DNA from: Patescibacteria group bacterium
GTDB taxonomy: Bacteria > Patescibacteriota > Microgenomatia > UBA1400 > PJMF01
Direction: 5' to 3'
DNA: 64,000 nucleotides
Assembly (NCBI GenBank): GCA_049322655.1
Contig: JBMORP010000002.1
Location: forward strand, 107,714-171,713
Shown here: positions 1 to 64,000 of the stretch, one piece after another
How positions within the stretch are numbered: position 1 is the first letter of the stretch
Layout of the letters: every line of letters begins with the position of its first letter
Program-made: the position numbers and the translations under genes
The notes under the pieces: generated by a model
Database searches by the model: none
Seen by the model: only the letters and a program-made list of their open reading frames with translations
What the model was told of the DNA's origin: nothing

Positions 1-1
1 C

Positions 2-766
<765 letters not shown>

Positions 767-1588
767 TTACTTGGTTAACAAGGCCACCAAACCGACTCCA
801 GATTTTTTCTTGGTATTGGTGCTGGTGGCCAATTTGTTTGGCCAACTCATCAGACTAGCTATTAAGTTGGCAACTTTACTTGGCTTAGCTGTTTGAAACC
901 TATTGATTGACAAACTTGGAAACTTCTCAACAATATTTTTACCAATACCATAGAGAATAAAATGACTAAATGGCCAAACATAAAAAACTGTTTGTGCTAA
1001 TTTTTTGATTTTAAAGTGGTTTTTGTTTAAAACATCTCTTAACTGTTTCTCAGTATAAAGTCGTTGATGATCAGCCCAAATACCAGCTAAGAACCACCAA
1101 TCGCTCCTAATGTGAGTGTTTAACCATTTCATGAGTAAATAGTTAATTGGATCCCACAACATAGGAAAATCATGATTTGGAACAGTTACTACCAACTGTC
1201 CATTTTTCTTCAAAACTCGGTGAATTTCTTTTAAAGCTAGTTTTTCATCTTCCAAATGCTCCAAGACTTCAGAAAGAATAACGAAGTCAAAAGAATTATC
1301 AGCAAAAGGCAACTGATAAACACTGCCTTGCTTAATTTTAATTTTTTTATTTTTAAAAAACTGACTAGCTTTACCAATATACTCAACCTTTAACTCTAAA
1401 CCTACTACAGACTTAATAAATCGATAGTTGGCTAAAGCTTGCAAATAAAAACCCCTACCGCAACCAATATCCAATACCCTTTGAGGTTTGGCTGTTTCGA
1501 TTTGAGAAAAGATGAAGCCAGCTCTAGCAGCAAAAACAGGATCAATCTCTTTTTTTAGTAAAACTTCAATGCCTGAGTTTAACTTCAT
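767..1588 (-). CDS. class I SAM-dependent methyltransferase
   Basis: Motif I VLDIGCGRGFY and an acidic loop (ILSEVLEHLEDE) of Methyltransf_11/25-type enzymes. It lies 3 nt downstream of the DUF62 gene on the same strand. Confidence 0.7.
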   Translation of the reverse strand: MKLNSGIEVLLKKEIDPVFAARAGFIFSQIETAKPQRVLDIGCGRGFYLQALANYRFIKSVVGLELKVEYIGKASQFFKNKKIKIKQGSVYQLPFADNSFDFVILSEVLEHLEDEKLALKEIHRVLKKNGQLVVTVPNHDFPMLWDPINYLLMKWLNTHIRSDWWFLAGIWADHQRLYTEKQLRDVLNKNHFKIKKLAQTVFYVWPFSHFILYGIGKNIVEKFPSLSINRFQTAKPSKVANLIASLMSWPNKLATSTNTKKKSGVGLVALLTK

Positions 1589-1591
1589 AGT

Positions 1592-2413
1592 TTAAAGAGG
1601 TTTAATCGTAAATTCGGTACCACCAACTGGGTAGTTAAACCTGACAGCAGCAGTTCGCTCACTCATATGATGAACTCTTAAAAAGAGCTCAACAAATGGA
1701 TCATCATAGCCAGAAGAACCAAAGTTAATAGCTAAAACACCTCGATCAACCGAAAACCCACCTACCGCAACCACTCCAATCATGTTAACCCCATTAAGAA
1801 TCACTTGAATTTTTTCTCCTGGTTTCAAACCTAAATTCTTAAGATGAGAAGCCCTGGTAGTAGTTTTGATATTCCCAAAACCATCTGTCCAAGCCACTCT
1901 GTTTGGCTCAACATCTGGAATAGTGTTGATATCAAGCTCAGTAGTCAAAATAGATAAATCTCCGTTCATGACTCTAGCAACTCTTTCTGGAAAAAAATCT
2001 CTGGATCTAAACTGAGAACCTCCTGCTGGACAGTCGATGTCTCTAAACTCAACGATTTGATCCTTCATAAAACCAAAAGCATACTCTGAATAAACATTAA
2101 CTACTTCTGTTCCATTTTTAAGCCTGGCATATTTAATACCATGGTCAATATTATCCTTTTTGGCCTCAGATTTATCTCGTCTTGGAGCAGCATTACCATA
2201 AACCACCCTCTTACCATTAAAAGGAGCTAAGGCATACTGAGCCGTGACAAAACCCAAAGCAGCCGTATCCAGAGGGGGAACTTCAGTGGTATGAACCAAA
2301 ACTTGATCAGGATAATTTAAAGTATCAAAAATTCTGGTATTAATTTCACCAAACTCCATTCCGCCTGCTTTATAATCACAAACAACATGGAGAAGCTTTT
2401 TTTCTTGAGACAT
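1592..2413 (-). CDS. SAM hydroxide adenosyltransferase-like protein (DUF62; fluorinase/chlorinase family)
   Basis: SQFRSRDFFPE matches the TFxGRDxFAP motif. WTDGFGNIKTT matches the C-terminal DxPFGNvxTN motif of FlA/SalL/DUF62. TEVPPLDTAALGF resembles the N-domain EIPPxDxxAGxF. Confidence 0.55.
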   Translation of the reverse strand: MSQEKKLLHVVCDYKAGGMEFGEINTRIFDTLNYPDQVLVHTTEVPPLDTAALGFVTAQYALAPFNGKRVVYGNAAPRRDKSEAKKDNIDHGIKYARLKNGTEVVNVYSEYAFGFMKDQIVEFRDIDCPAGGSQFRSRDFFPERVARVMNGDLSILTTELDINTIPDVEPNRVAWTDGFGNIKTTTRASHLKNLGLKPGEKIQVILNGVNMIGVVAVGGFSVDRGVLAINFGSSGYDDPFVELFLRVHHMSERTAAVRFNYPVGGTEFTIKPL

Positions 2414-2509
2414 GTAATGTTTCCTTAAATATAGTAATTAAATTGATTAATAAGAGGCCTCTATTGTACCAAGCCTGGTATATCTTGCAATCTGCGATAT
2501 AATCAGCCA

Positions 2510-3457
2510 ATGACCAAAAAACCCACTAAAACCACCCCTACCAAAACTAAACAGGCAGATAAAGGCCAGTCTCTAATTGCCCCAAATAGCCAAGTAACTA
2601 TTACTTTAAATAAAAAAACCGTTGAGAATAAATACCAAGCTGTCTTAACTTCATTAGCCAAAAAACTTTCCATAGCTGGCTTTAGAAAAGGTAATGTACC
2701 TATAAAAATTGCCGAAGAACATCTTGGAGAAAACAAAATCATTCAACAAGTCCTTGATGAACTCATTCCTGAGGCTTACACCAACGCAATTAAAGACAAT
2801 AAAAAAGCTCCTATTACTAGACCTGAGTTTGCTATCACTTCAGTGGAAAAAGGTAAAGATTGGGTCCTTGAAGCTTATTTTGCTGAAATTCCAGAAGTAT
2901 CAACTCAAAAATATGAAGCTTTTGTTAAAACTGGAGCTAAAGCAGGAGATAAAGCGATTGCTCAAACTAAAAAAGACCGAGAAACTAATAAAAAAGATAG
3001 TAAAACAAACCAAGTTCCTGATTTAACTGCAGACCAAGAAAAAGAAATTAAACTTCAACATATTTTTAAAGAACTAGTTGCAGGCTTGAAACCTCAAGTA
3101 CCAGAAATGTTGTTAAAACAAGAAACTCAACATGAATTTGAACATATTTCCAGTCAGCTGCAACAACTTAATATGTCTGTTGACGATTATCTAAAACGCA
3201 GACAAATAACCATGGAAGATCTTTCTCAAGATTTAGCAGTTTCTACCCTAGGTAGACTGCAATTAGATTTAATTCTTGGGGCTATTGCCAAAACTAAAAA
3301 ACTCCAGGTAACTGATCAAGATAAAGAAAACTACTTCCAAAGTATTAAAGATGAAAAAACTAGAGAACAACTCAAAAAAGATAGTCACTATTTGGGCCAT
3401 TTAGAAACTAACCTACTCAAACAAAAAGTAGTAGACCATTTGTTGGAACTTGCGTAG
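2510..3457 (+). CDS. tig: trigger factor, short form (N-terminal ribosome-binding and C-terminal domains; the PPIase domain appears absent)
   Basis: AGFRKGNVPIKIAEEHLG is the trigger-factor signature GFRxGxxP. Only 315 aa versus about 430 aa typical. Confidence 0.6.
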   Translation: MTKKPTKTTPTKTKQADKGQSLIAPNSQVTITLNKKTVENKYQAVLTSLAKKLSIAGFRKGNVPIKIAEEHLGENKIIQQVLDELIPEAYTNAIKDNKKAPITRPEFAITSVEKGKDWVLEAYFAEIPEVSTQKYEAFVKTGAKAGDKAIAQTKKDRETNKKDSKTNQVPDLTADQEKEIKLQHIFKELVAGLKPQVPEMLLKQETQHEFEHISSQLQQLNMSVDDYLKRRQITMEDLSQDLAVSTLGRLQLDLILGAIAKTKKLQVTDQDKENYFQSIKDEKTREQLKKDSHYLGHLETNLLKQKVVDHLLELA

Positions 3458-3545
3458 AATTCTAGTTAGTCAAAGATCTTTACCAACTGCCCAGACAGTT
3501 TTGATTGACAAAATAGGCCTTTTAGACCTATAATAAACACTATCG

Positions 3546-4208
3546 ATGAATAATTTGGGCCAAAGTAAAAAACCAGCTAGCCAAAACTCAGGCATTAATC
3601 CTTTTGCTAGGGCTTTGGTTGAGCATGGTTCCAGATCAGACGACAAAAATAACCAGGCAAAATCAAATAACCAACTTTTTAGTGAAGCTTTAGCCAAAAC
3701 TGGGGGAGAGCTTAATCAAGAAGACACCCCAAAGACAGCTCAAAGAAATCTAGAACAACAGCAACAAGAATTAAAAACTCAACAAGAACGTGAGATCCTA
3801 AGAAAAAAACTCCATGACAAGGTTAATCCTGTTGATAACCATGATGTTTTTGAGGCTCGTAAAGAAAGAGAGCTCAAAGAAATCGACCAACTAAGAAAAG
3901 AAGTTGCCTTACTCATGGCTGATATTGGCTCGCTGCAAAAAGAAGCCGAAGTAACCCTAATGACCCAAATCGCAGATCCAGGTCAAGAAGGAAGTTATTT
4001 TAAAAACTTTTTTGCCAAACTTAGAAGCTTCATCATGTTACTCCGCCAGAAGGTAAAAAGTGCTAGGACTTGGGCCAAACAAATGAATTCTAGAAAAAAG
4101 AAAATGGCTAAACGTAGAGGTGGAGGCATGGTGGTTAATACTCAAGAAACTAAGTTTGTTCAAGATACCATGCATCATGAAAAAGCCACTGCTTATAGTG
4201 GTAGCTAA
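3546..4208 (+). CDS. hypothetical charged/coiled-coil protein with a basic C-terminus
   Basis: ORF only. Gln/Glu/Lys-rich, with a predicted coiled coil. Confidence 0.35.
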   Translation: MNNLGQSKKPASQNSGINPFARALVEHGSRSDDKNNQAKSNNQLFSEALAKTGGELNQEDTPKTAQRNLEQQQQELKTQQEREILRKKLHDKVNPVDNHDVFEARKERELKEIDQLRKEVALLMADIGSLQKEAEVTLMTQIADPGQEGSYFKNFFAKLRSFIMLLRQKVKSARTWAKQMNSRKKKMAKRRGGGMVVNTQETKFVQDTMHHEKATAYSGS

Positions 4209-4221
4209 TGTTTTCACCAAC

Positions 4222-4249
4222 AAAAAAATCTCCATTTTGGAGATTTTTT
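4222..4249 (+). terminator. intrinsic terminator after the 3546..4208 ORF
   Basis: Hairpin AAATCTCCA-tttt-GGAGATTT followed by a T-run. Confidence 0.6.
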
Positions 4250-4440
4250 CAGTGTTGTGAGCTCGAGTGAGACAGGTGAGCTTGCTCGTTTCACCAGCAT
4301 AACCTCGATTTCATTACGGTTATGTTTCTGGTTTCACTTGCGCTTCCTCACGCTATCCAGCATAGTGCACTTCGTTTGCACTATGTACTTGATAGAACGA
4401 ACCAGAAGCTTCTCATTACCAACTCAAAACTCAAAATAGT

Positions 4441-4470
4441 AAAAAAAGATCCAAACTTGGATCTTTCTTT
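4441..4470 (-). terminator. intrinsic terminator downstream of tRNA-Val (works in either direction)
   Basis: AGATCCAAACTTGGATCT hairpin flanked by an A-run and a T-rich stretch. Confidence 0.5.
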
Positions 4471-4477
4471 ACTACTG

Positions 4478-4551
4478 TGAGCTCGAGGGGACTCGAACCT
4501 CTGACCTCTTCGATGTCAACGAAGCGCTCTAACCAACTGAGCTACGAGCTC
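4478..4551 (-). tRNA. tRNA-Val (anticodon GAC)
   Basis: The reverse complement folds as a cloverleaf: acceptor GAGCTCG/CGAGCTC, D-arm GCTCAGTTGGTTAGAGC, anticodon loop TTGACAT, T-loop TTCGAGT, discriminator A. No encoded CCA. Confidence 0.85.
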
Positions 4552-4667
4552 TCACTTACGAAGTGGAATTATACCCAAAGAAACTGCAATTCACAATCCT
4601 CAAGAAAATGATATAATCAACCTTCGTTATTAAGCAGTTTTTTCTCAGGTGAGAAATTAGTGCTATT

Positions 4668-5261
4668 ATGACGTTCAGTATCAAGTGGTTTAAGCAAAGA
4701 GTGATTAATAACCCTTACAACAACAAACAACATAAATACGGTAGAAAAAAAGACTTTATTCAAGCGAACCACCATATTCGCTTCCCCCAAGTCAGAGTAA
4801 TTGCAGAACGAGGTGAAACGTTAGGCGTCATGACTTCTCAAGAAGCCCTACTGAAAGCCAGAGAAGTAGATAAAGACTTAGTTGTTGTCACAGATAAAGC
4901 TCAACCACCTGTTGTTAAGATTATTGAACTTTCTAAGTTCAAATATCAGTTACAACAAAAACAAGCTGAACAAAGAAAAAGCGCTAAAGGTCAAGAACTA
5001 AAAGAAGTTAGATTTACTCCTTTCATGGGAGACCAAGACTTTGAAACCAGACTTAAAAAAGTAATTGGTTTCTTAGAAAAAGGTAACAAAGTCAGATTAA
5101 GTCTAATGTTTAAAGGTCGGTCTATTACCAAAAAAGAGACTGGCTTTGAGGTCTTTGATAGAATTATTGACCGCACCAAAGAACTAGCAAAATTAGAGAT
5201 TGAGCCCAAACTTTTGGGTAAAAAGTTAATTGCTCAACTCACACCAGAAAAGAAAAAATAG
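4668..5261 (+). CDS. infC: translation initiation factor IF-3. The true start is uncertain (possibly in-frame ATT at 4758).
   Basis: IRFPQVRVIAERGETLGVMTSQEALLKAREVDKDLVVV...PPVVKII aligns to the IF-3 N- and C-domains. Conserved infC-rpmI-rplT order. Confidence 0.85.
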   Translation: MTFSIKWFKQRVINNPYNNKQHKYGRKKDFIQANHHIRFPQVRVIAERGETLGVMTSQEALLKAREVDKDLVVVTDKAQPPVVKIIELSKFKYQLQQKQAEQRKSAKGQELKEVRFTPFMGDQDFETRLKKVIGFLEKGNKVRLSLMFKGRSITKKETGFEVFDRIIDRTKELAKLEIEPKLLGKKLIAQLTPEKKK

Positions 5262-5276
5262 GTTAGGTGTAAAATT

Positions 5277-5480
5277 ATGAAAAAAATTAAACAAAAAACC
5301 AGAAAAGGTGCTGTTCGTAGATTTAAAATTACTGGCACCGGTAAAGTAATGCGTCGAGTCCAAAACCAACGTCACTTACTTAGAAACAAAAGTAAAAAAG
5401 CTAAAAGAAACTATCGAATTTTGGTCCAAGTCAAAGGTAAGTGGGCCAAAAAAGTTAAAAAAATGCTAGGTATCGCCTAA
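5277..5480 (+). CDS. rpmI: 50S ribosomal protein L35
   Basis: [24 protein letters not shown]... is L35-like. Confidence 0.85.
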
Positions 5481-5502
5481 TTGAAAAAAAGGAATTAATC
5501 AT

Positions 5503-5862
5503 ATGCCAAGAGTAAAAACCGGAGTCGTTCGTCGAAGAGCTCATAAAAAAGTTTTGCAACAAAATAAAGGCTATAGAGGAACTAATAGCCGTCTTTACAA
5601 AAGAGCCAAAGAAGCTAATCTTCATGCCGCTCAATATGCCTTTGTTGGTCGTAAACTCAGAAAAAGAGATATGAGAAAACTTTGGATTTCTAGAATTAAT
5701 GCAGCCTTAACTGCCGTCGGAAGTTCTTTAAACTACTCAAGATTTCTTAACGGTCTCAAAAAAGCTAGTATTGCTTTAAACAGAAAAATGCTTTCTCAAA
5801 TTGCTATTAAAGACGAACAAGCATTTAGAGAAGTAGTAGCTAAAGTTGAAAAAACTAAATAA
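5503..5862 (+). CDS. rplT: 50S ribosomal protein L20
   Basis: [26 protein letters not shown]...[14 protein letters not shown] is L20. Confidence 0.9.
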
Positions 5863-5883
5863 TTCTGTTAGGTTAGATTAGTT

Positions 5884-6019
5884 GTGAAAACTTTGTCCTT
5901 ATTTATTAACCGCTCTTGCAAGAACTTCTTTTTTCAAAGAGGTAGTGGGGTGGTGAAGTAAATTCAGATAAAGTAAAAATAAATAGAAAACCACCCCGCT
6001 TCACCAAGCGGGGTTTTTA
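5884..6019 (+). promoter_or_regulatory. putative pheST transcription attenuator: a 25-codon leader ORF with three tandem Phe codons, an antiterminator helix and an intrinsic terminator
   Basis: The leader ORF starts at GTG 5884 (MKTLSLFINRSCKNFFFQRGSGVVK*) and ends at 5961. GGGGTGGT (5947-5954) can pair with ACCACCCC (5990-5997). That pairing overlaps the 5' arm of the terminator CCCCGC(ttcaccaa)GCGGGG+TTTTT (5994-6018). Confidence 0.4.
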
Positions 6020-6036
6020 GTTTTCAGGAAGGAAAT

Positions 6037-6207
6037 ATGAGAGAAAAACTAACTTATTTCTCACACTTAGCTAATCAACATCACTATAATCGCCTCCAAG
6101 CCAAAGAAGACTGGAAAGCAGCTGGTCTACTAGAAAAAGCCCAGCAACAGGCCCAAAATATTAAACAGACAACAACTTTAACTAAAGAAAGAAATAATCA
6201 AAGCTAA
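6037..6207 (+). CDS. small hypothetical protein (56 aa), not in the ORF track
   Basis: ATG preceded by GGAAGGAAAT (a Shine-Dalgarno-like sequence). Encodes MREKLTYFSHLANQHHYNRLQAKEDW..., hydrophilic. It lies between the attenuator terminator and pheS. Confidence 0.3.
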   Translation: MREKLTYFSHLANQHHYNRLQAKEDWKAAGLLEKAQQQAQNIKQTTTLTKERNNQS

Positions 6208-6255
6208 AGAAACTCCTGTTAATTATTTTCCTTAGCCTGGTAGAATAGAGAAACT

Positions 6256-7311
6256 ATGTCAGATCACTCTTTAGAAAAACTTCAATTAGAGATTGAAAAA
6301 ACTAAAAATCAGTTTGATCAGGATCATAATTCGGTTACAACTAAAAAAATAACTTATTTAGGCAAAAGAGGTCTTTTTAATGAGCTTTCTAAAGAAATCA
6401 TAAATGTCGATCCCCAACAAAGAAAACAAGCAGGCCAGTTGTTAAATGAACTAAAAAACTATTTACAAACCAACTTGGAAAAAACCGAGCAAAACCAAAC
6501 AAATTGGGTTGATTTAACTTTACCAGCAACCAAACCAACTATTGGTCATCTTCATCCAATTTCTCAAGCAATCGAACAAATCTCTCATATCTTCGAAAAA
6601 ATCGGGTTTACTAGGGTCAGATATCCAGAAGCAGATTGGGATTACTATGCATTTGAAGCCCTCAATATGCCCGCTGATCATCCTGCACGTGACGAATGGG
6701 AGACTTTCTTTATTAAGGCTACTCAAAATAAAAAAATGGGTAAAATGGTCCTCACTCCTCATACTTCTAATGGCCAAGTCAGAGAGATGGAGAGATTAAA
6801 GAGTAAACCACCAATTAGAATGGTTAATATTGCCCGTTGTTATCGTCGGCAACAAGATGTTACCCACACACAAATGTTTCATCAGTTTGAAGGCTTAGTG
6901 GTTGATCAAGGGATTAATATTCAACATCTTAAAGGCACCTTAGATTATTTTGCTCAAGAATTTTATGGACCTGGTACTAAAAGCAGAATTAGACCCTTTC
7001 ACTTTCAATTCACCGAACCTTCCTTTGAGGTAGACTTTAGTTGTCATCTTTGTAATGGCACCGGTCTGATTAAAAACGAGCATGGAGACAAACAAAAATG
7101 TGGTTTATGCAAATCAGGTTGGCATGAAGTAGGTGGAGCTGGCATGGTTCACCCTAATGTTTTAAAAGCAGGTGGTATCGATCCTCAAAAATATACTGGA
7201 TTTGCTTTTGGTTGGGGAGTAGAACGAACCTACACCTTACAAAAAGGTTTAAATATTGATGATATTAGGTACTTCTATTCTGGAGAAACCAGGTTTTTAA
7301 AACAATTCTAG
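6256..7311 (+). CDS. pheS: phenylalanine--tRNA ligase alpha subunit
   Basis: FQFTEPSFEVDF and FAFGWGVERT are class II motifs. The Cys-rich CxxC...CxxC GW insert is present. Confidence 0.9.
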   Translation: MSDHSLEKLQLEIEKTKNQFDQDHNSVTTKKITYLGKRGLFNELSKEIINVDPQQRKQAGQLLNELKNYLQTNLEKTEQNQTNWVDLTLPATKPTIGHLHPISQAIEQISHIFEKIGFTRVRYPEADWDYYAFEALNMPADHPARDEWETFFIKATQNKKMGKMVLTPHTSNGQVREMERLKSKPPIRMVNIARCYRRQQDVTHTQMFHQFEGLVVDQGINIQHLKGTLDYFAQEFYGPGTKSRIRPFHFQFTEPSFEVDFSCHLCNGTGLIKNEHGDKQKCGLCKSGWHEVGGAGMVHPNVLKAGGIDPQKYTGFAFGWGVERTYTLQKGLNIDDIRYFYSGETRFLKQF

Positions 7312-7319
7312 GAAAACAT

Positions 7320-9281
7320 ATGAATATCCTCATCCCTCACCAATGGTTATTAGAGCAACTTAGAACAGAGCTTAAACCAGAAAAAATTCAAGAATATGTC
7401 TCTTTGTGTGGCCCCTCAATTGAAAGGATCTACCAACGTGGTAAAGATCAAGTCTATGATATTGAAATCACCACCAACAGAGTTGATAGCATGTCAGTCA
7501 GAGGTTTTGCCAGAGAAGCTGCTGTTATTTTGGAACAATTTGGTATTCCTGCCAAATTAGTTAAACCAGCCACTTTAAAAAAACTTGACCCAAAAAATCA
7601 CTTACCTTTACCCAAAATTATTGATCAAAAAAAACTGTGCCAAAGAATCTTGGGAGTTGTCTTACAAGATGTTCAACGTACTTCTACACCAAACTGGATG
7701 GCAGACAGATTAATGCAGATAGAACAAAATTCTCACGAGAGTGCGATTGATATCACTAACTATGTTACTCATGAGTTAGGACATCCTATCCACGCCTTTG
7801 ATTATGACAAAATCATGGAGCTGGGTGGAGAGATTCATGTCACCGAAGCCAAAAAAGGGGACAGATTTACTACTTTAGATGGTGAAGATTATGAGTGCGT
7901 AGGTGGAGAGATTGTTTTTAAAAATCAGGCTGATGTGATTATTGATCTACCTTCAATCAAAGGAACAGCTAATTCATCTATTAACAACCAAACCAAAAAC
8001 ATCTTGTTATGGATTGAGTCAATCGAACCCAAAAAAGTTAGATTTGCCTCAATGACTCATGCCATTAGAACGACTGCAGCTCAGTTAACAGAAAAGGGTC
8101 TAGATCCTCACTTGGCCACGGCGACTTTTTATCGAGCAATTGGACTTTACCAAGATCTTTGTCAGGCCAAAATTGCTAGCAATATTTATGATTCATTTAT
8201 TCAAACTAAAAAACCACCAACCATTATTATGGATTTCGAGAAGATCGATAATTACCTGGGTTTGAAAATTGAAAAAAATAAAATAGAACAGATTCTCAAA
8301 AAATTGGAATGCCAAGTTGAAATAGTTAATAACACTCTTCATATCCAGCCACCTACTTTCCGCAAAGATCTAAATACTCCTGTAGATATTGTTGAAGAAA
8401 TCGCCAGAATTTATGGCTACCACAACTTACCAAGTGTCTTAATGCCAACTAGTATTCCTTTAATCAAACCAAAAGCAGTTAATTTTGAGTTTGAAGAAAA
8501 GGTCAAACACTTTTTGGCTGCACTTGGTTGGTTTGAAGTTTATAGCTATTCAATGGTGAGTGAAGAACTCGCCAAACAATCAGGTTTCACCATTGAACAG
8601 CATCTAAGCTTGGCCAACTCACTAACTGAAGACAAAGTTTACTTAAGAAGGTCATTGATTCCTTCCTTGTTAGAGATCATTGCCAATAACACTCAAGAAG
8701 AACAGTTGGCTGTTTTTGAAATAGCTAATGTCTATCATCCAAAAGAAAATCAACTCCCAGCTGAAAAATTAACTTTAGGTTTAGTTTCACAAAAAACACT
8801 GAGACAAACCAAGGGTGATTTAGCAGCCTTATTAACCAAGTTTTACTTGCCTGAATTTTTAGTTGAGCAAGTAAACAAAAATAACCAAGGTTTAGTTAAA
8901 ATCGAAGATACTGTCATTGGAAAAATTTGGGTCGAGAAAAAAAACACCTGTGTTGAATTAGAAATTGAAAAATTATTACCTTTAATTAAATTTCACCCTA
9001 GTTATCAACCACTCCCCAAAACAGCTAGTGTTAAAGAAACCCTAACTTTTACATTACCGGAAAAAACTTTAGTTGGAGAGGTGTTGCTCACGATCAAAAA
9101 CTCAGATCAAAAATTAATTAATGTAGAACTGACAGACATTTATAAAAATAATTACACCTTCGCCCTAGAATACTGGGATCCCAAAAACAATCTTGCTGGT
9201 AATGATATTAAACCCATTAGAAAAAAGATCGTTAAAAAAGTTGAACAAGAATATACCGCTAAGTTAGTAGGCAAAATTTAA
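7320..9281 (+). CDS. pheT: phenylalanine--tRNA ligase beta subunit (short, 653 aa)
   Basis: N-terminal B1 domain (ITTNRVDSMSVRGFAREAAV) and B3/4 and B5 regions are present. It follows pheS with a 9-nt gap. Confidence 0.85.
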   Translation: MNILIPHQWLLEQLRTELKPEKIQEYVSLCGPSIERIYQRGKDQVYDIEITTNRVDSMSVRGFAREAAVILEQFGIPAKLVKPATLKKLDPKNHLPLPKIIDQKKLCQRILGVVLQDVQRTSTPNWMADRLMQIEQNSHESAIDITNYVTHELGHPIHAFDYDKIMELGGEIHVTEAKKGDRFTTLDGEDYECVGGEIVFKNQADVIIDLPSIKGTANSSINNQTKNILLWIESIEPKKVRFASMTHAIRTTAAQLTEKGLDPHLATATFYRAIGLYQDLCQAKIASNIYDSFIQTKKPPTIIMDFEKIDNYLGLKIEKNKIEQILKKLECQVEIVNNTLHIQPPTFRKDLNTPVDIVEEIARIYGYHNLPSVLMPTSIPLIKPKAVNFEFEEKVKHFLAALGWFEVYSYSMVSEELAKQSGFTIEQHLSLANSLTEDKVYLRRSLIPSLLEIIANNTQEEQLAVFEIANVYHPKENQLPAEKLTLGLVSQKTLRQTKGDLAALLTKFYLPEFLVEQVNKNNQGLVKIEDTVIGKIWVEKKNTCVELEIEKLLPLIKFHPSYQPLPKTASVKETLTFTLPEKTLVGEVLLTIKNSDQKLINVELTDIYKNNYTFALEYWDPKNNLAGNDIKPIRKKIVKKVEQEYTAKLVGKI

Positions 9282-9307
9282 GGTTGGTTGTAGGATAAAT
9301 AACTACT

Positions 9308-10495
9308 ATGGCCAGTCACCTAAGTAAAATTTATAGTTGGTTATTAGCAGGAGCAATCCTGTTAGCACCACTTAATTTATTTTTAAGGTGGTTAGAAAGC
9401 CAAGCTTACCTTAATGGAATTTTTAGTGATTATTTAATAGCAAAAATTTGGTTAGCAGAAATTCCAATTTTTTTAATCATAATTATTTGGTTATTTAATG
9501 TAATCAAAAAAAAATCTATTATTTTTTTAAGAAACAAATTATTTATTTTTTTATTATTAGTAATTTTTATTCGACAATTTTTTACTAATAATGATTTATT
9601 AGCCATAATCTCATTTTTTAGATTTTTAGAACTAGGTTTATTAATTTTATTTCTTAAAAGTAATTTTTACCAATTAAATAAAAGCTTAATTTATTCAGCT
9701 TTTGTTCTGAGCTTCTTTGGACAAATTATTTTAGCTAATAGCCAGTTTTTTTTACAAAGAAACCTATTTGACTACCACTTCTTGGGTGAAACTAGCCTGA
9801 CTAACTCCTTAAATATCGCCAAAGTTAACTTTAAAACAGGCCAAGTCATCAATCCTTACGGCTCAACCGCTCATCCAAATATTCTGGCTGGCTTTTTGGT
9901 AATCAATGCCATCATCCTGTTAAAAAAACTTGAACTTAATAAAAAAACCTCGATTTACTTAGGTTGGTTGCTAATCATTATGACTAGTTGGACGCTATTT
10001 CTCACTCAAGCCTATTCAGCCATTGCTAGTTTTATTATTTTTCTAATTTTGCAAACCTTTAAACAATTGCAAAAAAAACTATCACTTAACTGGCTTCTTC
10101 TAAGCATCATCATCATCCCAATTATTCTAAGTTGGTTCAATCAACTGGATCAACTTTCAATTACTAGAAGAGTTTCCTTAAATCAACAAACCATTAAGAT
10201 TTGGCTTGATCATTTTTTCTGGGGAACTGGCCTAAATAATTTTCTTTACTATTTAAAACCTAATACCACAGAGGTAATTAGATTCATTCAACCGGTTCAC
10301 CACAGCTTATTGCTATGGTTAGCCGAAGTTGGCTTGGTCGGAGCTGGTTTAATTGTTTGTCTTAAAGATGAACTTAAAAAAAGGAATGTTTTAACAACTC
10401 TGTTTATCATTCTCCCGCTCATCGCTCTGGATCACTATCTACTCACTCAATGGTTGGGGGGATGGTTGTTAATATTAGCTATAACTCTATTGTAG
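9308..10495 (+). CDS. polytopic membrane protein, O-antigen ligase/polymerase (Wzy_C)-like
   Basis: More than 10 predicted TM helices. A periplasmic loop with FWGTGLNNF...HHSLLLWLAEVGLVGAG resembles the Wzy_C/WaaL/PglL family. Confidence 0.4.
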   Translation: MASHLSKIYSWLLAGAILLAPLNLFLRWLESQAYLNGIFSDYLIAKIWLAEIPIFLIIIIWLFNVIKKKSIIFLRNKLFIFLLLVIFIRQFFTNNDLLAIISFFRFLELGLLILFLKSNFYQLNKSLIYSAFVLSFFGQIILANSQFFLQRNLFDYHFLGETSLTNSLNIAKVNFKTGQVINPYGSTAHPNILAGFLVINAIILLKKLELNKKTSIYLGWLLIIMTSWTLFLTQAYSAIASFIIFLILQTFKQLQKKLSLNWLLLSIIIIPIILSWFNQLDQLSITRRVSLNQQTIKIWLDHFFWGTGLNNFLYYLKPNTTEVIRFIQPVHHSLLLWLAEVGLVGAGLIVCLKDELKKRNVLTTLFIILPLIALDHYLLTQWLGGWLLILAITLL

Positions 10496-13238
10496 GAACT
10501 ACTCCGGTTGGAATTGGAGCAGTGGTAGGAGTAGGAGAGGGGATTGGAGTTGGTTCTGGATCTTTCCAATCAGCGCCTCCAGCCCCCAACCTAATAGTAT
10601 TACTTTTAGCTTCTTTGCCATCCCTAGAGAAAGCTTTAGCATAAAGCTCGTGTTTACCAGTTGGAAAATTCAGCCAGCCACGGTATTTATAATCATTGAT
10701 GGTTTCTTTCTTCTCACCATCTAGATAAATCTCAATACGATCAATACCTGCATTACTCCCTGCATCAATATGAACTTCGATTTTGTTGTCACCATAAACC
10801 TTTTCATTTTCTGGTTTGCTAATTCGCACAAACACTTCACTAGTATCGCCACAATATTCTGTCGGAATTTTATATCTGGAATCATCCTGACCACCAATCC
10901 AAGCATTGATCGCTTCCTGCCAACGATTTTTACCATCCTGACTAAAAGGGTCTGCCTCTTGCAAAATAATAAACTCTCTTTCATTAAAATCTCCGCCACT
11001 AACTTTAGAAGCGGTGGCTAACTTGCTCTCATCATCGCGACAAACTTTCAGTTTGGCATGAATGGGATCTGGCACAGTTGGTACCGTTCCTTTTAAGAAA
11101 TAGTCAAATTTGGTTGGAAAACCATCATGAGCTGGATAACCAGAAATACTATCTACTTCAACTCGCTCAACATCTTCAGGAACCACCCAGTCTGGCGCAC
11201 CATAACCCATATCCAAGGCTGCAAAAATAATTCTTCGCCAAATTGGAGAGGCACCAGTCACACCTGAAGCCACTCTGGTCATAGAAGTATTATTGTTATT
11301 ACCCACCCAAGTACCAACAATTACTTCCTGACTCCAACCAATCGTCCAGTTATCTTTTTGGTCATTGGTCGTACCAGTTTTAACTGCAATTGGTTTGCCA
11401 GTATTGAGTAGAGAATTGGCTCCAAAAGCTAATAATCTAGCATTATTATCAGCCAAAACATCATTAATTAAAAAAGCCTCACCCTCTGACATCACCCGTT
11501 TGCCTTCGACTTGTTTGTGTTCGAATAACACCCGGCCATCTTTATCCTCAACTTTTAAAATTGCCACTGGTTTAACTTTTAAACCACTATTGGCAAAAGC
11601 ACTATAAGCCGTCACTGTATCTAGTAAATGAACTTCAGCACCACCCAAAGTTACGGCCAAACCAAATCTTTTCATATTGTCATCGGTTGGCTCAAGGGTG
11701 GCAAAACCCATGTCATAAGCTGTCTGCAAGAACTCTTTGACTCCTACAATCGCCACACTTTTAACGGCCGGAATATTAAGAGAACTACCCAAACTGCTCC
11801 TCAAACTAACCGGCCCACGAAACTCTCCATCATAGTTTTTGGGTTTATATTCATCGGCACTTTCGTTGGGTTTAAAGATTGTCTCAGCATCAACAAGCAT
11901 TGAGGCTGGACTATAACCTCTGCGGAACATTGCCAAATAGGTAACTGGCTTAATTGAAGAACCTGGTTGCCTCAAACCATCAGCCGCAACATTAAATTGA
12001 CCATCTATGTCCTGATCAAAAAAGTCTTTACTCCCAACCATACTCAAAATCTCTCCAGTTTTAGGATTCATTACCACTGCAGCCCCGTTAGTAATGTTGT
12101 AGGCTTCCACTCCTTCAACCTCTTCAGTCACAATACTTTGAGCTTGTTGATGCAAAGGTAAGTCAAGCGTCGTTGTGACCTTCAAGCCACCTTTTTCCAC
12201 CAAATCCGGACCAAACATTTCTTCCAGCTGATCTCTCACATAAAACACAAAGTGGGGGGCCTTAATATCTGTTTCTGTGGTATTAAATTCTAGAGAATCC
12301 AACTTAGCTATTTCTTCCTCCATTTGTAATTTAGTAATATTGCCATTTTTTTCCATTGCTCGCAAAACACTTTCTGTTCTAATCTTCCAATAGGGAACAC
12401 CAGCCTCATCTTTTTTGCCAGAAAAAGGGGAATAAACACTAGGACGTTGAGGTAAACCAGCCAGGAAAGCTGCTTCAGTTAAACTCAATTCCGAAACATC
12501 TTTGTTAAAGTAGAGTTCTGCAGCAGTACCGACTCCCCAAGCAGTCCCTCCATAGGGAGCTTCATTTAAATACATCTCCAAAATTTGGTCCTTGGTAAAG
12601 GTCCTTTCAATTTGAATTGATAAAACTAACTCTTTAAATTTTCTAGAAATCGTTCGTTCATTAGTTAAGAGCGCATTCTTCACCAACTGTTGGGTGAGCG
12701 TAGAGCCACCGACCACTCTTTGTCTAAAAACCATATTGTAAGGAATACGAACAACAGTCAATAAATCAAAGCCACCATGTTTATAAAAATCTTTATCTTC
12801 AATCGCCACTGTAGCCTGCTTTAAGTATTCTGGAAGCTGATTTAAAGTAATGGGATTACGTCTTTCATTATCATATAAGTCATAAAGTAACTCACCATCA
12901 CGATCGTAAATCTTGGTACTAAAACCTTCTCGACGAATAACTTCACCTGGTTTAGGCAAATCTTTGGAGTACCAAGCAAATAAACCCAGAAAACCAAAAA
13001 TGCCCACCACCACGCCAATGACAGAGACCCGAGCAATTAATCTCATTCTTTGAGCTTTTAATAGTTCTTGTTGCACTGGAGATAAATGTCTATTTCTTGA
13101 TCTACTTCTAGAAAACTTAATCGTATAAACCTTGATTTTTCTGGCCAATTTTCTATAAATTGATTTGGTTTTATCAGCAATCGCAGTCAAATTAATTTCC
13201 ATGGTGATTGTATTGTAGCAGAAAAACACCCTGACCAA
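10479..13238 (-). CDS. class A penicillin-binding protein (transglycosylase/transpeptidase) with a C-terminal Ig-like extension and a Pro/Thr-rich tail
   Basis: GT51 motif RVVGGSTLTQQLVKN. Transpeptidase SSIKP (SxxK) and KTGTTND (KTG). N-terminal TM anchor. C-terminal PEPTPIPSPTPTTAPIPTG. Confidence 0.85.
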   Translation of the reverse strand: MVRVFFCYNTITMEINLTAIADKTKSIYRKLARKIKVYTIKFSRSRSRNRHLSPVQQELLKAQRMRLIARVSVIGVVVGIFGFLGLFAWYSKDLPKPGEVIRREGFSTKIYDRDGELLYDLYDNERRNPITLNQLPEYLKQATVAIEDKDFYKHGGFDLLTVVRIPYNMVFRQRVVGGSTLTQQLVKNALLTNERTISRKFKELVLSIQIERTFTKDQILEMYLNEAPYGGTAWGVGTAAELYFNKDVSELSLTEAAFLAGLPQRPSVYSPFSGKKDEAGVPYWKIRTESVLRAMEKNGNITKLQMEEEIAKLDSLEFNTTETDIKAPHFVFYVRDQLEEMFGPDLVEKGGLKVTTTLDLPLHQQAQSIVTEEVEGVEAYNITNGAAVVMNPKTGEILSMVGSKDFFDQDIDGQFNVAADGLRQPGSSIKPVTYLAMFRRGYSPASMLVDAETIFKPNESADEYKPKNYDGEFRGPVSLRSSLGSSLNIPAVKSVAIVGVKEFLQTAYDMGFATLEPTDDNMKRFGLAVTLGGAEVHLLDTVTAYSAFANSGLKVKPVAILKVEDKDGRVLFEHKQVEGKRVMSEGEAFLINDVLADNNARLLAFGANSLLNTGKPIAVKTGTTNDQKDNWTIGWSQEVIVGTWVGNNNNTSMTRVASGVTGASPIWRRIIFAALDMGYGAPDWVVPEDVERVEVDSISGYPAHDGFPTKFDYFLKGTVPTVPDPIHAKLKVCRDDESKLATASKVSGGDFNEREFIILQEADPFSQDGKNRWQEAINAWIGGQDDSRYKIPTEYCGDTSEVFVRISKPENEKVYGDNKIEVHIDAGSNAGIDRIEIYLDGEKKETINDYKYRGWLNFPTGKHELYAKAFSRDGKEAKSNTIRLGAGGADWKDPEPTPIPSPTPTTAPIPTGVVPTIEL

Positions 13239-13285
13239 ATCAAGAAGGTGTTATAGAATAACGAATAGTAAGCGGAAAGATATTT

Positions 13286-14479
13286 ATGCTAAAAAAAACT
13301 AGTTTTCCCATTGAAGAGGTCATTTCTAGAGGAGTTGCCGAGATTTTACCCAACAAAGAAACTTTTTTGACCAAACTAAAAACCAATAAAATTAAATTGT
13401 ATCTAGGTATCGATCCTACCGGAGCTAATCTTCACTTGGGCCACTCAGTTGTTTTGAGAAAACTGCAACAATTTGCCAAGTTGGGCCACGAAGTAATTTT
13501 ACTGATTGGTAATGGAACCGTTAAAATTGGTGATCCTACAGGCAGAGATGAATCCAGACCCATCTTAACTGATCAGCAGATTGAAGAAAATTTTGCTACT
13601 TGGAAAACCCAAGCTAGTAAAATCTTAGATTTCAACTTAATTAAAATTCAACGCAATGGTGATTGGTTAGATAAATTGACTTTTCCAGACATGGTTAAGA
13701 TCATGGCCAAAACCACTGTTCAACAACTAATGGAACGAGATATGTTCCAAGAAAGACTAAAAAATGGTCTACCGATTCATGGTCACGAAATTATCTACCC
13801 ATTAATGCAAGGCTACGATTCAGTGGCGATGAATGTTGATTTGGAGATTGGTGGTACCGATCAGACCTTCAACATGATGATGGGCAGAACTCTCCAAAGA
13901 GCATACAACAACAAAGAAAAATGGGTTTTAACTACACCAATTATCAATGGTACTGATGGTAGAAAAATGAGCAAATCATTTAATAATTTTGTCTCTTTAA
14001 GTGAGGCCCCCAATGAGATGTATGGCAAACTAATGAGCGTTGCTGATGAGTTGATCATTGAGTATTTCACTTTACTAACCGATGTTCATCAACAAGAAAT
14101 TGAAGCAATTCAACAAAGAATAGCAAATGGAGACAATCCAATGCAATGGAAAAAACAACTAGCCTGGGAAATTACTGCTTCATATCATTCTGTTGAGGTA
14201 GCTGATCAAGCTCAGACCCACTTTGAAAATACCGTCCAAAATAAACAAGTTGATAGTGCCACTGTAGTGAGTAGAGTAGAGTTAGCTAACAAAACAGCTC
14301 TAGAAATCATGGTAACTTTAACCAAAGAAAGTAATAGTCAATCAAGAAGATTAATTGAACAAGGAGCCTTAACTTTACTACCAAGTGAAGAAAAAATCAC
14401 TGAGCCCAATCAAATCCCAGACCTAACCCTGATTGCTGGACTCAAAATCGGTAAAAAACGTTTTTATAAATTGGTTTGA
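13286..14479 (+). CDS. tyrS: tyrosine--tRNA ligase (class I aaRS; TyrS, less likely TrpS)
   Basis: GIDPTGANLHLGH (HIGH-type), KMSKS at about residue 230, IGDPTGRDESR. Confidence 0.7.
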   Translation: MLKKTSFPIEEVISRGVAEILPNKETFLTKLKTNKIKLYLGIDPTGANLHLGHSVVLRKLQQFAKLGHEVILLIGNGTVKIGDPTGRDESRPILTDQQIEENFATWKTQASKILDFNLIKIQRNGDWLDKLTFPDMVKIMAKTTVQQLMERDMFQERLKNGLPIHGHEIIYPLMQGYDSVAMNVDLEIGGTDQTFNMMMGRTLQRAYNNKEKWVLTTPIINGTDGRKMSKSFNNFVSLSEAPNEMYGKLMSVADELIIEYFTLLTDVHQQEIEAIQQRIANGDNPMQWKKQLAWEITASYHSVEVADQAQTHFENTVQNKQVDSATVVSRVELANKTALEIMVTLTKESNSQSRRLIEQGALTLLPSEEKITEPNQIPDLTLIAGLKIGKKRFYKLV

Positions 14480-14480
14480 G

Positions 14481-14582
14481 ATGACTAAAAAACAACGAGA
14501 AAAACTGATTAAAACTTTTGCTATTCTAGCCATTACTGGTTTGATTGCTAGTAGTTTAATCAGCATGTTTATTATTTTTTAA
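14481..14582 (+). CDS. possible 33-aa single-TM micropeptide
   Basis: MTKKQREKLIKTFAILAITGLIASSLISMFIIF*. It starts 2 nt after the tyrS stop. Weak evidence only. Confidence 0.2.
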   Translation: MTKKQREKLIKTFAILAITGLIASSLISMFIIF

Positions 14583-14601
14583 GTGTTAAACTTAACCTTA
14601 G

Positions 14602-16602
14602 ATGTACCGACTTAATGAATCAATTCATGTTATTAAGGGTGTTGGTCCAGCTTTAGCTAGAGATTTAGAAGCCAAAGAGATCAGACAAATCTCTGATTTG
14701 TTGCTCAAATTACCATTTCGCTATGAAGATAGATCTCAAATAGTGACGATTGATCAATTGACAGTTAATCAGCTGATCACTTTCAAAGCTCATGTCATGA
14801 GCTGTTCAACTTCTTACCGAGGTAGAAGAATCATGACCAGAGCAACTCTTCAAGATTCAACTGGTCGTATTCAAGCGATTTGGTTTAATAATCGTTTTTT
14901 AAAAAACCAACTCAAAAAAGGCAGTGAGTGGTTTTTTTCTGGAAAGATTTCTGAAAGAAAAATCCTAGTCCAAGCAACAATCGAAGCAGTAAAAACAGAC
15001 ACTGTCCATACTGGTCGATTGGTTCCTTTATATTCATCACTAGGTAACAAACTTAAACTTGGTACCTTTAGAAGAATTATCAAGGAAATCACTGATAGAT
15101 TAGCTGATACAACAGACGGTTTGGATACTATTCAGCATCAATTTCCAAAACTTTCTCAAGCATTAAGAATTGTTCATTTCCCTGAACCTAATGATGATGT
15201 CCCTTTAGCTAGAGAAAGATTAGCTTTGGAAGAATTAATTGCTTTAATTAAACATTCTCAGCAAGTTAAACAAGACTGGAAAAATAAACATAGTGCCTTC
15301 GCTATCCAGCTACCAACAACCAGCTACCAACAATGGCTAACTAAAAAATTGCCTTTTGAACTGACAACTGCTCAACAACAAGCCGTCAATGAACTGCTTA
15401 ATGATTTGCAAGCTAACACCCCAATGAATAGATTGTTGATCGGTGATGTTGGTTCTGGAAAAACAGTAGTTGTAGGGATTGCGGCTTTTGCTACTGTCAA
15501 ACTAAATCAACATAATGCTGTTTTAGTAGCACCTACCCAAATCTTGGCCCAACAGCACCTGCAATCACTAACCAAACTTTTTCCAGACTTAAATATTGAA
15601 CTAGTTACCACCAAAGAAGCTAAAAAATTTAAACCTAACTCAAAACCAACCCTATATGTTGGTACCCATGCCGTTATTAACAAACTTACAGAGATCAATC
15701 CTGTTTTGGTGGCTTATGACGAGCAACATCGTTTTGGTGTCAAACAACGAACCACACTACCACTGAAACATGGTACTCCACATACTCTAACTCTATCTGC
15801 TACCCCTATCCCCAGAAGCTTAATGCTGACTTTATTTAGTCATTTAAGCTTAAGCACCATTGATCAAATGCCTCAAGGTAGAATTCCCTCTAAAACATGG
15901 CTTGTCAGCAATACTAAAAAACAAGATTCATTAAACTGGATTGCTGAAACTATTAACAAAACCACTGGCCAAGCCTTAATTGTTTGCCCATTTATTGAGC
16001 CATCTAGCAGTGAAACTTTAGCTGGGGTAACTGCTGCTAAAGAATTATTTACCAACATCAAAAATTTTTACCAGCAAACCGCACCGAAGCTTAAAGTTGG
16101 TTTACTACATGGCAAACTTTCAAGCCAGGTTAAACAACAAGTGATCGATGATCTGTTTCAGCAAAAAATAGATATTTTGATTACCACACCAGTAGTTGAA
16201 GTTGGAGTAGATCTGCCAAAAGCCAATATTATAGTGGTCGAAGCTGCTGAACGTTTTGGTCTGGCTAGTTTGCATCAACTTCGTGGTCGGGTTGGCCGAG
16301 CTGGACAAGAAAGTTATTGCTTGCTATTCACAAACTCAAATTCAGCAGCAACTAAGAAAAGACTAACTATTTTTACTAAAGAAAATAATGGGTTGAAACT
16401 CGCTGAACAAGATTTGCAAAATAGGGGAGCAGGCGATTTATTTGGCTTTCAACAACATGGTTTTGGCAATTTACAGTTCGCTTCATGGACAAACCTAGAA
16501 TTAATTCAAACTGCTCACCAGCTATATAAAAAAGTAGCCTCGATTAATGACTGGCAACCACTTATTAGTTTTAAAAACGATAATTTTCCAACCAATAATT
16601 AA
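14602..16602 (+). CDS. recG: ATP-dependent DNA helicase RecG
   Basis: Walker A GDVGSGKT, DEQHRFGV, LSATPIPRS, QLRGRVGR. Confidence 0.85.
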   Translation: MYRLNESIHVIKGVGPALARDLEAKEIRQISDLLLKLPFRYEDRSQIVTIDQLTVNQLITFKAHVMSCSTSYRGRRIMTRATLQDSTGRIQAIWFNNRFLKNQLKKGSEWFFSGKISERKILVQATIEAVKTDTVHTGRLVPLYSSLGNKLKLGTFRRIIKEITDRLADTTDGLDTIQHQFPKLSQALRIVHFPEPNDDVPLARERLALEELIALIKHSQQVKQDWKNKHSAFAIQLPTTSYQQWLTKKLPFELTTAQQQAVNELLNDLQANTPMNRLLIGDVGSGKTVVVGIAAFATVKLNQHNAVLVAPTQILAQQHLQSLTKLFPDLNIELVTTKEAKKFKPNSKPTLYVGTHAVINKLTEINPVLVAYDEQHRFGVKQRTTLPLKHGTPHTLTLSATPIPRSLMLTLFSHLSLSTIDQMPQGRIPSKTWLVSNTKKQDSLNWIAETINKTTGQALIVCPFIEPSSSETLAGVTAAKELFTNIKNFYQQTAPKLKVGLLHGKLSSQVKQQVIDDLFQQKIDILITTPVVEVGVDLPKANIIVVEAAERFGLASLHQLRGRVGRAGQESYCLLFTNSNSAATKKRLTIFTKENNGLKLAEQDLQNRGAGDLFGFQQHGFGNLQFASWTNLELIQTAHQLYKKVASINDWQPLISFKNDNFPTNN

Positions 16603-16657
16603 ACTAGTCCCTCAAGTTTTCATGCTTGTTTCTTGAGAAAAATACCCGTATCATGGA

Positions 16658-17464
16658 ATGGCGATGAAAAAGTATCTTCACCTTCTAAAAAACAATAATC
16701 AAGGTCAAGTCGGCTTGATTGTCTTGCTTATTATGGTTGTTATTTTGGCTTTAGGCTTATCCTTAGCAGCCAGAACCTCACAACAAGCAGAAATTGCCAT
16801 TCAACAAGAAGATACCACCAGAGTGTTTAATGCTGCAGAATCTGGAGTAGAGGCGGCTTTAGCTAATATCTTTCAAGCTGAATCTGCTGGCACAATTAAT
16901 GACCTATCAGAAGATATTGAATCTCTGGATCTGTCAGGCAGTGACTCCAATGTTAATTACAATATTACGAAAAGTAATATCCTGGAAACCCACCTTAAAC
17001 AAGGAACTAGTACTGAGTTAAAAGTCCCAGCTGCTGGAAGCATTAGTTTTTATTGGGCAACCGAAGCAGAGTGTTTAGAGACGGCCTCATTACTATTATC
17101 TGTCTATGCTAATAATGGCTCAGATGTTACCGCCAAACACTTTGCAGTCGGAGATTGTAGTGGCGCTAGTACCAGAGGTGATAACTTCATCTCTAATGAT
17201 CCTGGACCAAGTCCTTACAAATATGGTTACACCCTGTTTACCTCTGCTGATGATTTATTTGTTAGAGTTAAACCGGTTTACAATGACACCGATATTAAAA
17301 TTGTTGGCTCACCAGCAGTTAGCCAATTTACCATTAACTCTCAGGCTCAAAATACTTTAGCCAGCCAAGAAACCAGAACTTTTGAAGTAAAAAGAACGCT
17401 TTCTACTGCCCCAGCTTTCATGGAATATGCTTTGGTCAGTGGAAGCTCAATTATTAAGAATTAA
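16658..17464 (+). CDS. PilX N-terminal domain-like pilus assembly protein / minor pilin
   Basis: N-terminus QGQVGLIVLLIMVVILALGLSLAARTSQQAEIAIQQEDTTRVFNAAESGVEAAL matches the PilX_N pattern. Immediately upstream of pilMNO. Confidence 0.45.
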   Translation: MAMKKYLHLLKNNNQGQVGLIVLLIMVVILALGLSLAARTSQQAEIAIQQEDTTRVFNAAESGVEAALANIFQAESAGTINDLSEDIESLDLSGSDSNVNYNITKSNILETHLKQGTSTELKVPAAGSISFYWATEAECLETASLLLSVYANNGSDVTAKHFAVGDCSGASTRGDNFISNDPGPSPYKYGYTLFTSADDLFVRVKPVYNDTDIKIVGSPAVSQFTINSQAQNTLASQETRTFEVKRTLSTAPAFMEYALVSGSSIIKN

Positions 17465-17469
17465 AAAAA

Positions 17470-18477
17470 ATGCCTGCCACTGCCATTGATATCGGTACTT
17501 ATGCCGTTAAAGTCGTTACTGCTGATCCTGGTCCACAGCCAAATATTCACCGGGTAGTAGAAGTCGTTAATCCTTTTGGTGTAGCCATCCCCACTGATGA
17601 TCTCCAAGTTGAACAACTAGGTGAGTTAATTAATAACTTGATTTTTGATAATAAACTTACTCATACAGATTTGAGATTAAGTTTGCCAGAAGCAATGGTT
17701 TCTTCCAAAATCATCTCAATTCCACCATTAACTGACTCAGAACTAGCCTCAGCTATCGGCTGGCAAGCTGAACAACATATTCCTATCCAAAAAGAAGATT
17801 TATCCTTGCAATACAAAGTGCTTTATCGCCCAGAAAAAGGCAACTCCAAGACTCCAATGAGAGTACTATTAATCGGCACTAGGAAATCAATTGTTGATAA
17901 ATATGTTAATATGTTTATCGCCATGGGCATTGAGCCCACAGTGCTAGAAACTCAAGTTCTGTCCATTCTCAGAACTCTAGATATTACTGCCCAGGAACCA
18001 CCCACCATGCTCCTGAATTTAGGAGCAACCAACATGGATGTGGCTGTGGTTTTTCAGGGAGAAATTCAGTTTGTCTTCACTCACACTGGAGTTGGCGCTC
18101 TACTTACCAAAACTCTTCAACAAACCCTTGGTTTAGACTTACAACAGGCAGAACAATACAAGCGTTCTTATGGTCTAGATCCCAACCAATTTGAAGGCAA
18201 AGTTAGAAATGCACTTTTACCAATAATTAATGTTTTAATTAGTGAAATTCAGAAAGCTCAACGCTACTTTACTAGCCAATTTCCACAACATACGCTCTCT
18301 CGAGCAGTACTAACTGGAGGCTCATCACAACTTCCGGGCTTAGTAGAGCACCTCTCAGAAACCCTAGGCTCTGAGATTTTATTCGCCGCTCCGTTTGTTA
18401 CTGCTACCGGAGAAGTTCCAACTGAAAATCAACAAAATTTTTCTGTTTGTACTGGGCTATTAATGAGAGAAGTTTAG
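17470..18477 (+). CDS. pilM: type IV pilus assembly protein PilM (actin-like ATPase fold)
   Basis: AIDIGTYAVKVV N-terminal actin-like fold. About 335 aa. Followed by pilN and pilO. Confidence 0.75.
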   Translation: MPATAIDIGTYAVKVVTADPGPQPNIHRVVEVVNPFGVAIPTDDLQVEQLGELINNLIFDNKLTHTDLRLSLPEAMVSSKIISIPPLTDSELASAIGWQAEQHIPIQKEDLSLQYKVLYRPEKGNSKTPMRVLLIGTRKSIVDKYVNMFIAMGIEPTVLETQVLSILRTLDITAQEPPTMLLNLGATNMDVAVVFQGEIQFVFTHTGVGALLTKTLQQTLGLDLQQAEQYKRSYGLDPNQFEGKVRNALLPIINVLISEIQKAQRYFTSQFPQHTLSRAVLTGGSSQLPGLVEHLSETLGSEILFAAPFVTATGEVPTENQQNFSVCTGLLMREV

Positions 18478-18479
18478 TC

Positions 18480-19055
18480 ATGACTGAAATTAATTTTCTT
18501 AACCAGAGAAGATTATCTCTTGCCAAAGTAGGAGAGAAAGATGCTGTTTATCAAAAATATAGTTTGTGGGCTTTTGGTGGAGCCTTAACTTTATTTTTGA
18601 TTACCACTGGTTTTAATTTTTTCTTTGTCCAAAGACTCAAAGATCTTAATAAACAAGAAGCTACTCTGACTAGCCAAATTTCAGCTGAAGAAGAAACAGA
18701 GCTAACTTTTCTGATGTTTTCTCACAAACTCAAAACCGTAAAAGATATTTATCAAAATAGAAGTAATAAACAACAAGCCATCGATTATTTTTCTAACCTC
18801 TTTGGAAATCAAGTTTTTTTGTCTGGGATGAACTATGGAGATGGAGAAAAGGGCAATGCCTTATCGTTACGGCTTACTAGTGAAAACATTTTTGCCCTAG
18901 AAAAAATCTTGAATACTCTTGATCTAGATAGTGTTAAACAATCATTTTCTACCATTAATCGCAGCGGACTAAGAAGAGAAAACAATGGTACCTATAGCAT
19001 CGATCTGGCTGTGGAGTTACTAAAACAAGGAGACATTAATGCCAGTTCTCAATAA
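18480..19055 (+). CDS. pilN: type IV pilus assembly protein PilN
   Basis: INFLNQRR followed by a single TM helix. Start chosen at ATG 18480, overlapping the pilM stop. Confidence 0.6.
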   Translation: MTEINFLNQRRLSLAKVGEKDAVYQKYSLWAFGGALTLFLITTGFNFFFVQRLKDLNKQEATLTSQISAEEETELTFLMFSHKLKTVKDIYQNRSNKQQAIDYFSNLFGNQVFLSGMNYGDGEKGNALSLRLTSENIFALEKILNTLDLDSVKQSFSTINRSGLRRENNGTYSIDLAVELLKQGDINASSQ

Positions 19056-19872
19056 ACTTGATAGCAACTTCAATCTCTCTTTGCTCTTAAGCACCAGAAT
19101 GAACTTGGTCAAAGCAGTGGCCTTTGGTTTAACTGCTTTTGTGTTATTAATTCTTACTTACTACCAACTAACTGGTATTAGTGAAACCAGAAAAAAAATG
19201 GAAGTTACCCAAAAGAAAACTGACCAGCTAGCAAATAAAATCGCTGAGCTTGAGGCTCTTAAAACTACCCCTGAATATGCTCAAGCTCAAAAAATGAATG
19301 ATATCTTGCCATCTCATAAGCCTCTTTTAGAATTGTTAAATAATCTCAACTCAGTCGCTAGTGAAACCAATGTTTCTATCACTGAGTTTAAGATTAATCC
19401 TGGAGAAATCATTACTGAGGGCGAAGAAGCCCAAAAAGTCTCTGTGAAAAAGAAAAAAGCCGGTGACTATGACCAGCTGAATTTGGACTTAAGTATTGTT
19501 GGTGGCTTAGACCAAGTTAAGGAGTTTATGACCCTAATCGAAAGAGTTTCACCGATTACCACTATTACCAGTTTAACCATTGATCGAAAAGCCACTAATA
19601 TTGGTGATAATCAACAACTTACTAGAGCAGATTTATCCCTGAGTACTTATTATTACACTAAATCAGTCTCGGCTACCTTATCGGCGGCTATCCCTAGTAT
19701 TACTCAAGAAGAAAGAGCTATTTTTCAAGATATCATTGATTTTTCACCTTCACAGATCGAGAACCAAGTTGAAATAATTGGGGGAAATAACACCGATCTA
19801 TTTGGAATCGATGGTCTCAATGTTGGCGATTTGGAACAACAAATAGAAGATGAACTAACTTTTACTGAATAA
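19039..19872 (+). CDS. pilO: type IV pilus assembly protein PilO-like
   Basis: N-terminal TM helix followed by a coiled coil. Third gene of the pilMNO arrangement, overlapping the end of pilN. Confidence 0.55.
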   Translation: MPVLNKLDSNFNLSLLLSTRMNLVKAVAFGLTAFVLLILTYYQLTGISETRKKMEVTQKKTDQLANKIAELEALKTTPEYAQAQKMNDILPSHKPLLELLNNLNSVASETNVSITEFKINPGEIITEGEEAQKVSVKKKKAGDYDQLNLDLSIVGGLDQVKEFMTLIERVSPITTITSLTIDRKATNIGDNQQLTRADLSLSTYYYTKSVSATLSAAIPSITQEERAIFQDIIDFSPSQIENQVEIIGGNNTDLFGIDGLNVGDLEQQIEDELTFTE

Positions 19873-19886
19873 TTTCAGTAAACAAA

Positions 19887-20117
19887 TTATTCAACAATCT
19901 CGACTCTAACAAAAACCCCGTCCCTGGCTGCTTTGACTTGAACAAGTTTTCTGACGGCTTTGATGACTTTACCACCTTTACCAATAATTCGACCCATATC
20001 ATCTGGATGAACTGTCACTAAAATCTTTAAACCTTCGGCCGTTTCTTCTTCAGTTACTTTTAAATCATCTGGATGATCAATCAATCTTACTAACAGATAT
20101 TCAACAAAGTTTTTCAT
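19887..20117 (-). CDS. KH-domain RNA-binding protein (YlqC/KhpA family)
   Basis: 76 aa with GRIIGKGGKVIKAVR, the KH GxxG loop. Lies downstream of rpsP as in many bacteria. Confidence 0.7.
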   Translation of the reverse strand: MKNFVEYLLVRLIDHPDDLKVTEEETAEGLKILVTVHPDDMGRIIGKGGKVIKAVRKLVQVKAARDGVFVRVEIVE

Positions 20118-20143
20118 GATTTCCTTTAACTGAAACTAATAAT

Positions 20144-20554
20144 TTATTCAGTTTTTTCTGCAGAAGTTGGAGCAGCTGGTTGTTCCTCAACAATAGCTGC
20201 TTCTACAGGAGTTTCAACTGCTGAATCTTGAGCAGCTGCATCAATTTGTTTGGCAGCAGCTTCTTGTTTGGCTTTAGCTTTACGAGAAAATTGAGCTTTT
20301 TTGACTGGAAAAGGATTACCAGATTCAAAACGAGCGAATAGGCCAGCTACTGTTTCAGTAGGTTGAGCTCCTTTTTTTAACCAAGCTTTATATTCTTCAA
20401 CATTAAAATCCAAGACTTTTGGATTTTCTGTTGGTACATAACGACCAATTTGAGCTACATAGCTACCATCTCTTTTATCTCTAGCTTCATTAACCACAAT
20501 CCGATAATGAGGATGTTGTCTTTTACCAAAACGAGCTAATTTAATTTTCAACAT
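20144..20554 (-). CDS. rpsP: 30S ribosomal protein S16, with a C-terminal Ala/Glu-rich extension
   Basis: MLKIKLARFGKRQHPHYRIVV. Confidence 0.85.
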   Translation of the reverse strand: MLKIKLARFGKRQHPHYRIVVNEARDKRDGSYVAQIGRYVPTENPKVLDFNVEEYKAWLKKGAQPTETVAGLFARFESGNPFPVKKAQFSRKAKAKQEAAAKQIDAAAQDSAVETPVEAAIVEEQPAAPTSAEKTE

Positions 20555-20737
20555 ATTATTTTTAATTTCTTTTAATTTTTAATAAATACTACTAGCCTCT
20601 ACCTAACTTGAGAACAAAACGAGCACTTGTCCTCAAAGATCATAGGGGAGAATTGTACCCTCTTTAGTCAAAATTCTCAAGAAGGAGTAACAAACTTAAA
20701 ATAAGTCATTTAGTAATCAAATTATTTCAAGTAAATC

Positions 20738-21403
20738 TTAAACGTCAAAACGTTCTAAAGCCTGGCTGGCTGCCTCTTGTTGAGCCAATTGCTTGCTTTT
20801 ACCAGTGCCTTTACCAACTACCTGATTATTAACCTTAACCTCAACGGTGAAGGTCTTGTCATGATCTGGACCTTGTTCAGCAATTACATCATAAACCGGA
20901 GTGGGCAAACCTTTTGCCTGGACAACTTCTTGTAACAAACTCTTACTATCACGGTAAAGTCTTTTTGATTTTATCTCGGCAAACTTGGGGAATAACTGCT
21001 CAGCCAAAAACTGTTTAACAGCTTTAAAACCTTGATCTAAATATAAAGCTCCGATCACAGCTTCAAAAACATCAGCCAATAAACCATCATTTTCCCTGCC
21101 TCCAGTAGCTTCTTCACCTTTACTCATAAACATTTTCTCACCCAGTTTCAACTCCCGAGCAACCTGAGCAAGAGTTGTGGTTTTAACCAAAGAACTTCGA
21201 TAAGAAGTCAGTACGCCCTCTGGTTCATCGGGAAATTGCTCAAACAAGAACTCAGTAGTAACTAATTCCAAGACGGCATCACCCAAAAACTCAAGCCTTT
21301 CATAGGACTCAGTGGCGGTTGTTCCAGAGTTTACTTCATTAAGTGAACTACGATGAGAAAGTGCAGTAATTAATAATTGCTGGTTGTTAAATTCGGGTAA
21401 CAT
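20738..21403 (-). CDS. rnc: ribonuclease III
   Basis: ERLEFLGDAVLELV signature. C-terminal dsRBD. Confidence 0.9.
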   Translation of the reverse strand: MLPEFNNQQLLITALSHRSSLNEVNSGTTATESYERLEFLGDAVLELVTTEFLFEQFPDEPEGVLTSYRSSLVKTTTLAQVARELKLGEKMFMSKGEEATGGRENDGLLADVFEAVIGALYLDQGFKAVKQFLAEQLFPKFAEIKSKRLYRDSKSLLQEVVQAKGLPTPVYDVIAEQGPDHDKTFTVEVKVNNQVVGKGTGKSKQLAQQEAASQALERFDV

Positions 21404-21408
21404 AAAAA

Positions 21409-21672
21409 CTAGCCCAATTCTACTTCTTCCTCTACCAATTTGGCTAACTGTTCAACTGTATCTTCGGATTCCTCTAACTCATCTAGCACGGTCATCATAT
21501 CTAATTCAATCTCAAAGTCTTGATTAATGACAGCTAACAAACGAGGAAAGTCTTCTTCCATATTAATCCCCAAATCAGCCTCTAAATGTGAGCCAGGCAA
21601 AATCTCAGCTGGACTATGACCAGTTGCCAAAGCCAATAATTCTTGCAGTTGATTAAAAATATCTTTATTCAT
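21409..21672 (-). CDS. acyl carrier protein-like, degenerate (the phosphopantetheine-attachment Ser is replaced)
   Basis: Aligns to AcpP helix II ([27 protein letters not shown] vs [25 protein letters not shown]), with DSL changed to NME. Sits in the conserved position before rnc. Confidence 0.5.
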
Positions 21673-22051
21673 TTTTTTCTTCCTCCATCAGGATTTTACC
21701 TAACACCCCATTCACAAATTTGGGCGAACTATCTGAGCCATATTCTTTGGCTAATTCAACCGCTTCGTCAATAAGAACTTTTTTGGGTGTACTTTTGGTT
21801 TGAGATTCAAAAATCACCACCCGCATAATAGCTAAATCAACTTGGTTAATTTCATTTAATGGTCTTTCTGGAGCATACTGAACTACCAGTTTATCTAAAT
21901 CTGGTGATTGGTTAATGATTTGTCTAGCTTCATCGAGATAAGCTAATTGAGTAATATCTTGGTCTGCTTCTCCAGAAAACATCAATGCAAAGACTGTTTG
22001 CATTAATTGAGCTCTTTTTTCATGACGTGGATCAATATTGTGTTCTGACAT
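21665..22051 (-). CDS. nusB: transcription antitermination factor NusB
   Basis: [14 protein letters not shown]...[14 protein letters not shown]...FVNGVLGKI. Confidence 0.7.
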
Positions 22052-22173
22052 AAAAAATCATTTTCTAAAACCAAAAATAAGCTCTCTATCTGAGAGAATT
22101 AATTATGGTTAGAGTAGGGGACAATTTTCTAAAAAGCAAGCAGGAATTAAGCCTCTTAAATAAAGACTAATCT

Positions 22174-22338
22174 TTACTTTTTATCTCCAGAAATAACCTT
22201 TAGAAAACCAGCCATTAAGCCTTGTTTGTGCATGGGGGTTTTACTAATTTTGGCGTCTTTTTTCAAGCTTGGAGTGTTACCGGCTCTTCTTTTGCCGCGC
22301 TCAACTCGAGTGATTTTGTTCTTTGGTACTGCTCCCAT
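22174..22338 (-). CDS. rpmF: 50S ribosomal protein L32 (54 aa, Cys-less type), not in the ORF track
   Basis: MGAVPKNKITRVERGKRRAGNTPSL matches the L32 N-terminal AVPKxKxSxxRxxxRR pattern. Confidence 0.55.
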   Translation of the reverse strand: MGAVPKNKITRVERGKRRAGNTPSLKKDAKISKTPMHKQGLMAGFLKVISGDKK

Positions 22339-22526
22339 AGTTTCTTTCTTAGAATAATTCTTGCATTACTATTGAAACAATCATTTTAACCTCTGGTAAT
22401 AAAAAAAGCAAGCCAATGAAAATTATTTTACAAGGATGTAGTTTGAGAATAACTAAAATAAGGAATGCTAGAGTAAAAAAGCCAAGACTCTAATCCTATA
22501 TTTTAGATACAAGGGATGATAAAAGC

Positions 22527-22555
22527 TTGCAAAAATCGAAATCATTATTTATAAT
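22527..22555 (+). promoter_or_regulatory. sigma70-type promoter TTGCAA-17-TATAAT
   Basis: Near-consensus hexamers with a 17-nt spacer. Predicted TSS about 22562. Confidence 0.45.
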
Positions 22556-22568
22556 AATCTTTTAGGCT

Positions 22569-22598
22569 CTGATCTAGATAGATATAGATCAGTTTTTT
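22569..22598 (+). terminator. promoter-proximal intrinsic terminator/attenuator hairpin (or palindromic operator)
   Basis: CTGATCTA-gatagata-TAGATCAG followed by TTTTTT. About 7 nt downstream of the predicted TSS and 37 nt upstream of the 22635 ORF. Confidence 0.4.
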
Positions 22599-22634
22599 AG
22601 CAGTTAATTTATATATAGAAAAAACTCAAACAAT

Positions 22635-24530
22635 ATGCCTAAAAAAAACTTTGATAACTCACAATTTTCTCGTAATAAAGATTTTGATAAACGCTGGAGA
22701 CAAGAAGGTCTAGAAAGACTGGATGTTTCTTTTGCTCAAATCCAAAGCTTAGCCACTGCTGGTTGGCAAGAACTCCAGAACCAACTTTGGAAGATAGAAG
22801 CTGTGCTGCAACCAGCAGATATGGAGTTTGCTAATGCGGTTGTGACTGGTTCTATTGGGCAAAATGAATATCAAAAAAGAATGGCTGGCTTTGCCCCAGA
22901 ACGCAAAAATCTCCTTGTTTATTTACTATTAATTCTGTTTACTATGTCATTTTTGATCAGTTGTGCTGCTCCTCCAGACGCAACACCAACCGATGTGATT
23001 GCTCCACCCACTGCTACCGCCTATGTAGAAAAACCACCTGCTGATAACCCCCCAGCTATAGAATCGACTGCTACTGCTTTTGCTGACCTAGATATTGACT
23101 ATGGTAGCTTTACTGGTTTTGAGCCAATCGTTGATCCAGTTCTCGAAGATGCCTGGCAAGAAATCATCGATAGTGAGGTAGCCTCACCACTAGGTATTGA
23201 TGTTATTGATGTTTCTTCAACTAATATTTTAGTCAAAGTTAAACCAGGCAATGGCTATGACAACGATACTTACTTCACTATCTCTAATATTCCTGGCCAT
23301 GAAGGAGAGGTCTTAACTGTTTCTCTGGCCGGTGTTAATCGAGTGGCTGGTGGAACTGCAGTCAGGCTAGCTATCGGCATTAATGGTTTACCGGTTGGTT
23401 TAGATATCGATAACAACGTAGTAGGTTATATTGATGAAACTGGACAGTGGGTAGCTGGCTCACTCGAGCTAGCTCCAAGTTTGCCAGGTACTCCAGCTGA
23501 ACCAGAACCAACCCCTGCAGAAGTTGATTACTTTGACATGACTCCAGAAGAGAGATTGGAGCAATCGCTGGGATTTGTGGAACAAGCTAATGGTTATAGT
23601 GGGGAAGTTAGTTTTGTGGCAGATGACTGGGCAGATAGGGGAACCACTGCTCCATTTTGGTGGGCTCCATCTCTAGGAGAGTGGAAAACCACCTCCGAAT
23701 TTACTACTGGAACTGGTGGTGTTGATGAAAATCTTTTGGACCGAAATGGCGAAACTTTGCCACCAGTAGCAGCAGCTGGTTATGAAAATAATGATGGCAG
23801 CTTAGTACTAATTCACCCAGAAACAGGAGCTGAAATCGTTTTTCCAGCAACGGTGACTGTCCCAGGTATTGGAGTGATATCAATCAGAGATTTAATGAAT
23901 ATGAGTTTGGATGATCTAAATAATCTTGCTGTTAATACTAGTGAAACCATCATTGGCAACCCAGAAGAAAGAATTTATCAAATGCAAGAAGTGATGAGAG
24001 TTAAAGGAACATCATATCCTGGATTTGCAATTGGATTTGATAACCTATTTCCAATTACTAGTGCAGCTGGCGATGAAATTCCAGAAAGAAAAGGCTCAAT
24101 CACTGAGGTCAGAAATCATGTAATTGCTGTTCCAATTTTTAGTCCAGAAACTGGTGACTTCATGCTCTGGGCAATTATTCAGAAAGGTTCTTTAGCCTCA
24201 AATGCTGAATTCAGAACCAATGGTGATCAATTCAGTTATAGTACAGTGCCATTCACAGATGGTCTTTTTGGACAAAACGGCAATAATTTTGGTATCTTTA
24301 TGGAATATTCTTCGCCAGAGCAACCTAGTTTGGCATATGCCAGAGGTGGATTTGAACAAGTTGTTGGACCAACTAATGATCCTGCAGCAGTAGATACTGG
24401 AATGGGTGATATCTATACAATTCAACGACTTCTTGAAGCCAGAACTGACGAAGAAGTTTTATCAATTCTTGCTGAACAAGGCATTATCTGGTCAATCCCT
24501 TCAGCCACTGTATTTGAAGTTAGTCAGTAA
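22635..24530 (+). CDS. hypothetical secreted protein/lipoprotein. An internal ATG at 22881 would give a lipobox (LISC) signal peptide.
   Basis: Hydrophobic segment LLVYLLLILFTMSFLISCAAPP about 85 aa into the ORF. No recognisable domain. First gene of the plus-strand operon that ends in a pilin gene. Confidence 0.5.
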   Translation: MPKKNFDNSQFSRNKDFDKRWRQEGLERLDVSFAQIQSLATAGWQELQNQLWKIEAVLQPADMEFANAVVTGSIGQNEYQKRMAGFAPERKNLLVYLLLILFTMSFLISCAAPPDATPTDVIAPPTATAYVEKPPADNPPAIESTATAFADLDIDYGSFTGFEPIVDPVLEDAWQEIIDSEVASPLGIDVIDVSSTNILVKVKPGNGYDNDTYFTISNIPGHEGEVLTVSLAGVNRVAGGTAVRLAIGINGLPVGLDIDNNVVGYIDETGQWVAGSLELAPSLPGTPAEPEPTPAEVDYFDMTPEERLEQSLGFVEQANGYSGEVSFVADDWADRGTTAPFWWAPSLGEWKTTSEFTTGTGGVDENLLDRNGETLPPVAAAGYENNDGSLVLIHPETGAEIVFPATVTVPGIGVISIRDLMNMSLDDLNNLAVNTSETIIGNPEERIYQMQEVMRVKGTSYPGFAIGFDNLFPITSAAGDEIPERKGSITEVRNHVIAVPIFSPETGDFMLWAIIQKGSLASNAEFRTNGDQFSYSTVPFTDGLFGQNGNNFGIFMEYSSPEQPSLAYARGGFEQVVGPTNDPAAVDTGMGDIYTIQRLLEARTDEEVLSILAEQGIIWSIPSATVFEVSQ

Positions 24531-24566
24531 TCATTCTCTTGCAAGCATATCTAATTTATTGCTAGA

Positions 24567-25244
24567 ATGAGTTTGGTGTCTGATTATAAACCTGAATATC
24601 AAATGAACTTAGGCAACTCTTTGAATAATAAAAAGGAGATTGTTTTTTTTGCCGTTTCTCTAATTTTTTTTATTGCAATTTTAGGTGTTTATATTTTCTT
24701 CTTCCTAAATAGAAACTCACATCAGTTAAAATTTGTAGATGAGCCAAGACCAGATACAGAATTCTATAAAATAGATCCAGAAACAAAAGAAATTACTAAA
24801 GCAGAAGAAGAACCCATTGAAGTAGTCATTACTGACTTAGAATTAGATGAAGATATCGGTGGTTTTAGACCAGAAGGAATAATTCTCAAAGGATATTTTG
24901 ATAGTTTAGATCAAAATTCTGAGGTTCTAAAGTTTAAAAACAGATTCTCAACGATAAGCGACAACCTTCAGTTACTAAGCCTAAATATTAGTAAGATTAA
25001 AGACTTTTATTGTTGGCCAGCTAAAATGGCTAACAGTGATGTGGATATCAGAAATGTAGAAATTGGTTTGTCCTCGCCAAGCTCTGTTGTTTATCATCCA
25101 GAGGAAAAATTGATTAATTTTGATGAAATAAATAAACTTGATATGAAAGATGCTTTTTTGATTATGCAGTTAGATAGCGAGTATGATTTTGACAAAACTA
25201 ATTTTGTCAAAAAGCTCATAGTAATTGACTGTAAAAATCTATGA
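24567..25244 (+). CDS. hypothetical single-pass membrane protein
   Basis: N-terminal TM helix (IVFFAVSLIFFIAILGVYIFFFL). The stop overlaps the next start (ATGA). Confidence 0.45.
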   Translation: MSLVSDYKPEYQMNLGNSLNNKKEIVFFAVSLIFFIAILGVYIFFFLNRNSHQLKFVDEPRPDTEFYKIDPETKEITKAEEEPIEVVITDLELDEDIGGFRPEGIILKGYFDSLDQNSEVLKFKNRFSTISDNLQLLSLNISKIKDFYCWPAKMANSDVDIRNVEIGLSSPSSVVYHPEEKLINFDEINKLDMKDAFLIMQLDSEYDFDKTNFVKKLIVIDCKNL

Positions 25245-27118
25245 AAAAATATTTAAAGATTCTGATTAGTTTCATAATAACAACTACTTTGTTATGGTCA
25301 GCTTTTTTTTTGTCACAACATTTACTAAAAACAATACCAATAGCCAATGCTAATGAGTGCTCTAGCGCTAATTGTGGTGGAGGAAAATGCCCAGGAGGTT
25401 GTCCTGGGTTAGTCCAAAATATTCCATATGGTGGCTGTTTTAAAACCGATAATGCCGGAAGATTAACTTGCTACGATACTTCTAGTCCATCCGTACCCAC
25501 TGGGTCTTGTGATTCTAATGAAAGCGATACAGTTCCTTGTCCAGAAGATTGTCCTGACCCATGTGCTTGTGATCCTTTAGTTGATTCTTACTGCACTTGC
25601 GACCCAGATCATGACAATGCTGGTTGCAATCTAGTGAATGGCTTTAGCGGAGTGTGTTTTGATGATGGTAGTAATGGTGGCTGTATTAATGGACAATGGT
25701 GTACCACTGTTAATGATGGCTCAGAATGTTATGAAACTTATGTGGATGTTTACTGCTGTGACGCGCCCGCACCAACCTCACCGCCAGCTGATCCCAACCC
25801 AACGTCGCCACCACCTCCAGGAGCCACTACTGCTCCTACTGCCACCCCCACCCCAATTAGACAGTTCCAAGGTAATTTCTATGAAGATGCGAGTGCTACT
25901 GTCAGTGGGCTAGGAGGTACTGATAATCTCTGTACTGGCTCAACGGCCAATCCAGTTTTTATCACTACCGATGCACCTGGTTCTACGGTGAGAGCAACTA
26001 GAACAGGAGAAACAGCCAATGGCACTTTGATTGCTGAAAGCTATGTTACCTACGTTAGCACGACTAATTCTGACTACACGGTAGCTTTACAACTCCCATT
26101 CCCACCTCCCGATCCTAATAATGCCTGGCAATGTGCCTGTAACTCTGACCCAGGAGATCCTTATCGCTGTTTATACACCAATCAACAACCTTCTAACCTA
26201 GTTGATGTTAACTTTTTCCTAAAAAGAGCCAATGTCGCTGAAACAGCCTGGTTCCAAACTCTAGGTGGTAGCTCTTGGGCAGCTAACAGCATTGAATCGA
26301 TTATTCCTGCTTCAACTTGTGCACCACCTAGCTGTACTCCAGCCTTGATCGCTAGTGATCCCAATGGCACCGCTGATAGTGCCGGTTTCCCTCTTACTCA
26401 AAATGGTTCGATCATTACTAGTGTGACTGGCGGAACTTATATCCATGAAACTGATTCTAGAACTACGGCTGCTCAAGGCCAGGCTACCGGCGTAACTGTT
26501 CCCACAGAAAACTATGACTACTTTTATGACAAGCTAGATGACCAAGTCCAAGTACTATCAAGTTCTGACAAACCAATTGTCGGCACAGAATTAGCAGTTT
26601 TTAAATATACTGGTAACTTGACTATCGATCAAACCAGTCCTTGGAATTTGGCTAACACTGAAAAAATCGTTGTTTTTGTCGATGGTGATTTAACCATTGA
26701 TGACACGGTGGCTGGTGAAAACCGCTTAATTACTGTTGCCAAAGGAGGAAATGCTTTCTTGATGTTTGTGGCTAGTGGTGATATTACCGTCACGGCTAAT
26801 GTTGGTTACAGTGATATCTTTACTGACCCAACTCAAGCCAACATTAGTAACATTGAAGGGGTCTTTGTCGCCAATGGAGTTCTGACTATCGATGGTCAAG
26901 CCAGCACAACTGACAGAAAATTCATTGGGGCTGGCACATTTGTAGGGTGGGGTGGAGTTAACTTGAATCGTGATTTTGATGATGGGACTAATCCCGCCCT
27001 CAATGACAATGCTGCTACCGAGACATTTATCTTCAGACCAGATCTCTTGGTTAATGCTCCCAAGCCAATTAAATCAGCGCAAATGACCTGGAGAGAAGTA
27101 GAACCTAGCTTCCAGTAA
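25241..27118 (+). CDS. large secreted protein: signal peptide, then a Cys-rich region (more than 25 Cys), a Pro/Thr linker and a conserved ~420-aa domain shared with the next gene
   Basis: N-terminal TM/signal peptide. CSSANCGGGKCPGGCPG...CCDAP, then PAPTSPPADPNPTSPPPPGATTAPTATPTP. C-terminal domain motifs PFPPPDPNNAWQCACN, FIGAGTFVGWGGVNL, FIFRPDLLVN. Confidence 0.6.
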   Translation: MKKYLKILISFIITTTLLWSAFFLSQHLLKTIPIANANECSSANCGGGKCPGGCPGLVQNIPYGGCFKTDNAGRLTCYDTSSPSVPTGSCDSNESDTVPCPEDCPDPCACDPLVDSYCTCDPDHDNAGCNLVNGFSGVCFDDGSNGGCINGQWCTTVNDGSECYETYVDVYCCDAPAPTSPPADPNPTSPPPPGATTAPTATPTPIRQFQGNFYEDASATVSGLGGTDNLCTGSTANPVFITTDAPGSTVRATRTGETANGTLIAESYVTYVSTTNSDYTVALQLPFPPPDPNNAWQCACNSDPGDPYRCLYTNQQPSNLVDVNFFLKRANVAETAWFQTLGGSSWAANSIESIIPASTCAPPSCTPALIASDPNGTADSAGFPLTQNGSIITSVTGGTYIHETDSRTTAAQGQATGVTVPTENYDYFYDKLDDQVQVLSSSDKPIVGTELAVFKYTGNLTIDQTSPWNLANTEKIVVFVDGDLTIDDTVAGENRLITVAKGGNAFLMFVASGDITVTANVGYSDIFTDPTQANISNIEGVFVANGVLTIDGQASTTDRKFIGAGTFVGWGGVNLNRDFDDGTNPALNDNAATETFIFRPDLLVNAPKPIKSAQMTWREVEPSFQ

Positions 27119-27124
27119 AAATAT

Positions 27125-28453
27125 ATGCTGAAAATCATCTTGTTACTGAGTTTTTTCTTCAGCTCATTTTCCGTAGTCAAAGCCGGAACTTTTGCCGGTC
27201 AACTGTACGAAGATCCTAATGCCATGCCAATGGGGTTGGGTGGCTCAGATAATAAATGTGATGGCAGCTTGGCAACTGAAGTCTCTGGGGCTGGTTTTAA
27301 AGTTAAATCTACCAGATCAGGTGAAACCGATCATGGTTTCTTCATGGGTGCTACCTACAATATTACCACTGGCACCTCTAATCCTGATTATACCGTTATT
27401 CTAGACTTACCTTATCCACCACCGGACCCAGCCAACGCCTGGCAATGTGCCTGTAACGCCAATCCCTTGGACCCCTACCAATGTGTTTATACTAACCAAG
27501 ATCCCACCACTTTGGAGTCGCTTAATTTTTTTATCAAAAGAGCCAATGCCAATAACAATGCTTGGTGGCAAGTCTTGGGTGGCAATATTTTTTCTAAACA
27601 AAACATCCAGAGTTATATTCCAAACTCTGATCTACCAGGCTATTGTAATAATACTCCTGGCTGTACTCCAGCCCTCATTGATATGAATCCTAGCTTTACT
27701 TTGGAAAGTCCTGGTTTTGCTTTTACTCTAGATGGTTCAATCATGACCTACCAAAATCCAGCGTCAGTTTTCTTACATACCAACGACAGTAGAAGCAGTG
27801 CCTTACAAGCCACCGCTCTTTCAGCCGATATTCCAGAAGAAAATTATGCCTTTTTCTTTAAAAAAGTTGCTGATAAGGTTGTTCCTTTACCCAGCTCACA
27901 AAAACCAGTACCTAGCCAAAATCCCGGTATCTATCTTCATGAAGGTGATCTAACCATTAATGAGCTAAACTCCTGGCAAGTAACTAACACTGAACAAATC
28001 ATTGTTTTTATTAATGGCAGTTTATTTATTGATGATACTAGCGCTAGTGAACAAAAAATCATTACGGTTGAAGCTGGTGGATCTGGTTTTTTGGCTTTTT
28101 TTGTCAAAAACAACATTGTGATTTCACCTAACGTTGGTTATTCAGATATTTACACTAATCCTCACGATCCAAATGTGGCTTTAGTAGAAGGCGTCTATCT
28201 GGCAGATAAAATCATTAGTGTCGAAGGAGTAACAGAAGTTCAAGATAAAAAATTTATTGGTGCTGGTTCTTTTGTGGGGTGGGGTGGCATTAAGTTGAGC
28301 CGAAGTTTTGCTGTGCCAGGGAATAACTCACTTAATAACCAAAGTCCTGCAGAAGTGTTTATTTTCCGCCCAGATTTTTTGGTTAACACTCCCAAAGAAA
28401 TTAAATCCGCTCACTTTTACCTTAGAGAACTTCAACCAAAAACTATACAATGA
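27125..28453 (+). CDS. secreted paralog of the preceding gene (shared ~420-aa domain only)
   Basis: Signal peptide MLKIILLLSFFFSSFSVVKA. Collinear with the 25241 domain: PYPPPDPANAWQCACN, FIGAGSFVGWGGIKL, FIFRPDFLVN. Confidence 0.6.
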   Translation: MLKIILLLSFFFSSFSVVKAGTFAGQLYEDPNAMPMGLGGSDNKCDGSLATEVSGAGFKVKSTRSGETDHGFFMGATYNITTGTSNPDYTVILDLPYPPPDPANAWQCACNANPLDPYQCVYTNQDPTTLESLNFFIKRANANNNAWWQVLGGNIFSKQNIQSYIPNSDLPGYCNNTPGCTPALIDMNPSFTLESPGFAFTLDGSIMTYQNPASVFLHTNDSRSSALQATALSADIPEENYAFFFKKVADKVVPLPSSQKPVPSQNPGIYLHEGDLTINELNSWQVTNTEQIIVFINGSLFIDDTSASEQKIITVEAGGSGFLAFFVKNNIVISPNVGYSDIYTNPHDPNVALVEGVYLADKIISVEGVTEVQDKKFIGAGSFVGWGGIKLSRSFAVPGNNSLNNQSPAEVFIFRPDFLVNTPKEIKSAHFYLRELQPKTIQ

Positions 28454-29016
28454 AAACTGTGCTAAAGAATCTGTTCAAACAAACAGCGGGCTTCACTCTT
28501 TTAGAATTACTGATTGTGGCTGGCCTATCAGTGTTGGTCATGCTGACTGTCACCACTATGTTTCTAACTTTTATTATTACTTCTAAAAAATCAAACCTGA
28601 AACAAAAAGTTCATAATGAAGGTCAAGTTGCGTTGAGTAAAATCGAGTTTATTTTGCGAAACTCACAGAGATTAGTGGCAGGCTTAGATGGAGCAACTAT
28701 CTGCAATAATGACCCAGATACACCCATGAGTAATATCGCCGTTCAAGGCTTAGATGGTTATGTCACCACTCTGCAAAGCTATCCTCTTGAGGATGGTCAA
28801 TTAGCCTCATACTCAACGGCTATTAATGACTACTATTATCTAACCTCAGAAGAAACAACTTTATCTAATCTCAGGTTCATTTGTTTAACAGGTGGAGAAG
28901 AGAATACTTACTACGTAAGCACCTCCTTTGACCTTAAAATCGGCTCTGGATCAACCAATGATAAAGAGACAGCTGTAGAAAGCTTCCAAACCGGAATCAC
29001 TCTAAGAAACAACTAA
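28450..29016 (+). CDS. type IV prepilin-like protein (minor pilin/pseudopilin)
   Basis: Class III signal ...TAG|FTLLELLIV with Glu at +5. Start overlaps the upstream stop (ATGA). Confidence 0.7.
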   Translation: MKTVLKNLFKQTAGFTLLELLIVAGLSVLVMLTVTTMFLTFIITSKKSNLKQKVHNEGQVALSKIEFILRNSQRLVAGLDGATICNNDPDTPMSNIAVQGLDGYVTTLQSYPLEDGQLASYSTAINDYYYLTSEETTLSNLRFICLTGGEENTYYVSTSFDLKIGSGSTNDKETAVESFQTGITLRNN

Positions 29017-29498
29017 TCCCAACGACGAAAAACTTGAATTATTTCGACATCTTTGACGTTATCATTAGTGGTCCAAGACATGGTCATCACCACTCTCACT
29101 TGAGGATTATTTGGGTCTGTCTCATCCACCGTCACGGTTGCCTCCCTGATAAACTCTTGACCAGAGATCACAATCGTATCATCGCTTCCACAAGCACCAC
29201 TAGTAAACGCTCCAAATGGAGCCGGTAAATCCTTAAAACAATAAACAGGATTACCCCGGAAAGTATTAATAAATGCTTCCCAACCTAATAAAGTTCTTTC
29301 TCGACGAAAAATCTCCATCGCTTCTTGAGCTCGCTTGACTGCCTGAGATCGGTATTCAGATTCTGCATTGGTTTTCAGTGACAGAGTTAACCCAGCCACA
29401 ATAGTAGTTAAAACCAAAGCCATCACCCCAGTTGCGACAATAATTTCAATTAAGCTTGAGCCTTTTTGACTAAAAAACTTTTTTAGCCTCATAGCCAT
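29013..29498 (-). CDS. type IV prepilin-like minor pilin
   Basis: KG|SSLIEIIVATGVMALVL, a prepilin-type N-terminus with Glu at +5. Confidence 0.6.
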   Translation of the reverse strand: MAMRLKKFFSQKGSSLIEIIVATGVMALVLTTIVAGLTLSLKTNAESEYRSQAVKRAQEAMEIFRRERTLLGWEAFINTFRGNPVYCFKDLPAPFGAFTSGACGSDDTIVISGQEFIREATVTVDETDPNNPQVRVVMTMSWTTNDNVKDVEIIQVFRRWD

Positions 29499-30004
29499 CC
29501 TCCAGGACTAAACCTACCTTCTCGATAAAGAGTAAAAGCATAACTGTGACTGTCATTAGTCACTGTAATTTCCTGACTGGCCACCCCTCCGGGTAAATCA
29601 ACTCCAGCATGAAGCACCCTAAAGGTGACATCTAGGTTGGGAGAAATAACCACTCCCTCAGCCAGCTGGTACTCGGTGGCACTGTTGGCTGTTCCTGTAA
29701 CACAGTCAGCTTGTAAGAAAAGAGTGGTCACATTACCACTTTGAGCTGAAGTCACTTTATAACCATTCAACTGTTCACAACCATTTAAGTTGCCAGCATT
29801 AGCCTCTGATGAAGCTCGTTGAAAAATGGTTTTGAGTTCATCAACGGCATCATTCACGTTCCTTTGGTCTAAATAATCAAGGAAAAAAGCAATTGCTCCA
29901 CTCAGCAACACTAAAGTAATTGCCACTGTGACCAACAATTCAATCAGGGTAAAGCCAAGCTGTCGATAGAGGTGGCCAAAATTATTATTATATGTTTTTA
30001 ACAC
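29489..30004 (-). CDS. type IV prepilin-like minor pilin
   Basis: QLG|FTLIELLVTVAITLVLL. Confidence 0.7.
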   Translation of the reverse strand: MLKTYNNNFGHLYRQLGFTLIELLVTVAITLVLLSGAIAFFLDYLDQRNVNDAVDELKTIFQRASSEANAGNLNGCEQLNGYKVTSAQSGNVTTLFLQADCVTGTANSATEYQLAEGVVISPNLDVTFRVLHAGVDLPGGVASQEITVTNDSHSYAFTLYREGRFSPGGWL

Positions 30005-30010
30005 TGTAGT

Positions 30011-30415
30011 TTAAGGATTTTGTACCGAATAAATAGTATCATCTGGTTCTAAAGTAGCTTCCAAAGTAAAACCAGCAGCCTCTGTAGAGTTACAGGTTCC
30101 AGATGGAGTATAGGTGTAAAGGGGGTTGGTCTCTGAGCCCAGTGGATCAAAAGGAATATCAGTAGTATAGGCACTAATAGTTGACAACATTTCTAAATAA
30201 CTGGCCGAAGACGGATAACAGCCGTTATCACTTCGATACAAAACCAGTTGTTGTCTAACAGATTGTAAGTCAGTTTTTCTTTTGGCATTGCGACTACTCT
30301 GGGTGGCTTGACGATAACTAATCAAGGCAATCGTCGTCAAAATAATCATAATGGTTGCCACTACTAACAACTCAATCATCGAAAAACCAGCAGTTAAAAT
30401 GTTTTTTTTCTTCAT
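30011..30415 (-). CDS. type IV pilin/pseudopilin
   Basis: MKKKNILTAG|FSMIELLVV. Confidence 0.75.
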   Translation of the reverse strand: MKKKNILTAGFSMIELLVVATIMIILTTIALISYRQATQSSRNAKRKTDLQSVRQQLVLYRSDNGCYPSSASYLEMLSTISAYTTDIPFDPLGSETNPLYTYTPSGTCNSTEAAGFTLEATLEPDDTIYSVQNP

Positions 30416-30846
30416 TGTAAGTTAGTTAAACAATAATAAGTTCCTGCTGATGTAAAGTTACAGGTACTAGCAGTCGGAATATCAGCATTTCCAGAACTAC
30501 TTTCCATGTTGGCACAAATACAATAGCTATCAGCAGCACACCCCGTTGAAGTATTGTAAACATAATCGCCAGAGTTCTTGGGATCTGCAGGCAAACCTCC
30601 AGGCATTAAAGCCCCAGAACCATCATCATAGGTTGCCATCGTACTACAATCAGCATAACTATTATTGGCAGCCTTATACTGTTCAAAAGCATCTTGCATG
30701 GCTTTAACATCACCTCTTCTTCTTGAATCACGACCTTTTTTCTGGACCGTAGTAAAAGCCACTGTTCCCAGAGCAATTAGAATCCCAATGATTGAGATAA
30801 CTACCAATAACTCTAATAAACTAAAACCGGCTTGTTTTTTTTTCAT
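30412..30846 (-). CDS. type IV pilin/pseudopilin
   Basis: MKKKQAG|FSLLELLVVISIIGILIAL, with C-terminal Cys residues. Confidence 0.75.
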   Translation of the reverse strand: MKKKQAGFSLLELLVVISIIGILIALGTVAFTTVQKKGRDSRRRGDVKAMQDAFEQYKAANNSYADCSTMATYDDGSGALMPGGLPADPKNSGDYVYNTSTGCAADSYCICANMESSSGNADIPTASTCNFTSAGTYYCLTNLQ

Positions 30847-30850
30847 AATG

Positions 30851-31885
30851 TTAATTTCTGACTTGGACCTGTATTTTTGCTACTCCATCCAAACTACTCA
30901 TTACGCCAAATTTAGTAGTTGCTTGAATGGTGACGTTATAAACACAGATTGCTTTTCTTTCACAAGTATAAGTATGCCCCGTTCTCCCATGCAAGTCCAG
31001 TAATTTCTCCGAAGTCCCATCACCAAAAGAAATGATAATTTCTGCCACTTCATCGGTAGTAGTTTCTTGTTGAGTATATTTATTTAAAATATTTAATAAT
31101 TTTTCATCCCACCTGAGTTGGTCTGCCTCTGCTTCAAAAAGATTTTCTCTAGCAAAAACATCACCTTTCACATCACTAATCGTATAAATAAACTCAATAA
31201 AATCACCAGATTGTAAACTTACCACTTTGGAATCATCTCCCGTTGGTTCAGAATTGAAGGTTAAAACCACTGGCTTTTCTACACAACTGGCGTAACAAGA
31301 CTTGGGACAATCCAGGGCGTTGGGTTGATAAAAATCTTGACCAGCTTGATAATCATCACCGCAACAAACATAACCATAACCACTACAAACAGTAGCCGGT
31401 CCTTCATTAAGAATGACATCTAACTCATTTATTTTGGAAGAGGCCACAAATAATACATTTTCTTCTTCATACACCACTCCAGCTCGGCCAAAAATACCCA
31501 CCTCAACACCATGTCCACTTTGACCTTGAACCAAACCCGATTGACCAGCGGCTCTTCTAACCAGAGGGGGCAAGGTTTTATTCTTAATGACTTTTCTAAC
31601 TGATTCTGATGCTTTACAAACGCTCTCCAGCACATACTCACTATCAGAGATAAATCTAATTTGATTTCTGACCATAGAGCCCTCATCAACAAAAGAGCCT
31701 CCACTATATTCAAGACACTCTTTGAAAAACTCTCCACCAGTAGAGGATTGAGCCAAAAACTTCATATCTCCCTTGAGTTGGCTCAAAGCAGCTGATAAAA
31801 GAATTTCTCTACTAATCAAACCACCCACCAAAGCAGTTAAAAACAAGATAACCATTGAAGTAAAAAAAATCTTTAAAACTCTCAT
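30851..31885 (-). CDS. hypothetical membrane-anchored protein with a Cys-rich module, inside the pilus operon
   Basis: N-terminal TM helix. CSGYGYVCCGDDYQAGQDFYQPNALDCPKSCYASC. Overlaps pilD by 4 nt. Confidence 0.4.
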   Translation of the reverse strand: MRVLKIFFTSMVILFLTALVGGLISREILLSAALSQLKGDMKFLAQSSTGGEFFKECLEYSGGSFVDEGSMVRNQIRFISDSEYVLESVCKASESVRKVIKNKTLPPLVRRAAGQSGLVQGQSGHGVEVGIFGRAGVVYEEENVLFVASSKINELDVILNEGPATVCSGYGYVCCGDDYQAGQDFYQPNALDCPKSCYASCVEKPVVLTFNSEPTGDDSKVVSLQSGDFIEFIYTISDVKGDVFARENLFEAEADQLRWDEKLLNILNKYTQQETTTDEVAEIIISFGDGTSEKLLDLHGRTGHTYTCERKAICVYNVTIQATTKFGVMSSLDGVAKIQVQVRN

Positions 31886-32739
31886 AAACCGGCACCTAAT
31901 ATTAGTTTGACATATTCATCCCAAATTTCATATCCCCAGACCAAACTCAAGCCTGCGGCCAACAATAAAAATGGACCAAAAGGCAAAGTTTGACCAAACT
32001 TTCTTTTCTTTAATAAAACCAAAATAATACCAACTATCGCACCAATAACAAATGAAAAAAAAGTAGTAACCACAATTCTTTGCCAAGAACCTAGTAACAA
32101 GCCCAAAGGAACAGCTAATTTAACATCACCAAAGCCAAAACCTTTTCCTTTAGTTACCAGCCACAAACTAAAAAAGAAGCCAGTTAAACAAACTGTGCCA
32201 ATCACAGTTCTAACAAAGTCTAACCACTGCATCTCTCCTGTAATAAGTAAAATGACTCGATATAGCACCACGGCAAAAAGTAACAATAAAACCGACCAAT
32301 TAGGAATAATTTGGTATTTTAGGTCACTAATTAAAATAGCTACAAAAATCGTCAAAACCAACAACCAAAACAACGGCTGAATATAGAGTAGAGGAGCAGC
32401 AGTTAACTTAAAAAAGAGAAAACCCATAGCATACCACCACAAAAATAAGCTACCGGTGAGTAACTCTATCAAAGGATGAATAATATCTATTCTTTTTTTG
32501 CAAGCAGCACAACGACCGCCTAAAAATAAATAAGAAAAAACCGGAATGTTTTCATACCAACGAATTTTATGGCGACAATGTTCACAAACTGATCTAGCTT
32601 TAACCCAATCTTGCTCTCTGATGGAGCGATAAATTAACACATTAAGAAAACTCCCAATCGCCGAGCCAAGAAAAAAAATTAAAAAACCTAAAGCCAGCCA
32701 AAATAAATTCATGTTTTTCAGTATACAACCTAAGACCAA
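31882..32739 (-). CDS. pilD: prepilin peptidase (A24 family)
   Basis: Zn-finger CEHCRHKI...CAACKKRI. Polytopic membrane protein. GFGDVKL catalytic region. Confidence 0.85.
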   Translation of the reverse strand: MVLGCILKNMNLFWLALGFLIFFLGSAIGSFLNVLIYRSIREQDWVKARSVCEHCRHKIRWYENIPVFSYLFLGGRCAACKKRIDIIHPLIELLTGSLFLWWYAMGFLFFKLTAAPLLYIQPLFWLLVLTIFVAILISDLKYQIIPNWSVLLLLFAVVLYRVILLITGEMQWLDFVRTVIGTVCLTGFFFSLWLVTKGKGFGFGDVKLAVPLGLLLGSWQRIVVTTFFSFVIGAIVGIILVLLKKRKFGQTLPFGPFLLLAAGLSLVWGYEIWDEYVKLILGAGL

Positions 32740-32740
32740 A

Positions 32741-32770
32741 AAAAGCGGTCACTAGGACCGCTTTTTTTAT
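32741..32770. terminator. bidirectional intrinsic terminator between the major pilin gene and pilD
   Basis: A-run, then GCGGTC-actag-GACCGC, then T-run. Confidence 0.55.
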
Positions 32771-32784
32771 CTTCAAACAAACTG

Positions 32785-33417
32785 TTACGGCACACAAACA
32801 CAGTTACCAGCAGCACCACACTGAGCAGTGTTACCAATGGCATCAGACGCTGGATAATCAGCTGGATAGTTATCCAAGGTATCATCTCCGTCTGGATCAA
32901 GTCTGGTATCAACCTCTTGAACAAAAGCATTTGATTTGGGAGCAAAACAAGCATAAGTACTACTACCTTGAGAACCACTATTGTAAAGGTACAGATAGTT
33001 ATAAGTTGATTGAGAGACACGCTCAATAAAACTTTGCTTTAACTCATCAGAACCACTACAACCAGCAGTTGAAGCTGTTCCAAGTTTTTCAGCGACTGTA
33101 CAAGTACCACCACTATCAGTAAGGGTAGCATCTTCAAAACGCACCCAAGCCAAAGCTACATTACCTGTATCAGAGGCTCCTGTTTGCCATGGGTAGTAAC
33201 CATTGAAAGCGTAGTAACGATCAATTGCACTGATCAATTGTTCAGCATCAGATCGACTACCAGTATCACGGCCTCTATTGATCTGTTCAATTGGGTTAAT
33301 TGCAGCTAAAACCGCCACCGCCAAAATTCCTAAAATTCCAATCACGATTAACAACTCAATCATGGTAAAACCAGCTTGTTGTTTCATCTGATTGAAGAGC
33401 GAAAATATTTTTTTCAT
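32785..33417 (-). CDS. pilA: type IV major pilin (PilA-like). Start taken at the ATG preceded by AAGGAA.
   Basis: MKKIFSLFNQMKQQAG|FTMIELLIVIGILGILAVAVLAAI. C-terminal Cys pair CGAAGNCVCVP. Shine-Dalgarno-like GTAAGGAAT 4 nt upstream of ATG 33417. Confidence 0.75.
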   Translation of the reverse strand: MKKIFSLFNQMKQQAGFTMIELLIVIGILGILAVAVLAAINPIEQINRGRDTGSRSDAEQLISAIDRYYAFNGYYPWQTGASDTGNVALAWVRFEDATLTDSGGTCTVAEKLGTASTAGCSGSDELKQSFIERVSQSTYNYLYLYNSGSQGSSTYACFAPKSNAFVQEVDTRLDPDGDDTLDNYPADYPASDAIGNTAQCGAAGNCVCVP

Positions 33418-33506
33418 ATTCCTTACATCCCTTCGTGTTTTTACACTGACCTCCACTATAAACTATTTCTTGAGTGGAGCACAAGAGCCTCCTCTATAAT
33501 TTACTA

Positions 33507-34703
33507 CTAGAACTGACTGGTCAAACTGTAGATAGGCATGATAATTGCAATCACCATCGCTCCCACACCAATACCTAGCACCACCATAATTAACGGCTCC
33601 ATAGCCGCGGTGAGATTTTTGACCGCTTGTTCACTTTCCGCTTCAAAATACTTAGACAACTTCAATAAAACCTCATCAATCTTGCCTGTTTCTTCACCCA
33701 CTGACATCATCTGATGCAAGATTGAAGGAAATAAATCAAAGACCGCTACCGCCCTGGCCAAAGAGACTCCTTTTTCTACCTTTTTGGTAATGCCTAACAT
33801 AGCTTCACGATACAAAATACTATCCATCGATTCAGAAACAATTAGTAAACCATTGAGCAGTGGTACCCCTGAACTTAGCAACAAAGACAAAGTTCTAGAA
33901 AAGCTAGTCAAAATAATTTTTTTACGCAAATCACCAATAATCGGGATTTTAAACAAAAACTCATCGATTTTTCTTTGACCAACTTGAGTTTTGTTCCAAC
34001 TTCTAAGCCCAGCGACTGCCCCTCCAACAATCATTAAAATTAACCACCAAAATTTGGACATAAAATTAGCAATCGACATCAGAATCAAAGTTGGCAGAGG
34101 TAGTTCTGCTCCAAAGTCGCTGTACATATCGGTTAATTTGGGAATCACAAACACCATCATCACAAACCCAACTACCAACATCGCAATAAACACAATTGCT
34201 GGATAAATCATCGCTCCCTTGGTTTTGGCCCGGAATTCTTTGTCTTTCTCCAAATTTTCAGCTAATTTGTCCAAGACTTTATCCAAGACGCCACCCAGCT
34301 CACCAGCTTTCACTAACTGAACAAAAATACGATCAAAAACATCTGGTTGTTTTTCCAAAGCTTTGGCAAAAGAGCTACCACTTTCAACCTCTCTTAAAAG
34401 AGTACTAACTACTTCAGCCATAGCTGGATTATTCTGTTCTTTCAAAATATTTAGGCCTGTGGCTAATGGTAAACCAGCATCAATCATCGTTGATAACTGT
34501 CTAGTAAAATTAACTAAGTCTTCATGTTTAACTTTATTGAGAATTTTGGAAATAAACAGTGAGTCACCCAGCGGCACGATGTTTACTACCAGCAAATTTC
34601 TGCTCATCAAAATACCAGCAGCTTGACTTTTGTTTTGTGCCTCAACTTTACCTTTAACGTTTTCTCCGTGCTGGTTTTTGGCTGTATAAGAAAAAACTGG
34701 CAT
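33507..34703 (-). CDS. pilC: type IV pilus platform protein PilC (GspF family)
   Basis: Two GspF-type repeats, three TM segments. Lies between pilT and the pilin gene. Confidence 0.85.
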   Translation of the reverse strand: MPVFSYTAKNQHGENVKGKVEAQNKSQAAGILMSRNLLVVNIVPLGDSLFISKILNKVKHEDLVNFTRQLSTMIDAGLPLATGLNILKEQNNPAMAEVVSTLLREVESGSSFAKALEKQPDVFDRIFVQLVKAGELGGVLDKVLDKLAENLEKDKEFRAKTKGAMIYPAIVFIAMLVVGFVMMVFVIPKLTDMYSDFGAELPLPTLILMSIANFMSKFWWLILMIVGGAVAGLRSWNKTQVGQRKIDEFLFKIPIIGDLRKKIILTSFSRTLSLLLSSGVPLLNGLLIVSESMDSILYREAMLGITKKVEKGVSLARAVAVFDLFPSILHQMMSVGEETGKIDEVLLKLSKYFEAESEQAVKNLTAAMEPLIMVVLGIGVGAMVIAIIMPIYSLTSQF

Positions 34704-34712
34704 AACTATTAA

Positions 34713-35789
34713 CTATTCTCCAATCAACCTAAGTAGTTCTTTCGGCCTAAAGGCTTTTCTTAAGGCTGTTTCTTTATCGATTAAACCTTGTTGAATTAAT
34801 TGAGCCAAGTGCATCTCAAAAAGCATCATTCCCTCTTGGGAAGAGGTCTGAATAACACTATCCAGTTGATGGGTCTTACCATCTCTAATCATGCTTCTAA
34901 CTGCAGAATTAGCAATCATGATTTCCACAGTGGCCATTAAATCTCCATCTACTTTGGTCACTAACCGCTGTGAAACAATAGCCTGGAGAGTTCCGGCTAG
35001 CTGCATTCTAATCTGACTTTGTTGATGAGCCGGAAAAACATCCACAATCCGATCAATGGTTTGAGCAGCGGTCGCAGTGTGCAGAGTCGCAAAGACTAAA
35101 TGACCTGTTTCAGCAATGGTAATGGCTGAAGCAATTGTTTCAAAATCTCTCATTTCACCAATTAACACTACATCTGGATCTTCTCTCAAAGCAGATCTGA
35201 GCGCCATGTCCCATGAATTAGTATCTCGACTTACTTCACGTTGAGAAATGATACTTTTATTTGGGCGGTAAACAAACTCGATCGGATCTTCAATCGTTAA
35301 AATATGCTCAGCTCGAACATGATTAATTTCATCAATCATAGCAGCCAAAGAAGTAGATTTTCCTTCACCAGTGGGACCAGTAATCAGTATCAAGCCCTGC
35401 GGATATTGAGTGAACTGATGAAAAATTGGCGGTAGACCTAGTTCATCTATAGTACTAATTTTGGAAGGAATAAATCTAAAAGCTGCCGATAAATTACCCT
35501 TTTCATGGTAAACGTTAACTCTGAATCTAGCGCCATCATCATGCTGATAACTGAAGTCTAGTTCTTTATTGGTAATAATATATTGACGCTGTTCATCAGT
35601 GACTAATGAAAAAATTAACTCTTGAGCTGTTTCTAGATTTAATAGTTCAATGTTTTTAACAGGATAAAGCTTACCCTGAACACGAATTGTTGGAAGTGAA
35701 CCCACAATTAAATGCAGATCAGATCCTCCCTGAGCAATCAGCAAATCCAAAATTGCCTTCATCATTGGATTCTTAGTAACTTGATTCAT
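34713..35789 (-). CDS. pilT: twitching-motility (retraction) ATPase PilT
   Basis: Walker A TGPTGEGKST. Asp and His boxes. About 358 aa. Confidence 0.85.
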   Translation of the reverse strand: MNQVTKNPMMKAILDLLIAQGGSDLHLIVGSLPTIRVQGKLYPVKNIELLNLETAQELIFSLVTDEQRQYIITNKELDFSYQHDDGARFRVNVYHEKGNLSAAFRFIPSKISTIDELGLPPIFHQFTQYPQGLILITGPTGEGKSTSLAAMIDEINHVRAEHILTIEDPIEFVYRPNKSIISQREVSRDTNSWDMALRSALREDPDVVLIGEMRDFETIASAITIAETGHLVFATLHTATAAQTIDRIVDVFPAHQQSQIRMQLAGTLQAIVSQRLVTKVDGDLMATVEIMIANSAVRSMIRDGKTHQLDSVIQTSSQEGMMLFEMHLAQLIQQGLIDKETALRKAFRPKELLRLIGE

Positions 35790-35794
35790 ATTGT

Positions 35795-37567
35795 TTAAAC
35801 CTCCGCAACTCTCAATACTTCTTCAATCGTGGTAACACCTTCTAATGCTTTAATATAACCATCCTGTTTCATTAATAACATTCCCTTAGCCAAACCCACT
35901 TTTTCTATCTCTGCATCACTTTTCTTTTCCGTAATCATTTTACTGATTTCTTCATCTACTGGTAAAACCTCAAAAATACCGACTCTACCTAAATAGTCCG
36001 GTTCAGTAGCTGGTCGATCTTTAGCAGGACGGTAGAGAATAGGCTTCTCTGGATCTTTTTTGTTCACTTGGCACCATTGTAGGTACCTTTCTCCTAAAAC
36101 AGCCTTGATATCATCTAGGATGGGTTGCTCTGGTTGATATTCTTCACGATAGCTTTCGTTAATTTTTCTAACTACACGTTGGGCCATCACTAAAGTAATG
36201 GTTGAAGCTAGAAGAAAAGACTCAGCTCCCATATCAATTAAACGAGGAATCGCACCAGCAGCTGAGTTAGTGTGTAGAGTAGAGAAGACCAAGTGACCAG
36301 TTAAAGAAGCTTGAATAGCTAGTTCTGCCGTTTCAGTATCACGAATCTCTCCGACCATAATTATATCTGGATCTTGCCTAAGAAAAGAACGTAACCCAGT
36401 GGCAAAGGTCAAACCAGCTTGAGGATTGACTTGAACCTGACTAATACCTGACATTTGATACTCAACCGGATCTTCAATCGTCATAATATTAACTTTAGGA
36501 GTATTAATATCATGAAGCACTGAGTAGAGAGTGGTCGTTTTACCAGAACCAGTCGGACCAGTCACCAAAACAATTCCTCTGGGAACCTTCATTGCATCAG
36601 TTAAATTTTTTAAAGCCAAACCAGATAGTCCTAATTGCTGTAAAGTCGGCACTACGGTGTTTTTCTCCAACAAACGCATCACCACTTTTTCACCATGGAT
36701 CGTGGGCAAAGTAGAGACACGAAGATCGATCTCTTTACTATCAGCCACATAATTAAACCGACCATCCTGAGGAACTCTTCGTTCATCAATCTTTAGGTTA
36801 GCAATAATCTTAATACGAGACACTACTGCATCATGAACAGTTCTGGGTAACACTAATTTCTCAGTCAAAATACCATCAATACGATAACGAACTCTAGTTC
36901 TACCCAATTGGGGCTCGATATGAATATCAGAAGCCCTAGCTTTCAAAGCAAAATCCAATAGCGTTTCAACAATTCTGTTAACCGGAGCGTCTCTGACTAC
37001 TTCCGACTTTAAAGCAGCATTTTGTTGTTTAACCACTCTTTCTGATGTGCCAGTTGTTTGTTCCAAAGCTTGATCAACTTCAGTCGAGATATCTTCAGAA
37101 TAACGTTCTGCTAAGGCTTCCTCCAACTCGGAAGGCACTGCCGCATAAACTTCAACGGTTGCACCAGTCTTTTGCTTCAAAAAACTAGTTGCTGCTAGAT
37201 CCAAAGGATCAACCATTGCTACCTTGAGCAACTTACTGTTTTTATCGTAGGAGAAAGGTAAAACTTTGTAACGTTTAGCCACACTTTCGCCAACCAAAGT
37301 TAAAGCCTCTGGCAAAATACTAGTTTCAGAGATTTTAATAAACGGAATGTTATTGAACTGGGCCTTAGCTTGAGTGAGCTCAATTTCGGTAACCCATTTT
37401 TTTTCTAAAAGAAGTTCTTCATAAGATTTATTTGTTTGGAGTTGTTCATTACGCAACTGACCAACCTGTTCTTGAGTTAGTTTTTGCTCTTGAACAAGCA
37501 CATCCAAAAAATGCTGGGGTGCACTAACAACAGGAGCCGTTGGTGCAGGTTGGACAGGCTCTGACAT
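35795..37567 (-). CDS. pilB: type IV pilus assembly ATPase PilB (GspE family)
   Basis: VTGPTGSGKTTTLYSVL Walker A. N-terminal GSPII_E_N-like domains. 590 aa. Confidence 0.85.
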   Translation of the reverse strand: MSEPVQPAPTAPVVSAPQHFLDVLVQEQKLTQEQVGQLRNEQLQTNKSYEELLLEKKWVTEIELTQAKAQFNNIPFIKISETSILPEALTLVGESVAKRYKVLPFSYDKNSKLLKVAMVDPLDLAATSFLKQKTGATVEVYAAVPSELEEALAERYSEDISTEVDQALEQTTGTSERVVKQQNAALKSEVVRDAPVNRIVETLLDFALKARASDIHIEPQLGRTRVRYRIDGILTEKLVLPRTVHDAVVSRIKIIANLKIDERRVPQDGRFNYVADSKEIDLRVSTLPTIHGEKVVMRLLEKNTVVPTLQQLGLSGLALKNLTDAMKVPRGIVLVTGPTGSGKTTTLYSVLHDINTPKVNIMTIEDPVEYQMSGISQVQVNPQAGLTFATGLRSFLRQDPDIIMVGEIRDTETAELAIQASLTGHLVFSTLHTNSAAGAIPRLIDMGAESFLLASTITLVMAQRVVRKINESYREEYQPEQPILDDIKAVLGERYLQWCQVNKKDPEKPILYRPAKDRPATEPDYLGRVGIFEVLPVDEEISKMITEKKSDAEIEKVGLAKGMLLMKQDGYIKALEGVTTIEEVLRVAEV

Positions 37568-37596
37568 AATTCATAGAATATAATGACACAATACTT

Positions 37597-38283
37597 ATGA
37601 GAAAAAAAGGCTTCGAAACCGACCTTTCTATATCAGTTTTACTAACTGTACCAGATAAAACTAACCACCAAATGATTGCTGAAACATATTTGAGTGCTAG
37701 TTTTCCTGATTTTCAAAAAATTTATCTGAATAAAGAAGAAGAAAATTTGCCAATTTCATTGGTAAGAGACTTAATCAACCAGGCTAGTTTTTCTAGAGCT
37801 AGTCAAGAAAAACTAGCCTATGTACTTTGTGGAGCAGAAAAAGCTAGCCTACCAGCTCAAAATGCTTTACTAAAAATCTTGGAAGAACCACCCCAAAATA
37901 TTTTACTAGTTTTAGTGGCCAGCCAAGGTCATCAATTATTACCAACCATTATTTCCCGTTGCCAAGAAATATCTTTGCTTGCCCCCCAGTCAATATCTGA
38001 AACCTCGGTAGCAGCACACCTACAACAAACCTTGGATTTTTGTTTGCAACCAACTATTTTGCGGTTTTATCAATTGATAGATTTAGCTGAAAATTGGAAA
38101 AAAGATGAGCTAAGAGAAAAAAATTGGTCAGAACTGATAAACTTGCTGTTAGCCAACCCAATAAAGAACAGTTTTATCCTCGAAAAACTTCGAGAAACCC
38201 TTGATTCATTGAAAAAAAATGGTAATGTGAAAGTCGTTATTGAGCACTGTTTATTTGCAATAAAAAAACATTACTTAAACTAG
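37597..38283 (+). CDS. holB: DNA polymerase III delta' subunit-like clamp-loader protein (short)
   Basis: ALLKILEEPP and TIISRCQ (SRC motif). Confidence 0.6.
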   Translation: MRKKGFETDLSISVLLTVPDKTNHQMIAETYLSASFPDFQKIYLNKEEENLPISLVRDLINQASFSRASQEKLAYVLCGAEKASLPAQNALLKILEEPPQNILLVLVASQGHQLLPTIISRCQEISLLAPQSISETSVAAHLQQTLDFCLQPTILRFYQLIDLAENWKKDELREKNWSELINLLLANPIKNSFILEKLRETLDSLKKNGNVKVVIEHCLFAIKKHYLN

Positions 38284-38359
38284 TTATCTATATCAAAAAG
38301 GGTAATTACCAACTTCATTTTCTCTTGAGAATGTGATACAAATAAGGCTCTGAATTTAG

Positions 38360-40381
<2,022 letters not shown>

Positions 40382-40404
40382 TAATAATACTAAAAGGAGT
40401 AAAA

Positions 40405-41352
40405 ATGTCTAAAACCTACGTTATTGGCCATACCAAACCAGATACAGATTCTGTCGTGGCAGCCATGGCGCTCCAATACCTTTACCAGCAACATTCTTGC
40501 TTTGGCCATCAAGAAGTTGAAGCTGTAGTTTCAGATCCATTAAATCCAGAAACTAGTTTTTTATTTAAAAAATTTGGGGTTAAAGCACCCAGAAAAATCA
40601 CAGTTCAAGACATAGAAGAAACAGACAGAGTTGTACTAGTCGATCACAATGAGGAATCACAACGTTTGCCAGGTTTAAACCAAGATCAAATCGTTGAAAT
40701 AGTTGATCACCACAAGGCAAATCTTAATTTTTCCCAACCAATCTTTTTAACTTTTAAAACTTGGGGTTCATCTAACACCATCATTTACTTTATGATGAAA
40801 AAGAATGAGGTTAAACCAGATAAAACTCTGGCTAGCTTAATGTTAGCCGCTATTCTTTCTGACACAGTTGGTTTCAAATCAGCCACTACAACTGACAAAG
40901 ATAAAGAACTTGGCCAAGAACTAGCTCAAATTGCTGGTATTACTAACCTCGACGATTTTGCCCTAGAAATCTTTAAAGCCAAATCAGATATTTCTTCATT
41001 ATCAGATGAAGAAATAGTTAAAAACGACTACAAAGTCTTTGACTTTGGTAAAAAAGTTTTTGTCGATCAAATCGAGACAGTTGAGCAAGACGTCCTGGTT
41101 AGTAATAAAAAATCAGCTTTGTTAACAGCAATGCAGCAAATTAAAACTCAAGAAAAAGTTGATTTATTGTTTGTCGCTGTCACTGACATCTTAAAAGTTA
41201 ATACCAAGTTGTTGATTTTAGGAGACGAAGAAGCCAGCGTAGCAACCACTGCCTTTGGAGGGGAAGTCGTTGACAACATCTTGGATATCGGTCCAAAGAT
41301 GTCTCGTAAAAAAGAAATTGCTCCAGCTCTAGAAAAAACATTAAAACAATAA
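40405..41352 (+). CDS. DHH/DHHA2 family phosphoesterase (family II inorganic pyrophosphatase- or NrnA-like)
   Basis: GHTKPDTDSVVAAMA, LVDHNE, IVDHH motifs. Confidence 0.5.
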   Translation: MSKTYVIGHTKPDTDSVVAAMALQYLYQQHSCFGHQEVEAVVSDPLNPETSFLFKKFGVKAPRKITVQDIEETDRVVLVDHNEESQRLPGLNQDQIVEIVDHHKANLNFSQPIFLTFKTWGSSNTIIYFMMKKNEVKPDKTLASLMLAAILSDTVGFKSATTTDKDKELGQELAQIAGITNLDDFALEIFKAKSDISSLSDEEIVKNDYKVFDFGKKVFVDQIETVEQDVLVSNKKSALLTAMQQIKTQEKVDLLFVAVTDILKVNTKLLILGDEEASVATTAFGGEVVDNILDIGPKMSRKKEIAPALEKTLKQ

Positions 41353-41375
41353 CTAAATAAAGAAACAAGTTACGT

Positions 41376-44051
41376 ATGAACGAAGAGACTAAGTTGCCAG
41401 AAACAGCAGAATTAAATGGTGAATCCATGATTGGGACTATCGAGGAAACTCGATTTGGTAAGGTTAAACACACCTCGATTGTTGATGAAATGGAAAAGTC
41501 TTACCTAGACTATGCCATGAGTGTCATTGTTTCAAGAGCCCTACCAGATGTTAGAGATGGCATGAAACCTGTTCATCGTCGTATTCTTTATTCCATGTAT
41601 AAAAGTGGGATTCATCACAACACCCCTTATAAAAAATCTGCTCGTATTGTTGGTGATGTCTTGGGTAAATACCACCCCCATGGTGATTCATCTGTTTATA
41701 TGGCCATGGTTCGGCTGGCTCAAGACTTCAGCATGCGCTACCCACTAGTTGATGGCCAAGGTAACTTTGGTTCTGTTGATGGTGATAGCCCAGCTGCCAT
41801 GCGTTATACCGAAGCGAGATCCGCCAAGATTTCTCAAGAACTACTGGCTGATATCAACAAAAATACGGTTCCTTTTGTGGAGAATTTTGATGGCTCACTG
41901 ACCGAACCAGCTGTTTTACCAACCAGATTACCCAATCTCTTATTGATGGGTTCAGAGGGGATTGCTGTTGGTATGGCTACCAAAATCCCACCCCACAACT
42001 TAACTGAGGTGAGTAACGCCGTGATTGCTATGATCAAAGAGGGCAAATCAGAGGTCGAAAAACAAATTATTACTGAACAAGAAATCAATAAAAAAGGTGA
42101 CTTAGCTAATAATGAAGCGATCGATAAAGTGTTAGCCACCAAACCAGAAGAGTTGGCTGGAGATTTTTCCAGTGAAATTGAGTTTGAAACTCTGATGACT
42201 CATGTCCAAGGTCCAGACTTTCCAACTGCTGGGATCATGTATGATTTCAACTCCATCAAAGATGGCTACCGAACTGGTCGAGGTAGAGTCGTAGTCAGAG
42301 CCAAGGCAAACATTGAAGAAGAAAAAAAGGGTGGCTACAACATTGTTGTTACTGAGCTCCCTTATCAAGTCAACAAAGCCAGAATGTTAATGAAGATTGC
42401 TGACTTGGTCAAAGACAAAAGAATCGAAGGTATTAAAAACTTAAGAGATGAATCTGATCGAGTCGGAATGAGAGTAGTGATTGAGTTGAAAAGAGATGCT
42501 CGCCCCAAAGTGGTGCTTAACAAACTCTTTAAATATTCAGAACTTCAAACTACTTTTTCGATGAATATGGTGGCGTTGGATAGTGAAGGTACGCCTCAGT
42601 TGATGAACCTCAGACAAATCTTGAGAGAATATATTGTCCACCGTCAATTAGTAGTGGTTCGTCGTTCTCAGTATGAACTGGCTGAAGCCAGAGACAGAGC
42701 TCATATTTTGGAAGGCTTATTAATTGCTCTTAAAAATCTTGATGAAGTCATTGAGACAATTAGAAGATCAAAAGATACAGACACGGCGCGTGAAGCTTTA
42801 ATGAAAAAATTTGGTCTAAGTGAAAAACAAGCTGTTGCAATCTTAGAGATGCAACTTAAACGCTTGGCTGCTTTGGAAAGACAAAAAATCGAGGATGAAT
42901 ACAAAGCAATTAAAGAGAAGATGGATAGTTTATTAAAGTTACTGATTTCTCCTCAAGATATTTTAGATGTTCTTATCAAAGAAACTGAGGAAACAATTGA
43001 GCTTTATGGTGATGAAAGACGAACCAAGCTAGTCAAAGGGAAAGTTGGTGAGTTTAGTGAAGAAGATTTGGTAGCTAATGAAGTAGTTGTCGTCACTTTA
43101 ACTGAAAGTGGCTATGTTAAAAGAATGAGCCCCAGTGCACTACGATCTCAATCTAGAGGTGGTAAAGGTAGTTCTGGCCTCAAAATGAAAGAGGAAGATG
43201 TCTTGCAAGCGGTAGTTAGTTGTGAAACACATGACAATCTTTTGATGTTTACTAATCAAGGTCGAGTTTTTAAGATGAGAGCTTTTGAATTACCAGAAGC
43301 TTCTAGACAAGCAAAGGGGACAGCAATTGTTAACTTGCTTAATCTTAAACCAGAGGAAAATATTAAATCAATCTTGGTAGTTGACCAAGAAGAAGATCAA
43401 GATAAATTTATTACTTTAGCCACGAGAAATGGCCTAGTAAAAAAGAGTGCTGTTAAGCTTTTTGATAACATTCGTCAAAACGGCATTGTGGCGATCATTC
43501 TTAACGATGATGATGAACTGTCTTGGGGGAGAGTCACTTCTGGCCATGACCACATTATGTTAATCACTCACCAAGGCAAATCAATTAGATTCTCTGAAGA
43601 AGAAGTTAAGTCATCTCAACGTGATACCAAAGGTGTCAAAGGAATCACTCTTAAAAAAGGTGACTACGTTGTTGGAGTAGAGGCTTTTGCCAACGATGAT
43701 AACTATACGAGTAAGACTGCTTTACTCCTAGTAACTGAAAAGGGTCTTGGCAAAAGAACCAACCTAGATCAGTACCCCGTACAAAAGAGGTCAGGACTTG
43801 GAGTAAAAGTATCAGAAATTACCAAAAAAACCGGTAACGTTGCCACAGCTAGAATTATTGAGGATTCACATAAAGATGTGGTAATTAGTACTAGAGAAGG
43901 TCAAACTATTCGCTTACCAATCAGTAAGAAATCTATTCCTTCTTTAACTAGACCAACCCAAGGTGTAATTCTAATGAAGCTGAAACCAACTGACTCAGTG
44001 GTCTCTGTTGCTCTAACCGGGGAACTTGAAAAAGAAGAGGAAAAGACCTAA
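41376..44051 (+). CDS. gyrA: DNA gyrase subunit A (with an insertion of about 35 aa before GPDFPT)
   Basis: [28 protein letters not shown]-terminal beta-pinwheel repeats. Confidence 0.95.
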
Positions 44052-44059
44052 ATAAGCTG

Positions 44060-44935
44060 TTGATCATGCCAAAACCAGAGCTCTTGGTTTCTACTGATAT
44101 TGTTGGTGCTTTCGGCAACCCCAATTGGGCCAAAAAACTTTATCCTTTTTTTGCTCAAAATGAACAACTCTCGGTTGAATTGCTTGCTTGGAAATATCTA
44201 GCGCAATATCCACACTTAGTAGAAAAAAATAAGCTTTCAGTCGTCGGCATTCATGGTCCAACTGGATCACCCAAAGATGCTCCATCTTTAATAGAGAAAA
44301 GTAAAGCCGTTATTATCGACCAACTAACAGCTGATTTAGAGTTAGCTTTGAGTGCCAGACCAGAACTTTTTGACCATAGGAAAAGAAACTATTTCTTGGT
44401 TCATGAACCAGAATTGAGAACAAAAGAAAAAATTAGCTTAATAGCCAAGCAACCAATTCAAACGCATGTGTTAGTGGAAAACGTCCTAGATATTGGTTCT
44501 CTTGATAAAACAGTAGAAAAGATTAAATTACTCCAACACCATGATGTCTCGGCTGGAATTATGTTAGATCTAGTCCATTTACTTAAAGAATTAACCCAAT
44601 CTCTAATCACTTTACAAACTTTGGATGTAAAAGTCTTTGATCAAGTCTGGAGAACAACTTTGGCCAAAATTCAAACAACCATTAATGATTTACCAAAATC
44701 AGGTCTTCATATCCCTATTGGGGAAAATGGTGATTCCTTACCTTTGCACTTAATGACTGATCAGCATTGGCAAGATCTAGCTCAAGTAATTGGCTCCTTA
44801 GGAGAAAATATTCAGTGGTTAGTTTTTGAGAACCAACAAAAAAAAGCTTTAGTTACTCATCCTAAAGACTTTGATCAAATAGCTGAGAGAAACAAGAGAA
44901 TTACCGGCCAAATAGCTGAAAATGGCGTCTTTTAA
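44060..44935 (+). CDS. hypothetical protein
   Basis: ORF only. No recognisable motif. Confidence 0.35.
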   Translation: MIMPKPELLVSTDIVGAFGNPNWAKKLYPFFAQNEQLSVELLAWKYLAQYPHLVEKNKLSVVGIHGPTGSPKDAPSLIEKSKAVIIDQLTADLELALSARPELFDHRKRNYFLVHEPELRTKEKISLIAKQPIQTHVLVENVLDIGSLDKTVEKIKLLQHHDVSAGIMLDLVHLLKELTQSLITLQTLDVKVFDQVWRTTLAKIQTTINDLPKSGLHIPIGENGDSLPLHLMTDQHWQDLAQVIGSLGENIQWLVFENQQKKALVTHPKDFDQIAERNKRITGQIAENGVF

Positions 44936-44958
44936 TTTTTTTAATTTTTTAAACTATG

Positions 44959-45032
44959 TGGACCTGAGGGGGCTCGAACCCCTGACCTTCTGTATGCCAT
45001 ACAGACGCGCTAGCCAACTGCGCCACAGGCCC
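44959..45032 (-). tRNA. tRNA-Ala (anticodon GGC)
   Basis: Acceptor stem with a G3:U70 pair (the Ala identity element). Anticodon loop ATGGCAT. Discriminator A73. T-loop TTCGAGC. Confidence 0.85.
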
Positions 45033-45273
45033 AACTTGAGTGCTTTTAATGTAAGAATTGTACCATTTTTAATGACAAAAGCTATATTTATTGTGAGCTA
45101 CCCAAAAAATTGTAGGTTAGTTTAAATAGGGTAGAGGAGCCAAATCACATTTTGGAGGAGTGAAAACCAATTAAATAAATATATCAAAATATTTTTTAAA
45201 TAAAACAATATGTACAAAAACAAACAAAATATATTTAAATGAATAAAAATACAAACTAAAAGAAACTAGATGA

Positions 45274-46224
45274 TCATTTTTGAAGATCTTTATCCAATGA
45301 ATGATATTCTTCGTGAACCTTTCTTAGTTGGGGCCGGGTTACATGGGTATAAATCTGAGTAGTGGCAATATTTTTGTGACCAAGCATTTCCTGGACATCC
45401 CTCAAGCCTGCTCCACTACTCAATAAATCAGTAGCAAAACTATGACGTATGCCATGTGGAGACAACTTAATCGGTAAGTGAGCTCGGCGACTACACTTAT
45501 CAACCAAGCGCTGAACACTTCTGGTTGTTAAGCGCATTTCCTCACCATCTACAAATAAAGCTTCTTTTCTCCCAGAAAAACGAATAAAAACAGGCCGCCA
45601 TTCATCCTCACGAGTGTCTAACCATCTCTGCAACCAGTTGGCAGCTCTTTCACTCAAAAAAACCACTCTTGGCCTACGACCCTTACCAATCACCCCAAAC
45701 TCACGTCTCTTGAGATCGATTTGATCTCGATTAAGTTTGACCAGCTCGCTAACCCGCAGCCCAGTTGAAAACAAGACCTCAAGAATAACTCTATCTCTTA
45801 AACCTTTTGGCTGAGAGATATCTGGCACAGCCATCAAGCTTTCAATCTTTTCAGCACTAACAAACTTCATTGGCGTAGACTCACCCTTGGGTAACTCAAT
45901 TTTCTCTGGATGAAGCACTTCAATATCATTTTTAACCAACCATTTAAACCAAGAACGTAAAGCAATAATGTGATAACCCTGAGTCTTTTTGGACAGGGTT
46001 CGGCCAACTTCATCAACATATCTGGCCAAAAAGACTCGATATTTTCTCAAAATTTCACGATCAAGTTCTTTTAAATCTCGATGTCCTTTGCCAGTAAACC
46101 AATCATTAAACCTTCTTAAGTAGTGGCCATAATTTCTAATGGTCAAGTTACTAAGGTTTTTTTCTACTTCTAATGATTCCAAAAAATTAAGTAATGCTTT
46201 TTCTGGAACAGTTGATATTGCCAT
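45274..46224 (-). CDS. tyrosine site-specific recombinase, XerC/XerD type
   Basis: C-terminal HGIRHSFATDLL...LGHKNIATTQIYTHV with the catalytic Tyr. N-terminal SAM-like domain. Confidence 0.8.
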   Translation of the reverse strand: MAISTVPEKALLNFLESLEVEKNLSNLTIRNYGHYLRRFNDWFTGKGHRDLKELDREILRKYRVFLARYVDEVGRTLSKKTQGYHIIALRSWFKWLVKNDIEVLHPEKIELPKGESTPMKFVSAEKIESLMAVPDISQPKGLRDRVILEVLFSTGLRVSELVKLNRDQIDLKRREFGVIGKGRRPRVVFLSERAANWLQRWLDTREDEWRPVFIRFSGRKEALFVDGEEMRLTTRSVQRLVDKCSRRAHLPIKLSPHGIRHSFATDLLSSGAGLRDVQEMLGHKNIATTQIYTHVTRPQLRKVHEEYHSLDKDLQK

Positions 46225-46329
46225 AAATCTAGTTATACCGCAAAGCTTTATAAACAGCGAGATAGGTTTGCTAATTTTTAGAATCTTCTTTAGAATAAGG
46301 TTAATAACCTGCCTAGCAATTCACTAAAA

Positions 46330-48070
46330 GTGAAATTTAAAATTTCGCTAATTGGTTGTTTTTTTTAAAAAAATGTATTTTCCCAATAAGTCATAAACTC
46401 AAGATACTATGAGTCATTAGCAGAGAATATCAATTACTGCTAATAAGCATATTTACCAAAATAGCTTGATCTATCAAATATTATTCACTGATATACTCTG
46501 ATGCTCTTTAGCAGAACAACGTATAGTGATTTTACTAAAAAGGATCTTGACTAAACCTTGAGGAGAACTTTAAAGCCAACTAACAATATTTTCCAAAGCT
46601 AATTCTCTAATTAACCAGCAACTAAAATCAACTTAATTTTTAGTCAGAGTTATTTAAATCAGTTTAACTTTTAGGTATCTAAAAATTTATTTAAATTGAA
46701 AAATCATGATTAATGTTAAAAACAATAAATGATTAATTAATTTTTAATTTTTTTTAGATTTTAAAAAAGTAACTTGTTAATAAACCAACAGAAATTAATA
46801 AATTAATTATTAAGAACACTTGTCCAAAAAAAATCCTGCTAAACAATTAAAAACATTTATGTTATTTGCTAATTAGTTTTACCAACCAACTTTAGTTGAT
46901 TTTACTAAACTATGCAAAAACTAAGCCTTTTAAACAGCCCAAAAACGGCTTTTTTTGGCAAAGACGACTAATCCATCATCATCAGAAATTAACTTGATAT
47001 ATCAATTTAAAAATCCTTTTAAGTCCAAAATGTTTTTCTAAAAACCAGCAGAAAAATTTTAAAATAAAAGGTCGTAAATTATCACAAAAATAACCGACAT
47101 AAATTAAACAGCTAATAAATAGAGCAATAAGTAATAAAAATGAATAACTAAAAAAGACTGATATATAAATTAATTATCCATTATTAACAATCTGTAAGAA
47201 AAAATACTAGAAAACTACCAATCAATTTGTTCTGTGGCTTATGTCGTAAAAGTTATATTGTGCGACATAATCTTTGTTGGTGATTTGAACACATAAATTG
47301 GAAAGAGGGAGTGCCTCTCTCACTCCGCTCTGTTTTTATTTTTTTCTTTTAGTTAATGAAATATTTGAAGTTTTTATTACTACTATCTCGTAACCACTAG
47401 TCAAAAAACCATTTTCGACCTTTCAAAAGCTCATTCGGGTTTTATTTTGCTACTCCCCAAAACCAGGCTAAAACCAAATTTTTCTTATTTTTCTGGTAGC
47501 AGGCTATATTTATCACTCTACTCGAGAAAATATGCCTGAACATTTTGTACCCAATTGGGACCATTAGCCTGGAATTATTCTTGCAGAATTATGGCTTTAT
47601 CTGAACAGAAAACTATAACATAGTATATCATCAACCCGAGTGATAACTGCCCAACCTACAACAAGATCCTATAACTTTTTCACGGGAAAGCCTATAGTTT
47701 TCCACAATTTTAATAATATATCAAACTATATCACTCTTCCCTGTTTTAGCCTGGCAATCTACTCCGTTTTCTCTTGGGTCTCTTCCCTATTTTTTTAATA
47801 AATATTTTTTTAAACTTAATAAAATTTTATTTTTACTAACCAAAAATAACTATTTTAAAGCCTGGTAAAGTTCAAATTTAATACTATTCGAAAACTTCTA
47901 AGACTATTACTCTGGTTTTACTCAAGTACTCTCTCCTGCTCTGTTTAAAAATTTTAGCCTGGTATCCAGGCTAAAAAATGCAACCACTAGCTCAAAAACA
48001 ACACTTTGCACACAATCTTAAATCACATTGAGTGTCTTGGAGGATCTAAACTTAAATTATTAGCACTTAA
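46330..48070. other. 1.8-kb AT-rich gene-free region containing a repeated TTAGCCTGG motif, palindromes and an internal plus-strand terminator
   Basis: No ORF longer than 60 aa in any frame. Low GC. See findings. Confidence 0.5.
47304..47345 (+). terminator. strong intrinsic terminator inside the gene-free region
   Basis: AGAGGGAGTG-cctctct-CACTCCgCTCT followed by GTTTTTATTTTTTT. Confidence 0.45.
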
Positions 48071-48074
48071 ACAA

Positions 48075-48842
48075 TTACTTCCATGGTAAGAGAATAAAAA
48101 AGATAAAACCAAGCAAAACCGCCACCAAACTATATTCATTGGCAGTGTTATGAAAAAGTCTCTCCCTAATTTGGCTTTGTAATACCCCCAGACCAATATA
48201 AAACACGCCCATGACGAATAATGCACCATGCCAAGCTGGCAGGGGTAACAGTGATAGTAGTGCCATCAGTTCAACTAAAACAATGGTTAACAAAACAGTC
48301 TTTTCTAAAATTGCTTTGCTCACAAATGGCTCTAACTTAACTGACCATAAACTCATCATCACTAAAGGAAAGTGAACTAGGCCTCCAAGCAGTGCATTGC
48401 TATAAAAAGGCATTCTTAACGAGAAGATGGTGTTGGTCAGAAGCATTGAAGTAAAAAGGGTAAAAAACAAGCCTACAGCATGAGCAGCGTAAATAAGTTG
48501 GATAGTTCTTCCTTTGGCCACCGAATAAATATTACTAGTCAAATATAAAGCGTACATACCTACTCCAAATAAAATCAAAAAGAAAATTCTTGTTAAAAAA
48601 GCCGTTGGCAGCAAGAAATAGAATAAAGCCACCGCTGCGGTATAAATTACCGGAAATGGCAAAATCGTTAACCATTCATGTGGCTGGAGATCATCTTTGA
48701 GTGCCCAAGCCGAAGCGAAATAAGTAACCACCATTAAGCCAGCAATAGCATAATAACGCCAATCGAGGCTGGTGTACTGAACTAAAGATAAACCAATACT
48801 CAAAACAACTGCTGCTAAAACAAATTTTTCTCTTCTTCTCAT
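48075..48842 (-). CDS. hypothetical polytopic membrane protein
   Basis: About 8 hydrophobic helices. No motif recognised. Confidence 0.4.
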   Translation of the reverse strand: MRRREKFVLAAVVLSIGLSLVQYTSLDWRYYAIAGLMVVTYFASAWALKDDLQPHEWLTILPFPVIYTAAVALFYFLLPTAFLTRIFFLILFGVGMYALYLTSNIYSVAKGRTIQLIYAAHAVGLFFTLFTSMLLTNTIFSLRMPFYSNALLGGLVHFPLVMMSLWSVKLEPFVSKAILEKTVLLTIVLVELMALLSLLPLPAWHGALFVMGVFYIGLGVLQSQIRERLFHNTANEYSLVAVLLGFIFFILLPWK

Positions 48843-48857
48843 AACCTAACTAGATTA

Positions 48858-49418
48858 TTACTCTTTACCTTCCCATTCACCACTGCAAAATACATCTTCA
48901 ACATCTTCGTTTTCTCTGAGTTCATCCATCAAACTTTGTAAAGCTTGCTGTTGAGTTCTATCAGCTACTTGAAAAGGAATCTGCACACTATAACCACCAT
49001 CATGATTTCTAGTAAAGAGGTACATTGCTGAGCCAGGAGCTCCAATTGAACCTCCTGCCTTAGAAAAGATACTTTTAATTTCTGAAGTGGTTCTGTTGGT
49101 GTTATCAGAAAAAGTCATAACCAACATGCCAACTCCACCAGGACCAAAACCTTCATACACTATTTCTTTTACTTCTCTACCATTGCCTTTACCCAAACCG
49201 GCATCAATCGCTTTTTGGATTTTTTCTTTAGGCATGTTTTCTGCTCTAGCCTTATCTAAAATTGTCCTTAAACTAGGATTTGCTTGAGGATCACCAGATT
49301 TACCTTCTTTAACAGCAGACCTGATTAAACGAGCCATTTCGCCAAAGATTTTTGATTTTTGGGCATCAACAGCTCCTTTTCTTTTTTTGATGTTATTCCA
49401 TTTACTGTGACCAGCCAT
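48858..49418 (-). CDS. YebC/PmpR family DNA-binding transcriptional regulator. Start taken at the internal ATG with an AAAGGA Shine-Dalgarno-like sequence.
   Basis: MAGHSKWNNIKKRKGAVDAQKSKIF N-terminus. Confidence 0.85.
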   Translation of the reverse strand: MAGHSKWNNIKKRKGAVDAQKSKIFGEMARLIRSAVKEGKSGDPQANPSLRTILDKARAENMPKEKIQKAIDAGLGKGNGREVKEIVYEGFGPGGVGMLVMTFSDNTNRTTSEIKSIFSKAGGSIGAPGSAMYLFTRNHDGGYSVQIPFQVADRTQQQALQSLMDELRENEDVEDVFCSGEWEGKE

Positions 49419-49458
49419 AAGAATTCCTTTCCCCTGAATTGTATGTGACAGATTATCG

Positions 49459-49487
49459 CTTGACAATATTGGCCTCAGCCAGTATTC
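49459..49487 (+). promoter_or_regulatory. sigma70-type promoter TTGACA-17-TATTCT
   Basis: Upstream of the TPR gene. Shine-Dalgarno-like AAGGGATGG before ATG 49526. Confidence 0.4.
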
Positions 49488-49525
49488 TTTCACGCAGTTT
49501 TTTAACGAGAAAAAGGGATGGATTT

Positions 49526-50284
49526 ATGAAAAAATACGCCGCTTTAGTCCAAGAGGCAATTAGCGCTGCTAAAAATCAAGATTGGCAGTCTGCCATCGAG
49601 TTAAATACTGAAATTATTGACCGAAACACCAATGACATCGGTGCTTACAATCGCTTGGGTCTTGCTTTGATTCAGCTAGATAAAACCAAAGAAGCCAAAG
49701 CAGCCTTTGAAACCGTACTGGCTAAAGATAAATCCAATATTATAGCCAAAAAACATTTAACCAACCTTAAAAACAAACAAAGAACAAATGTTTCTGTTTC
49801 TCAAGTTTATTTTATTGAAGAACCAGGAAAAACCAAAATTACCGAACTTCATCGTTTAACTAGAAAAGATTTTTTGAGTACTTTGCGAGTTGGTCAAAAA
49901 TGCCAATTAAACTCTAAAGGCAAACATATCTCTGTTGAAACTGAAGATGGCAAATATGTTGGCTCATTACCAGATGATTTATCTTTTAGACTTTGCAAAC
50001 TAATTAGTCGAGGCAATGAATACGAATGTTTGATTCATTCTTTTGCAGAAGCTAGCTGTTCGATTCACCTTAGAGAAGAAAAAACCTCTGCCAAAAACAA
50101 ACATATTCTCTCTTTCCCGGTGGGTAAGATTTCGGCTACCAAAAATTCTCCACTAGAAGAAGAATTGCTCATTGAAGACGATATTCCTCTTGATTTGGAG
50201 GATGAGGAAGAAGAATCTTCTGGCAACAAAGCTGACGATTTCGAAACTACCTTAGAAAAAATTAATAAGGGTGAAGAAATTTAA
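49526..50284 (+). CDS. TPR-repeat protein with an acidic C-terminal tail
   Basis: TPR-like helices (GAYNRLGLALIQLDKTKEAKAAFETVL). DLEDEEEESSG tail. Confidence 0.5.
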   Translation: MKKYAALVQEAISAAKNQDWQSAIELNTEIIDRNTNDIGAYNRLGLALIQLDKTKEAKAAFETVLAKDKSNIIAKKHLTNLKNKQRTNVSVSQVYFIEEPGKTKITELHRLTRKDFLSTLRVGQKCQLNSKGKHISVETEDGKYVGSLPDDLSFRLCKLISRGNEYECLIHSFAEASCSIHLREEKTSAKNKHILSFPVGKISATKNSPLEEELLIEDDIPLDLEDEEEESSGNKADDFETTLEKINKGEEI

Positions 50285-50290
50285 GCCTGT

Positions 50291-51205
50291 TTATTTCATA
50301 TCTTCACCAAGTTTGACAACCAAATCTGCTCTATAACGATTGGTAATTCCATCGTCTAGTTTCAAAGTCGCTTCTCCTGGCAAAAGCTTGCTAATTTTAG
50401 TTTGGACTCGTTGACAATGTTGTTGACTAGTTTTGTCGGTACTTACAACTAATTCTGTTTTCTCCAAAGTTTGATCATCGGTAGCTGTTCTAATGACCGA
50501 AAAACCATCAGCACTCAAAACATTTTCTATTTGACCAGCCAAACCATTAACTGAAGTAGTGTTGATTACAGCAATACTACATAAAAATAAAGAAGAATCA
50601 GTCGTGTCTGATCGGGTTTCTAGAGGAAAACTGGTTCTAAGATTATAGAAATTAAACTCAGTCCTGGGATCACTTACCAAAGCCAACCAAGATCCTTTCA
50701 TTATCAATGATCCAGGTAATTGCCAAATGTTTCTGGAAAAAAAGATGCTCTTTAATTCTGTTTTTTGAGTAAAAAATTTGAGTGGTTGGTTAACTGGCCA
50801 AACCTCATCAATCACTCTTCCTAACGAAAAGCTATAAGTCGATCTAACAAAATTGAGTGGTTTTTTTTCTACAGAGGCCAAAAGTGGATACACAGACTGA
50901 AAACGATAGTTACCATAGTCACCCAACTCAATCTCCACTTCGCTGTCTAAAGGATACACTGCCAAAGCTAATGATGAAAAATCAGCTTCTAGTAAGTAAG
51001 CTGTAGATTTATCTGCAGCATTGTAAACAAGTAAAATAGTTTGTTTTTCTTGAGAACGAACAAAATCACCAAAGTGAATACTTTTTAACAAAAAAATAAT
51101 AACTAATATCACTCCGGCTAGAACCATTAGTAAAACAGTCAACTTACTTAATGACTTAGCAGCCACTGGTTTTTTTTTAGGCTTATGAGCAACAAAATCT
51201 TGCAC
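50291..51205 (-). CDS. membrane-anchored protein with a LytR_C-like C-terminal domain
   Basis: N-terminal TM helix. C-terminal CSIAVINTTSVNGLAGQIENVLSADGFSV...DLVVKLGED resembles the LytR C-terminal domain. Confidence 0.4.
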   Translation of the reverse strand: MQDFVAHKPKKKPVAAKSLSKLTVLLMVLAGVILVIIFLLKSIHFGDFVRSQEKQTILLVYNAADKSTAYLLEADFSSLALAVYPLDSEVEIELGDYGNYRFQSVYPLLASVEKKPLNFVRSTYSFSLGRVIDEVWPVNQPLKFFTQKTELKSIFFSRNIWQLPGSLIMKGSWLALVSDPRTEFNFYNLRTSFPLETRSDTTDSSLFLCSIAVINTTSVNGLAGQIENVLSADGFSVIRTATDDQTLEKTELVVSTDKTSQQHCQRVQTKISKLLPGEATLKLDDGITNRYRADLVVKLGEDMK

Positions 51206-51239
51206 TGCCCTATTATTGAAAGAAAACTAGTAAAACGTA

Positions 51240-51273
51240 AAGAGGCGAACCTCTTTGAGAACGTTCGCCTCTT
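51240..51273. terminator. intrinsic terminator after tsf
   Basis: AAGAGGCGAAC...GTTCGCCTCTT hairpin with flanking T-rich sequence. Confidence 0.55.
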
Positions 51274-51298
51274 CAATAATTCTTATTTTGCTATTAAA

Positions 51299-51769
51299 TT
51301 ATTCAGTAATTTCACCACCGACTTCATAACGAACAAATCTTCTAATTTCCATTTTTTCACCAATCTTCCCACTAAGTGACTTCAACATCATGGCAATAGT
51401 CGTACTAGCATCACGAATAAATTCTTGGTCCAAAAGTTCAGTAACATCTACTGGATTCATCGCAGTAACATGCATGGCAATTTCGCGAGCCATGTTTCTG
51501 AATTCATCGTTTTGGGCAACAAAATCTGTCTCACAAACAATCTCAACCAAACTGGCAACTTGACCATTATTATGTACATAACTTGCTACATAACCGGCTT
51601 TAGTTTCTCTATCAGCAGTTTTTTCAGCCCGAGCCAAACCTTTTTCCTCAACAATCTTGATTGCTTTTTGATAATCACCAGCAGCCTCCTCTAAAGCTTT
51701 TTTACAATCCATGATTCTGGCACCAGTTTCTTCTCTTAATTTTTTAATTTCATCCATAGAAATAGCCAT
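51299..51769 (-). CDS. tsf: elongation factor Ts (very short form, 156 aa)
   Basis: N-terminal UBA-like LREETGARIMDCKKALEEA. Core TDFVAQNDEF. Follows rpsB. Confidence 0.85.
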   Translation of the reverse strand: MAISMDEIKKLREETGARIMDCKKALEEAAGDYQKAIKIVEEKGLARAEKTADRETKAGYVASYVHNNGQVASLVEIVCETDFVAQNDEFRNMAREIAMHVTAMNPVDVTELLDQEFIRDASTTIAMMLKSLSGKIGEKMEIRRFVRYEVGGEITE

Positions 51770-51781
51770 AGTTTATCTCCT

Positions 51782-52507
51782 TTATTTTTTATTAGTTTTT
51801 TTGCCTTCAAGATAAGCTTTAGCAAATTCATTTAAAACAAACTCTATACTACTGACAGCATCATCATTACCAGGAACTGGTAAAGAGATATTTTCTGGAT
51901 TGGTGTTGGAGTCAATTAAAGCAACTACTGGAACACCAACTTTATTAGCTTCTTCAACAACTAACTGTTCTCTTTTGGGATCAACTACTACTAAACAGTC
52001 TGGCTTACCATTTAGGCCTTTGATACCTTCAAAAAATCTCTCTAAACGACCTTGCTCTTTTTCTAGTTGGAGCTTTTCAAATTTGGTATAACCATCAAAT
52101 CTTCCAGACTCCAGACCTTTTTCAATGTCATTCATCCTTTTGACTGATTTACTAATTTGCTCCCAATTCGTTAACATCCCACCCATCCAACGTTGAGCAA
52201 TAAATAAAGCTCCAGCTTCTGTAGCTGATTTACGAATAAGGTCTCTGGCTTGTCTTTTGGTACCAACAAAAATAATTTTTTTACCTTTAGCACCAAGATC
52301 AAATAGGAAGTTGTAAGCCAAACGAAGCTGTTCGGCAGTTTTGGCCAAATCAAAAATATGCACACCATCTTTGGCCATGTAGATGTACTCTTTCATTTTG
52401 GGATGCCACTTGGCACTGTTGTGTCCAAAATGCATACCAGCTTCCAAAAGATCTCTAAGATCATAATCTGGAGCTTTATCTGGGTAAGTTGAAAAATCAA
52501 CAAACAT
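51782..52507 (-). CDS. rpsB: 30S ribosomal protein S2
   Basis: LLEAGMHFGHNSAKWHPKM...FVGTKRQA. Confidence 0.9.
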   Translation of the reverse strand: MFVDFSTYPDKAPDYDLRDLLEAGMHFGHNSAKWHPKMKEYIYMAKDGVHIFDLAKTAEQLRLAYNFLFDLGAKGKKIIFVGTKRQARDLIRKSATEAGALFIAQRWMGGMLTNWEQISKSVKRMNDIEKGLESGRFDGYTKFEKLQLEKEQGRLERFFEGIKGLNGKPDCLVVVDPKREQLVVEEANKVGVPVVALIDSNTNPENISLPVPGNDDAVSSIEFVLNEFAKAYLEGKKTNKK

Positions 52508-52626
52508 ACTTGTCCTTATTTAACCGATTTTTGTCGGTTTCTCCCCTATCACCATAATCAGGACGCTGTCAAAGTGAATCAGGGCTATTTATTAAATACT
52601 TATTAAGAGTTTGGATTATATCACAG

Positions 52627-53547
52627 CTAACTATTTTTTCCCAAGTAAATTGCATTTTCCATCAAGCTGATCACTGTCATTGGTCCTACTCCACCAGGAA
52701 CCGGTGTAATCGCTCTAGCTTTGCCAATCACTGAGGCTGTATCTACATCTCCATAAGGTTCACCTACATCAATCACTACTACCCCATCTTTAATCAGGTC
52801 TCCAGTAATTAAGTTTTTTCTACCAGTAGCGGTTACAATTACATCTGCATCTTTTAGGTTATTTCCTTGTTCAATTCTTTGATTTAATTCCTGTGAACCA
52901 ATTATTTCAACTTTACATTTTTTTGCAGATAAAATGCTAAATAATGGTTGGCCAAGTAAATCTGACTTACCCAAAATAACAGTTTTCAGCTGATTGTTTC
53001 TAAGATAAGCAAATAACTGATCAGTCTGAAAAGCTTGTTCCAAAAGTCTAATCGTCGCCTGACAAGTAGCTGGCAAAACCCTTCCTTGCGCTCGCCAATC
53101 ACCAGTTTTAATGGCTGTTAAATTGGATGGATGTAGACCATCAACATCTTTTTTAGGAGTCAAACAACAAACTAGTTGCCGCCACCAGTAATCAAATTTA
53201 TCTTTACCTTCTTCAGTTGTTAATTGAAAAGCATTTAACCAAGTTTTACGCCAAGGTTTTTGAATAATAATACCGGTGACATTATCGTCTCGGTTAAGTT
53301 GCTGAATCTGGGTTAACACTTGATCAAATTTAGTTTTAACCGAAAAAGAAAAAACTTGATACTCTATGCCCAAACTTTCAGCCATTTCTTTTTTTAGTTG
53401 AGTATAAAGTTGGCTACCTTTATCTTCTTCAAACAAAATAGCAGCTACTACTATTTTTTTATTCAAGTTGGAGTTTATCAATTCATTAACTAAATGTTGC
53501 TGAATTTTGTTTGCCAGCTGATAACCATCAATAATTTGCGTTTGCAT
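52627..53547 (-). CDS. folD: bifunctional methylenetetrahydrofolate dehydrogenase/cyclohydrolase
   Basis: TPVPGGVGPMTVISLMENA. Rossmann fold. Confidence 0.85.
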   Translation of the reverse strand: MQTQIIDGYQLANKIQQHLVNELINSNLNKKIVVAAILFEEDKGSQLYTQLKKEMAESLGIEYQVFSFSVKTKFDQVLTQIQQLNRDDNVTGIIIQKPWRKTWLNAFQLTTEEGKDKFDYWWRQLVCCLTPKKDVDGLHPSNLTAIKTGDWRAQGRVLPATCQATIRLLEQAFQTDQLFAYLRNNQLKTVILGKSDLLGQPLFSILSAKKCKVEIIGSQELNQRIEQGNNLKDADVIVTATGRKNLITGDLIKDGVVVIDVGEPYGDVDTASVIGKARAITPVPGGVGPMTVISLMENAIYLGKNS

Positions 53548-53570
53548 CGGCTTATTTTAACATTATTTAA

Positions 53571-54410
53571 TTACTTAACTAATTTCCATAATCTGGTGAT
53601 GTTCTCCTCATCTGGACCATTGCCATCTGCACCTGGAACTTCGGTAATAATTGGGATCATGGTTAGTCTCTGGTCATTCAGAAACCCCTTTAAAGTTTCT
53701 AATCCTATTTCTCCTTCACCAATATTGGCATGGCGATCCCGTCCAGAATCAAATTGATCCCGACTATCATTAACATGAAGACAGGCCAAACTTTCAAGCA
53801 GAGATAATTGCTCCATTTCATTAATCACAGAATCAGCACCAACCAATTTTTTACCAGCAGCAAAGCCGTGACAGGTATCAAAACACCATTTCACCCGCTT
53901 AGACTTTAATCGCTCCACTAACCATTTAATCTCGGTTAAATCACTTGCTATCTTGCCGTTTTGTCCAGCCGAGTTTTCAATAATAAAAGTTGAACTACTA
54001 GGAGTGTTTTCTAAGATTACTTTAATTCTATCAACTAAATCATTCTTGACTGCTGCAAAACCTCTGCCTTGGTGACTGCCTAGATGAACCACTACCCCTG
54101 CTCCTTTGATATAAGCATCAAAATTGAGATCATGAATTAAAGCCTGAATAGATTTTTCTACCAACTCCTGGTTATCTGAAGCCAAATTCACCAGATACAA
54201 AGCATGGGTAAAGATTGGTTTAACAAGATATTTTTCTTGATTTGACCAAATTTTTTGGACATCGATGTTAGCTAATGGAGTTCTCCTCCACATCCGAGGA
54301 CTACCCGAAAACACTTGGAGAGCATTAGCTCCAAGAGCATGTGCTCTCTCAACAGCTTTATCTACCCCACCGGCAGTAGATAAATGAGCGCCAATTTTCC
54401 TATTCATCAT
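53571..54410 (-). CDS. nfo: endonuclease IV (AP endonuclease family 2)
   Basis: HALYLVNLAS, IENSAGQNG, CFDTCH metal-binding motifs. Confidence 0.85.
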   Translation of the reverse strand: MMNRKIGAHLSTAGGVDKAVERAHALGANALQVFSGSPRMWRRTPLANIDVQKIWSNQEKYLVKPIFTHALYLVNLASDNQELVEKSIQALIHDLNFDAYIKGAGVVVHLGSHQGRGFAAVKNDLVDRIKVILENTPSSSTFIIENSAGQNGKIASDLTEIKWLVERLKSKRVKWCFDTCHGFAAGKKLVGADSVINEMEQLSLLESLACLHVNDSRDQFDSGRDRHANIGEGEIGLETLKGFLNDQRLTMIPIITEVPGADGNGPDEENITRLWKLVK

Positions 54411-55224
54411 AAGACTTCTCCTCTTGCTGATAAATTTTCATAATTTCTTGATGAACTTGTTCAGAGATAGCAGCACAATACTCAAAATTTTCATCAACTC
54501 TTGTTAGTGGCTGATCATAACTGAGTTTTTCACCAGAAAAATCTGTATACTTACCACCCATTTCTTCAATCATCACTTGAGGAGCAACATTATCCCAGAT
54601 CTTACTTGATTTGTTTAAATAAGCTCCATACTTTCCGGCAACAACCATCATAAAATCATAGGCACTATTAGAACTTCTAATATTCCTGGTACTCAAAACC
54701 AACCCTTCTAAAAGTCTCATTTCTTGATGAGTTTTATCTCTTTGGTTCGGGTGACCATCAATTCCGTAGCTAATTAGAGAATCAGCCAGTTTTTTATCAT
54801 AAACCATAGTAATTTGGTTGCCATTCAACCATACGCCTTGACCTTTTTCGGCTACATAGATTTCTGAAAACGCAGGTAAGGCCACTCCGCCAGCAATTGG
54901 CTCCCCTTGATCTAGTAAGCCTATCATTACTCCATAATGGGGTAAGCCTTGAGCAAAATTACTGGTGCCATCAATAGGATCAATGACCCAAGTAAAATTA
55001 GAGTTTTTGTCAATCACCCCAGCCTCTTCATCGATCACATTAAAACTTGGATACCTCTGTTTTACTTGGTCAACTAAAAACTCACCAATCTTCAAATCAG
55101 CCTCGGTCAGAACTTGATTGGGATCATCAGCTTTGACGGTTGATGAAACCTGACCAAAGTGAGTAGCTGCTATATTGCTAGCTTCAACTAAAGAGTTATT
55201 AATAAAAGTTTGGTAGTTCGTCAT
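54400..55224 (-). CDS. inositol monophosphatase family protein
   Basis: WVIDPIDGTSNFAQGLPHYGVMIGL. Confidence 0.75.
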   Translation of the reverse strand: MTNYQTFINNSLVEASNIAATHFGQVSSTVKADDPNQVLTEADLKIGEFLVDQVKQRYPSFNVIDEEAGVIDKNSNFTWVIDPIDGTSNFAQGLPHYGVMIGLLDQGEPIAGGVALPAFSEIYVAEKGQGVWLNGNQITMVYDKKLADSLISYGIDGHPNQRDKTHQEMRLLEGLVLSTRNIRSSNSAYDFMMVVAGKYGAYLNKSSKIWDNVAPQVMIEEMGGKYTDFSGEKLSYDQPLTRVDENFEYCAAISEQVHQEIMKIYQQEEKSYDE

Positions 55225-55227
55225 AAC

Positions 55228-56547
55228 TTAGTCCCAAGTAAAAAGTGGATACTGTTGAGCAAAAGCCTCTACCTCTTTCCTAATAGCTAGGAGGCTTTTG
55301 TTCTGTTTTGCTTCGGCTCTAAATTGTTTAATAAATACCTGTCTTGCCTTTCTATCGGTTGGCAATTGGTGGTCTTTAACTTCTTTAACTACCTTAGCTA
55401 TCCAACTAGCAATTTTCTTCATTTCGTTTTCTTTCATCCCTCTAGTGGTAACTAATGGTGTTCCCAATCTAACTCCAGATGGGTAAAAAGGTGAGCAAGG
55501 TTCATGAGGAATAGTGTTTCTGTTAGCATAAATTCCAGCTACATCCATAGCAAAAGCCACTTGTAAGCCCATACCCTCACCATAATTAGTTAAATCTAAT
55601 AACATTAAATGTGTTTCTGTACCATCTCCCACTAATTTTAAGCCTTCCGCTTTTAATGCCATCGCTAAAGCTTGAGCATTTTTTTTCACTTGCTGACCAT
55701 ATTTCTTAAATTCTGGTCTCATAGCTTCAGCTGCTGCAATAGCAATAGCGGCTGTTGTTGCGTTGTGAGGACCACCTTGTAAAGCAGGAAAAACTGCTTT
55801 GTCAATTTTGTCGGCTAAATCTGGATCACGATCTAAGCCTCGTTGAGTCACCAAAATCATTGCTCCTCTAGGACCACGAAAAGTTTTATGTGTAGTAGAC
55901 ATGATTACATCTGCATAAGGTACGGGAGAAAGATGCTCACCAGCCACAACCAAACCAGTTACATGCGAAATATCTGCTAATAACCAAGCTCCGACTTCAT
56001 CAGCGATTTCTCTAAACTTGGCAAAGTTTAACTCAAAAGGATAAGCCGTATTGCCAGCAATAATAAGCTTTGGTTGATGTTTGAGAGCCAACTCTCTAAC
56101 CTGAGAAAAATCAATTCTGGCATTTTTATCTAAGTCATATTGAACTGAATTAAAATATTTACCAGAAAAAGTTACTTGAGGATGACCATGAGTTAAATGT
56201 CCCCCTCCAGATAAAGCCAACCCCATTAAAGTATCTCCAGGTTCTAACAAAGCAAACTCAATCGCTCCATTAGCTGGTGAACCAGAATATGGTTGTACAT
56301 TAACATGAGGTACTTTGAATAATTTTTTTAATCTATCTTGAGCCAGTAACTCCAGCTCATCAATAATCTGATTACCCTCATAATAACGACGGTGAGGATA
56401 ACCTTCAGCATATTTACTAGATAAACAACTAGACAAAACTGCTGACACCTCTGGAGAGATGTGATTTTCAGACGGAATCAAGCCAATCATTGCTTGTTGA
56501 CGTTGACACTCTTTTTCTACTAAGGAAAAAACTTGATCTTTTTTCAT
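55228..56547 (-). CDS. glyA: serine hydroxymethyltransferase
   Basis: SENHISPEV, TTHKTFRGPRGAMIL (PLP lysine). Confidence 0.9.
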   Translation of the reverse strand: MKKDQVFSLVEKECQRQQAMIGLIPSENHISPEVSAVLSSCLSSKYAEGYPHRRYYEGNQIIDELELLAQDRLKKLFKVPHVNVQPYSGSPANGAIEFALLEPGDTLMGLALSGGGHLTHGHPQVTFSGKYFNSVQYDLDKNARIDFSQVRELALKHQPKLIIAGNTAYPFELNFAKFREIADEVGAWLLADISHVTGLVVAGEHLSPVPYADVIMSTTHKTFRGPRGAMILVTQRGLDRDPDLADKIDKAVFPALQGGPHNATTAAIAIAAAEAMRPEFKKYGQQVKKNAQALAMALKAEGLKLVGDGTETHLMLLDLTNYGEGMGLQVAFAMDVAGIYANRNTIPHEPCSPFYPSGVRLGTPLVTTRGMKENEMKKIASWIAKVVKEVKDHQLPTDRKARQVFIKQFRAEAKQNKSLLAIRKEVEAFAQQYPLFTWD

Positions 56548-56663
56548 GAATAACGACTTTCTTTTTAAAATACACTTCTACTTGTAATTACCAATGACAA
56601 AATTAACAAGTAGATAAGCTGGAAAGAAATGAAAGTCTAGACTTAATCATGATCGTGATCATT

Positions 56664-57275
56664 CTAACTTGTTTTTCTGTATTCTGCCAGCCAATTTCTC
56701 TGAGATCCAAGTCTCACCATCCGCTCGTCAATTTCTGCTTCAGTCAAACCTTCCTGGGTCCATTTATGATTAAAAAAGCTAAAAGACTCTCTCGATTCAT
56801 AAGGAAAAATAATCCAAGCAGAAGTCTCTGCTCCATAAAAATCAGGTTTCAATACAGAGTGAGGTTTATAAAACAAAGTAGCAACGACAACTTTTTTAAC
56901 TCCAAGCTTTAATAAATGTTGTTTGGTAAATTCTAATGATTTGCCAGTATCAGCCACATCATCAAATAAAACTACAGTTTCACCTTTGATTGAAATTGGT
57001 AAATCTTGGTAAATTTCAGGCTGTTCAAACCGCTGGCCTATCTCTGGCTTGTAAAACTTCACCCCTACACTAGCTACCTCATTAATCCCAGTAAAATCAA
57101 CCAAAGATCTAGTCATTGGCCACCCACCTTTGGCCAAAGTTACAATGCGGTCGGCGGTAATTTTTTGTTTTGCCATTTGCTGAGCAATCACAAAAGCTAA
57201 TTCACTCATTTCATTCCAAGTAGGGGCAATGTAATCAATTGGATCATGATTAAAATTAATTTTGGCAAAGTTCAT
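56664..57275 (-). CDS. type I phosphoribosyltransferase (purine salvage)
   Basis: PRPP-binding VVLFDDVADTGKSL. Confidence 0.6.
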   Translation of the reverse strand: MNFAKINFNHDPIDYIAPTWNEMSELAFVIAQQMAKQKITADRIVTLAKGGWPMTRSLVDFTGINEVASVGVKFYKPEIGQRFEQPEIYQDLPISIKGETVVLFDDVADTGKSLEFTKQHLLKLGVKKVVVATLFYKPHSVLKPDFYGAETSAWIIFPYESRESFSFFNHKWTQEGLTEAEIDERMVRLGSQRNWLAEYRKTS

Positions 57276-57284
57276 AGGTTACCT

Positions 57285-58121
57285 TTATTTTTCTTGTAAA
57301 AAAGCTACTACTTGATTCAAATTTACTGGTAATTCTGCAGAAAACTTTACTAAGTTATTAGTTCTTGGATGAAAAAACTCCAAGGTTTCCGCATGAAGAA
57401 AATGTCTTGAACACCATAAGGGATCGACTTTGGCTCTTTTCTTTCCCAAATAGGTTACGTCTCCTACCAAGGGATGATTTTCATGAGCTAAATGAACTCT
57501 GATCTGGTGAGTTCTTCCCGTTTTAGGCCAACACCTAACTAAAGCAAAACCTTGGTTATAAAAGCGCTCAGCTTGTCTTAAAATTTTCTGTTGTTCTACT
57601 GAAAATTGGTTATAAAAATCAGCAGTAAAGCCACCGAAACTCTTCACCACCTCATAATCAGTTTCTGCAGTTCTACCATTGACATCAACCGCAAATTTTC
57701 TTCTGTCTACCCTGGCCCGAGCCAAAGGAGCCGTAATCGTTCCTTTTGGAACTCGAAAAATTCCATGCACTAAAGCCAAGTACTGTTTAGAAGTTTTTCG
57801 CTGACGAAATTGAGCCAATAAATTGACTAAGCTACCAGGATGCTTGGCAAATACCATCACGCCACTGGTGTTTTTATCTAATCGATGAACTAAACCCTGA
57901 CGTTGGGTAAAAATTTCTGTTGGTTTACCAAACTCAGCAGAAAAATCTTCGGGAACACAAACTTGCCAATCACTTGGAAAAGTACTTTGGTATTTTTTAC
58001 TAAACCAAGCTTGAAGTGAAGGTTGTTTAACTGAATCGGCCTGATTAGCCACTACTCCAGCTGGCTTATCCACTACTAAAATATCTTGATCCTCAAAAAT
58101 TATTTTTATTTCTTGTTCCAT
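57285..58121 (-). CDS. RluA-family pseudouridine synthase
   Basis: HRLDKNTSGVMVFAK catalytic motif. Confidence 0.8.
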   Translation of the reverse strand: MEQEIKIIFEDQDILVVDKPAGVVANQADSVKQPSLQAWFSKKYQSTFPSDWQVCVPEDFSAEFGKPTEIFTQRQGLVHRLDKNTSGVMVFAKHPGSLVNLLAQFRQRKTSKQYLALVHGIFRVPKGTITAPLARARVDRRKFAVDVNGRTAETDYEVVKSFGGFTADFYNQFSVEQQKILRQAERFYNQGFALVRCWPKTGRTHQIRVHLAHENHPLVGDVTYLGKKRAKVDPLWCSRHFLHAETLEFFHPRTNNLVKFSAELPVNLNQVVAFLQEK

Positions 58122-58504
58122 ATTTCAAAGTATATTATGCCTAATAACCCAATTGTTATCCAGACATCTGCTAGATTATTACTAAAATTAAAAATTGGCC
58201 ATTGCCACCAATCTCTCACTCCTCCCAAAAACAATCTATCAAATAAATTACTCACTGCTCCAGCCAAAAAAAAGATTGACATTAATCTTTTTAAGAAAAA
58301 CTGAGTTTTGCTGATAAACTCAATCGCAAACCAAACTCCAACTAATAAAATCACCAATAACCACGGCTCTAAACCACTTGCTAAACCAAAACTTATGCCA
58401 CTATTAATATGGGTAATTGGAAAAACAAACTTAGTTAATTGATCAACCAAGACCAAAAAAAGAAAAATCGCACTCAACTTAATTAAAGGAGCTAGCTTCT
58501 TCAT
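58106..58504 (-). CDS. lspA: lipoprotein signal peptidase (SPase II), short
   Basis: DQLTK, NSGISFG, SNLFDRL...GGVRDW, FNLADVWI. Confidence 0.7.
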   Translation of the reverse strand: MKKLAPLIKLSAIFLFLVLVDQLTKFVFPITHINSGISFGLASGLEPWLLVILLVGVWFAIEFISKTQFFLKRLMSIFFLAGAVSNLFDRLFLGGVRDWWQWPIFNFSNNLADVWITIGLLGIIYFEIWNKK

Positions 58505-59331
58505 TCAAGCGGGTCTTTTCTCTTTTTTTTAAACAATTTTTCTTTTAAAGCAACCGGTAATAAAGGCTTGTCTGATCTGGCTAATAACATTTTGATTCCA
58601 AAGAAAAAAATCACTAAATAAAGCCATAAATCTAGTGTTTTACCCATCATTACAAACTCTGGTAAACGAAAAAGCAGCATCACTGAAGAAAACAAAGCTA
58701 AAAAGATAAAAAAGTTACTAATCATAAATCCGGTTTGAGCAGCTTTTTTGCCCAAACGATACCAATCAAAAGTGCGGTAGTTTTTTTCTGCCCAAGTTAA
58801 ATACCAATGTAACAACAAAAAGAAAACCAAAGAATAAAGCTGAACTGGATGAGTTTTATCGATTGCACCAGGAAAAATCACCCCAACAAAACTATTAGTT
58901 AGATAACCTCTGGCATTACCAGCCAAAAACTCTCCTAAGCTAGTCACTACCATCCACATTGTCAAAGATAAAGACCAAAAATCCAAAACTTCGTAGTTAT
59001 CCCACTTTTTCTTTTTAGCAAAATTATTTAAAAATAAAGTAGAAACAACCAATAACACTAATTTATGAGAACCTGGATTACCAATAAAGTTTAACCACTG
59101 AAATAAGTCCAAACCAAATCTATCCCAATGAAAAATAATAAAACTAACTCTAGATCCCAAAAAACCAACTAAAAAAGATAGTAAAAAGCCATCGAATAAT
59201 TGAATCTCAGAATAATGCTCTTCTTTACCTCGTCGCCAAAAAGTAAAGCCTGTCACAAAAAAGCCTAAGAACAAAATCACACTTAAAGTGGAAAGCTCAA
59301 AACTACCAATAGTAAAAATCGTTGGCCACAT
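58501..59331 (-). CDS. lgt: prolipoprotein diacylglyceryl transferase-like membrane protein
   Basis: Polytopic. HPVQLYS resembles the Lgt HPxQLYE motif. Adjacent to lspA. Confidence 0.5.
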   Translation of the reverse strand: MWPTIFTIGSFELSTLSVILFLGFFVTGFTFWRRGKEEHYSEIQLFDGFLLSFLVGFLGSRVSFIIFHWDRFGLDLFQWLNFIGNPGSHKLVLLVVSTLFLNNFAKKKKWDNYEVLDFWSLSLTMWMVVTSLGEFLAGNARGYLTNSFVGVIFPGAIDKTHPVQLYSLVFFLLLHWYLTWAEKNYRTFDWYRLGKKAAQTGFMISNFFIFLALFSSVMLLFRLPEFVMMGKTLDLWLYLVIFFFGIKMLLARSDKPLLPVALKEKLFKKKRKDPLE

Positions 59332-59426
59332 ACTTAGCTATATCATAACAAAAAGCTCATTTGATGGTGAACCAGCTTCATTTCATTCAGCTGGCACTCT
59401 TCCCTATTCCTCCAGGACAAATAAAA

Positions 59427-59452
59427 AAACACCTATCGGTGTTTTTTTTATT
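59427..59452. terminator. bidirectional intrinsic terminator downstream of tRNA-Leu
   Basis: AAAAAAACACC-tatc-GGTGTTTTTTTT. Confidence 0.55.
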
Positions 59453-59454
59453 TG

Positions 59455-59538
59455 TGCCGGGGGAGGGAATCGAACCCTCACGAAGTTGCCTTCATGGGTT
59501 TTTGAGACCCACGCGTCTACCAATTCCGCCACCTCGGC
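59455..59538 (-). tRNA. tRNA-Leu (anticodon CAA), type II with a long variable arm
   Basis: GCCGAGGTGGCGGAATTGGTAGACGCG 5' end. Anticodon loop CTCAAAA. Variable arm about 14 nt. T-loop TTCGATT. Confidence 0.8.
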
Positions 59539-59593
59539 TTCTCTACTCTGAAGACGGCAATTATACTACATTCTCATCTAGACTGAAATAATC

Positions 59594-59863
59594 TTGCTTT
59601 TTTGTCCAAATCTCTTCATAGTAATAACAATGGAAGTTCTACAAGAGATTCTTCAGCAGGCTTTTGCTATTGATAGCGTCTGGTCGATTGTGACCAGAGG
59701 TTTAATTTGGTTGGGCATTGCTTTGGTCGTCATTGTCAGCATGGATAAACCAGATCCAGATAAATCACTCAAAGACCTTAAATCTAACTTGGGTTTTTTC
59801 TTCTTCTTTACTGTACTAACTGGAGGACTAATTTATTTACTCTTTGGCTTCACTGCTGGTTAA
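59594..59863 (+). CDS. small hypothetical two-TM membrane protein
   Basis: ORF with two hydrophobic helices. Weak evidence. Confidence 0.3.
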   Translation: MLFCPNLFIVITMEVLQEILQQAFAIDSVWSIVTRGLIWLGIALVVIVSMDKPDPDKSLKDLKSNLGFFFFFTVLTGGLIYLLFGFTAG

Positions 59864-61188
59864 CCACCCATCTTCTTTTCCATACCATAAAAACGAACCC
59901 GATCACCCCTAAAGAAGAGTTCTACTTCACCTAATGCCCCATTTCTATGTTTGGCGATTTTTAAAGTAACTTGTTCACGAATATCATCATCTTTACGATA
60001 CAAAAACATCACTACATCAGCATCCTGTTCAATAGACCCAGATTCACGGAGATCAGATAATTGAGGCGCTTTTTCACCTCTACTCTCAACTGCACGAGAC
60101 AATTGAGATAAAGCCAACACTGGAATTCTTAATTCACGAGCAATGTTCTTCAAACCTTGAGAAATCTCCGCCACTTCCTGAACACGATTATCTTTTGTTC
60201 TACCATGAGCTAACTGTAAATAGTCAACAACTAACATATTAATCTTATGTTCAGTCATTAATTTTCTGGCTTTAGTTCTCATCTCATAAATACTCATACC
60301 AGGAGTATCATCGATAAAAATCTGAGCATCAGCTAACACCCCCATCGCATCCGAGAGTTTTAAAAAATCTTGTTGATCTAATCTACCTGTCTTCAGTTTC
60401 CAAGCATCAATGTCAGCTTGAGAAACTAACAGACGGTCAACCAACTCTTCCTTACTCATTTCTAGAGAAAACATGCCGACCTTTTTTTTGGAGAGCACTG
60501 ATGTATTTTGGGCAATATTAAGTGAAAAAGCCGTTTTACCAGTTCCAGGTCTAGCCGCTAAAATAATCAAGTTAGAAGGCTGTAAACCAGCTAAGACTCT
60601 ATCCAAATCTTGAAAACCAGTAGGAACTCCTCTTAACTCTCCTCCACTCTTTTGCAGTTCATCAATTCGGTCAAAACTTTCCACCAAGGTATCCTTGAGG
60701 GGAATAAAATCTTTAGCTGAATGGGCTTGAGAAACATTTAATACTTTTTGTTCTGCCAAATCTAAAATATCTTTAGCATTTTTTGATTCATCAAAAGCCA
60801 ACTCACTCATCTCACTACTAAGGCTAATTAGTCTTCTTTTAACGTTTTTCTCCTGAACTAATCTGGCGTAATTAACTACATTAGCCGCAGTTGAAAGGAT
60901 GTTAGAAAGTTCTGCCAATTCAGAAGCACCACCAATTTTAGTTAGTTGTTTTTTCTTTTTTAGCTGAGCAGTTAAAGTAATGACATCAATCGGCTCTCTT
61001 TTTTCATAAAGATCGCGCATCGCTTCAAAAATAAGTTGGTGTTTGGGTTGGTAAAAACTCTCTGGCTCCAAAAACTCAGTCACTTTAACGATTGCATCTG
61101 GATCGATTAATACCGCAGCCAAAACTGAACGTTCAGCTTCTAGGTCATGAGGGGGTAATTTTGCGACAACACTACTCATCGTTTTCAA
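59860..61188 (-). CDS. dnaB: replicative DNA helicase DnaB
   Basis: LIILAARPGTGKTAFSLNIAQN Walker A. N-terminal DnaB domain. Confidence 0.9.
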   Translation of the reverse strand: MKTMSSVVAKLPPHDLEAERSVLAAVLIDPDAIVKVTEFLEPESFYQPKHQLIFEAMRDLYEKREPIDVITLTAQLKKKKQLTKIGGASELAELSNILSTAANVVNYARLVQEKNVKRRLISLSSEMSELAFDESKNAKDILDLAEQKVLNVSQAHSAKDFIPLKDTLVESFDRIDELQKSGGELRGVPTGFQDLDRVLAGLQPSNLIILAARPGTGKTAFSLNIAQNTSVLSKKKVGMFSLEMSKEELVDRLLVSQADIDAWKLKTGRLDQQDFLKLSDAMGVLADAQIFIDDTPGMSIYEMRTKARKLMTEHKINMLVVDYLQLAHGRTKDNRVQEVAEISQGLKNIARELRIPVLALSQLSRAVESRGEKAPQLSDLRESGSIEQDADVVMFLYRKDDDIREQVTLKIAKHRNGALGEVELFFRGDRVRFYGMEKKMGG

Positions 61189-61267
61189 TGTACCATTCTC
61201 CTAATAAGAATCAAGAAGAATTTAATTGATAAATTTGGATTTTTTAGTTATTTCACTCTAAGTTTAT

Positions 61268-61957
61268 TTAAGTCCGTTGAATGATCACTAATTCTTTTTC
61301 TTCTGGCAAACGCTCTTTTTCAACCTTAAGTTTGTCAATCTCTTCGACATTCTCTACTCCAAATTCTTTAATAAACTCACCCAACTCTTGAAGTTCACCA
61401 AATTTTTCTTGGTTGTGAGCTGTAGTTTTATAATGCATTGGCACAATAAAACTTGGCTCTAAAGCTTTGGCGACAGCAACAGCTTGCTTAGCATTAATAG
61501 TATAAACACCACCCACTGGTAATAATAAAACATCGATATCACCAATCTCTTTAACTAAATTTTCATCTAATTCATGTCCTAAATCTCCAAGATGGCAAAC
61601 TCTGATCCCATCAATCACAATTACATAAATTCTATTTAAGCCTGCTTTGGCCCCAGCCTCTCCATCATGAAAAGACTTAGTGCCAAAAACAGACACGCCT
61701 CCCACTTCATACTCACCCAAATGCTCAATTACAAAAGGTCGTTTTCTTCTAGCCGTACCATCAACATCATTGGCGTTATTGTGATCATAGTGATCATGAG
61801 AAATCGTGACAATATCGGCACTTAGACTAGGCATGGTAAAACCAACCCCACTATAAGGATCTGTAATAACAGTTCCAGTTTTACCTTTTAACTTGAAACA
61901 AGAATGACCGTGATAAGTGATAATCATTAAGACTCCCCTTTTTTTAAATATATTCAA
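61268..61957 (-). CDS. metallo-beta-lactamase-fold hydrolase
   Basis: HDHYDH metal-binding motif. Confidence 0.7.
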   Translation of the reverse strand: MNIFKKRGVLMIITYHGHSCFKLKGKTGTVITDPYSGVGFTMPSLSADIVTISHDHYDHNNANDVDGTARRKRPFVIEHLGEYEVGGVSVFGTKSFHDGEAGAKAGLNRIYVIVIDGIRVCHLGDLGHELDENLVKEIGDIDVLLLPVGGVYTINAKQAVAVAKALEPSFIVPMHYKTTAHNQEKFGELQELGEFIKEFGVENVEEIDKLKVEKERLPEEKELVIIQRT

Positions 61958-62053
61958 AAAATAAGATATTTTTACTTATTTAGTGTATTGATGATACCAT
62001 TCGTGACAAATCATTTATAATACGTTTTATACTCTTTGTAAAAGTGTGAGCTC

Positions 62054-62518
62054 ATGAAAAAAGAAATTATTATCGCTATTTTGATTGGTTTGTCTTTAGG
62101 CCTGTTTATCACTTATGGTGTTTACCAGGCTAAGACCGGTATTTCACAAAAAACAAACCAAGATCAAAAAGAACTGGCTTTAACCCCAGCTCCAGACCAG
62201 CAATTTGCTGGGGAACTAGTCATTCACAGTCCAGAAAACGAAATTGTGCAGAATGAAAACACAGTTAGTGTTTCAGGTACTACTTTGGAAGATAGTTTTG
62301 TTGTGGTCTTAGTAGGCAACCAAGAAAACATTACTACTTCAGATGATTCTGGTAATTTTTCGGTTGAAGTAGAATTGAAAGCTGGGGCGAACATCATTAC
62401 AGTTGTTGTCTTGGATGAAAATGGTCGCTCAATCTCGTCCACCAGAACATTGGTTGTCAGTGACGACTCACTAATGTCAGAAGCAAGTGACTCTGCTGAA
62501 GAGGAAAACAATGAATAA
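62054..62518 (+). CDS. hypothetical secreted/membrane-anchored protein (Ig-like beta-rich region, acidic tail)
   Basis: N-terminal TM/signal peptide. Confidence 0.4.
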   Translation: MKKEIIIAILIGLSLGLFITYGVYQAKTGISQKTNQDQKELALTPAPDQQFAGELVIHSPENEIVQNENTVSVSGTTLEDSFVVVLVGNQENITTSDDSGNFSVEVELKAGANIITVVVLDENGRSISSTRTLVVSDDSLMSEASDSAEEENNE

Positions 62519-63200
62519 AAAAGTTTTGACCTTCATCTTCACTATAACTTTAACCATAATAGTAGGAGCTCTTTCTGTCGTGACAAGGCCACTAACACCA
62601 GTCTTAGCCCAAGCAGAAGAGGTCGATCCAACGGACCCTGCTATCCAAAACATAAAAGAAAAGTATTTGAACAAAGACAAAATAGATAAAGTGCTTGGTG
62701 ATATCTCTACCCAAAGAAGAGGTTTTGTTGGCCAAATTTCCCGCGTTTCTGAAACAACCTTTACCCTCAATGTTAATGGCATAACTAGAATAGTTCCCTT
62801 CGATGAAAATGTGCAATTAATCAAAAACAACCAACCAATTAAAGCAGAAAGTGTCTCTGTCGACGACTGGGCCTTAGTGTTAGGCTTTTTGGAAGATGAC
62901 TCCATTAATCCAAAAAAGATCGAGATTTCTAGTGGCTCACCTTTACCAAAGCCTATTTTTGTTGGTCTAGGTTCACTAAAAAACATCAAAAGTAAATCTA
63001 TCGATTTTCAACCACGCACTGGAGAGCAAATTGAAACTGTAATCATTAATAACCAAACCAAGATAGAAGATTATGAGGGTGAAGAAACAGCTTTTGCACA
63101 ATTGATTGAAGAAGACCAAGTATTAATCGTGGGCTATAAAAATGATGATGATACTTATGCCACTACCATTAGAGCTTTAGCCCCATTAGCTAAAGAGTAA
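62487..63200 (+). CDS. hypothetical secreted protein
   Basis: N-terminal TM/signal peptide. Confidence 0.4.
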   Translation: MTLLKRKTMNKKVLTFIFTITLTIIVGALSVVTRPLTPVLAQAEEVDPTDPAIQNIKEKYLNKDKIDKVLGDISTQRRGFVGQISRVSETTFTLNVNGITRIVPFDENVQLIKNNQPIKAESVSVDDWALVLGFLEDDSINPKKIEISSGSPLPKPIFVGLGSLKNIKSKSIDFQPRTGEQIETVIINNQTKIEDYEGEETAFAQLIEEDQVLIVGYKNDDDTYATTIRALAPLAKE

Positions 63201-63201
63201 T

Positions 63202-64000
63202 ATGAGTCAGGCTACTCACTTTTATGCTCAACGGCTAAAAGTGGTTCAACAAAAAATAAAAGCCAATGAGGCTTACTTAGTTTCTAAAGCTACAGACATC
63301 ACCCATTTTACTGGTTTTCCTCAATTAGTACCTGAAGAAAGAGAAGCGCTACTCCTAGTTACTTCTAATAAAGCTTTTCTTTTCCACCACAACTTCAGTC
63401 CAACTTTGAGCAACTTTTCAGAATTAAACTATATTCCCCAAACAAACTTGAAAAAAATCGAGACTGTCTGTCAGCAAGAACAAATTAAGCAATTGTGGAT
63501 CGATGAGAAGACTTTAGTTGCGGAAGAATTTAGTTTTTTTAGACAAATTTATAATCAAGAAAACCTAAAAACTTTACCCCACAACTTAATTTGGCAATTA
63601 AGATTAACCAAAGATGAACTAGCTTTAAACAACCAACGTCAAGCTGGTCAAATCATTGCTCAAGTGTTTACTCTGATTCCTGCTTGGCTAAATACCAGCC
63701 TAACTGAGAAACAACTGGCCGGTAAAATTATTGGTCAAATGATGGAATTAGGAGCAGAAACAGTGGCTTTTCCCACTATTGTGGCTTTTGGTGGCAACGG
63801 AGCTCTTCCCCACCATCAACCAACCGATCAAAAACTGGAAAAGAATCAAGCAGTACTGATTGATGCCGGAGCCAAATTTAACGGCTATCGGTCTGATATG
63901 ACCAGAACTTTTTGGTTTGGTGACCAACCAAGTCAAGAATTTTTAAATATTGAAACCATTGTCAAACAAGCTTACCAACAAGCAGTTACTTTAATTGCAA
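63202..64000 (+). CDS. M24-family Xaa-Pro aminopeptidase, 3'-truncated by the window end
   Basis: AFPTIVAFGGNGALPHHQPTDQKL...VLIDAGAKFNGYRSDMTRTF, the pita-bread-fold metal ligand region. No stop codon before the window end. Confidence 0.7.
   Translation, partial: MSQATHFYAQRLKVVQQKIKANEAYLVSKATDITHFTGFPQLVPEEREALLLVTSNKAFLFHHNFSPTLSNFSELNYIPQTNLKKIETVCQQEQIKQLWIDEKTLVAEEFSFFRQIYNQENLKTLPHNLIWQLRLTKDELALNNQRQAGQIIAQVFTLIPAWLNTSLTEKQLAGKIIGQMMELGAETVAFPTIVAFGGNGALPHHQPTDQKLEKNQAVLIDAGAKFNGYRSDMTRTFWFGDQPSQEFLNIETIVKQAYQQAVTLIA

Follow-up and report, generated by a model that had tools for sequence, protein, structure and literature searches.

Leader-peptide attenuators and the rplT-pheS locus

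The closest described system is the pheST attenuator of Escherichia coli (Gammaproteobacteria), where the pheM leader is found in the gene order infC-rpmI-rplT-leader-pheS-pheT. The Phe codons of this short leader are clustered. A G-rich segment, located at the leader stop codon or immediately past it, has the same sequence as the terminator 3′ arm, GGAGGCT, and 14 nt separate it from the last Phe codon, as read from the sequence. Classical attenuators precede trpS and leuS in Streptomyces as well as pheST in gamma-proteobacteria (PMC1262725), and as of 2010 leader-peptide systems were known in Proteobacteria and Actinobacteria and newly identified in Firmicutes (PMC2965389). The trp, his, leu and pheA leaders have a four-segment design (helices 1:2, 2:3 and 3:4), with the regulatory codons in 1:2 and an intrinsic terminator, and belong to biosynthetic operons. 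The pheS T-box of Firmicutes also chooses between a terminator and an antiterminator according to the charging of tRNA-Phe, using direct binding of the tRNA.

Patescibacteria (CPR) are uncultured or epibiotic, with reduced genomes and a reliance on other cells for amino acids, and are placed among lineages in which synthetase genes are mostly under T-box control. To our knowledge, gene regulation in this group is almost unexplored. No earlier report of attenuation or leader peptides in Patescibacteria/CPR was found in the literature searched, the coverage of which was limited and is no proof of novelty. The mechanism considered here is a textbook one, and it is its occurrence in Patescibacteria for which no earlier report was found in that literature.

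The element lies between rplT and pheST in a 64-kb stretch of DNA (the window) from an ultrasmall bacterium of the Patescibacteria, of the 'Pacebacteria' type, and all features described are on the + strand. The original prediction was of a Phe-codon-dependent attenuator in the same gene order as in E. coli. Pfam gives IF3, L35, L20, PheS and PheT in sequence, and all of the elements listed in the original prediction were found where it had placed them. The rplT gene (ribosomal protein L20; Pfam Ribosomal_L20, E = 6e-38) is at 5503–5862, pheS (tRNA-synt_2d, Phe_tRNA-synt_N) is at 6256–7311 with its ATG at 6256, and pheT (B3_4, B5, tRNA_synthFbeta, FDX-ACB) is at 7320–9281. In E. coli there is a separate rplT terminator and a stretch of about 120 nt before pheM, whereas here the leader is 21 nt after rplT and one terminator would serve both. 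No terminator was found in the window sequence after the end of rplT and before the leader begins, so RNA polymerase transcribing infC-rpmI-rplT would run on into the attenuator. The genes regulated would probably be pheS and pheT (6256–9281), the same as those regulated in E. coli.

Leader ORF and alternative RNA structures

The predicted leader ORF (5884–5961) is present in the ORF list, with 25 codons, a GTG start and a TAA stop, and encodes MKTLSLFINRSCKNFFFQRGSGVVK. The position of its start is kept in relatives, two of which (L003 and L004) have ATG at the aligned site. This leader is longer than pheM and includes four Phe codons, three of them consecutive as had been noted (TTC TTT TTT, 5926–5934) and an additional one at 5902–5904. 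The run of three comprises the putative regulatory codons, where a ribosome is proposed to stall. Phe accounts for four of 24 residues (P = 0.024 relative to the 4.7% Phe of the window itself).

Segment 2 (GTGGGGTGGT, 5945–5954) has segment 1 and segment 3 as alternative partners. Its first base is 11 nt past the last Phe codon and it covers the region 5–14 nt before the stop codon, ending 5 nt from it. Segment 3 (ACCACCCCGC, 5990–5999) is the 3′ half of an antiterminator (5945–5954 with 5990–5999) that excludes the terminator, as the two have bases 5993–5999 in common, seven bases of the terminator 5′ arm. The sequences originally proposed to pair, GGGGTGGT (5947–5954) and ACCACCCC (5990–5997), are both present, and the predicted 2:3 helix was recovered by folding. 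The 2:3 duplex has z = -5.7 and the helix folded alone (5938–5999) reaches -17.4 kcal/mol (z = -4.2), with an A-rich loop of 35 nt that distinguishes it from the E. coli pheM antiterminator. A 1:2 helix that was not part of the original prediction emerged from minimum-free-energy folds. In this predicted untranslated or terminated conformation, segment 1 (ACCGCTCT, 5909–5916) pairs with GGGGTGGT, and the three consecutive Phe codons are carried in an apical hairpin (5924–5943). On its own, the 1:2 helix of the window is no better than shuffles (z = -0.5). The segment 1 of relatives, ATCACTCT, retains all of the pairs through changes from C-G to U-G and from G-U to A-U, which are one-sided compensating changes among close relatives.

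The intrinsic terminator (5993–6018) was identified by a hairpin scan and by folding. The CCCCGC/GCGGGG stem and five T residues described originally are present, but the stem is in fact 9 bp long (5993–6001 with 6006–6014), with a 4-nt loop (CACC) and a T tract at 6014–6018. The stem includes six G-C pairs and has a folding energy of -15.5 kcal/mol alone (z = -5.7). No other strong terminator-like hairpin was found on the + strand of the whole window, and a scan of the whole window detected no other leader-peptide-like attenuator. The region 5863–6036 folds at -49.2 kcal/mol (z = -3.6), and none of 200 shuffles was as good. The full window leader folds as 1:2 plus the terminator. Constrained structure prediction had been suggested as a check, and when the 5′ part was masked through the Phe codons the predicted fold flipped from the terminator to the antiterminator (5938–6020, -22.5 kcal/mol, z = -3.1, versus -15.5 for the terminator alone).

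Conservation of the element in relatives

Conservation of the leader, Phe codons and alternative helices was the test that the original prediction had set for itself, and it was examined in 80 species-level relatives, all uncultured MAGs, fetched through PheS. A leader, antiterminator and terminator, either homologous or analogous to those of the window, were found upstream of pheS in 33 of the 80 loci, making 34 instances with the window. The terminator is present in all 34 and is 19–47 nt downstream of the leader stop codon. At the stop codon there is a G-rich segment, starting between -22 and +7 nt relative to the stop, that is complementary to the 5′ arm of the terminator of the same species. 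The distance from the last Phe codon to this segment 2 is 8–18 nt in most leaders, which is comparable to the spacing in pheM, and every member has at least one Phe codon at a suitable distance before segment 2. In loci with no leader the terminator is 20–35 nt past the rplT stop codon, and about half of the relatives have just such a plain terminator followed by the pheS -10 element. In five loci (L011, L015, L019, L022 and L046) pheS is unlinked from rplT, yet a promoter-like motif, a Phe-rich leader, a terminator and pheS are found together. The apparent long intergenic regions of some relatives were considered as candidate regulatory RNA and set aside, as they actually encode an AlaX-like domain fused to PheS.

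The core of the terminator varies by species (CCCCGC, CTCCCC, CCCGCT, ACTCCC, CCCGCC or AGCCCC) and segment 2 varies in step with it. When each segment 2 was paired with the terminator arm of its own species the mean energy was -13.5 kcal/mol, versus -10.5 kcal/mol for mismatched species, and none of 10,000 permutations was as low. This alignment-free test was chosen as an alignment of eight sequences from the subfamily of the window varied too little for covariation to reach significance. In that alignment, 90% of cells in the 2:3 helix and 84% of those for segment 1 were paired; covariation was not significant for either, and shuffle controls were not exceeded. Alignment of all 34 elements with MAFFT and RNAalifold recovered only four terminator pairs, as the registers differ between subfamilies, and was dropped for covariation. 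Compared with dinucleotide shuffles, the antiterminator had a mean z of -3.4 across the 34, and in 26 of them no more than two of 200 shuffles were as good. When folded at full length, 32 of the 34 members form the terminator, and in 29 segment 2 is paired with leader sequence upstream of it. Masking the 5′ part made the antiterminator the equilibrium minimum-free-energy structure of just 11 members. Equilibrium folding alone therefore does not account for the switch, which would have to be kinetic like that of known attenuators.

All 34 members have an open leader frame. Each of the other two frames is open in only six members, and these frames contain 57 and 49 stop codons over the same stretches. 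Phe makes up 17.7% of residues in the 34 leaders compared with a background of 5.0%, a 3.6-fold enrichment that is tied for the highest with Cys (also 3.6-fold), but runs are formed by Phe only. Eight leaders contain FFFF, and leaders of the stand-alone loci have 5–6 Phe per 15 residues (P down to 5e-5). Within the Phe runs, C is found solely at third codon positions, as in TTC TTC TTC TTT in L044. The nearest relatives of the window (L081–L083 and L085) retain FFF through a synonymous change of TTT to TTC.

Covariance models

A covariance model, R1, was built from 16 relatives, leaving out the window and its near-identical kin. A search of the 64 kb with R1 produced a single match below E = 0.1, at 5906–6023 (66.6 bits, E about 3e-10), and the next match was at 19 bits. 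Training members score 56–113 bits and plain rplT terminators 31–51 bits, and the model is useful only at high scores, since plain rplT terminators are also detected once the score falls under about 52 bits.

The Rfam Phe_leader model (RF01859) aligned to 5876–6021 of the window at 20.3 bits (E = 3.8), under its gathering threshold of 55 bits, and had no match at gathering score in 30 related loci. E. coli pheM, used as a positive control, reaches 75 bits with the same model, and the element differs from pheM in having no detectable sequence or covariance-model similarity to it. Trp_leader (27.9 bits) and Leu_leader (22 bits) also gave sub-threshold matches in the window, and the one Trp_leader alignment inspected matched mainly via the terminator half. 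The window scores below every Rfam gathering threshold, a difference from the trp, his, leu and pheA leaders, as is the synthetase target. The T-box (RF00230), L20_leader (RF00558) and riboswitch models had no match in positions 4000–7000 of the window even at E <= 10, and none at gathering score in the 30 related loci. This patescibacterial leader family is missing from Rfam, and annotation of these genomes would benefit from a curated model.

Promoters and the start of leader translation

The original prediction included a Shine-Dalgarno-like AGG before the leader and possible translational coupling to rplT. Conservation gives no support to coupling through the AGG, which is absent from L003, L004 and most others, and no conserved Shine-Dalgarno was found before the leader in relatives. 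At the end of rplT, 6–9 nt upstream of the leader start, relatives have a promoter-like TTGACA-17-TAAGAT, which has 10 of 12 matches (L032 and related loci), and the stand-alone loci have TTGCCA-17-TATAAT. The same position in the window is occupied by a possible weak promoter (5846–5874) with TTGAAA at -35 (5846–5851), a 17-nt spacer and a -10-like TAGGTT (5869–5874) that is 9 nt from the GTG; it scores under the threshold of the consensus scan. Since relatives have the promoter-like motif and no Shine-Dalgarno, translation of the leader from a leaderless mRNA is no less likely than coupling to rplT. If the rplT-end promoters are real, there would be a resemblance to the leaderless polycysteine ORFs of mycobacteria (bioRxiv 10.1101/834739), which have AUG or GUG at or near the mRNA 5′ end, no Shine-Dalgarno and consecutive codons for the amino acid that they sense. 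The amino acid sensed and the targets are different in that case; the leaderless status suggested here comes from promoter-like motifs only, and the element here has an intrinsic terminator and antiterminator of the canonical type.

A separate promoter with an extended -10 had also been predicted at pheS. This putative element, TGgTAGAAT (TG n TAGAAT, 6238–6246), is 9 nt before the pheS ATG and is identical or near-identical in L001–L004. A -10 hexamer with at least five of six matches is found 4–14 nt before the pheS ATG in 39 of 75 relatives, compared with 3.6% at random ATGs. It is likely to be a separate promoter producing a leaderless or near-leaderless pheS mRNA, though activity of this promoter and of that at the rplT end is deduced from their motifs.

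Proposed mechanism and alternative explanations

The recurrence of the element in relatives, the Phe bias and the matched antiterminators support the central claim of the original prediction, and the element is probably a ribosome-mediated leader-peptide attenuator that would tune read-through into the small ORF, pheS and pheT according to the level of charged tRNA-Phe. The analysis shows the sequence elements, the energetics predicted for them and how they are conserved and co-vary from species to species. From these we infer that the leader is translated, that the ribosome stalls at the Phe codons and that the helices compete kinetically, in the four-segment design of the classical leaders. 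RNA polymerase would enter from rplT and possibly also initiate at the weak promoter inside the rplT end. When Phe is plentiful, the ribosome would read the 25-codon leader to the UAA (5959–5961) and mask segment 2; the position of segment 2 relative to the stop codon means that a terminating ribosome would cover it, a geometry based on the general footprint of bacterial ribosomes. Segments 3 and 4 would then pair, forming the 9-bp terminator and U tract, and transcription would end near 6018. When Phe-tRNA is scarce, the ribosome would stall at UUC UUU UUU with the 1:2 structure melted, leaving segment 2 free because it begins 11 nt past the last Phe codon. The 2:3 pairing could then form before segment 4 is synthesized, blocking the terminator and permitting read-through. 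Without translation the 1:2 helix would form, and hence also the 3:4 terminator. The -10 element of pheS itself would provide basal expression, with the attenuator adding a starvation-inducible component. The same logic is presumed for E. coli pheST, where the small gene and the putative second promoter found here between the attenuator and pheS are not part of the arrangement. As with the pheS T-box of Firmicutes, the gene and the signal would be the same, but sensing would use the translating ribosome.

A leader-peptide attenuator that is not specific for Phe, and instead senses the overall capacity for translation, a ribosome slowed on the leader for whatever reason or the nascent peptide, appears unlikely. 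It would apply above all to the long-leader subfamily that includes the window, where leaders have 1–4 Phe (one in L006), the enrichment is not individually significant, FFF is restricted to the window and its nearest kin, and the peptide is fairly conserved, for example ...CRKHTTIIFQNFLMKENAG in eight loci. However, this peptide conservation largely overlaps RNA segments 1 and 2, the targets are pheS and pheT, and the FFF of the window is preserved by synonymous change. The joint-highest enrichment of Phe, the restriction of runs to this residue and the suitably spaced Phe codon in all members also argue for Phe as the signal.

A translation-independent RNA switch, in which a protein such as L20, a tRNA or a metabolite selects between 1:2/3:4 and 2:3 and the ORF is incidental, would fit the location directly after rplT, the alternative structure of three helices and the leader with no Shine-Dalgarno. 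It is nevertheless very unlikely given that none of the 34 members has an interrupted leader frame and 28 have the other frames closed, that the stop codon has a fixed relation to segment 2 and that variation in the Phe runs is limited to third codon positions. The element is also found without rplT, and the searches for T-box, L20_leader and riboswitch matches were negative in both the window and the 30 loci. The simplest arrangement, a plain constitutive terminator of infC-rpmI-rplT with pheS expressed from its own promoter only, does occur in about half of the relatives, and pheS has a conserved putative promoter of its own. For the window we consider it highly improbable, as the ORF and complementarity would have to arise by chance, whereas 34 species-level genomes, with two genomic contexts between them, share the leader, Phe bias and matched antiterminator, and R1 sets the element apart from plain terminators.

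If the Phe-responsive attenuator is correct, Patescibacteria monitor tRNA-Phe charging, their transcription and translation are coupled as tightly as such a mechanism requires, and leader-peptide attenuation extends to one more phylum. With the FFF, segment 2 and terminator all within about 140 nt, the element is compact and readily testable. A more general patescibacterial design that differs from the textbook attenuator, with this element as one case of it, can be put forward only tentatively and may well not hold. It would combine leaderless leader mRNAs, from a promoter in the last rplT codons or standing alone, an attenuator in tandem with a leaderless pheS promoter, and, in addition to stalling at Phe codons, a second layer in which the Phe-poor conserved long leaders and a co-transcribed protein of about 56 aa act, for example, through a nascent-peptide effect or as a partner of PheRS.

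A small ORF between the attenuator and pheS

The second small ORF that had been predicted (6037–6207, 56 aa) is the first gene after the attenuator and is preceded by the Shine-Dalgarno-like AGGAAGGA at 6026–6033. It is kept in L002–L004, L081 and L085, and substitutions fall preferentially at third codon positions, the counts by codon position being 1, 2 and 6 in one comparison and 1, 3 and 9 in another. The product has no match to a Pfam family. A word-index search of 5.8 billion proteins detected two near-identical proteins, and an exhaustive search added seven weak or small matches, two of them to long repetitive proteins. This looks like a real gene that is restricted to the clade. Current annotation mostly misses this 56-aa gene, as it does the short leader ORFs.

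The rplT–pheS spacer and its predicted folds

The genes for IF3, L35, L20, PheS and PheT are found in that order in the window (Pfam assignments), and each element listed between rplT and pheS in the original prediction was present in the sequence where it had been placed. rplT ends at 5862 and is followed by a leader ORF, from a GTG at 5884 to a TAA at 5959–5961 (product MKTLSLFINRSCKNFFFQRGSGVVK), that includes the Phe codons TTC TTT TTT at 5926–5934. The core of segment 2, GGGGTGGT (5947–5954), can pair with that of segment 3, ACCACCCC (5990–5997), to form the antiterminator, and the terminator has a 9-bp stem (5993–6001 with 6006–6014), a CACC loop and a T5 run (6014–6018). In the minimum-free-energy fold, segment 1, ACCGCTCT (5909–5916), pairs with GGGGTGGT, and an apical hairpin at 5924–5943 holds the Phe codons. 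This 1:2 helix, which was not part of the earlier description, completes the four-segment layout. A small ORF of 56 codons (6037–6207), preceded by AGGAAGGA, and the sequence TGgTAGAAT (6238–6246), 9 nt upstream of the pheS ATG, lie beyond the terminator.

The fold of the leader region (−49.2 kcal/mol, z = −3.6) was far more stable than that of shuffled sequence, and the intact leader was predicted to form the 1:2 helix and the terminator. The alternative structure that had been proposed was recovered when a ribosome on the Phe codons was mimicked by dropping the RNA 5′ of 5938: the optimum for 5938–6020 became the antiterminator (5945–5954 with 5990–5999), at −22.5 kcal/mol for the minimum-free-energy fold, and the terminator by itself was −15.5 kcal/mol. 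Segment 2 starts 11 nt past the last Phe codon and ends 5 nt upstream of the leader stop codon. Given the general size of the ribosome footprint, segment 2 would be within the footprint of a ribosome terminating at the leader stop and just beyond that of one stalled at the Phe codons, and these coordinates fit the classical attenuator model.

With fairly strict criteria (a stem of at least 6 bp with at least four G-C pairs, and a T run), no strong terminator-like hairpin other than that of the attenuator was found on the + strand of the 64-kb window. The same criteria identified eight intrinsic-terminator-like sites on the − strand and, with only the attenuator hairpin on the + strand, canonical terminators seem to be rare in this genome. 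A tRNA-Val(GAC) gene at 4477–4551 on the − strand diverges from infC; downstream of it, on the same strand, is a 19-bp hairpin (4435–4476). At least 17 related loci have a tRNA at the equivalent place upstream of infC.

Leaders and terminators in related genomes

PheS was used to scan one genome for each species, which gave 80 loci. All are from Patescibacteria MAGs ('Pacebacteria' or 'Paceibacterota'; NCBI phylum Minisyncoccota), and rpmI-rplT-pheS synteny was retained in 66 of them. The rplT–pheS spacers were of two classes. One contains a plain terminator 20–35 nt past rplT and then a pheS −10 element, and the other a short ORF that begins 10–25 nt past rplT and has its stop codon 19–47 nt before a terminator. 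The second class was curated to 34 instances, counting the window, and these have a leader, a predicted antiterminator and a terminator upstream of pheS, as the attenuator interpretation had anticipated.

The leaders fall into three sub-families: long leaders, the type in the window (e.g. MNKLRVRTNHSYCSFLFIQKGSGVV in locus L004 and MLKSCRKHTTTIFQNFLMKENAG in L072), short leaders (e.g. MTLTVTFTNFFFFSHY, MLKINTFTFFFFSHC and MTLTLNTFFFFTSI) and stand-alone leaders (e.g. MFTNKYFTGFFFNFQK and MTNNKFFSSFFFYFQK). The stand-alone leaders come from five genomes in which pheS does not adjoin rplT, and each has its own putative TTGCCA-17-TATAAT promoter 8–11 nt upstream of the ATG. The presence of leader and terminator where pheS is unlinked from rplT indicates that the element belongs to pheS rather than to rplT. 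Three loci, L027 (2827–2970), L063 (2500–2644) and L029 (about 2600–2650), had a plain terminator directly after rplT and a separate downstream leader and terminator before pheS; the L027 leader, MIIFDFNNLFVTMLFVLNTSITASTFFFSHLI, includes seven Phe. As both are present, gain, loss or movement of the attenuator may have been independent of the rplT terminator.

Conservation of the predicted antiterminator

For all 34 elements, the strongest pairing of the leader region with the element's own terminator 5′ arm was compared with the pairings of 200 dinucleotide-shuffled leaders. The real duplexes were much stronger (mean z −3.4), with no more than 2 of the 200 shuffles as good in 26 of the 34. 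The duplex was always at the leader stop codon, with its first base between −22 and +7 nt of it and usually 8–18 nt past the last Phe codon. The terminator core differs between species (CCCCGC, CTCCCC, CCCGCT, ACTCCC, CCCGCC or AGCCCC) and segment 2 varies with it (GYGGGG, GGGGAG, AGCGGG, GGGAG, GGCGGG and GGGGCT, respectively). The stop-codon region paired with its own terminator arm at −13.5 kcal/mol, compared to −10.5 with the arms of other species, and the matched-species energy was reached in none of 10,000 permutations. Within the eight-sequence sub-family that includes the window, 90% of cells were paired in the 2:3 helix and 84% in the 1:2 helix; variation there was too small for significant covariation in either, and both segment 1 changes among close relatives keep the pairing.

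The terminator formed in 32 of the 34 full-length folds, and segment 2 was paired with the upstream leader in 29. When the 5′ part was masked, the antiterminator had the lowest equilibrium energy in only 11 of the 34, including the window; on these folding models a kinetic switch is therefore required, as in known attenuators.

Leader peptides and alternative explanations

Taken together, the comparative evidence supports the original interpretation, and a Phe-responsive leader-peptide attenuator is the likely explanation. The smaller remaining probability is shared by three others, in which the element would be a plain terminator, an RNA switch that operates independently of translation or an attenuator that senses translation without amino acid specificity. 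For a plain terminator, the relevant comparison is with R1, a covariance model trained on 16 relatives but not on the window or its near-identical kin. R1 identified one significant site in the window (5906–6023, 66.6 bits, E about 3e-10; next match 19 bits), and plain rplT terminators scored 31–51 bits.

For a translation-independent switch it is the reading frame that bears on the question: the leader frame was open in 34 of 34 members, and the corresponding spans had 57 and 49 stop codons in the other two frames, each of which was open in only 6. For a non-specific sensor it is the Phe content. Of the 691 leader residues, 17.7% are Phe, compared to 5.0% in neighbouring proteins, and this 3.6-fold enrichment, the highest in the leaders, is common to Phe and Cys, with Cys occurring only as single residues. 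Individually, the enrichment was significant in the short and stand-alone leaders (P between 5e-5 and 7e-3); the long leaders include only 1–4 Phe and show no individual enrichment. In the Phe runs, C is restricted to third codon positions (TTT TTC TTT TTT, TTC TTC TTC TTT and TTC TTT TTC TTT). The FFF run is found solely in the window and its nearest relatives, among which L081–L083 and L085 retain it through a synonymous TTT to TTC change.

Comparison with known attenuators

The closest known system is the Escherichia coli pheST attenuator, which shares the gene order and a Phe-rich leader (PheM). In E. coli, the segment directly past the leader stop repeats the sequence of the terminator's 3′ arm and is 14 nt from the last Phe codon of pheM. 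The window element, from a different phylum, has no detectable sequence or covariance-model similarity to it. Unlike E. coli, the window has no separate rplT terminator, a longer leader, an A-rich antiterminator loop of 35 nt, and a small gene and putative second promoter upstream of pheS. The Rfam Phe_leader model scored 20.3 bits in the window, below its threshold of 55, and 75 bits for E. coli pheM, used as the positive control. In an Rfam search of 30 related loci only tRNAs attained the gathering score.

Leader-peptide attenuators have been surveyed in Proteobacteria, Actinobacteria and some Firmicutes (PMC2965389, PMC1262725), and leaderless short-ORF attenuators are known in mycobacteria (bioRxiv 10.1101/834739). 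Full-text literature searches found no report of attenuation in Patescibacteria/CPR, and the element is an un-annotated case of a well-known regulatory kind with no earlier report found for its phylum. The mechanism is textbook; that it is present and conserved in Patescibacteria, possibly in a leaderless mode, is informative and easily testable.

Translation start and putative promoters

The AGG suggested as a Shine–Dalgarno sequence for the leader was not conserved, and most relatives lack any such sequence. Short-leader loci have a near-consensus putative promoter with the −35 TTGACA in the final rplT codons, the −10 TAAGAT overlapping the rplT stop codon and the leader ATG 6–9 nt downstream. 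The window has the same layout (TTGAAA at 5846–5851, a 17-nt spacer, TAGGTT at 5869–5874 and 9 nt to the GTG), with a weak −10 that falls under the scan threshold. Because the Shine–Dalgarno sequence is not conserved and a promoter-like layout lies just upstream, leaderless initiation would be at least as plausible as the coupling to rplT previously suggested. Read-through from the rplT operon into the leader is certain, as no terminator lies in between.

The extended −10 predicted before pheS was conserved as TGnTAGAAT. A −10 hexamer (at least five of six positions) was found 4–14 nt, mostly 6–9 nt, upstream of the pheS ATG in 39 of 75 relatives compared to 3.6% of random ATGs. It is TAGAAT, TACAAT or TATAAT, often with TGn upstream (6238–6258 in the window), and is also found in species where a plain rplT terminator immediately precedes it. 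This proximity to the ATG suggests that pheS is probably also transcribed as a leaderless or near-leaderless mRNA, and the attenuator probably contributes an inducible component beside this promoter. Leader ORFs behind their own promoters have a promoter-to-start spacing like that at pheS, and leaderless initiation may, given this shared short spacing, be common in this clade.

Small proteins and PheS extensions

The 56-aa ORF is kept in five related loci (L002–L004, L081 and L085) with substitutions biased to third positions. Its only homologues are small and clade-restricted, and it matched no Pfam family. L055-type loci have a comparable ORF, about 60 aa long, at the same place. Proteins of about 56–65 aa lie between the attenuator and pheS in L055, L057, L059, L065–L067, L072, L080, L012 and L006, and include the window type (...FSHLANQH..EDWKAAGLLEKA) and the L055 type (...QSNSPELYLLAYLKELG). 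They are rarely called as genes, match no known family and appear to be under purifying selection.

In 10 of the 80 genomes (loci L023, L005, L008, L017, L020, L025, L030, L050, L054 and L068), which have a plain rplT terminator without a leader, PheS is lengthened at its N-terminus by about 270 aa. The added segment is similar to the C-terminal region of the AlaRS catalytic-domain family (Pfam tRNA-synt_2c); it is AlaX-like and has an H-x-x-x-H motif. The extended PheS of L023 (2104–3957) is 617 aa.

Follow-up and report, generated by a model that had tools for sequence, protein, structure and literature searches.

Secreted β-solenoid proteins encoded beside minor pilins in a Patescibacteria type IV pilus locus, candidate pilus tip plugs and adhesins

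Organisation of the locus

The window, by which we mean the whole 64,000-nucleotide stretch of DNA that was analysed, from an ultrasmall bacterium of the Patescibacteria (CPR) of Microgenomates type, holds a type IV pilus locus with five co-directional genes, g1–g5 (Table 1). The ORF check places all five, each on the plus strand, where the sequence-only reading had put them; the gaps between successive genes (g1–g2, 36 nt; g2–g3, -4 nt; g3–g4, 6 nt; g4–g5, -4 nt) include the two ATGA overlaps that it had described, at 25241 and 28450, which are seen directly in the sequence. The predicted convergence with the minor-pilin/pil operon is also borne out, with an overlap of 4 nt. A minus-strand housekeeping block stands between the g1–g5 operon and a PilX/PilM/PilN/PilO cluster (16658..19872). 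The region holds no more promoter-like sites than expected from shuffled sequence, and the site ahead of g1 is a consensus match only.

Table 1. Features of the type IV pilus locus; positions are those of the window (↓, signal cleavage site).
Feature	Position (nt)	Residues (aa)	Strand	Remarks
Five-gene operon g1–g5	22635-29016		+	Co-directional; within type IV pilus locus of Patescibacteria bacterium
Promoter-like site upstream of g1	22527..22555		+	TTGCAA-17-TATAAT; 10/12 consensus matches, best site ahead of g1
g1, lipoprotein-like protein	22635..24530	631	+	
g2, bitopic membrane protein	24567..25244	225	+	One TM (aa ~21-51), ~170-aa acidic ectodomain; stop overlaps g3 start (ATGA)
Hypervariable cassette, ~2.1 kb	23675..25775		+	g1 C-terminal third, g2, g3 signal peptide and Cys-rich head; sliding-window nucleotide alignment against L005
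g3, secreted paralog 1	25241..27118	625	+	Family HMM score 743 bits
g3 Sec signal		1-37	+	ANA↓N; hydropathy and -3/-1 residues
g3 Cys-rich head	25352-25759	38-173	+	20 Cys
g3 Pro/Thr linker	25760-25861	174-207	+	
g3 shared domain	25862-27115	208-625	+	
g4, secreted paralog 2	27125..28453	442	+	Headless minimal form
g4 Sec signal		1-20	+	VKA↓G; hydropathy and -3/-1 residues
g4 β-sandwich and Cys-containing middle region	27185-27844	21-240	+	Predicted
g4 ice-binding-protein-like triangular β-solenoid	27845-28399	241-425	+	Predicted; with flanking helix
g4 C-terminal tail	28400-28450	426-442	+	Conserved, basic
g5, prepilin	28450..29016	188	+	QTAG↓FTLLE with Glu5; GspJ/PilW class; start overlaps g4 stop (ATGA)
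Four convergent minor/pseudopilin-like genes	29013..30846	161, 171, 134, 144	-	
p344, non-pilin protein	30851..31885	344	-	N-terminal TM or signal segment; 10 Cys; between minor pilins and PilD
Core type IV pilus machinery	31882..37567		-	Pfam matches
PilD prepilin peptidase	31882-32739		-	A24_N_bact and Peptidase_A24
PilA, probable major pilin	32785-33456		-	N_methyl
PilC	33507-34703		-	T2SSF
PilT	34713-35789		-	T2SSE
PilB	35795-37567		-	MshEN and T2SSE
PilX_N/GspK-like pilin without Glu5	16658-17464		+	PilX_N E = 6.5e-4, below gathering
PilM	17470-18477		+	PilM_2 1.2e-34
PilN-like	18447-19055		+	
PilO	19039-19872		+	PilO 8.9e-8

The paralogs g3 and g4

g3 and g4 share a collinear domain with 46% identity over 421 aa (E = 2e-128), in agreement with the paralogy first proposed, and the motifs singled out at that stage (PPPDPxNAWQCACN..DPYxCxYTNQ, FIGAGxFVGWGG and FIFRPDxLVN) are present both in the g3/g4 alignment and in the family consensus. 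In g3 the shared domain is preceded by a Cys-rich head and a Pro/Thr linker (DAPAPTSPPADPNPTSPPPPGATTAPTATPTP), both as described, although the head had been credited with about 25 Cys; it holds 20 (aa 40-173), the total of 26 for the protein including 6 in the shared domain. Both paralogs are exported by Sec and neither is a pilin: their Sec signals are cleavable, and both the alpha-1 helix and the pilin sheet are absent from the model of the solenoid protein.

The shared domain has no match in Pfam, NCBIfam, PHROGs, PADLOC or a PDB sequence search, and the same searches gave no homology to a housekeeping enzyme. The earlier view that it belongs to no known family holds at the level of sequence, but not at the level of the fold; in the predicted models the conserved C-terminal region forms a β-sandwich followed by an ice-binding-protein-like triangular β-solenoid, before which stands a helix (residues 241-251 of the g4 model). 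The DUF3494 Pfam model (PF11999) matches neither g3, g4 nor any of 44 family members at E <= 1, and sub-threshold matches to DUF7305 in 5 of these 44 are the sole signals of the Pfam search. The ectodomains are all acidic (pI 4.0-4.9), with 13 Lys and Arg versus 19 Asp and Glu in the solenoid, and the C-terminal tail of g4 is disordered in isolation.

g1, g2 and the hypervariable cassette

g1 has a conserved N-terminal extension of ~85-90 aa, followed by a hydrophobic stretch (aa 90-116) with the lipobox LISC (Cys110) at its end and by ~520 aa of acidic ectodomain. Family-profile searches gave no match for it, and its homologs number only 6 among 5.8 billion proteins. Since L107 and C110 of its lipobox (L107-I-S-C110) are invariant in all six, the label 'lipoprotein-like' that it had been given holds, with the qualification that the lipobox comes after ~106 residues in the ORF as called. 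The extension itself is conserved (80-88% amino acid identity where dS is ~1), an internal Met83 exists, and in one homolog (P0197) the lipoprotein signal is short and classical; either the g1 precursor is atypical or the internal start M83 is in use. g1 may be a variable surface lipoprotein, with an uncertain role in the module.

With an iterated HMM, g2-like ORFs are found in 18 further loci, the pilin-unlinked L039, L043 and L048 among them, each as the same-strand gene immediately 5' of the solenoid gene; this conservation in unlinked paralogs argues that the pair of g2 and solenoid protein can function without an adjacent pilin gene.

The locus was compared with its closest relative (L005) by sliding-window nucleotide alignment and by per-gene identity and dN/dS. 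Nucleotide identity within the hypervariable cassette is 60-75%, versus 83-99% on both flanks. g1 is 74-94% identical over its first ~400 aa and ~56% over its last ~230; g2 is 59% identical to its ortholog, with dS saturated; and for g3 the head is 50-72% identical, the shared domain 88-100%. A cassette spanning the g3 head, g2 and the g1 C-terminus is the pattern expected of a host-recognition surface.

g5 and the neighbouring pilins

g5 is a minor pilin of the GspJ/PilW class. It reads QTAG↓FTLLELLIVAG, the prepilin signal recognised at the outset, with a hydrophobic helix next (residues 17-70 in the predicted model) and a globular part of predicted GspJ-like fold, and the locus encodes the PilD peptidase. 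The match to Pfam N_methyl scores 18.3 bits, below the 21.2 cutoff; PF07963 is found in the precomputed annotation of several g5 orthologs, and g5 gives weak matches to the HpsC pseudopilin model. Among the convergent genes, that of 161 aa is GspI/PilV/ComGE-like (also XpsI-like), that of 171 aa GspH-like, and those of 134 and 144 aa carry a GspG-like label; all four keep their synteny, each in 41-43 of 81 loci. p344, for which family-profile searches gave no match, is syntenic in 42 of the 81 and shares 99.1% identity with its ortholog in L005; the one in L004 weakly matches PKD_4.

The solenoid family across genomes

The family comprises ~2,900 clusters at 50% identity, mostly from Patescibacteria, and ranges over many habitats and lineages; there are no Saccharibacteria genomes among the 77 loci retrieved. 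In its members a conserved C-terminal domain is preceded by a Sec signal and a variable Cys-rich head. The signal is present in g3, g4 and 132 of 193 members, the remaining 61 looking like fragments, and neither a prepilin (class III) signal nor a pilin fusion occurs among the 193. The heads (median length 258 aa, 8.5% Cys) fall into 30 similarity clusters versus one for the C-terminal domain, which stops within ~4 residues of the protein C-terminus.

Linkage to pilin genes persists in relatives down to ~30% identity. A g5 ortholog follows 48 of 89 copies of the solenoid gene, directly in 39, mostly with a spacing within +/-40 nt, and via a tandem paralog in 9 more; it is missing directly downstream of the other 41. 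Type IV pilus genes lie within 6 kb in 50 of 81 loci and are absent from that distance in 31, some of which are on short contigs, and ~40% of family copies are not pilin-linked. The linked copies form one large clade in a rough NJ tree (no bootstrap). In this clade the solenoid gene nearly always has the g5 ortholog immediately downstream, with the convergent minor-pilin/PilD operon next. In interrupted loci (L004, L052), g5 remains beside the solenoid gene, apart from the other pilins.

Comparison with known systems

PilY1 is proposed to prime pilus assembly, plug the tip and act as an adhesin, with its variable N-terminus at the extreme tip (PMC7541494). PilY1/PilC of Pseudomonas, Neisseria and Myxococcus resemble g3 and g4 in having a type I signal peptide, a variable N-terminal region and a conserved C-terminal domain, and in being encoded with core minor pilins. 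They differ in that g3 and g4 have a predicted β-sandwich and β-solenoid instead of the PilY1 β-propeller (with no PF05567 match), in that the heads are Cys-rich modules and not vWA domains, and in the dedicated bitopic partner g2 and the monoderm-like CPR cell without secretin found here.

ComZ of Thermus thermophilus, for which a pilus-tip location has been argued (PDB 6qvi), has an ice-binding-type triangular β-solenoid, a likeness of fold only, with no sequence-level signal. GspI/J-like minor-pilin genes adjoin in both cases, here g5 and the 161-aa pilin (ComGE/XpsI/PilV-like). In ComZ, however, a GspK-like pilin fold with an N-terminal hydrophobic helix accommodates the solenoid between its last two strands, whereas g3 and g4 carry a Sec signal, lack the pilin fold and are encoded apart from the GspK-like pilin; ComZ also binds DNA and lacks a Cys-rich variable head. 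In two other loci (L034, L061) the gene immediately after the solenoid gene encodes a GspK-like PilX; ComZ unites these two modules in one polypeptide. Cyanobacterial PilX/HpsA-type pilins likewise carry a bulky ice-binding-protein-like β-solenoid alongside a core minor-pilin set, and this solenoid has been proposed to replace PilY1 as tip plug/adhesin in lineages without PilY1 (bioRxiv 10.64898/2026.02.12.705559); there it is part of the pilin polypeptide, here a separate secreted protein, and phylum and heads differ.

The stand-alone DUF3494 ice-binding proteins (3wp9, 6bg8, 4nu2) share the right-handed triangular β-helix with an alongside helix, but further N-terminal domains and the conserved C-terminal tail set g3 and g4 apart, and their genomic context is pilus-related and not one of cold adaptation. 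Tapirins (Caldicellulosiruptor) are a much weaker structural match than ice-binding proteins or ComZ, their NCBIfam model (NF051896) matches neither g3 nor g4, and the polarity is reversed, the tapirin C-terminal β-helix binding cellulose and the N-terminus being thought to attach to the cell. PilX1/PilX2 of Nanosynbacter lyticus TM7x, proposed as tip adhesins for host binding, are likewise large accessory-domain proteins of a CPR type IV pilus locus without a PilD-type signal (PMC11623550), but these pilin-like lollipops end in a C-terminal β-jelly-roll or 7-bladed propeller, folds other than those of g3 and g4.

Proposed role and alternatives

These results support the interpretation first put forward, that of a pilus-presented adhesin, with presentation at the tip being what we infer. 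More specifically, we give an even chance to g3 and g4 being PilY1-like, non-pilin tip plugs and adhesins, a 'split ComZ/PilX', and to the operon serving the type IV pilus as an accessory module. This reading draws on the g3/g4 paralogy and operon structure, the GspJ-like fold of g5 and the conserved linkage to g5 and the minor-pilin operon, the adjoining GspK-like PilX gene in L034 and L061, the family architecture (Sec signal, diverse Cys-rich heads, single C-terminal domain cluster), the logic of PilY1 (PMC7541494), and the hypervariable cassette taken with host binding by type IV pili in cultivated CPR (PMC11623550). Counting against it are the unlinked copies, the g2-like partner in unlinked paralogs, the lack of any pilin fusion and a likeness to ComZ that is confined to the fold.

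After Sec export, the solenoid proteins would dock through their conserved C-terminal domain, possibly helped by the basic tail, on a membrane-embedded priming complex of minor pilins, with which they would be in contact: g5, the GspI-like 161-aa, the GspH-like 171-aa and the PilX_N/GspK-like pilins. They would then be carried out at the pilus tip, the solenoid serving as plug or cap, and the disulfide-rich, fast-evolving g3 head would bind a ligand on the host cell. The headless g4 may be a form that acts solely as plug or in priming, or may make up an alternative tip, and g2 may anchor the secreted protein to the membrane, or load it there, in a cell that lacks an outer membrane.

It is rather unlikely, in our judgement, that g3 and g4 form a pilus-independent adhesin complex on the cell surface, held by membrane-anchored g2 and/or lipoprotein g1, and located and regulated together with the pilus genes only because pilus retraction and close-range adhesins act sequentially in host attachment. 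The upstream g2-like partner, found also in loci without pilins, the many unlinked copies and the lack of a pilin segment throughout the family favour this view, as do the stand-alone DUF3494-fold proteins and tapirins, which are surface proteins and not pilins; a Saccharibacteria model also proposes separate close-range adhesins after type IV pilus contact (PMC11623550). It leaves unexplained, however, a GspJ-class pilin translationally coupled to g4 and kept with the solenoid gene in broken loci, the solenoid gene adjoining a GspK-like pilin gene, and the same rare fold inside tip pilins of two other phyla. A DNA receptor at the tip of a competence pilus, which would take up extracellular DNA as the nucleotide source that CPR need, seems improbable. 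Type IV pili and competence genes are widespread in CPR, the solenoid fold is that of DNA-binding ComZ, and linkage to GspI/J-like minor pilins recalls the Thermus comZ locus; yet the ectodomains and solenoid are acidic, hypervariable Cys-rich heads suit a variable ligand better than DNA, and ComZ itself is not similar in sequence, nor can the lysines with which it binds DNA be mapped.

We would be surprised to find g3 and g4 non-adhesive, whether as ice-binding/antifreeze proteins or as secreted β-helix enzymes degrading polysaccharide or cell wall: DUF3494 Pfam and enzyme-family matches are both missing, we know of no catalytic members of the ice-binding-protein fold, and variable heads on a conserved C-terminal part, spread over many habitats and lineages with conserved pilin linkage, are adhesin-like. 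We attach the smallest probability, a very slight one, to T2SS-like pseudopilus cargo, pushed through the cell wall by a minor-pilin piston and not kept on the pilus. To our knowledge CPR have no outer membrane, the layer that the T2SS crosses; the PilT retraction ATPase and distinct major pilin are typical of true type IV pili, and g2 would be left unexplained. The minor pilins do resemble T2SS pseudopilins, and PilY1 may be seen as analogous to T2SS substrates (PMC7541494).

A rare β-solenoid fold that other phyla use in tip pilins is here encoded in separate secreted proteins. Their solenoid end and fast-evolving Cys-rich heads make g3 and g4 good candidates for host recognition by CPR bacteria.

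The g1-g5 operon and its pilus locus

The five tightly packed plus-strand genes described by the sequence-only reading (g1-g5) were recovered as open reading frames at the positions listed in the table, with successive spacings of 36, -4, 6 and -4 nt; both proposed ATGA overlaps were read in the sequence, as was the prepilin signal of g5. The predicted secreted paralogs g3 and g4 do share a collinear domain (46% identity over 421 aa, E = 2e-128), and the motifs singled out earlier all fall within this alignment. The N-terminal region of g3 is Cys-rich and is followed by a Pro/Thr linker, as had been claimed, but the proposed count of about 25 Cys did not hold: there are 20 in the head (aa 40-173) and 26 in the whole protein. 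The operon was also correctly expected to converge on pilus genes, with four minor-pilin genes, p344 (a non-pilin protein), PilD, PilA, PilC, PilT and PilB lying opposite; a second pilus cluster lies upstream of it.

Features of the window discussed in the text
Feature	Position	Strand	Length	Description
PilX_N-like pilin gene + pilM-N-O	16658-19872	+		upstream of g1-g5
g1	22635-24530	+	631 aa	lipoprotein-like
g2	24567-25244	+	225 aa	bitopic membrane protein
g3	25241-27118	+	625 aa	solenoid protein, Cys-rich head
g4	27125-28453	+	442 aa	solenoid protein
g5	28450-29016	+	188 aa	GspJ/PilW-class prepilin, QTAG|FTLLE
p344	30851-31885	-	344 aa	N-terminal hydrophobic segment, 10 Cys
tRNA	44959-45032			adjoins recombinase gene
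XerC/D-like tyrosine recombinase gene	45274-46224	-		identified from sequence only
Low-GC region	46225-48074		~1.85 kb	GC 0.285, lowest of window

Over 16658-22051, a minus-strand housekeeping block (S16, a gap where relatives have a KH-domain protein, RNase III, an 87-aa ORF and NusB) separates the PilX-like-pilM-N-O cluster from the operon, an arrangement also seen at two related loci, L001 and L003. At the other end, the 3′ ends of g5 and a convergent 161-aa minor-pilin gene on the minus strand overlap by 4 nt (29013-29016), and no terminator-like hairpin was found between them, so that the two transcripts would be mutually antisense at their ends.

The gene for p344, a protein with no family match, separates the minor pilins from PilD in 42 of 81 loci. 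No other gene of the locus is as well conserved relative to the closest relative, L005 (99.1% aa identity, dN/dS 0.019); a distant ortholog at L004 gives a weak PKD_4 match. The protein probably represents an uncharacterised but conserved part of this CPR pilus system.

Elsewhere in the window, the low-GC region, flanked by the recombinase gene and a membrane-protein gene, has ORFs of at most 62 aa, and neither strong repeats nor an Rfam match (E <= 0.1) were found in it; it could be an integrated-element remnant or an undescribed RNA.

Identity and architecture of the solenoid family

Scans of Pfam, NCBIfam, PHROGs and PADLOC gave nothing significant for g1-g4, and neither Pfam nor NCBIfam holds a model for the g3/g4 family. 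PDB sequence searches, run with a single protein and with the profile, returned chance-level matches only, to phosphoglycerate kinase and YerB. DUF7305 was likewise rejected as a home for the family, its matches being sub-threshold and confined to 5 of 44 members (best E = 0.0065); no literature on it was found. An identical copy of the g4 protein exists as a database entry, a hypothetical protein from a Patescibacteria-group MAG.

An AlphaFold2 model of g4 built with 44 homologs (mean pLDDT 82.6; >90 over residues 240-425) places a β-sandwich and an ice-binding-protein-like β-solenoid in the conserved region; the basic conserved tail (aa 426-442) is of low confidence in the isolated model. 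The best match to g5, a GspJ/PilW-class prepilin, is TTHA1219. No phage or defence signal was found, and a phage origin was set aside, there being no relatives on viral contigs.

Whilst a word-indexed search recovered only 50 relatives, all from Patescibacteria, an exhaustive profile search yielded 2,918 clusters (50% identity) at E <= 1e-3, of which 739 reached E <= 1e-30. The conserved domain is invariably C-terminal, ending a median of 4 residues from the protein end. Sec-type N-termini are present in 132 of 193 members, the remainder being fragment-like; none of the 193 has a prepilin signal, and none is fused to a pilin N-terminus in Rosetta-stone fashion. A head of 60 aa or more is present in 110 of the 132 complete members (median length 258 aa), which makes g3 typical of the family and g4 its minimal form. 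The heads have a median Cys content of 8.5% compared with 1.5% for the shared domain, and fall into 30 similarity clusters where the shared domains form a single one. PilY1, a tip protein of type IVa pili, is described as likewise combining a signal peptide, a variable N-terminus and a conserved C-terminus, the conserved domain being pilus-proximal and the variable N-terminus at the extreme tip (PMC7541494).

A distant homolog at L004 (9149-11530; 30% identity), whose probable start upstream of the called gene gives 793 aa, carries a different Cys-rich head with a thrombospondin-type-1-like motif, WSACSASCGGGIQTRSC; this was not accepted as a true TSP_1 domain, as it has no Pfam TSP_1 match. 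One Aggregatilineales contig (CBDCER010000003.1; L020, L025 and L028) encodes three unlinked solenoid paralogs of ~775-806 aa, each preceded by a ~300-aa protein with a twin-arginine-like N-terminus (SRRDFLKLSGFSLGMLGLG) in place of a g2-like protein, and with no pilin gene within 6 kb.

Distribution and linkage to pilin genes

In species-representative genomes the family is found at 77 loci, mostly in Patescibacteria (Pacebacteria, Woese-, Collier- and Beckwithbacteria, and the Microgenomates group), with a few matches in Chloroflexi and in contigs labelled TM6, Verrucomicrobia or Proteobacteria. Several of these MAG labels look unreliable, and no reliance was placed on names such as 'uncultured Pseudomonadales' where the contig carries a CPR-type locus. 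The full module (g2-like gene, solenoid gene, g5, minor pilins and p344) is present at L052, a complete 853-kb genome labelled candidate division TM6 (CP011212.1), and the same CPR-type synteny recurs on dozens of contigs labelled Pseudomonadales or Gammaproteobacteria; these labels, too, look doubtful.

As a strict prepilin regular expression undercounts linkage (27/74), counts were taken from tblastn with g5. In ~40 loci a g5 ortholog lies near the solenoid gene, as do the convergent genes for the minor pilins, p344 and PilD. g5 directly follows 39 solenoid copies, mostly within +/-40 nt of the stop codon, and another 9 copies head a tandem pair with g5 behind it; the other 41 have no g5 directly downstream. 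At the interrupted loci L004 and L052, g5 adjoins the solenoid gene, apart from the other pilins. A rough NJ tree groups the linked copies, g3 and g4 among them, in a single large clade with few exceptions: these are mostly truncated contigs, and one, L039 from Anaerolineales, is genuinely unlinked. Only the closest relatives share the g3/g4 duplication. A head-plus-solenoid gene is followed by PilX-like and g5-like pilin genes at L034, and a solenoid gene by a PilX-like pilin gene and PilM-N-O at L061; the two modules that Thermus ComZ and cyanobacterial PilX carry in one polypeptide are therefore encoded here by neighbouring genes.

With an iterated HMM, 18 other loci, L039, L043 and L048 among them, were found to encode a g2-like bitopic protein immediately upstream of the solenoid gene. 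g1, a near-orphan with only 6 homologs, has an invariant lipobox, yet this is preceded by a conserved N-terminal extension of ~85-90 aa.

Variation relative to the closest relative

One contiguous stretch (~23675-25775) has 60-75% nucleotide identity to L005, against 83-99% in its flanks. It covers the C-terminal third of g1 (~56% aa identity), g2 (59%, dS saturated) and the signal peptide and head of g3, whose first ~100 aa are 50-56% identical. The shared domain of g3 is 88-100% identical, g4 and g5 ~94%, and the pilins and p344 91-99%. Since whole-gene dN/dS is below 0.2, the pattern, judged from sequence comparison, seems to resemble allele replacement more than it does pervasive positive selection.

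Proposed mechanism and alternatives

We put at about even the prospect that g3 and g4 play a PilY1-like role supplied in trans. Following Sec export, both would dock on the priming complex of minor pilins through their conserved solenoid region, with the basic tail perhaps sharing in docking; they would then be carried to the tip of the type IV pilus (T4P), where the solenoid would cap the fibre and the g3 head bind the host. g2 may tether or load the secreted protein in a cell without an outer membrane. The analysis shows the fold, the architecture of the family, the pilin class of g5 and the gene linkage; docking, position at the tip, the ligand and the part played by g2 are inferred.

Alternatively, g3 and g4 may form a pilus-independent surface adhesin, anchored by g2 or g1 and co-functioning with pili. 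The g2-like and solenoid genes are kept together without a nearby pilin gene at L039 (an Anaerolineales chromosome), L043 and L048, and are therefore a conserved pair in their own right; a g2-anchored surface complex is thus a serious rival, albeit a rather unlikely one in our estimation. Consistent with it, T4P genes are absent from the surrounding 6 kb in 31 of 81 loci, some of which lie on short contigs. A ComZ-like DNA receptor is improbable, both the acidic ectodomains (pI 4.0-4.9) and the variable heads arguing against it. We give very little credence to an ice-binding or enzymatic function, and least of all to a T2SS-like cargo.

A bolder form of the PilY1-like reading, which we advance tentatively and consider doubtful as a whole, is that the family does in CPR/Microgenomates what PilY1 does elsewhere. 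As a free-standing plug exported by Sec, the solenoid protein would dock in trans on GspJ/GspK-like minor pilins, its conserved C-terminal tail perhaps inserted as a donated strand that mimics the last strand of ComZ after the solenoid. Interchangeable disulfide-rich heads at the tip would determine host specificity, g2 would be a dedicated membrane-tethered loading factor, and recombinational exchange of the 2.1-kb cassette (g1 C-terminus, g2 and g3 head) would change host range.

Implications

To our knowledge, little has been established about the way ultrasmall CPR/Patescibacteria locate their hosts and attach to them; we know of candidate tip adhesins only from cultivated Saccharibacteria, with folds that differ from the solenoid, and of no cultured models for Microgenomates-type lineages.

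Neither a solenoid at the T4P tip nor the PilY1 design is new in itself. The novelty lies in the split form, in which the solenoid belongs to a Sec-secreted protein that is not a pilin, carries variable, Cys-rich heads and has its own dedicated membrane partner. This family is very large, is annotated by no library, and occurs chiefly in CPR lineages that lack cultured representatives. In cultivated CPR, T4P are known to mediate binding to the host, and PilX1 and PilX2, which are unlike the solenoid proteins, have been proposed as tip candidates (PMC11623550). The g1-g5 module offers a concrete, widespread and testable host-binding candidate for Microgenomates-type lineages: the fold of its putative docking domain is associated with the pilus tip in Thermus and cyanobacteria, and host specificity could reside in its hypervariable Cys-rich head. 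The comparison suggests that a β-solenoid tip plug is an ancient, modular solution, part of the pilin itself in some phyla but a separate protein acting in trans in others, and that it works together with PilY1 or in its place.

Follow-up and report, generated by a model that had tools for sequence, protein, structure and literature searches.

A conserved gene-free locus of Microgenomatia chromosomes carrying a dif-like Xer site and a candidate origin of replication

Introduction

The 64-kb stretch of DNA analysed here (hereafter the window, to which all coordinates refer) is interrupted by 1850 nt in which no gene can be recognised (46225-48074), lying between the start codon of a Xer-type recombinase gene (45274-46224, minus strand) and the stop codon of a DUF5656 gene (48075-48842, minus strand), and this gap raises the question of what such DNA does in the chromosome. 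A first-pass annotation had described the region as gene-free and AT-rich, with tRNA-Ala (GGC) and the recombinase gene on the minus strand to its left, and these descriptions were borne out: the longest ORF within the gap is 52 aa, its GC content is 28.1-28.5% compared to approximately 37% for the window, and the tRNA gene is found at 44958-45032 (minus strand). The same annotation had seen the flanking genes converge on the region and had considered a replication terminus holding Xer/dif, a decayed integrative element and a non-coding RNA locus. The convergence is present, with holB, gyrB, a DHH gene and gyrA on the plus strand to the left and yebC, tsf, rpsB, folD, glyA and dnaB on the minus strand to the right (61% of coding bases on the plus strand left of the gap, 82% on the minus strand right of it), but it is not the sole strand switch in the window, which has several.

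Conservation of the gap and its neighbours

All relatives examined within the class Microgenomatia have the gap, and alignment of the close relatives, which the first-pass annotation had proposed as a check, showed the region in all of them with synteny kept. Among Pacebacteria relatives, the order of xer, a gap of 1.5-2.0 kb and DUF5656 is retained down to a DUF5656 identity of 59%, and class-wide the order of xer, the 28-bp site described below and DUF5656 is found in most loci with enough flank. The DUF5656 gene, encoding a membrane protein (Pfam DUF5656), forms the conserved right-hand bound of the locus; nearly all related genomes have a homologue of it 0.3-1.6 kb to the right of the site, which in two genomes is oriented the other way. 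On the other side, most related genomes whose flank is long enough have a xer homologue 0.4-2.7 kb to the left of the site; in a few the distance reaches 4.3 kb, and in about nine none was found. Apart from the ends of xer and DUF5656, the related gaps contain no recurrent stop-free stretch that would indicate hidden coding, and the extra ORFs in the gaps of two relatives (L008 and L013) have left no remnant in the window. We regard it as an even bet that this non-coding gap serves Microgenomatia (CPR) chromosomes as a conserved control region with two functions, dimer resolution and replication origin.

A 28-bp dif-like site within the gap

The best-conserved non-coding block of the locus is a 28-bp element at 47241-47268 (plus strand) with the 11-6-11 layout of a Xer core site, ATGTCGTAAAA-GTTATA-TTGTGCGACAT, in which the left arm (47241-47251) and the right arm (47258-47268) pair as inverted repeats at 9 of 11 positions around the centre (47252-47257). 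The first-pass annotation had listed the palindrome TTATGTCG-N16-CGACATAA at 47239-47270, which we confirmed in the sequence, while stating that no convincing 28-bp dif was present. The statement is correct for a canonical dif, but the listed palindrome itself, when read as 11-6-11, is the dif-like site. Similarity to canonical dif amounts to 16/28 positions for E. coli and 17/28 for B. subtilis, the window containing over 60 matches that are as good or better, and the best matches to either sequence are scattered through the window, so that canonical dif resemblance in the gap is at chance level. Another motif pointed out earlier, TTATGTTA, is indeed present near 46858; the closest relatives, L001 and L002, lack the stretch that contains it, and it was rejected as a dif candidate.

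The window and every related locus contain a single copy of the element when up to 6 mismatches are allowed, and searching with a 22-nt degenerate core gave one match per genome in at least 119 species. Complete chromosomes that bear the site include CP066686.1, BOKR01000001.1, BOKX01000001.1 and JACKFW010000001.1. In host genomes the central hexamer reads GTATTA, GTTATA, GTAATA or GTGTTA, varying only at the middle two bases, and the consensus of the CPR site is A[C/T]GTCG[C/T]AAAA-N6-TTGTGCGAC[A/G]T. The 28-bp element is very probably a CPR-type dif, that is, the chromosomal Xer recombination site; in the searchable literature we found no earlier dif sequence for CPR/Patescibacteria.

The gene bordering the gap (xer, 45274-46224, minus strand) encodes a 316-aa XerC/D-like tyrosine recombinase with a Pfam Phage_integrase domain (1e-42) and a SAM-like N-domain, in whose translation the catalytic residues R-K-H-R-H-Y can be read. 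Its NCBIfam scores were 249 bits for XerC and 246 bits for XerD, both under the equivalog cut-offs, compared to 113 bits against a cut-off of 267 for the XerS model, and its nearest solved structure was E. coli XerD (4.5e-39), with a XerH chain at E = 2e-12. No second Xer homologue was found within the 64-kb window, and the product of xer is the presumed enzyme for the 28-bp site 1 kb away. Upstream of the gene, a promoter scan identified a promoter-like site at 46404-46443 on the minus strand (-35 TTGATA at 46433-46428, -10 TAGTAT at 46409-46404), overlapped by the inverted repeat TTAGCAG-N13-CTGCTAA (46417-46443). This block is conserved in all Pacebacteria relatives, with the repeat compensated to TTGGCAG/CTGCCAA in L004 and extended to AGCAGAG/CTCTGCT in L010, and the repeat is probably an operator of xer. 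The several promoter-like motifs reported for the region as a whole do exist (9 matches), but they are not above the shuffled expectation of 12.1.

Evidence for recombination at the site

Sequences outside the lineage of the window indicate that the site recombines. The site arms were found unchanged in 66 viral contigs together with 28 different central hexamers, and none of these contigs carries a close xer homologue, one of them having a distant, 25%-identical tyrosine recombinase. Among five loci (L192, L202, L194, L198 and L200) each of the four possible pairings of a left with a right flank is seen, with the breakpoint at the site. Furthermore, TM7 (Saccharibacteria) strains, whose site arms are identical to those of the 28-bp site, share one backbone in which the site is empty in L204 and L205 and occupied in L203 and L206-L208 by a 5.3-6 kb inovirus-like prophage. 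These prophages are inserted exactly at the site; their genes include those for an inovirus-type Rep (REP_ORF2-G2P) and a Zot-like ATPase, and an integrase gene is absent. When the site is occupied, attL is the full site and attR consists of a foreign arm, GATATA and the host right arm, while the prophage attP has the central hexamer of the host site and one good arm. The site is thus demonstrated to be the crossover point of prophage integration in TM7. This evidence comes from TM7 and the viral contigs; in the lineage of the window itself neither prophage-occupied nor flank-reassorted alleles were found, and Xer would presumably act on the site there in the same manner.

In the mechanism we propose, the XerC/D-like recombinase encoded next to the site would occupy the 11-bp arms as two molecules and carry out strand exchange over the 6-bp centre, by which chromosome dimers would be resolved, and integrase-less phages carrying a look-alike site would hijack the same Xer reaction. 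The dif family represented by the 28-bp site would then be common to at least two CPR classes and be exploited by integrase-less phages.

The site shares with the XerCD/dif systems of E. coli and B. subtilis a 28-bp core, 11-bp imperfect inverted arms, a 6-bp centre, a single copy and a non-coding location, and the recombinase is nearest to XerD/XerC. It differs from them in a sequence that is not recognisably related to canonical dif, in having one site-linked recombinase gene where they have two unlinked genes, and in the lack of a GC-skew switch. Single-recombinase Xer systems keep dif next to the recombinase gene (PMC5357621), and as in XerS/difSL of streptococci and XerH/difH of Helicobacter and Campylobacter, the recombinase gene and the site studied here form one genetic module, with a left arm that ends in AAAA like the difSL and difH arms. 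In contrast to these systems, the enzyme is of the 316-aa XerC/D-like type rather than the XerS/XerH type of approximately 355 aa, and gene and site are separated by 0.4-2.7 kb across a hypervariable spacer instead of being immediately adjacent.

Integrase-less filamentous phages of Vibrio (CTXphi, VGJphi and TLCphi) are known as IMEX to integrate at dif. The TM7 prophages resemble them in having an inovirus-type Rep and a Zot-like ATPase, in lacking an integrase and in being located exactly at the site, whereas the hosts are CPR bacteria (TM7, not the lineage of the window) and the site family is new. If our reading is correct, a defined dif sequence for CPR/Patescibacteria would provide a fixed landmark for orienting and checking assemblies and would allow prophages that integrate via host Xer to be recognised. 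The use of the site by integrase-less inovirus-like phages of human-associated TM7 would likewise be a testable phage-host interaction, TM7 strains being culturable and genetically manipulable.

A conserved module to the right of the site

A second conserved part of the gap lies 430-620 nt right of the site and consists of a DnaA box, repeats with 10-bp spacing, a C-rich cluster and an AT-rich tract. The DnaA-box region (47667-47706, plus strand) contains TCCTATAAC (47667-47675), TTTTTCACG (47676-47684), GCCTATAGT (47690-47698) and TTTTCCACA (47698-47706), of which TTTTCCACA and the weaker TTTTTCACG are the boxes of the window. TTTTCCACA fits TTWTNCACA and is the sole match to this pattern in the gap, the whole window containing 3 matches compared to 10 expected. 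Across species, the perfect box TTATCCACA was found 72 times between +100 and +900 from the site, always on the plus strand, and 4 times in the other approximately 480 kb. Each species has one perfect or near-perfect DnaA box in fixed orientation accompanied by one or two weaker TTTTCACG-type boxes; they do not form a clear cluster, which speaks against an origin.

The boxes are followed by the iteron-like direct repeats TATATCAAAC and TATATCAC with 10-bp spacing (47715-47734, plus strand), which recur across species: ACTATATC/CTATATCA was found in 89 of 105 species at approximately +430 from the site, in 2-4 phased copies. Between these repeats and the AT-rich tract lies a C/T-rich cluster, CTCTTCCCTG ... 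CTCTTCCCTAT (47735-47788, plus strand), with CTCTTCCC recurrent at approximately +489 in 31 species and a dip of the A+T content to 0.56 at the offset of the cluster (89 species). The tract itself, read from the sequence, comprises 71 nt of approximately 92% A+T (47789-47859), and the mean of 89 species shows a corresponding A+T bump of 0.69, compared to approximately 0.61, at +60 to +120 from the repeats. We consider the tract a candidate DNA-unwinding element on account of its composition.

Six copies of AGCCTGG/CCAGGCT are spread over 47463-47972 (starting at 47463 on the minus strand, at 47566, 47748, 47859 and 47956 on the plus strand, and at 47966 on the minus strand), a density of 3.2 per kb in the gap compared to 0.18 per kb elsewhere in the window, and TAGCCTGG occurs in 12 copies where 1.3 are expected. 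In more than 100 species GCCTGG/CCAGGC is enriched 5-15 times from -400 to +800 of the site, and the AGCCTGG copies have the appearance of a binding-site-like repeated motif of the module. A TATAAT-containing motif, GTCCTATAAT, adjoins the DnaA box in either orientation and in 1-3 copies. The conserved blocks of the locus are in general short motifs whose order and orientation differ between lineages, and both the 28-bp site and the module are present in Collierbacteria loci.

These parts, namely the DnaA box TTTTCCACA/TTATCCACA, the weaker TTTTCACG box, the 10-bp-phased ATATCAAAC repeats, the C-rich cluster and the 71-nt AT tract, could together make up an origin, and from their arrangement we give the right-hand module roughly equal chances of being oriC or something else. 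An origin next to dnaA or dnaN is common but not universal among bacteria; using an approximate B. subtilis DnaA query, tblastn gave no match to dnaA within 8-64 kb of the site in the window and approximately 130 loci.

Skew and the direction of replication

The cumulative GC skew falls throughout the window and has no extremum, and the strand-corrected GC3 skew of the plus strand is negative on both sides of the gap, from -47 kb to +17 kb. The same sign was observed in related species, in 52 of 58 on the left and in 61 of 65 on the right, while one of the 12 species measurable on both sides was weakly terminus-like. In a 747-kb relative, a sample from -57 to -77 kb kept the sign of the skew, although weaker. 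Hence, there is no GC-skew switch at the site or at the module in the window or in most of the related species, and this absence fits a dif only where origin and terminus share one place or where the system does not depend on the terminus. Since unidirectional replication is not expected to produce a skew switch, the skew test does not discriminate that case. At the TM7 site, taken as a comparison for a terminus, the skew changes from +0.27 to +0.06 with no clean change of sign.

Complete Microgenomates genomes have been reported to show a monotonic cumulative GC skew, with a normal V-shaped skew in one family, and it was proposed that ori and ter are adjacent or that theta replication is unidirectional; no locus, origin, dif or Xer was named (Kadnikov et al. 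2020, PMC7143001). Our locus belongs to the same class and likewise has one strand that is C-rich whatever the gene orientation, and it adds to that report (PMC7143001) a concrete candidate for the ori/ter junction. Taken together, the missing composition switch at the locus and the monotonic skew in related complete genomes suggest that origin and terminus would coincide here, with replication running one way round the circle and ending next to dif. One-way replication is possible but falls somewhat short of probable. We tentatively suggest, with the same reserve, that Microgenomatia may replicate their sole chromosome in one direction from a DnaA-box origin approximately 450 bp from dif, so that the origin would also be the terminus locus. 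As the genes on both sides point into the gap, a single fork would run head-on to one flank in either direction, which speaks against this reading.

If true, the coincidence of origin and terminus at a xer-dif-DnaA-box locus would be the cause of the monotonic Microgenomates skew (PMC7143001). A parallel is found in the unidirectional chromids of Pseudoalteromonas, where dif2 lies beside ori2 and the skew has one polarity (PMC7858055). Both systems would combine a single skew polarity with a dif near the origin, whereas the chromids are plasmid-derived secondary replicons with RepA-type origins and a dif 4-27 kb away (PMC7858055), and the replicon studied here would be the sole chromosome, with a candidate DnaA-box module approximately 450 bp from dif. 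To our knowledge, unidirectional replication has so far been shown for plasmids and plasmid-derived chromids, and it would be out of the ordinary for a sole cellular chromosome.

The alternative that survives best accepts the 28-bp site as Xer/dif but places it in the middle of a replichore of an ordinary bidirectional chromosome, in which case the right-hand module would not be an origin; it would instead hold accessory or regulatory recombination sequences, as in cer/psi, or a DnaA-controlled promoter of a small non-coding or antisense transcript. The uniform sign of the skew on both sides is what is expected inside a replichore, the single strong DnaA box and the lack of a dnaA match nearby with our approximate query are in keeping with it, and the TATAAT-containing GTCCTATAAT beside the box would suit a promoter. 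In addition, a TTTTCCACA-type box is located approximately 250 nt from the TM7 site; as TM7 also has a DnaA box near its site, a lone box beside dif is not specific. Archaeal XerA/dif, moreover, functions independently of FtsK and outside the terminus (PMC5357621). As a lead only, the locus can be compared to plasmid cer/psi, where conserved protein-binding sequence extends for a few hundred bp to one side of the Xer core, but the locus is chromosomal, and a DnaA box and an AT-rich tract are among its flank motifs; no PepA-, ArgR- or ArcA-type sites were identified there. However, the occurrence of GTCCTATAAT in both orientations and in 1-3 copies makes it ill-suited to be a promoter, the fixed order of phased repeats, C-rich cluster and AT tract is left without explanation, and the published monotonic skew of the class is left without an origin-terminus locus. 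As far as we know, bacterial dif is also found at the terminus in nearly all studied cases, and altogether we consider a mid-replichore position rather unlikely.

A conventional terminus of a bidirectional chromosome, with dif and xer where the forks meet, is very improbable. The converging genes, the presence of xer and a dif-like site, and a raw GC skew that is positive at 38-45 kb and negative from 45 kb all agree with it, but this local bump arises because the raw skew follows gene orientation, and the GC3 skew is negative on both sides once gene strand is corrected. The first-pass annotation was right in expecting a Xer site here; its conventional terminus failed the GC-skew check that it had itself proposed, the cumulative skew falling through the whole window where an extremum was looked for.

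Hairpins, the tRNA gene and the spacer

The gap contains a few hairpins, and a plus-strand terminator with no upstream ORF had been reported at 47304-47345. The terminator scan indeed recovered a terminator-like hairpin, GGAGTG-N7-CACTCC followed by a T-run (47308-47345, plus strand; stem 47308-47326), but it is lineage-specific: L004 and L006 have a hairpin of other sequence at the same position, and a hairpin after the site was found in 19 of 115 species compared to 9-18 of 107 in control flanks. We therefore dropped this terminator as a general feature, for want of conservation in the class. A second inverted repeat, TTTTAGCCTGG-N3-CCAGGCTAAAA (47952-47976), comprises two AGCCTGG motifs, was identified in the minus-strand terminator scan 100 nt downstream of the DUF5656 stop codon, has folding z-scores of -3.6 and -4.1, and is conserved with varying loops in L004, L006 and L008; its position and folding make it the probable terminator of the yebC-DUF5656 operon.

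These observations bear on the proposal that the gap is a non-coding RNA locus, either with a transcript ending at the 47308-47345 hairpin or with a large structured RNA in the conserved right half. The hairpin without an upstream ORF, TTCGGGTTTT-type terminator halves at approximately +212 in 47 species and local hairpins with z-scores of -3 to -4 would fit such a locus, but in the sliding-window folding the excess structure is limited to three short hairpins and nowhere extends to a large RNA, and Rfam gave no match in the gap at the gathering score and no meaningful one at E up to 10. The conserved blocks being short motifs of shifting order and orientation also speaks against an RNA, as does the poor conservation of the hairpin after the site. 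The palindrome of the site, whose outer pairs are non-complementary in approximately 40% of species, is for that reason not a maintained stem, and its reading as an RNA hairpin was rejected. We consider a non-coding RNA locus very improbable.

The decayed integrative element at tRNA-Ala, in which integrase and tRNA target would remain after erosion of the cargo, is most improbable. A tyrosine recombinase gene next to a tRNA gene, adjoining AT-rich non-coding DNA and a spacer that is hypervariable between strains agree with it, but the region is present in all close relatives, recombinase, site, gap and DUF5656 are syntenic and vertically conserved class-wide with recombinase identity dropping in step with that of the neighbour genes, tRNA adjacency to the xer locus is confined to the Pacebacteria subgroup, and no 18-mer copy of the tRNA (at most 2 mismatches) that could serve as an att repeat was found within 40-52 kb.

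The spacer itself extends from the xer promoter to the site (46450-47230), is AT-rich and contains no ORFs. We found no convincing half-site relics of old insertions within it, and a sharp divergence boundary at the site was not recovered in strain pairs beyond that of the window and L001, most of which are identical or too distant; in intermediate strain pairs the variable zone begins 200-300 nt left of the site and not at the site. The spacer has 56-76% identity with many indels to L001 and L002, compared to a background identity of 98-99% for these strains, and it is the fastest-evolving stretch in other species pairs too.

The gene-free gap and its recombinase

The AT-rich, gene-free region singled out in the first-pass annotation was found to extend over 1850 nt (46225-48074), from the start codon of the xer recombinase gene (45274-46224, minus strand) to the stop codon of a DUF5656 membrane-protein gene (48075-48842, minus strand), in a Pacebacteria-type member of the CPR class Microgenomatia. 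The GC content of the gap is 28% compared to approximately 37% in the window, its longest ORF is 52 aa, and a search for hidden coding potential within it found none. Its surroundings were also as described, with tRNA-Ala(GGC) and the recombinase at the left, holB-gyrB-DHH-gyrA on the plus strand among the left genes, and yebC, tsf, rpsB, folD, glyA and dnaB on the minus strand to the right, as were a palindrome at 47239-47270 and a plus-strand hairpin with T-run at 47308-47345. The promoter-like motifs reported for the gap had matches no more frequent than in shuffled sequence.

The recombinase is a full-length XerC/D-like protein with the catalytic residues present, scoring 249 bits with the XerC model and 246 bits with the XerD model (both below the equivalog cut-offs), and the solved structure nearest to it is that of E. 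coli XerD. A promoter-like site of xer (46404-46443, minus strand) is a block conserved among Pacebacteria relatives, and its -35 element sits within the inverted repeat TTAGCAG-N13-CTGCTAA (46417-46443), of which a compensated variant occurs in one relative (L004) and an extended variant in another (L010). This repeat is probably an operator, resembling in outline the CIRCE operator (TTAGCACTC-N9-GAGTGCTAA).

A putative dif-type site

Aligning seven species showed conservation within the gap to be highest in the block 47241-47268, ATGTCGTAAAA-GTTATA-TTGTGCGACAT, which consists of two 11-bp imperfect inverted repeats flanking a 6-bp centre and is single-copy in the window and in each locus when six mismatches are allowed. 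Scanning one genome per species, the 22-nt core CGYAAAAGTNNTATTGTGCGAC was found in at least 119 genomes with one match apiece, and among the matches listed, the informatively named ones belong to Microgenomatia (Pace-, Woese-, Levy-, Gottesman-, Curtiss- and Collierbacteria). The site has the consensus tA[C/T]GTCG[T/C]AAAA-GT[A/T][T/A]TA-TTGTGCGAC[A/G]TAAt, in which the central hexamer varies at the two middle bases only (GTATTA 68, GTTATA 38, GTAATA 12, GTGTTA 4). The outermost palindromic pair is non-complementary in approximately 40% of species, which argues for two protein-bound half-sites and not a maintained stem. Where the flank is long enough, most loci have a xer homolog on the minus strand 0.4-2.7 kb left of the site and a DUF5656 homolog 0.3-1.6 kb right of it; a xer homolog was not found in about nine loci, and in a few it is up to 4.3 kb away. 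Keeping the gene beside its site is a described hallmark of single-recombinase Xer systems (PMC5357621).

When the arms of the site were searched for with the central hexamer unconstrained, they matched 66 viral contigs of IMG/VR (30-49% GC) with unrelated flanks and 28 different central hexamers (GATATA 21, TGTATA 8, and others). Many of these contigs are clearly phage, encoding virion structural, terminase-like and portal-like proteins, and a subset of small elements encodes an inovirus-type Rep and a Zot-like ATPase. No close xer or DUF5656 homolog was found near the site in the 66 contigs; one of them (L140) has a distant tyrosine recombinase of 25% identity. In a group with TM7/Saccharibacteria as host (L192, L202, L194, L198 and L200), the 400-nt left and right flanks are seen in each of the four possible pairings, breaking at the site, with L202 and L194 agreeing at 0.90 on the left and 0.45 on the right, and L202 and L200 at 0.27 and 0.84, respectively. 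Several viral contigs carry a DnaA-box-like 9-mer within 200-300 nt of the site, and one (L137) additionally reproduces a 9-nt stretch of the left flank in its Levybacteria-type form (TGCCTGAGT).

In TM7 strains that share one backbone, the site lies between genes for an FtsQ-like and a DUF3048 protein, around locus coordinates 11180-18000. It is empty in two of these strains (L204 and L205), and in four others (L203 and L206-L208) a prophage of 5.3-6 kb is inserted exactly at it. The prophage is inovirus-like, with REP_ORF2-G2P and a Zot-like ATPase and without an integrase; at least two prophage types use this site, and the strains are human-associated. Junction mapping showed that in attL the left arm of the host is followed by GATATA, a right arm and then phage DNA, and that in attR GATATA is preceded by an unrelated left arm and followed by the right arm of the host and then host DNA, the same structure as in elements that integrate at dif through the Xer of their host. 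Between TM7 and the window, the arms agree at 20 of 22 positions. Because of this junction structure and arm identity, we file the element at 47241-47268 as a putative dif-type Xer site. Two defining features of a dif site are absent, as the element resembles canonical dif no better than chance and does not lie at a skew switch. The system would work like Xer/dif with IMEX-type exploitation.

Strand composition and a candidate origin

We analyzed the GC skew at third codon positions (GC3) of ORFs pooled from over 100 species, with the site setting the orientation of each, which separates the gene strand from the chromosome strand. The coding-strand GC3 skew was -0.15 for plus-strand and +0.11 for minus-strand genes left of the site, and -0.21 and +0.17 right of it, indicating that the plus strand is C-rich on either side. 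It was C-rich in every window segment from -47 kb to +17 kb of the site and in most species (left 52/58, right 61/65); among 12 species with both sides measurable, none was origin-like and one was weakly terminus-like. The sign was kept, more weakly, 57-77 kb further left in a 747-kb relative. This uniformity agrees with the near-linear cumulative skew over complete Microgenomates chromosomes (Ch65, Collierbacterium, Beckwithbacterium) reported by Kadnikov et al. (2020), who suggested adjacent positions for origin and terminus, or unidirectional replication, with no locus identified (PMC7143001).

Recurrent 8-mers right of the site revealed a class-wide module at about +200 to +500, comprising TTCGGGTT (a terminator-like half), two copies of (C/T)GTGAAAA or TTTTCACG in opposite orientation, AGTTATCCACA, one to three copies of GTCCTATAAT in either orientation, two to four 10-bp-phased copies of ATATCAAAC, and CTCTTCCC; the phased-repeat motif CTATATCA was found in 89 of 105 species. 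Perfect DnaA boxes (TTATCCACA) numbered 72 at +100 to +900, all on the plus strand, against 4 in the other ~480 kb examined. In the window, the module includes TCCTATAAC at 47667, TTTTTCACG at 47676, TTTTCCACA at 47698-47706, phased repeats at 47715-47734 followed by a C/T-rich cluster, and a 71-nt tract of 92% A+T at 47789-47859, at whose offset the 89-species average has an A+T bump. AGCCTGG/CCAGGCT is present in six copies in the right half of the window's gap, and across species GCCTGG/CCAGGC shows a 5-15 fold enrichment between positions -400 and +800 relative to the site. Boxes followed by phased repeats, a GC-rich cluster and an AT tract, in that order, would be expected of an origin. 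An inverted repeat at 47952-47976 is the likely terminator of the yebC-DUF5656 operon. Of two further motifs, TAGCCTGG occurs 12 times in the window compared to 1.3 expected (5 inside the gap), and the relaxed DnaA box TTWTNCACA 3 times compared to ~10 expected.

In nearly all bacteria dif marks the terminus, no skew inversion is seen between the site and the nearest genes on either side, and the skew of the class is monotonic in the literature. On these three grounds, we give even chances to the module being oriC and slightly less than even chances to replication being unidirectional around the circle. Replication would then start at the module and proceed one way round the chromosome. The known precedent is the unidirectional Pseudoalteromonas chromids, with dif2 4-27 kb from ori2 (PMC7858055). 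Counting against oriC, the module has one strong DnaA box and not a cluster, no dnaA was found within reach in any locus with an approximate B. subtilis DnaA query, and in TM7, too, a single TTTTCCACA-type box lies ~250 nt away from the site; moreover, the genes of both flanks point into the gap, which also speaks against one-way replication. The main alternative, rather unlikely in our judgment, is a dif located mid-replichore and flanked by a non-origin module of accessory sequences or a DnaA-controlled promoter.

From the converging genes, the first-pass annotation had proposed a replication terminus. Cumulative GC skew falls across the entire window without an extremum, a small bump in it tracks gene orientation, and several more strand switches occur elsewhere in the window. 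By GC skew, the measure on which that proposal was itself to be judged, the uniform sign refutes it, and we regard a classical terminus as improbable. The searched literature yielded no account of an origin, a dif site or a Xer target in CPR bacteria. The features that set the system apart are a new site sequence family common to at least two CPR classes, its linkage to a XerC/D-like gene, the absence of a skew switch, and a candidate origin ~450 bp from the site.

Conservation of the locus

The near-identical relatives L001 and L002 retain the same gap, and the order of xer, a 1.5-2.0 kb non-coding gap and DUF5656 is kept at DUF5656 identities of 85, 81, 73, 64 and ~60%. Judged by these relatives, the gap is conserved and not decaying. 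The suggestion of an ncRNA locus, here producing small transcripts, is very improbable; a large or known ncRNA is without support, and the plus-strand hairpin is real, yet lineage-specific. A decayed integrative element at tRNA-Ala, also suggested, can practically be dismissed, since the synteny of the locus is class-wide, the tRNA is adjacent in a subgroup only and no att repeats of the tRNA were found between 40 and 52 kb of the window.

Compared to L001, the flanking genes are 98-99% identical and 47233-48074 is ~97% identical, whereas 46400-47230 is 56-76% identical with many indels. The divergence of this hypervariable spacer (46450-47230) far exceeds the 1-2% background, and the zone is the fastest-evolving stretch in other species pairs too. 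Half-site scars were looked for in the spacer and none were found. The sequence AGGTCGTAAATTATCAC (47069-47085), whose GTCGTAAAT core is kept in L001, is like the left arm of the site with 6 mismatches in 17 and might be a relic arm or chance. The motif (T)AGCC(T/C)CAAAAACGGCTTTTT, at 46930-46957 and in ~25 other species at about -200 to -280, combines a 4-bp stem with a plus-strand T-run to the left of the site, and could be a weak terminator or binding site.

Two relatives have an extra ORF directly after DUF5656 inside the gap (L008, 10819-11340, 173 aa; L013, 10807-11562, 251 aa), of which no remnant was found in the window. Over 44600-45800, which takes in the 3' half of xer together with the flank of tRNA-Ala, identity to L001 and L002 is only 87-92%, compared to 98-99% elsewhere, which suggests a separately imported mosaic segment. 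Finally, GyrB of the 747-kb relative (L010/L011, 18937-20768) is 1057 aa long and contains an intein (Intein_splicing domain), compared to 672 aa for GyrB of the window.
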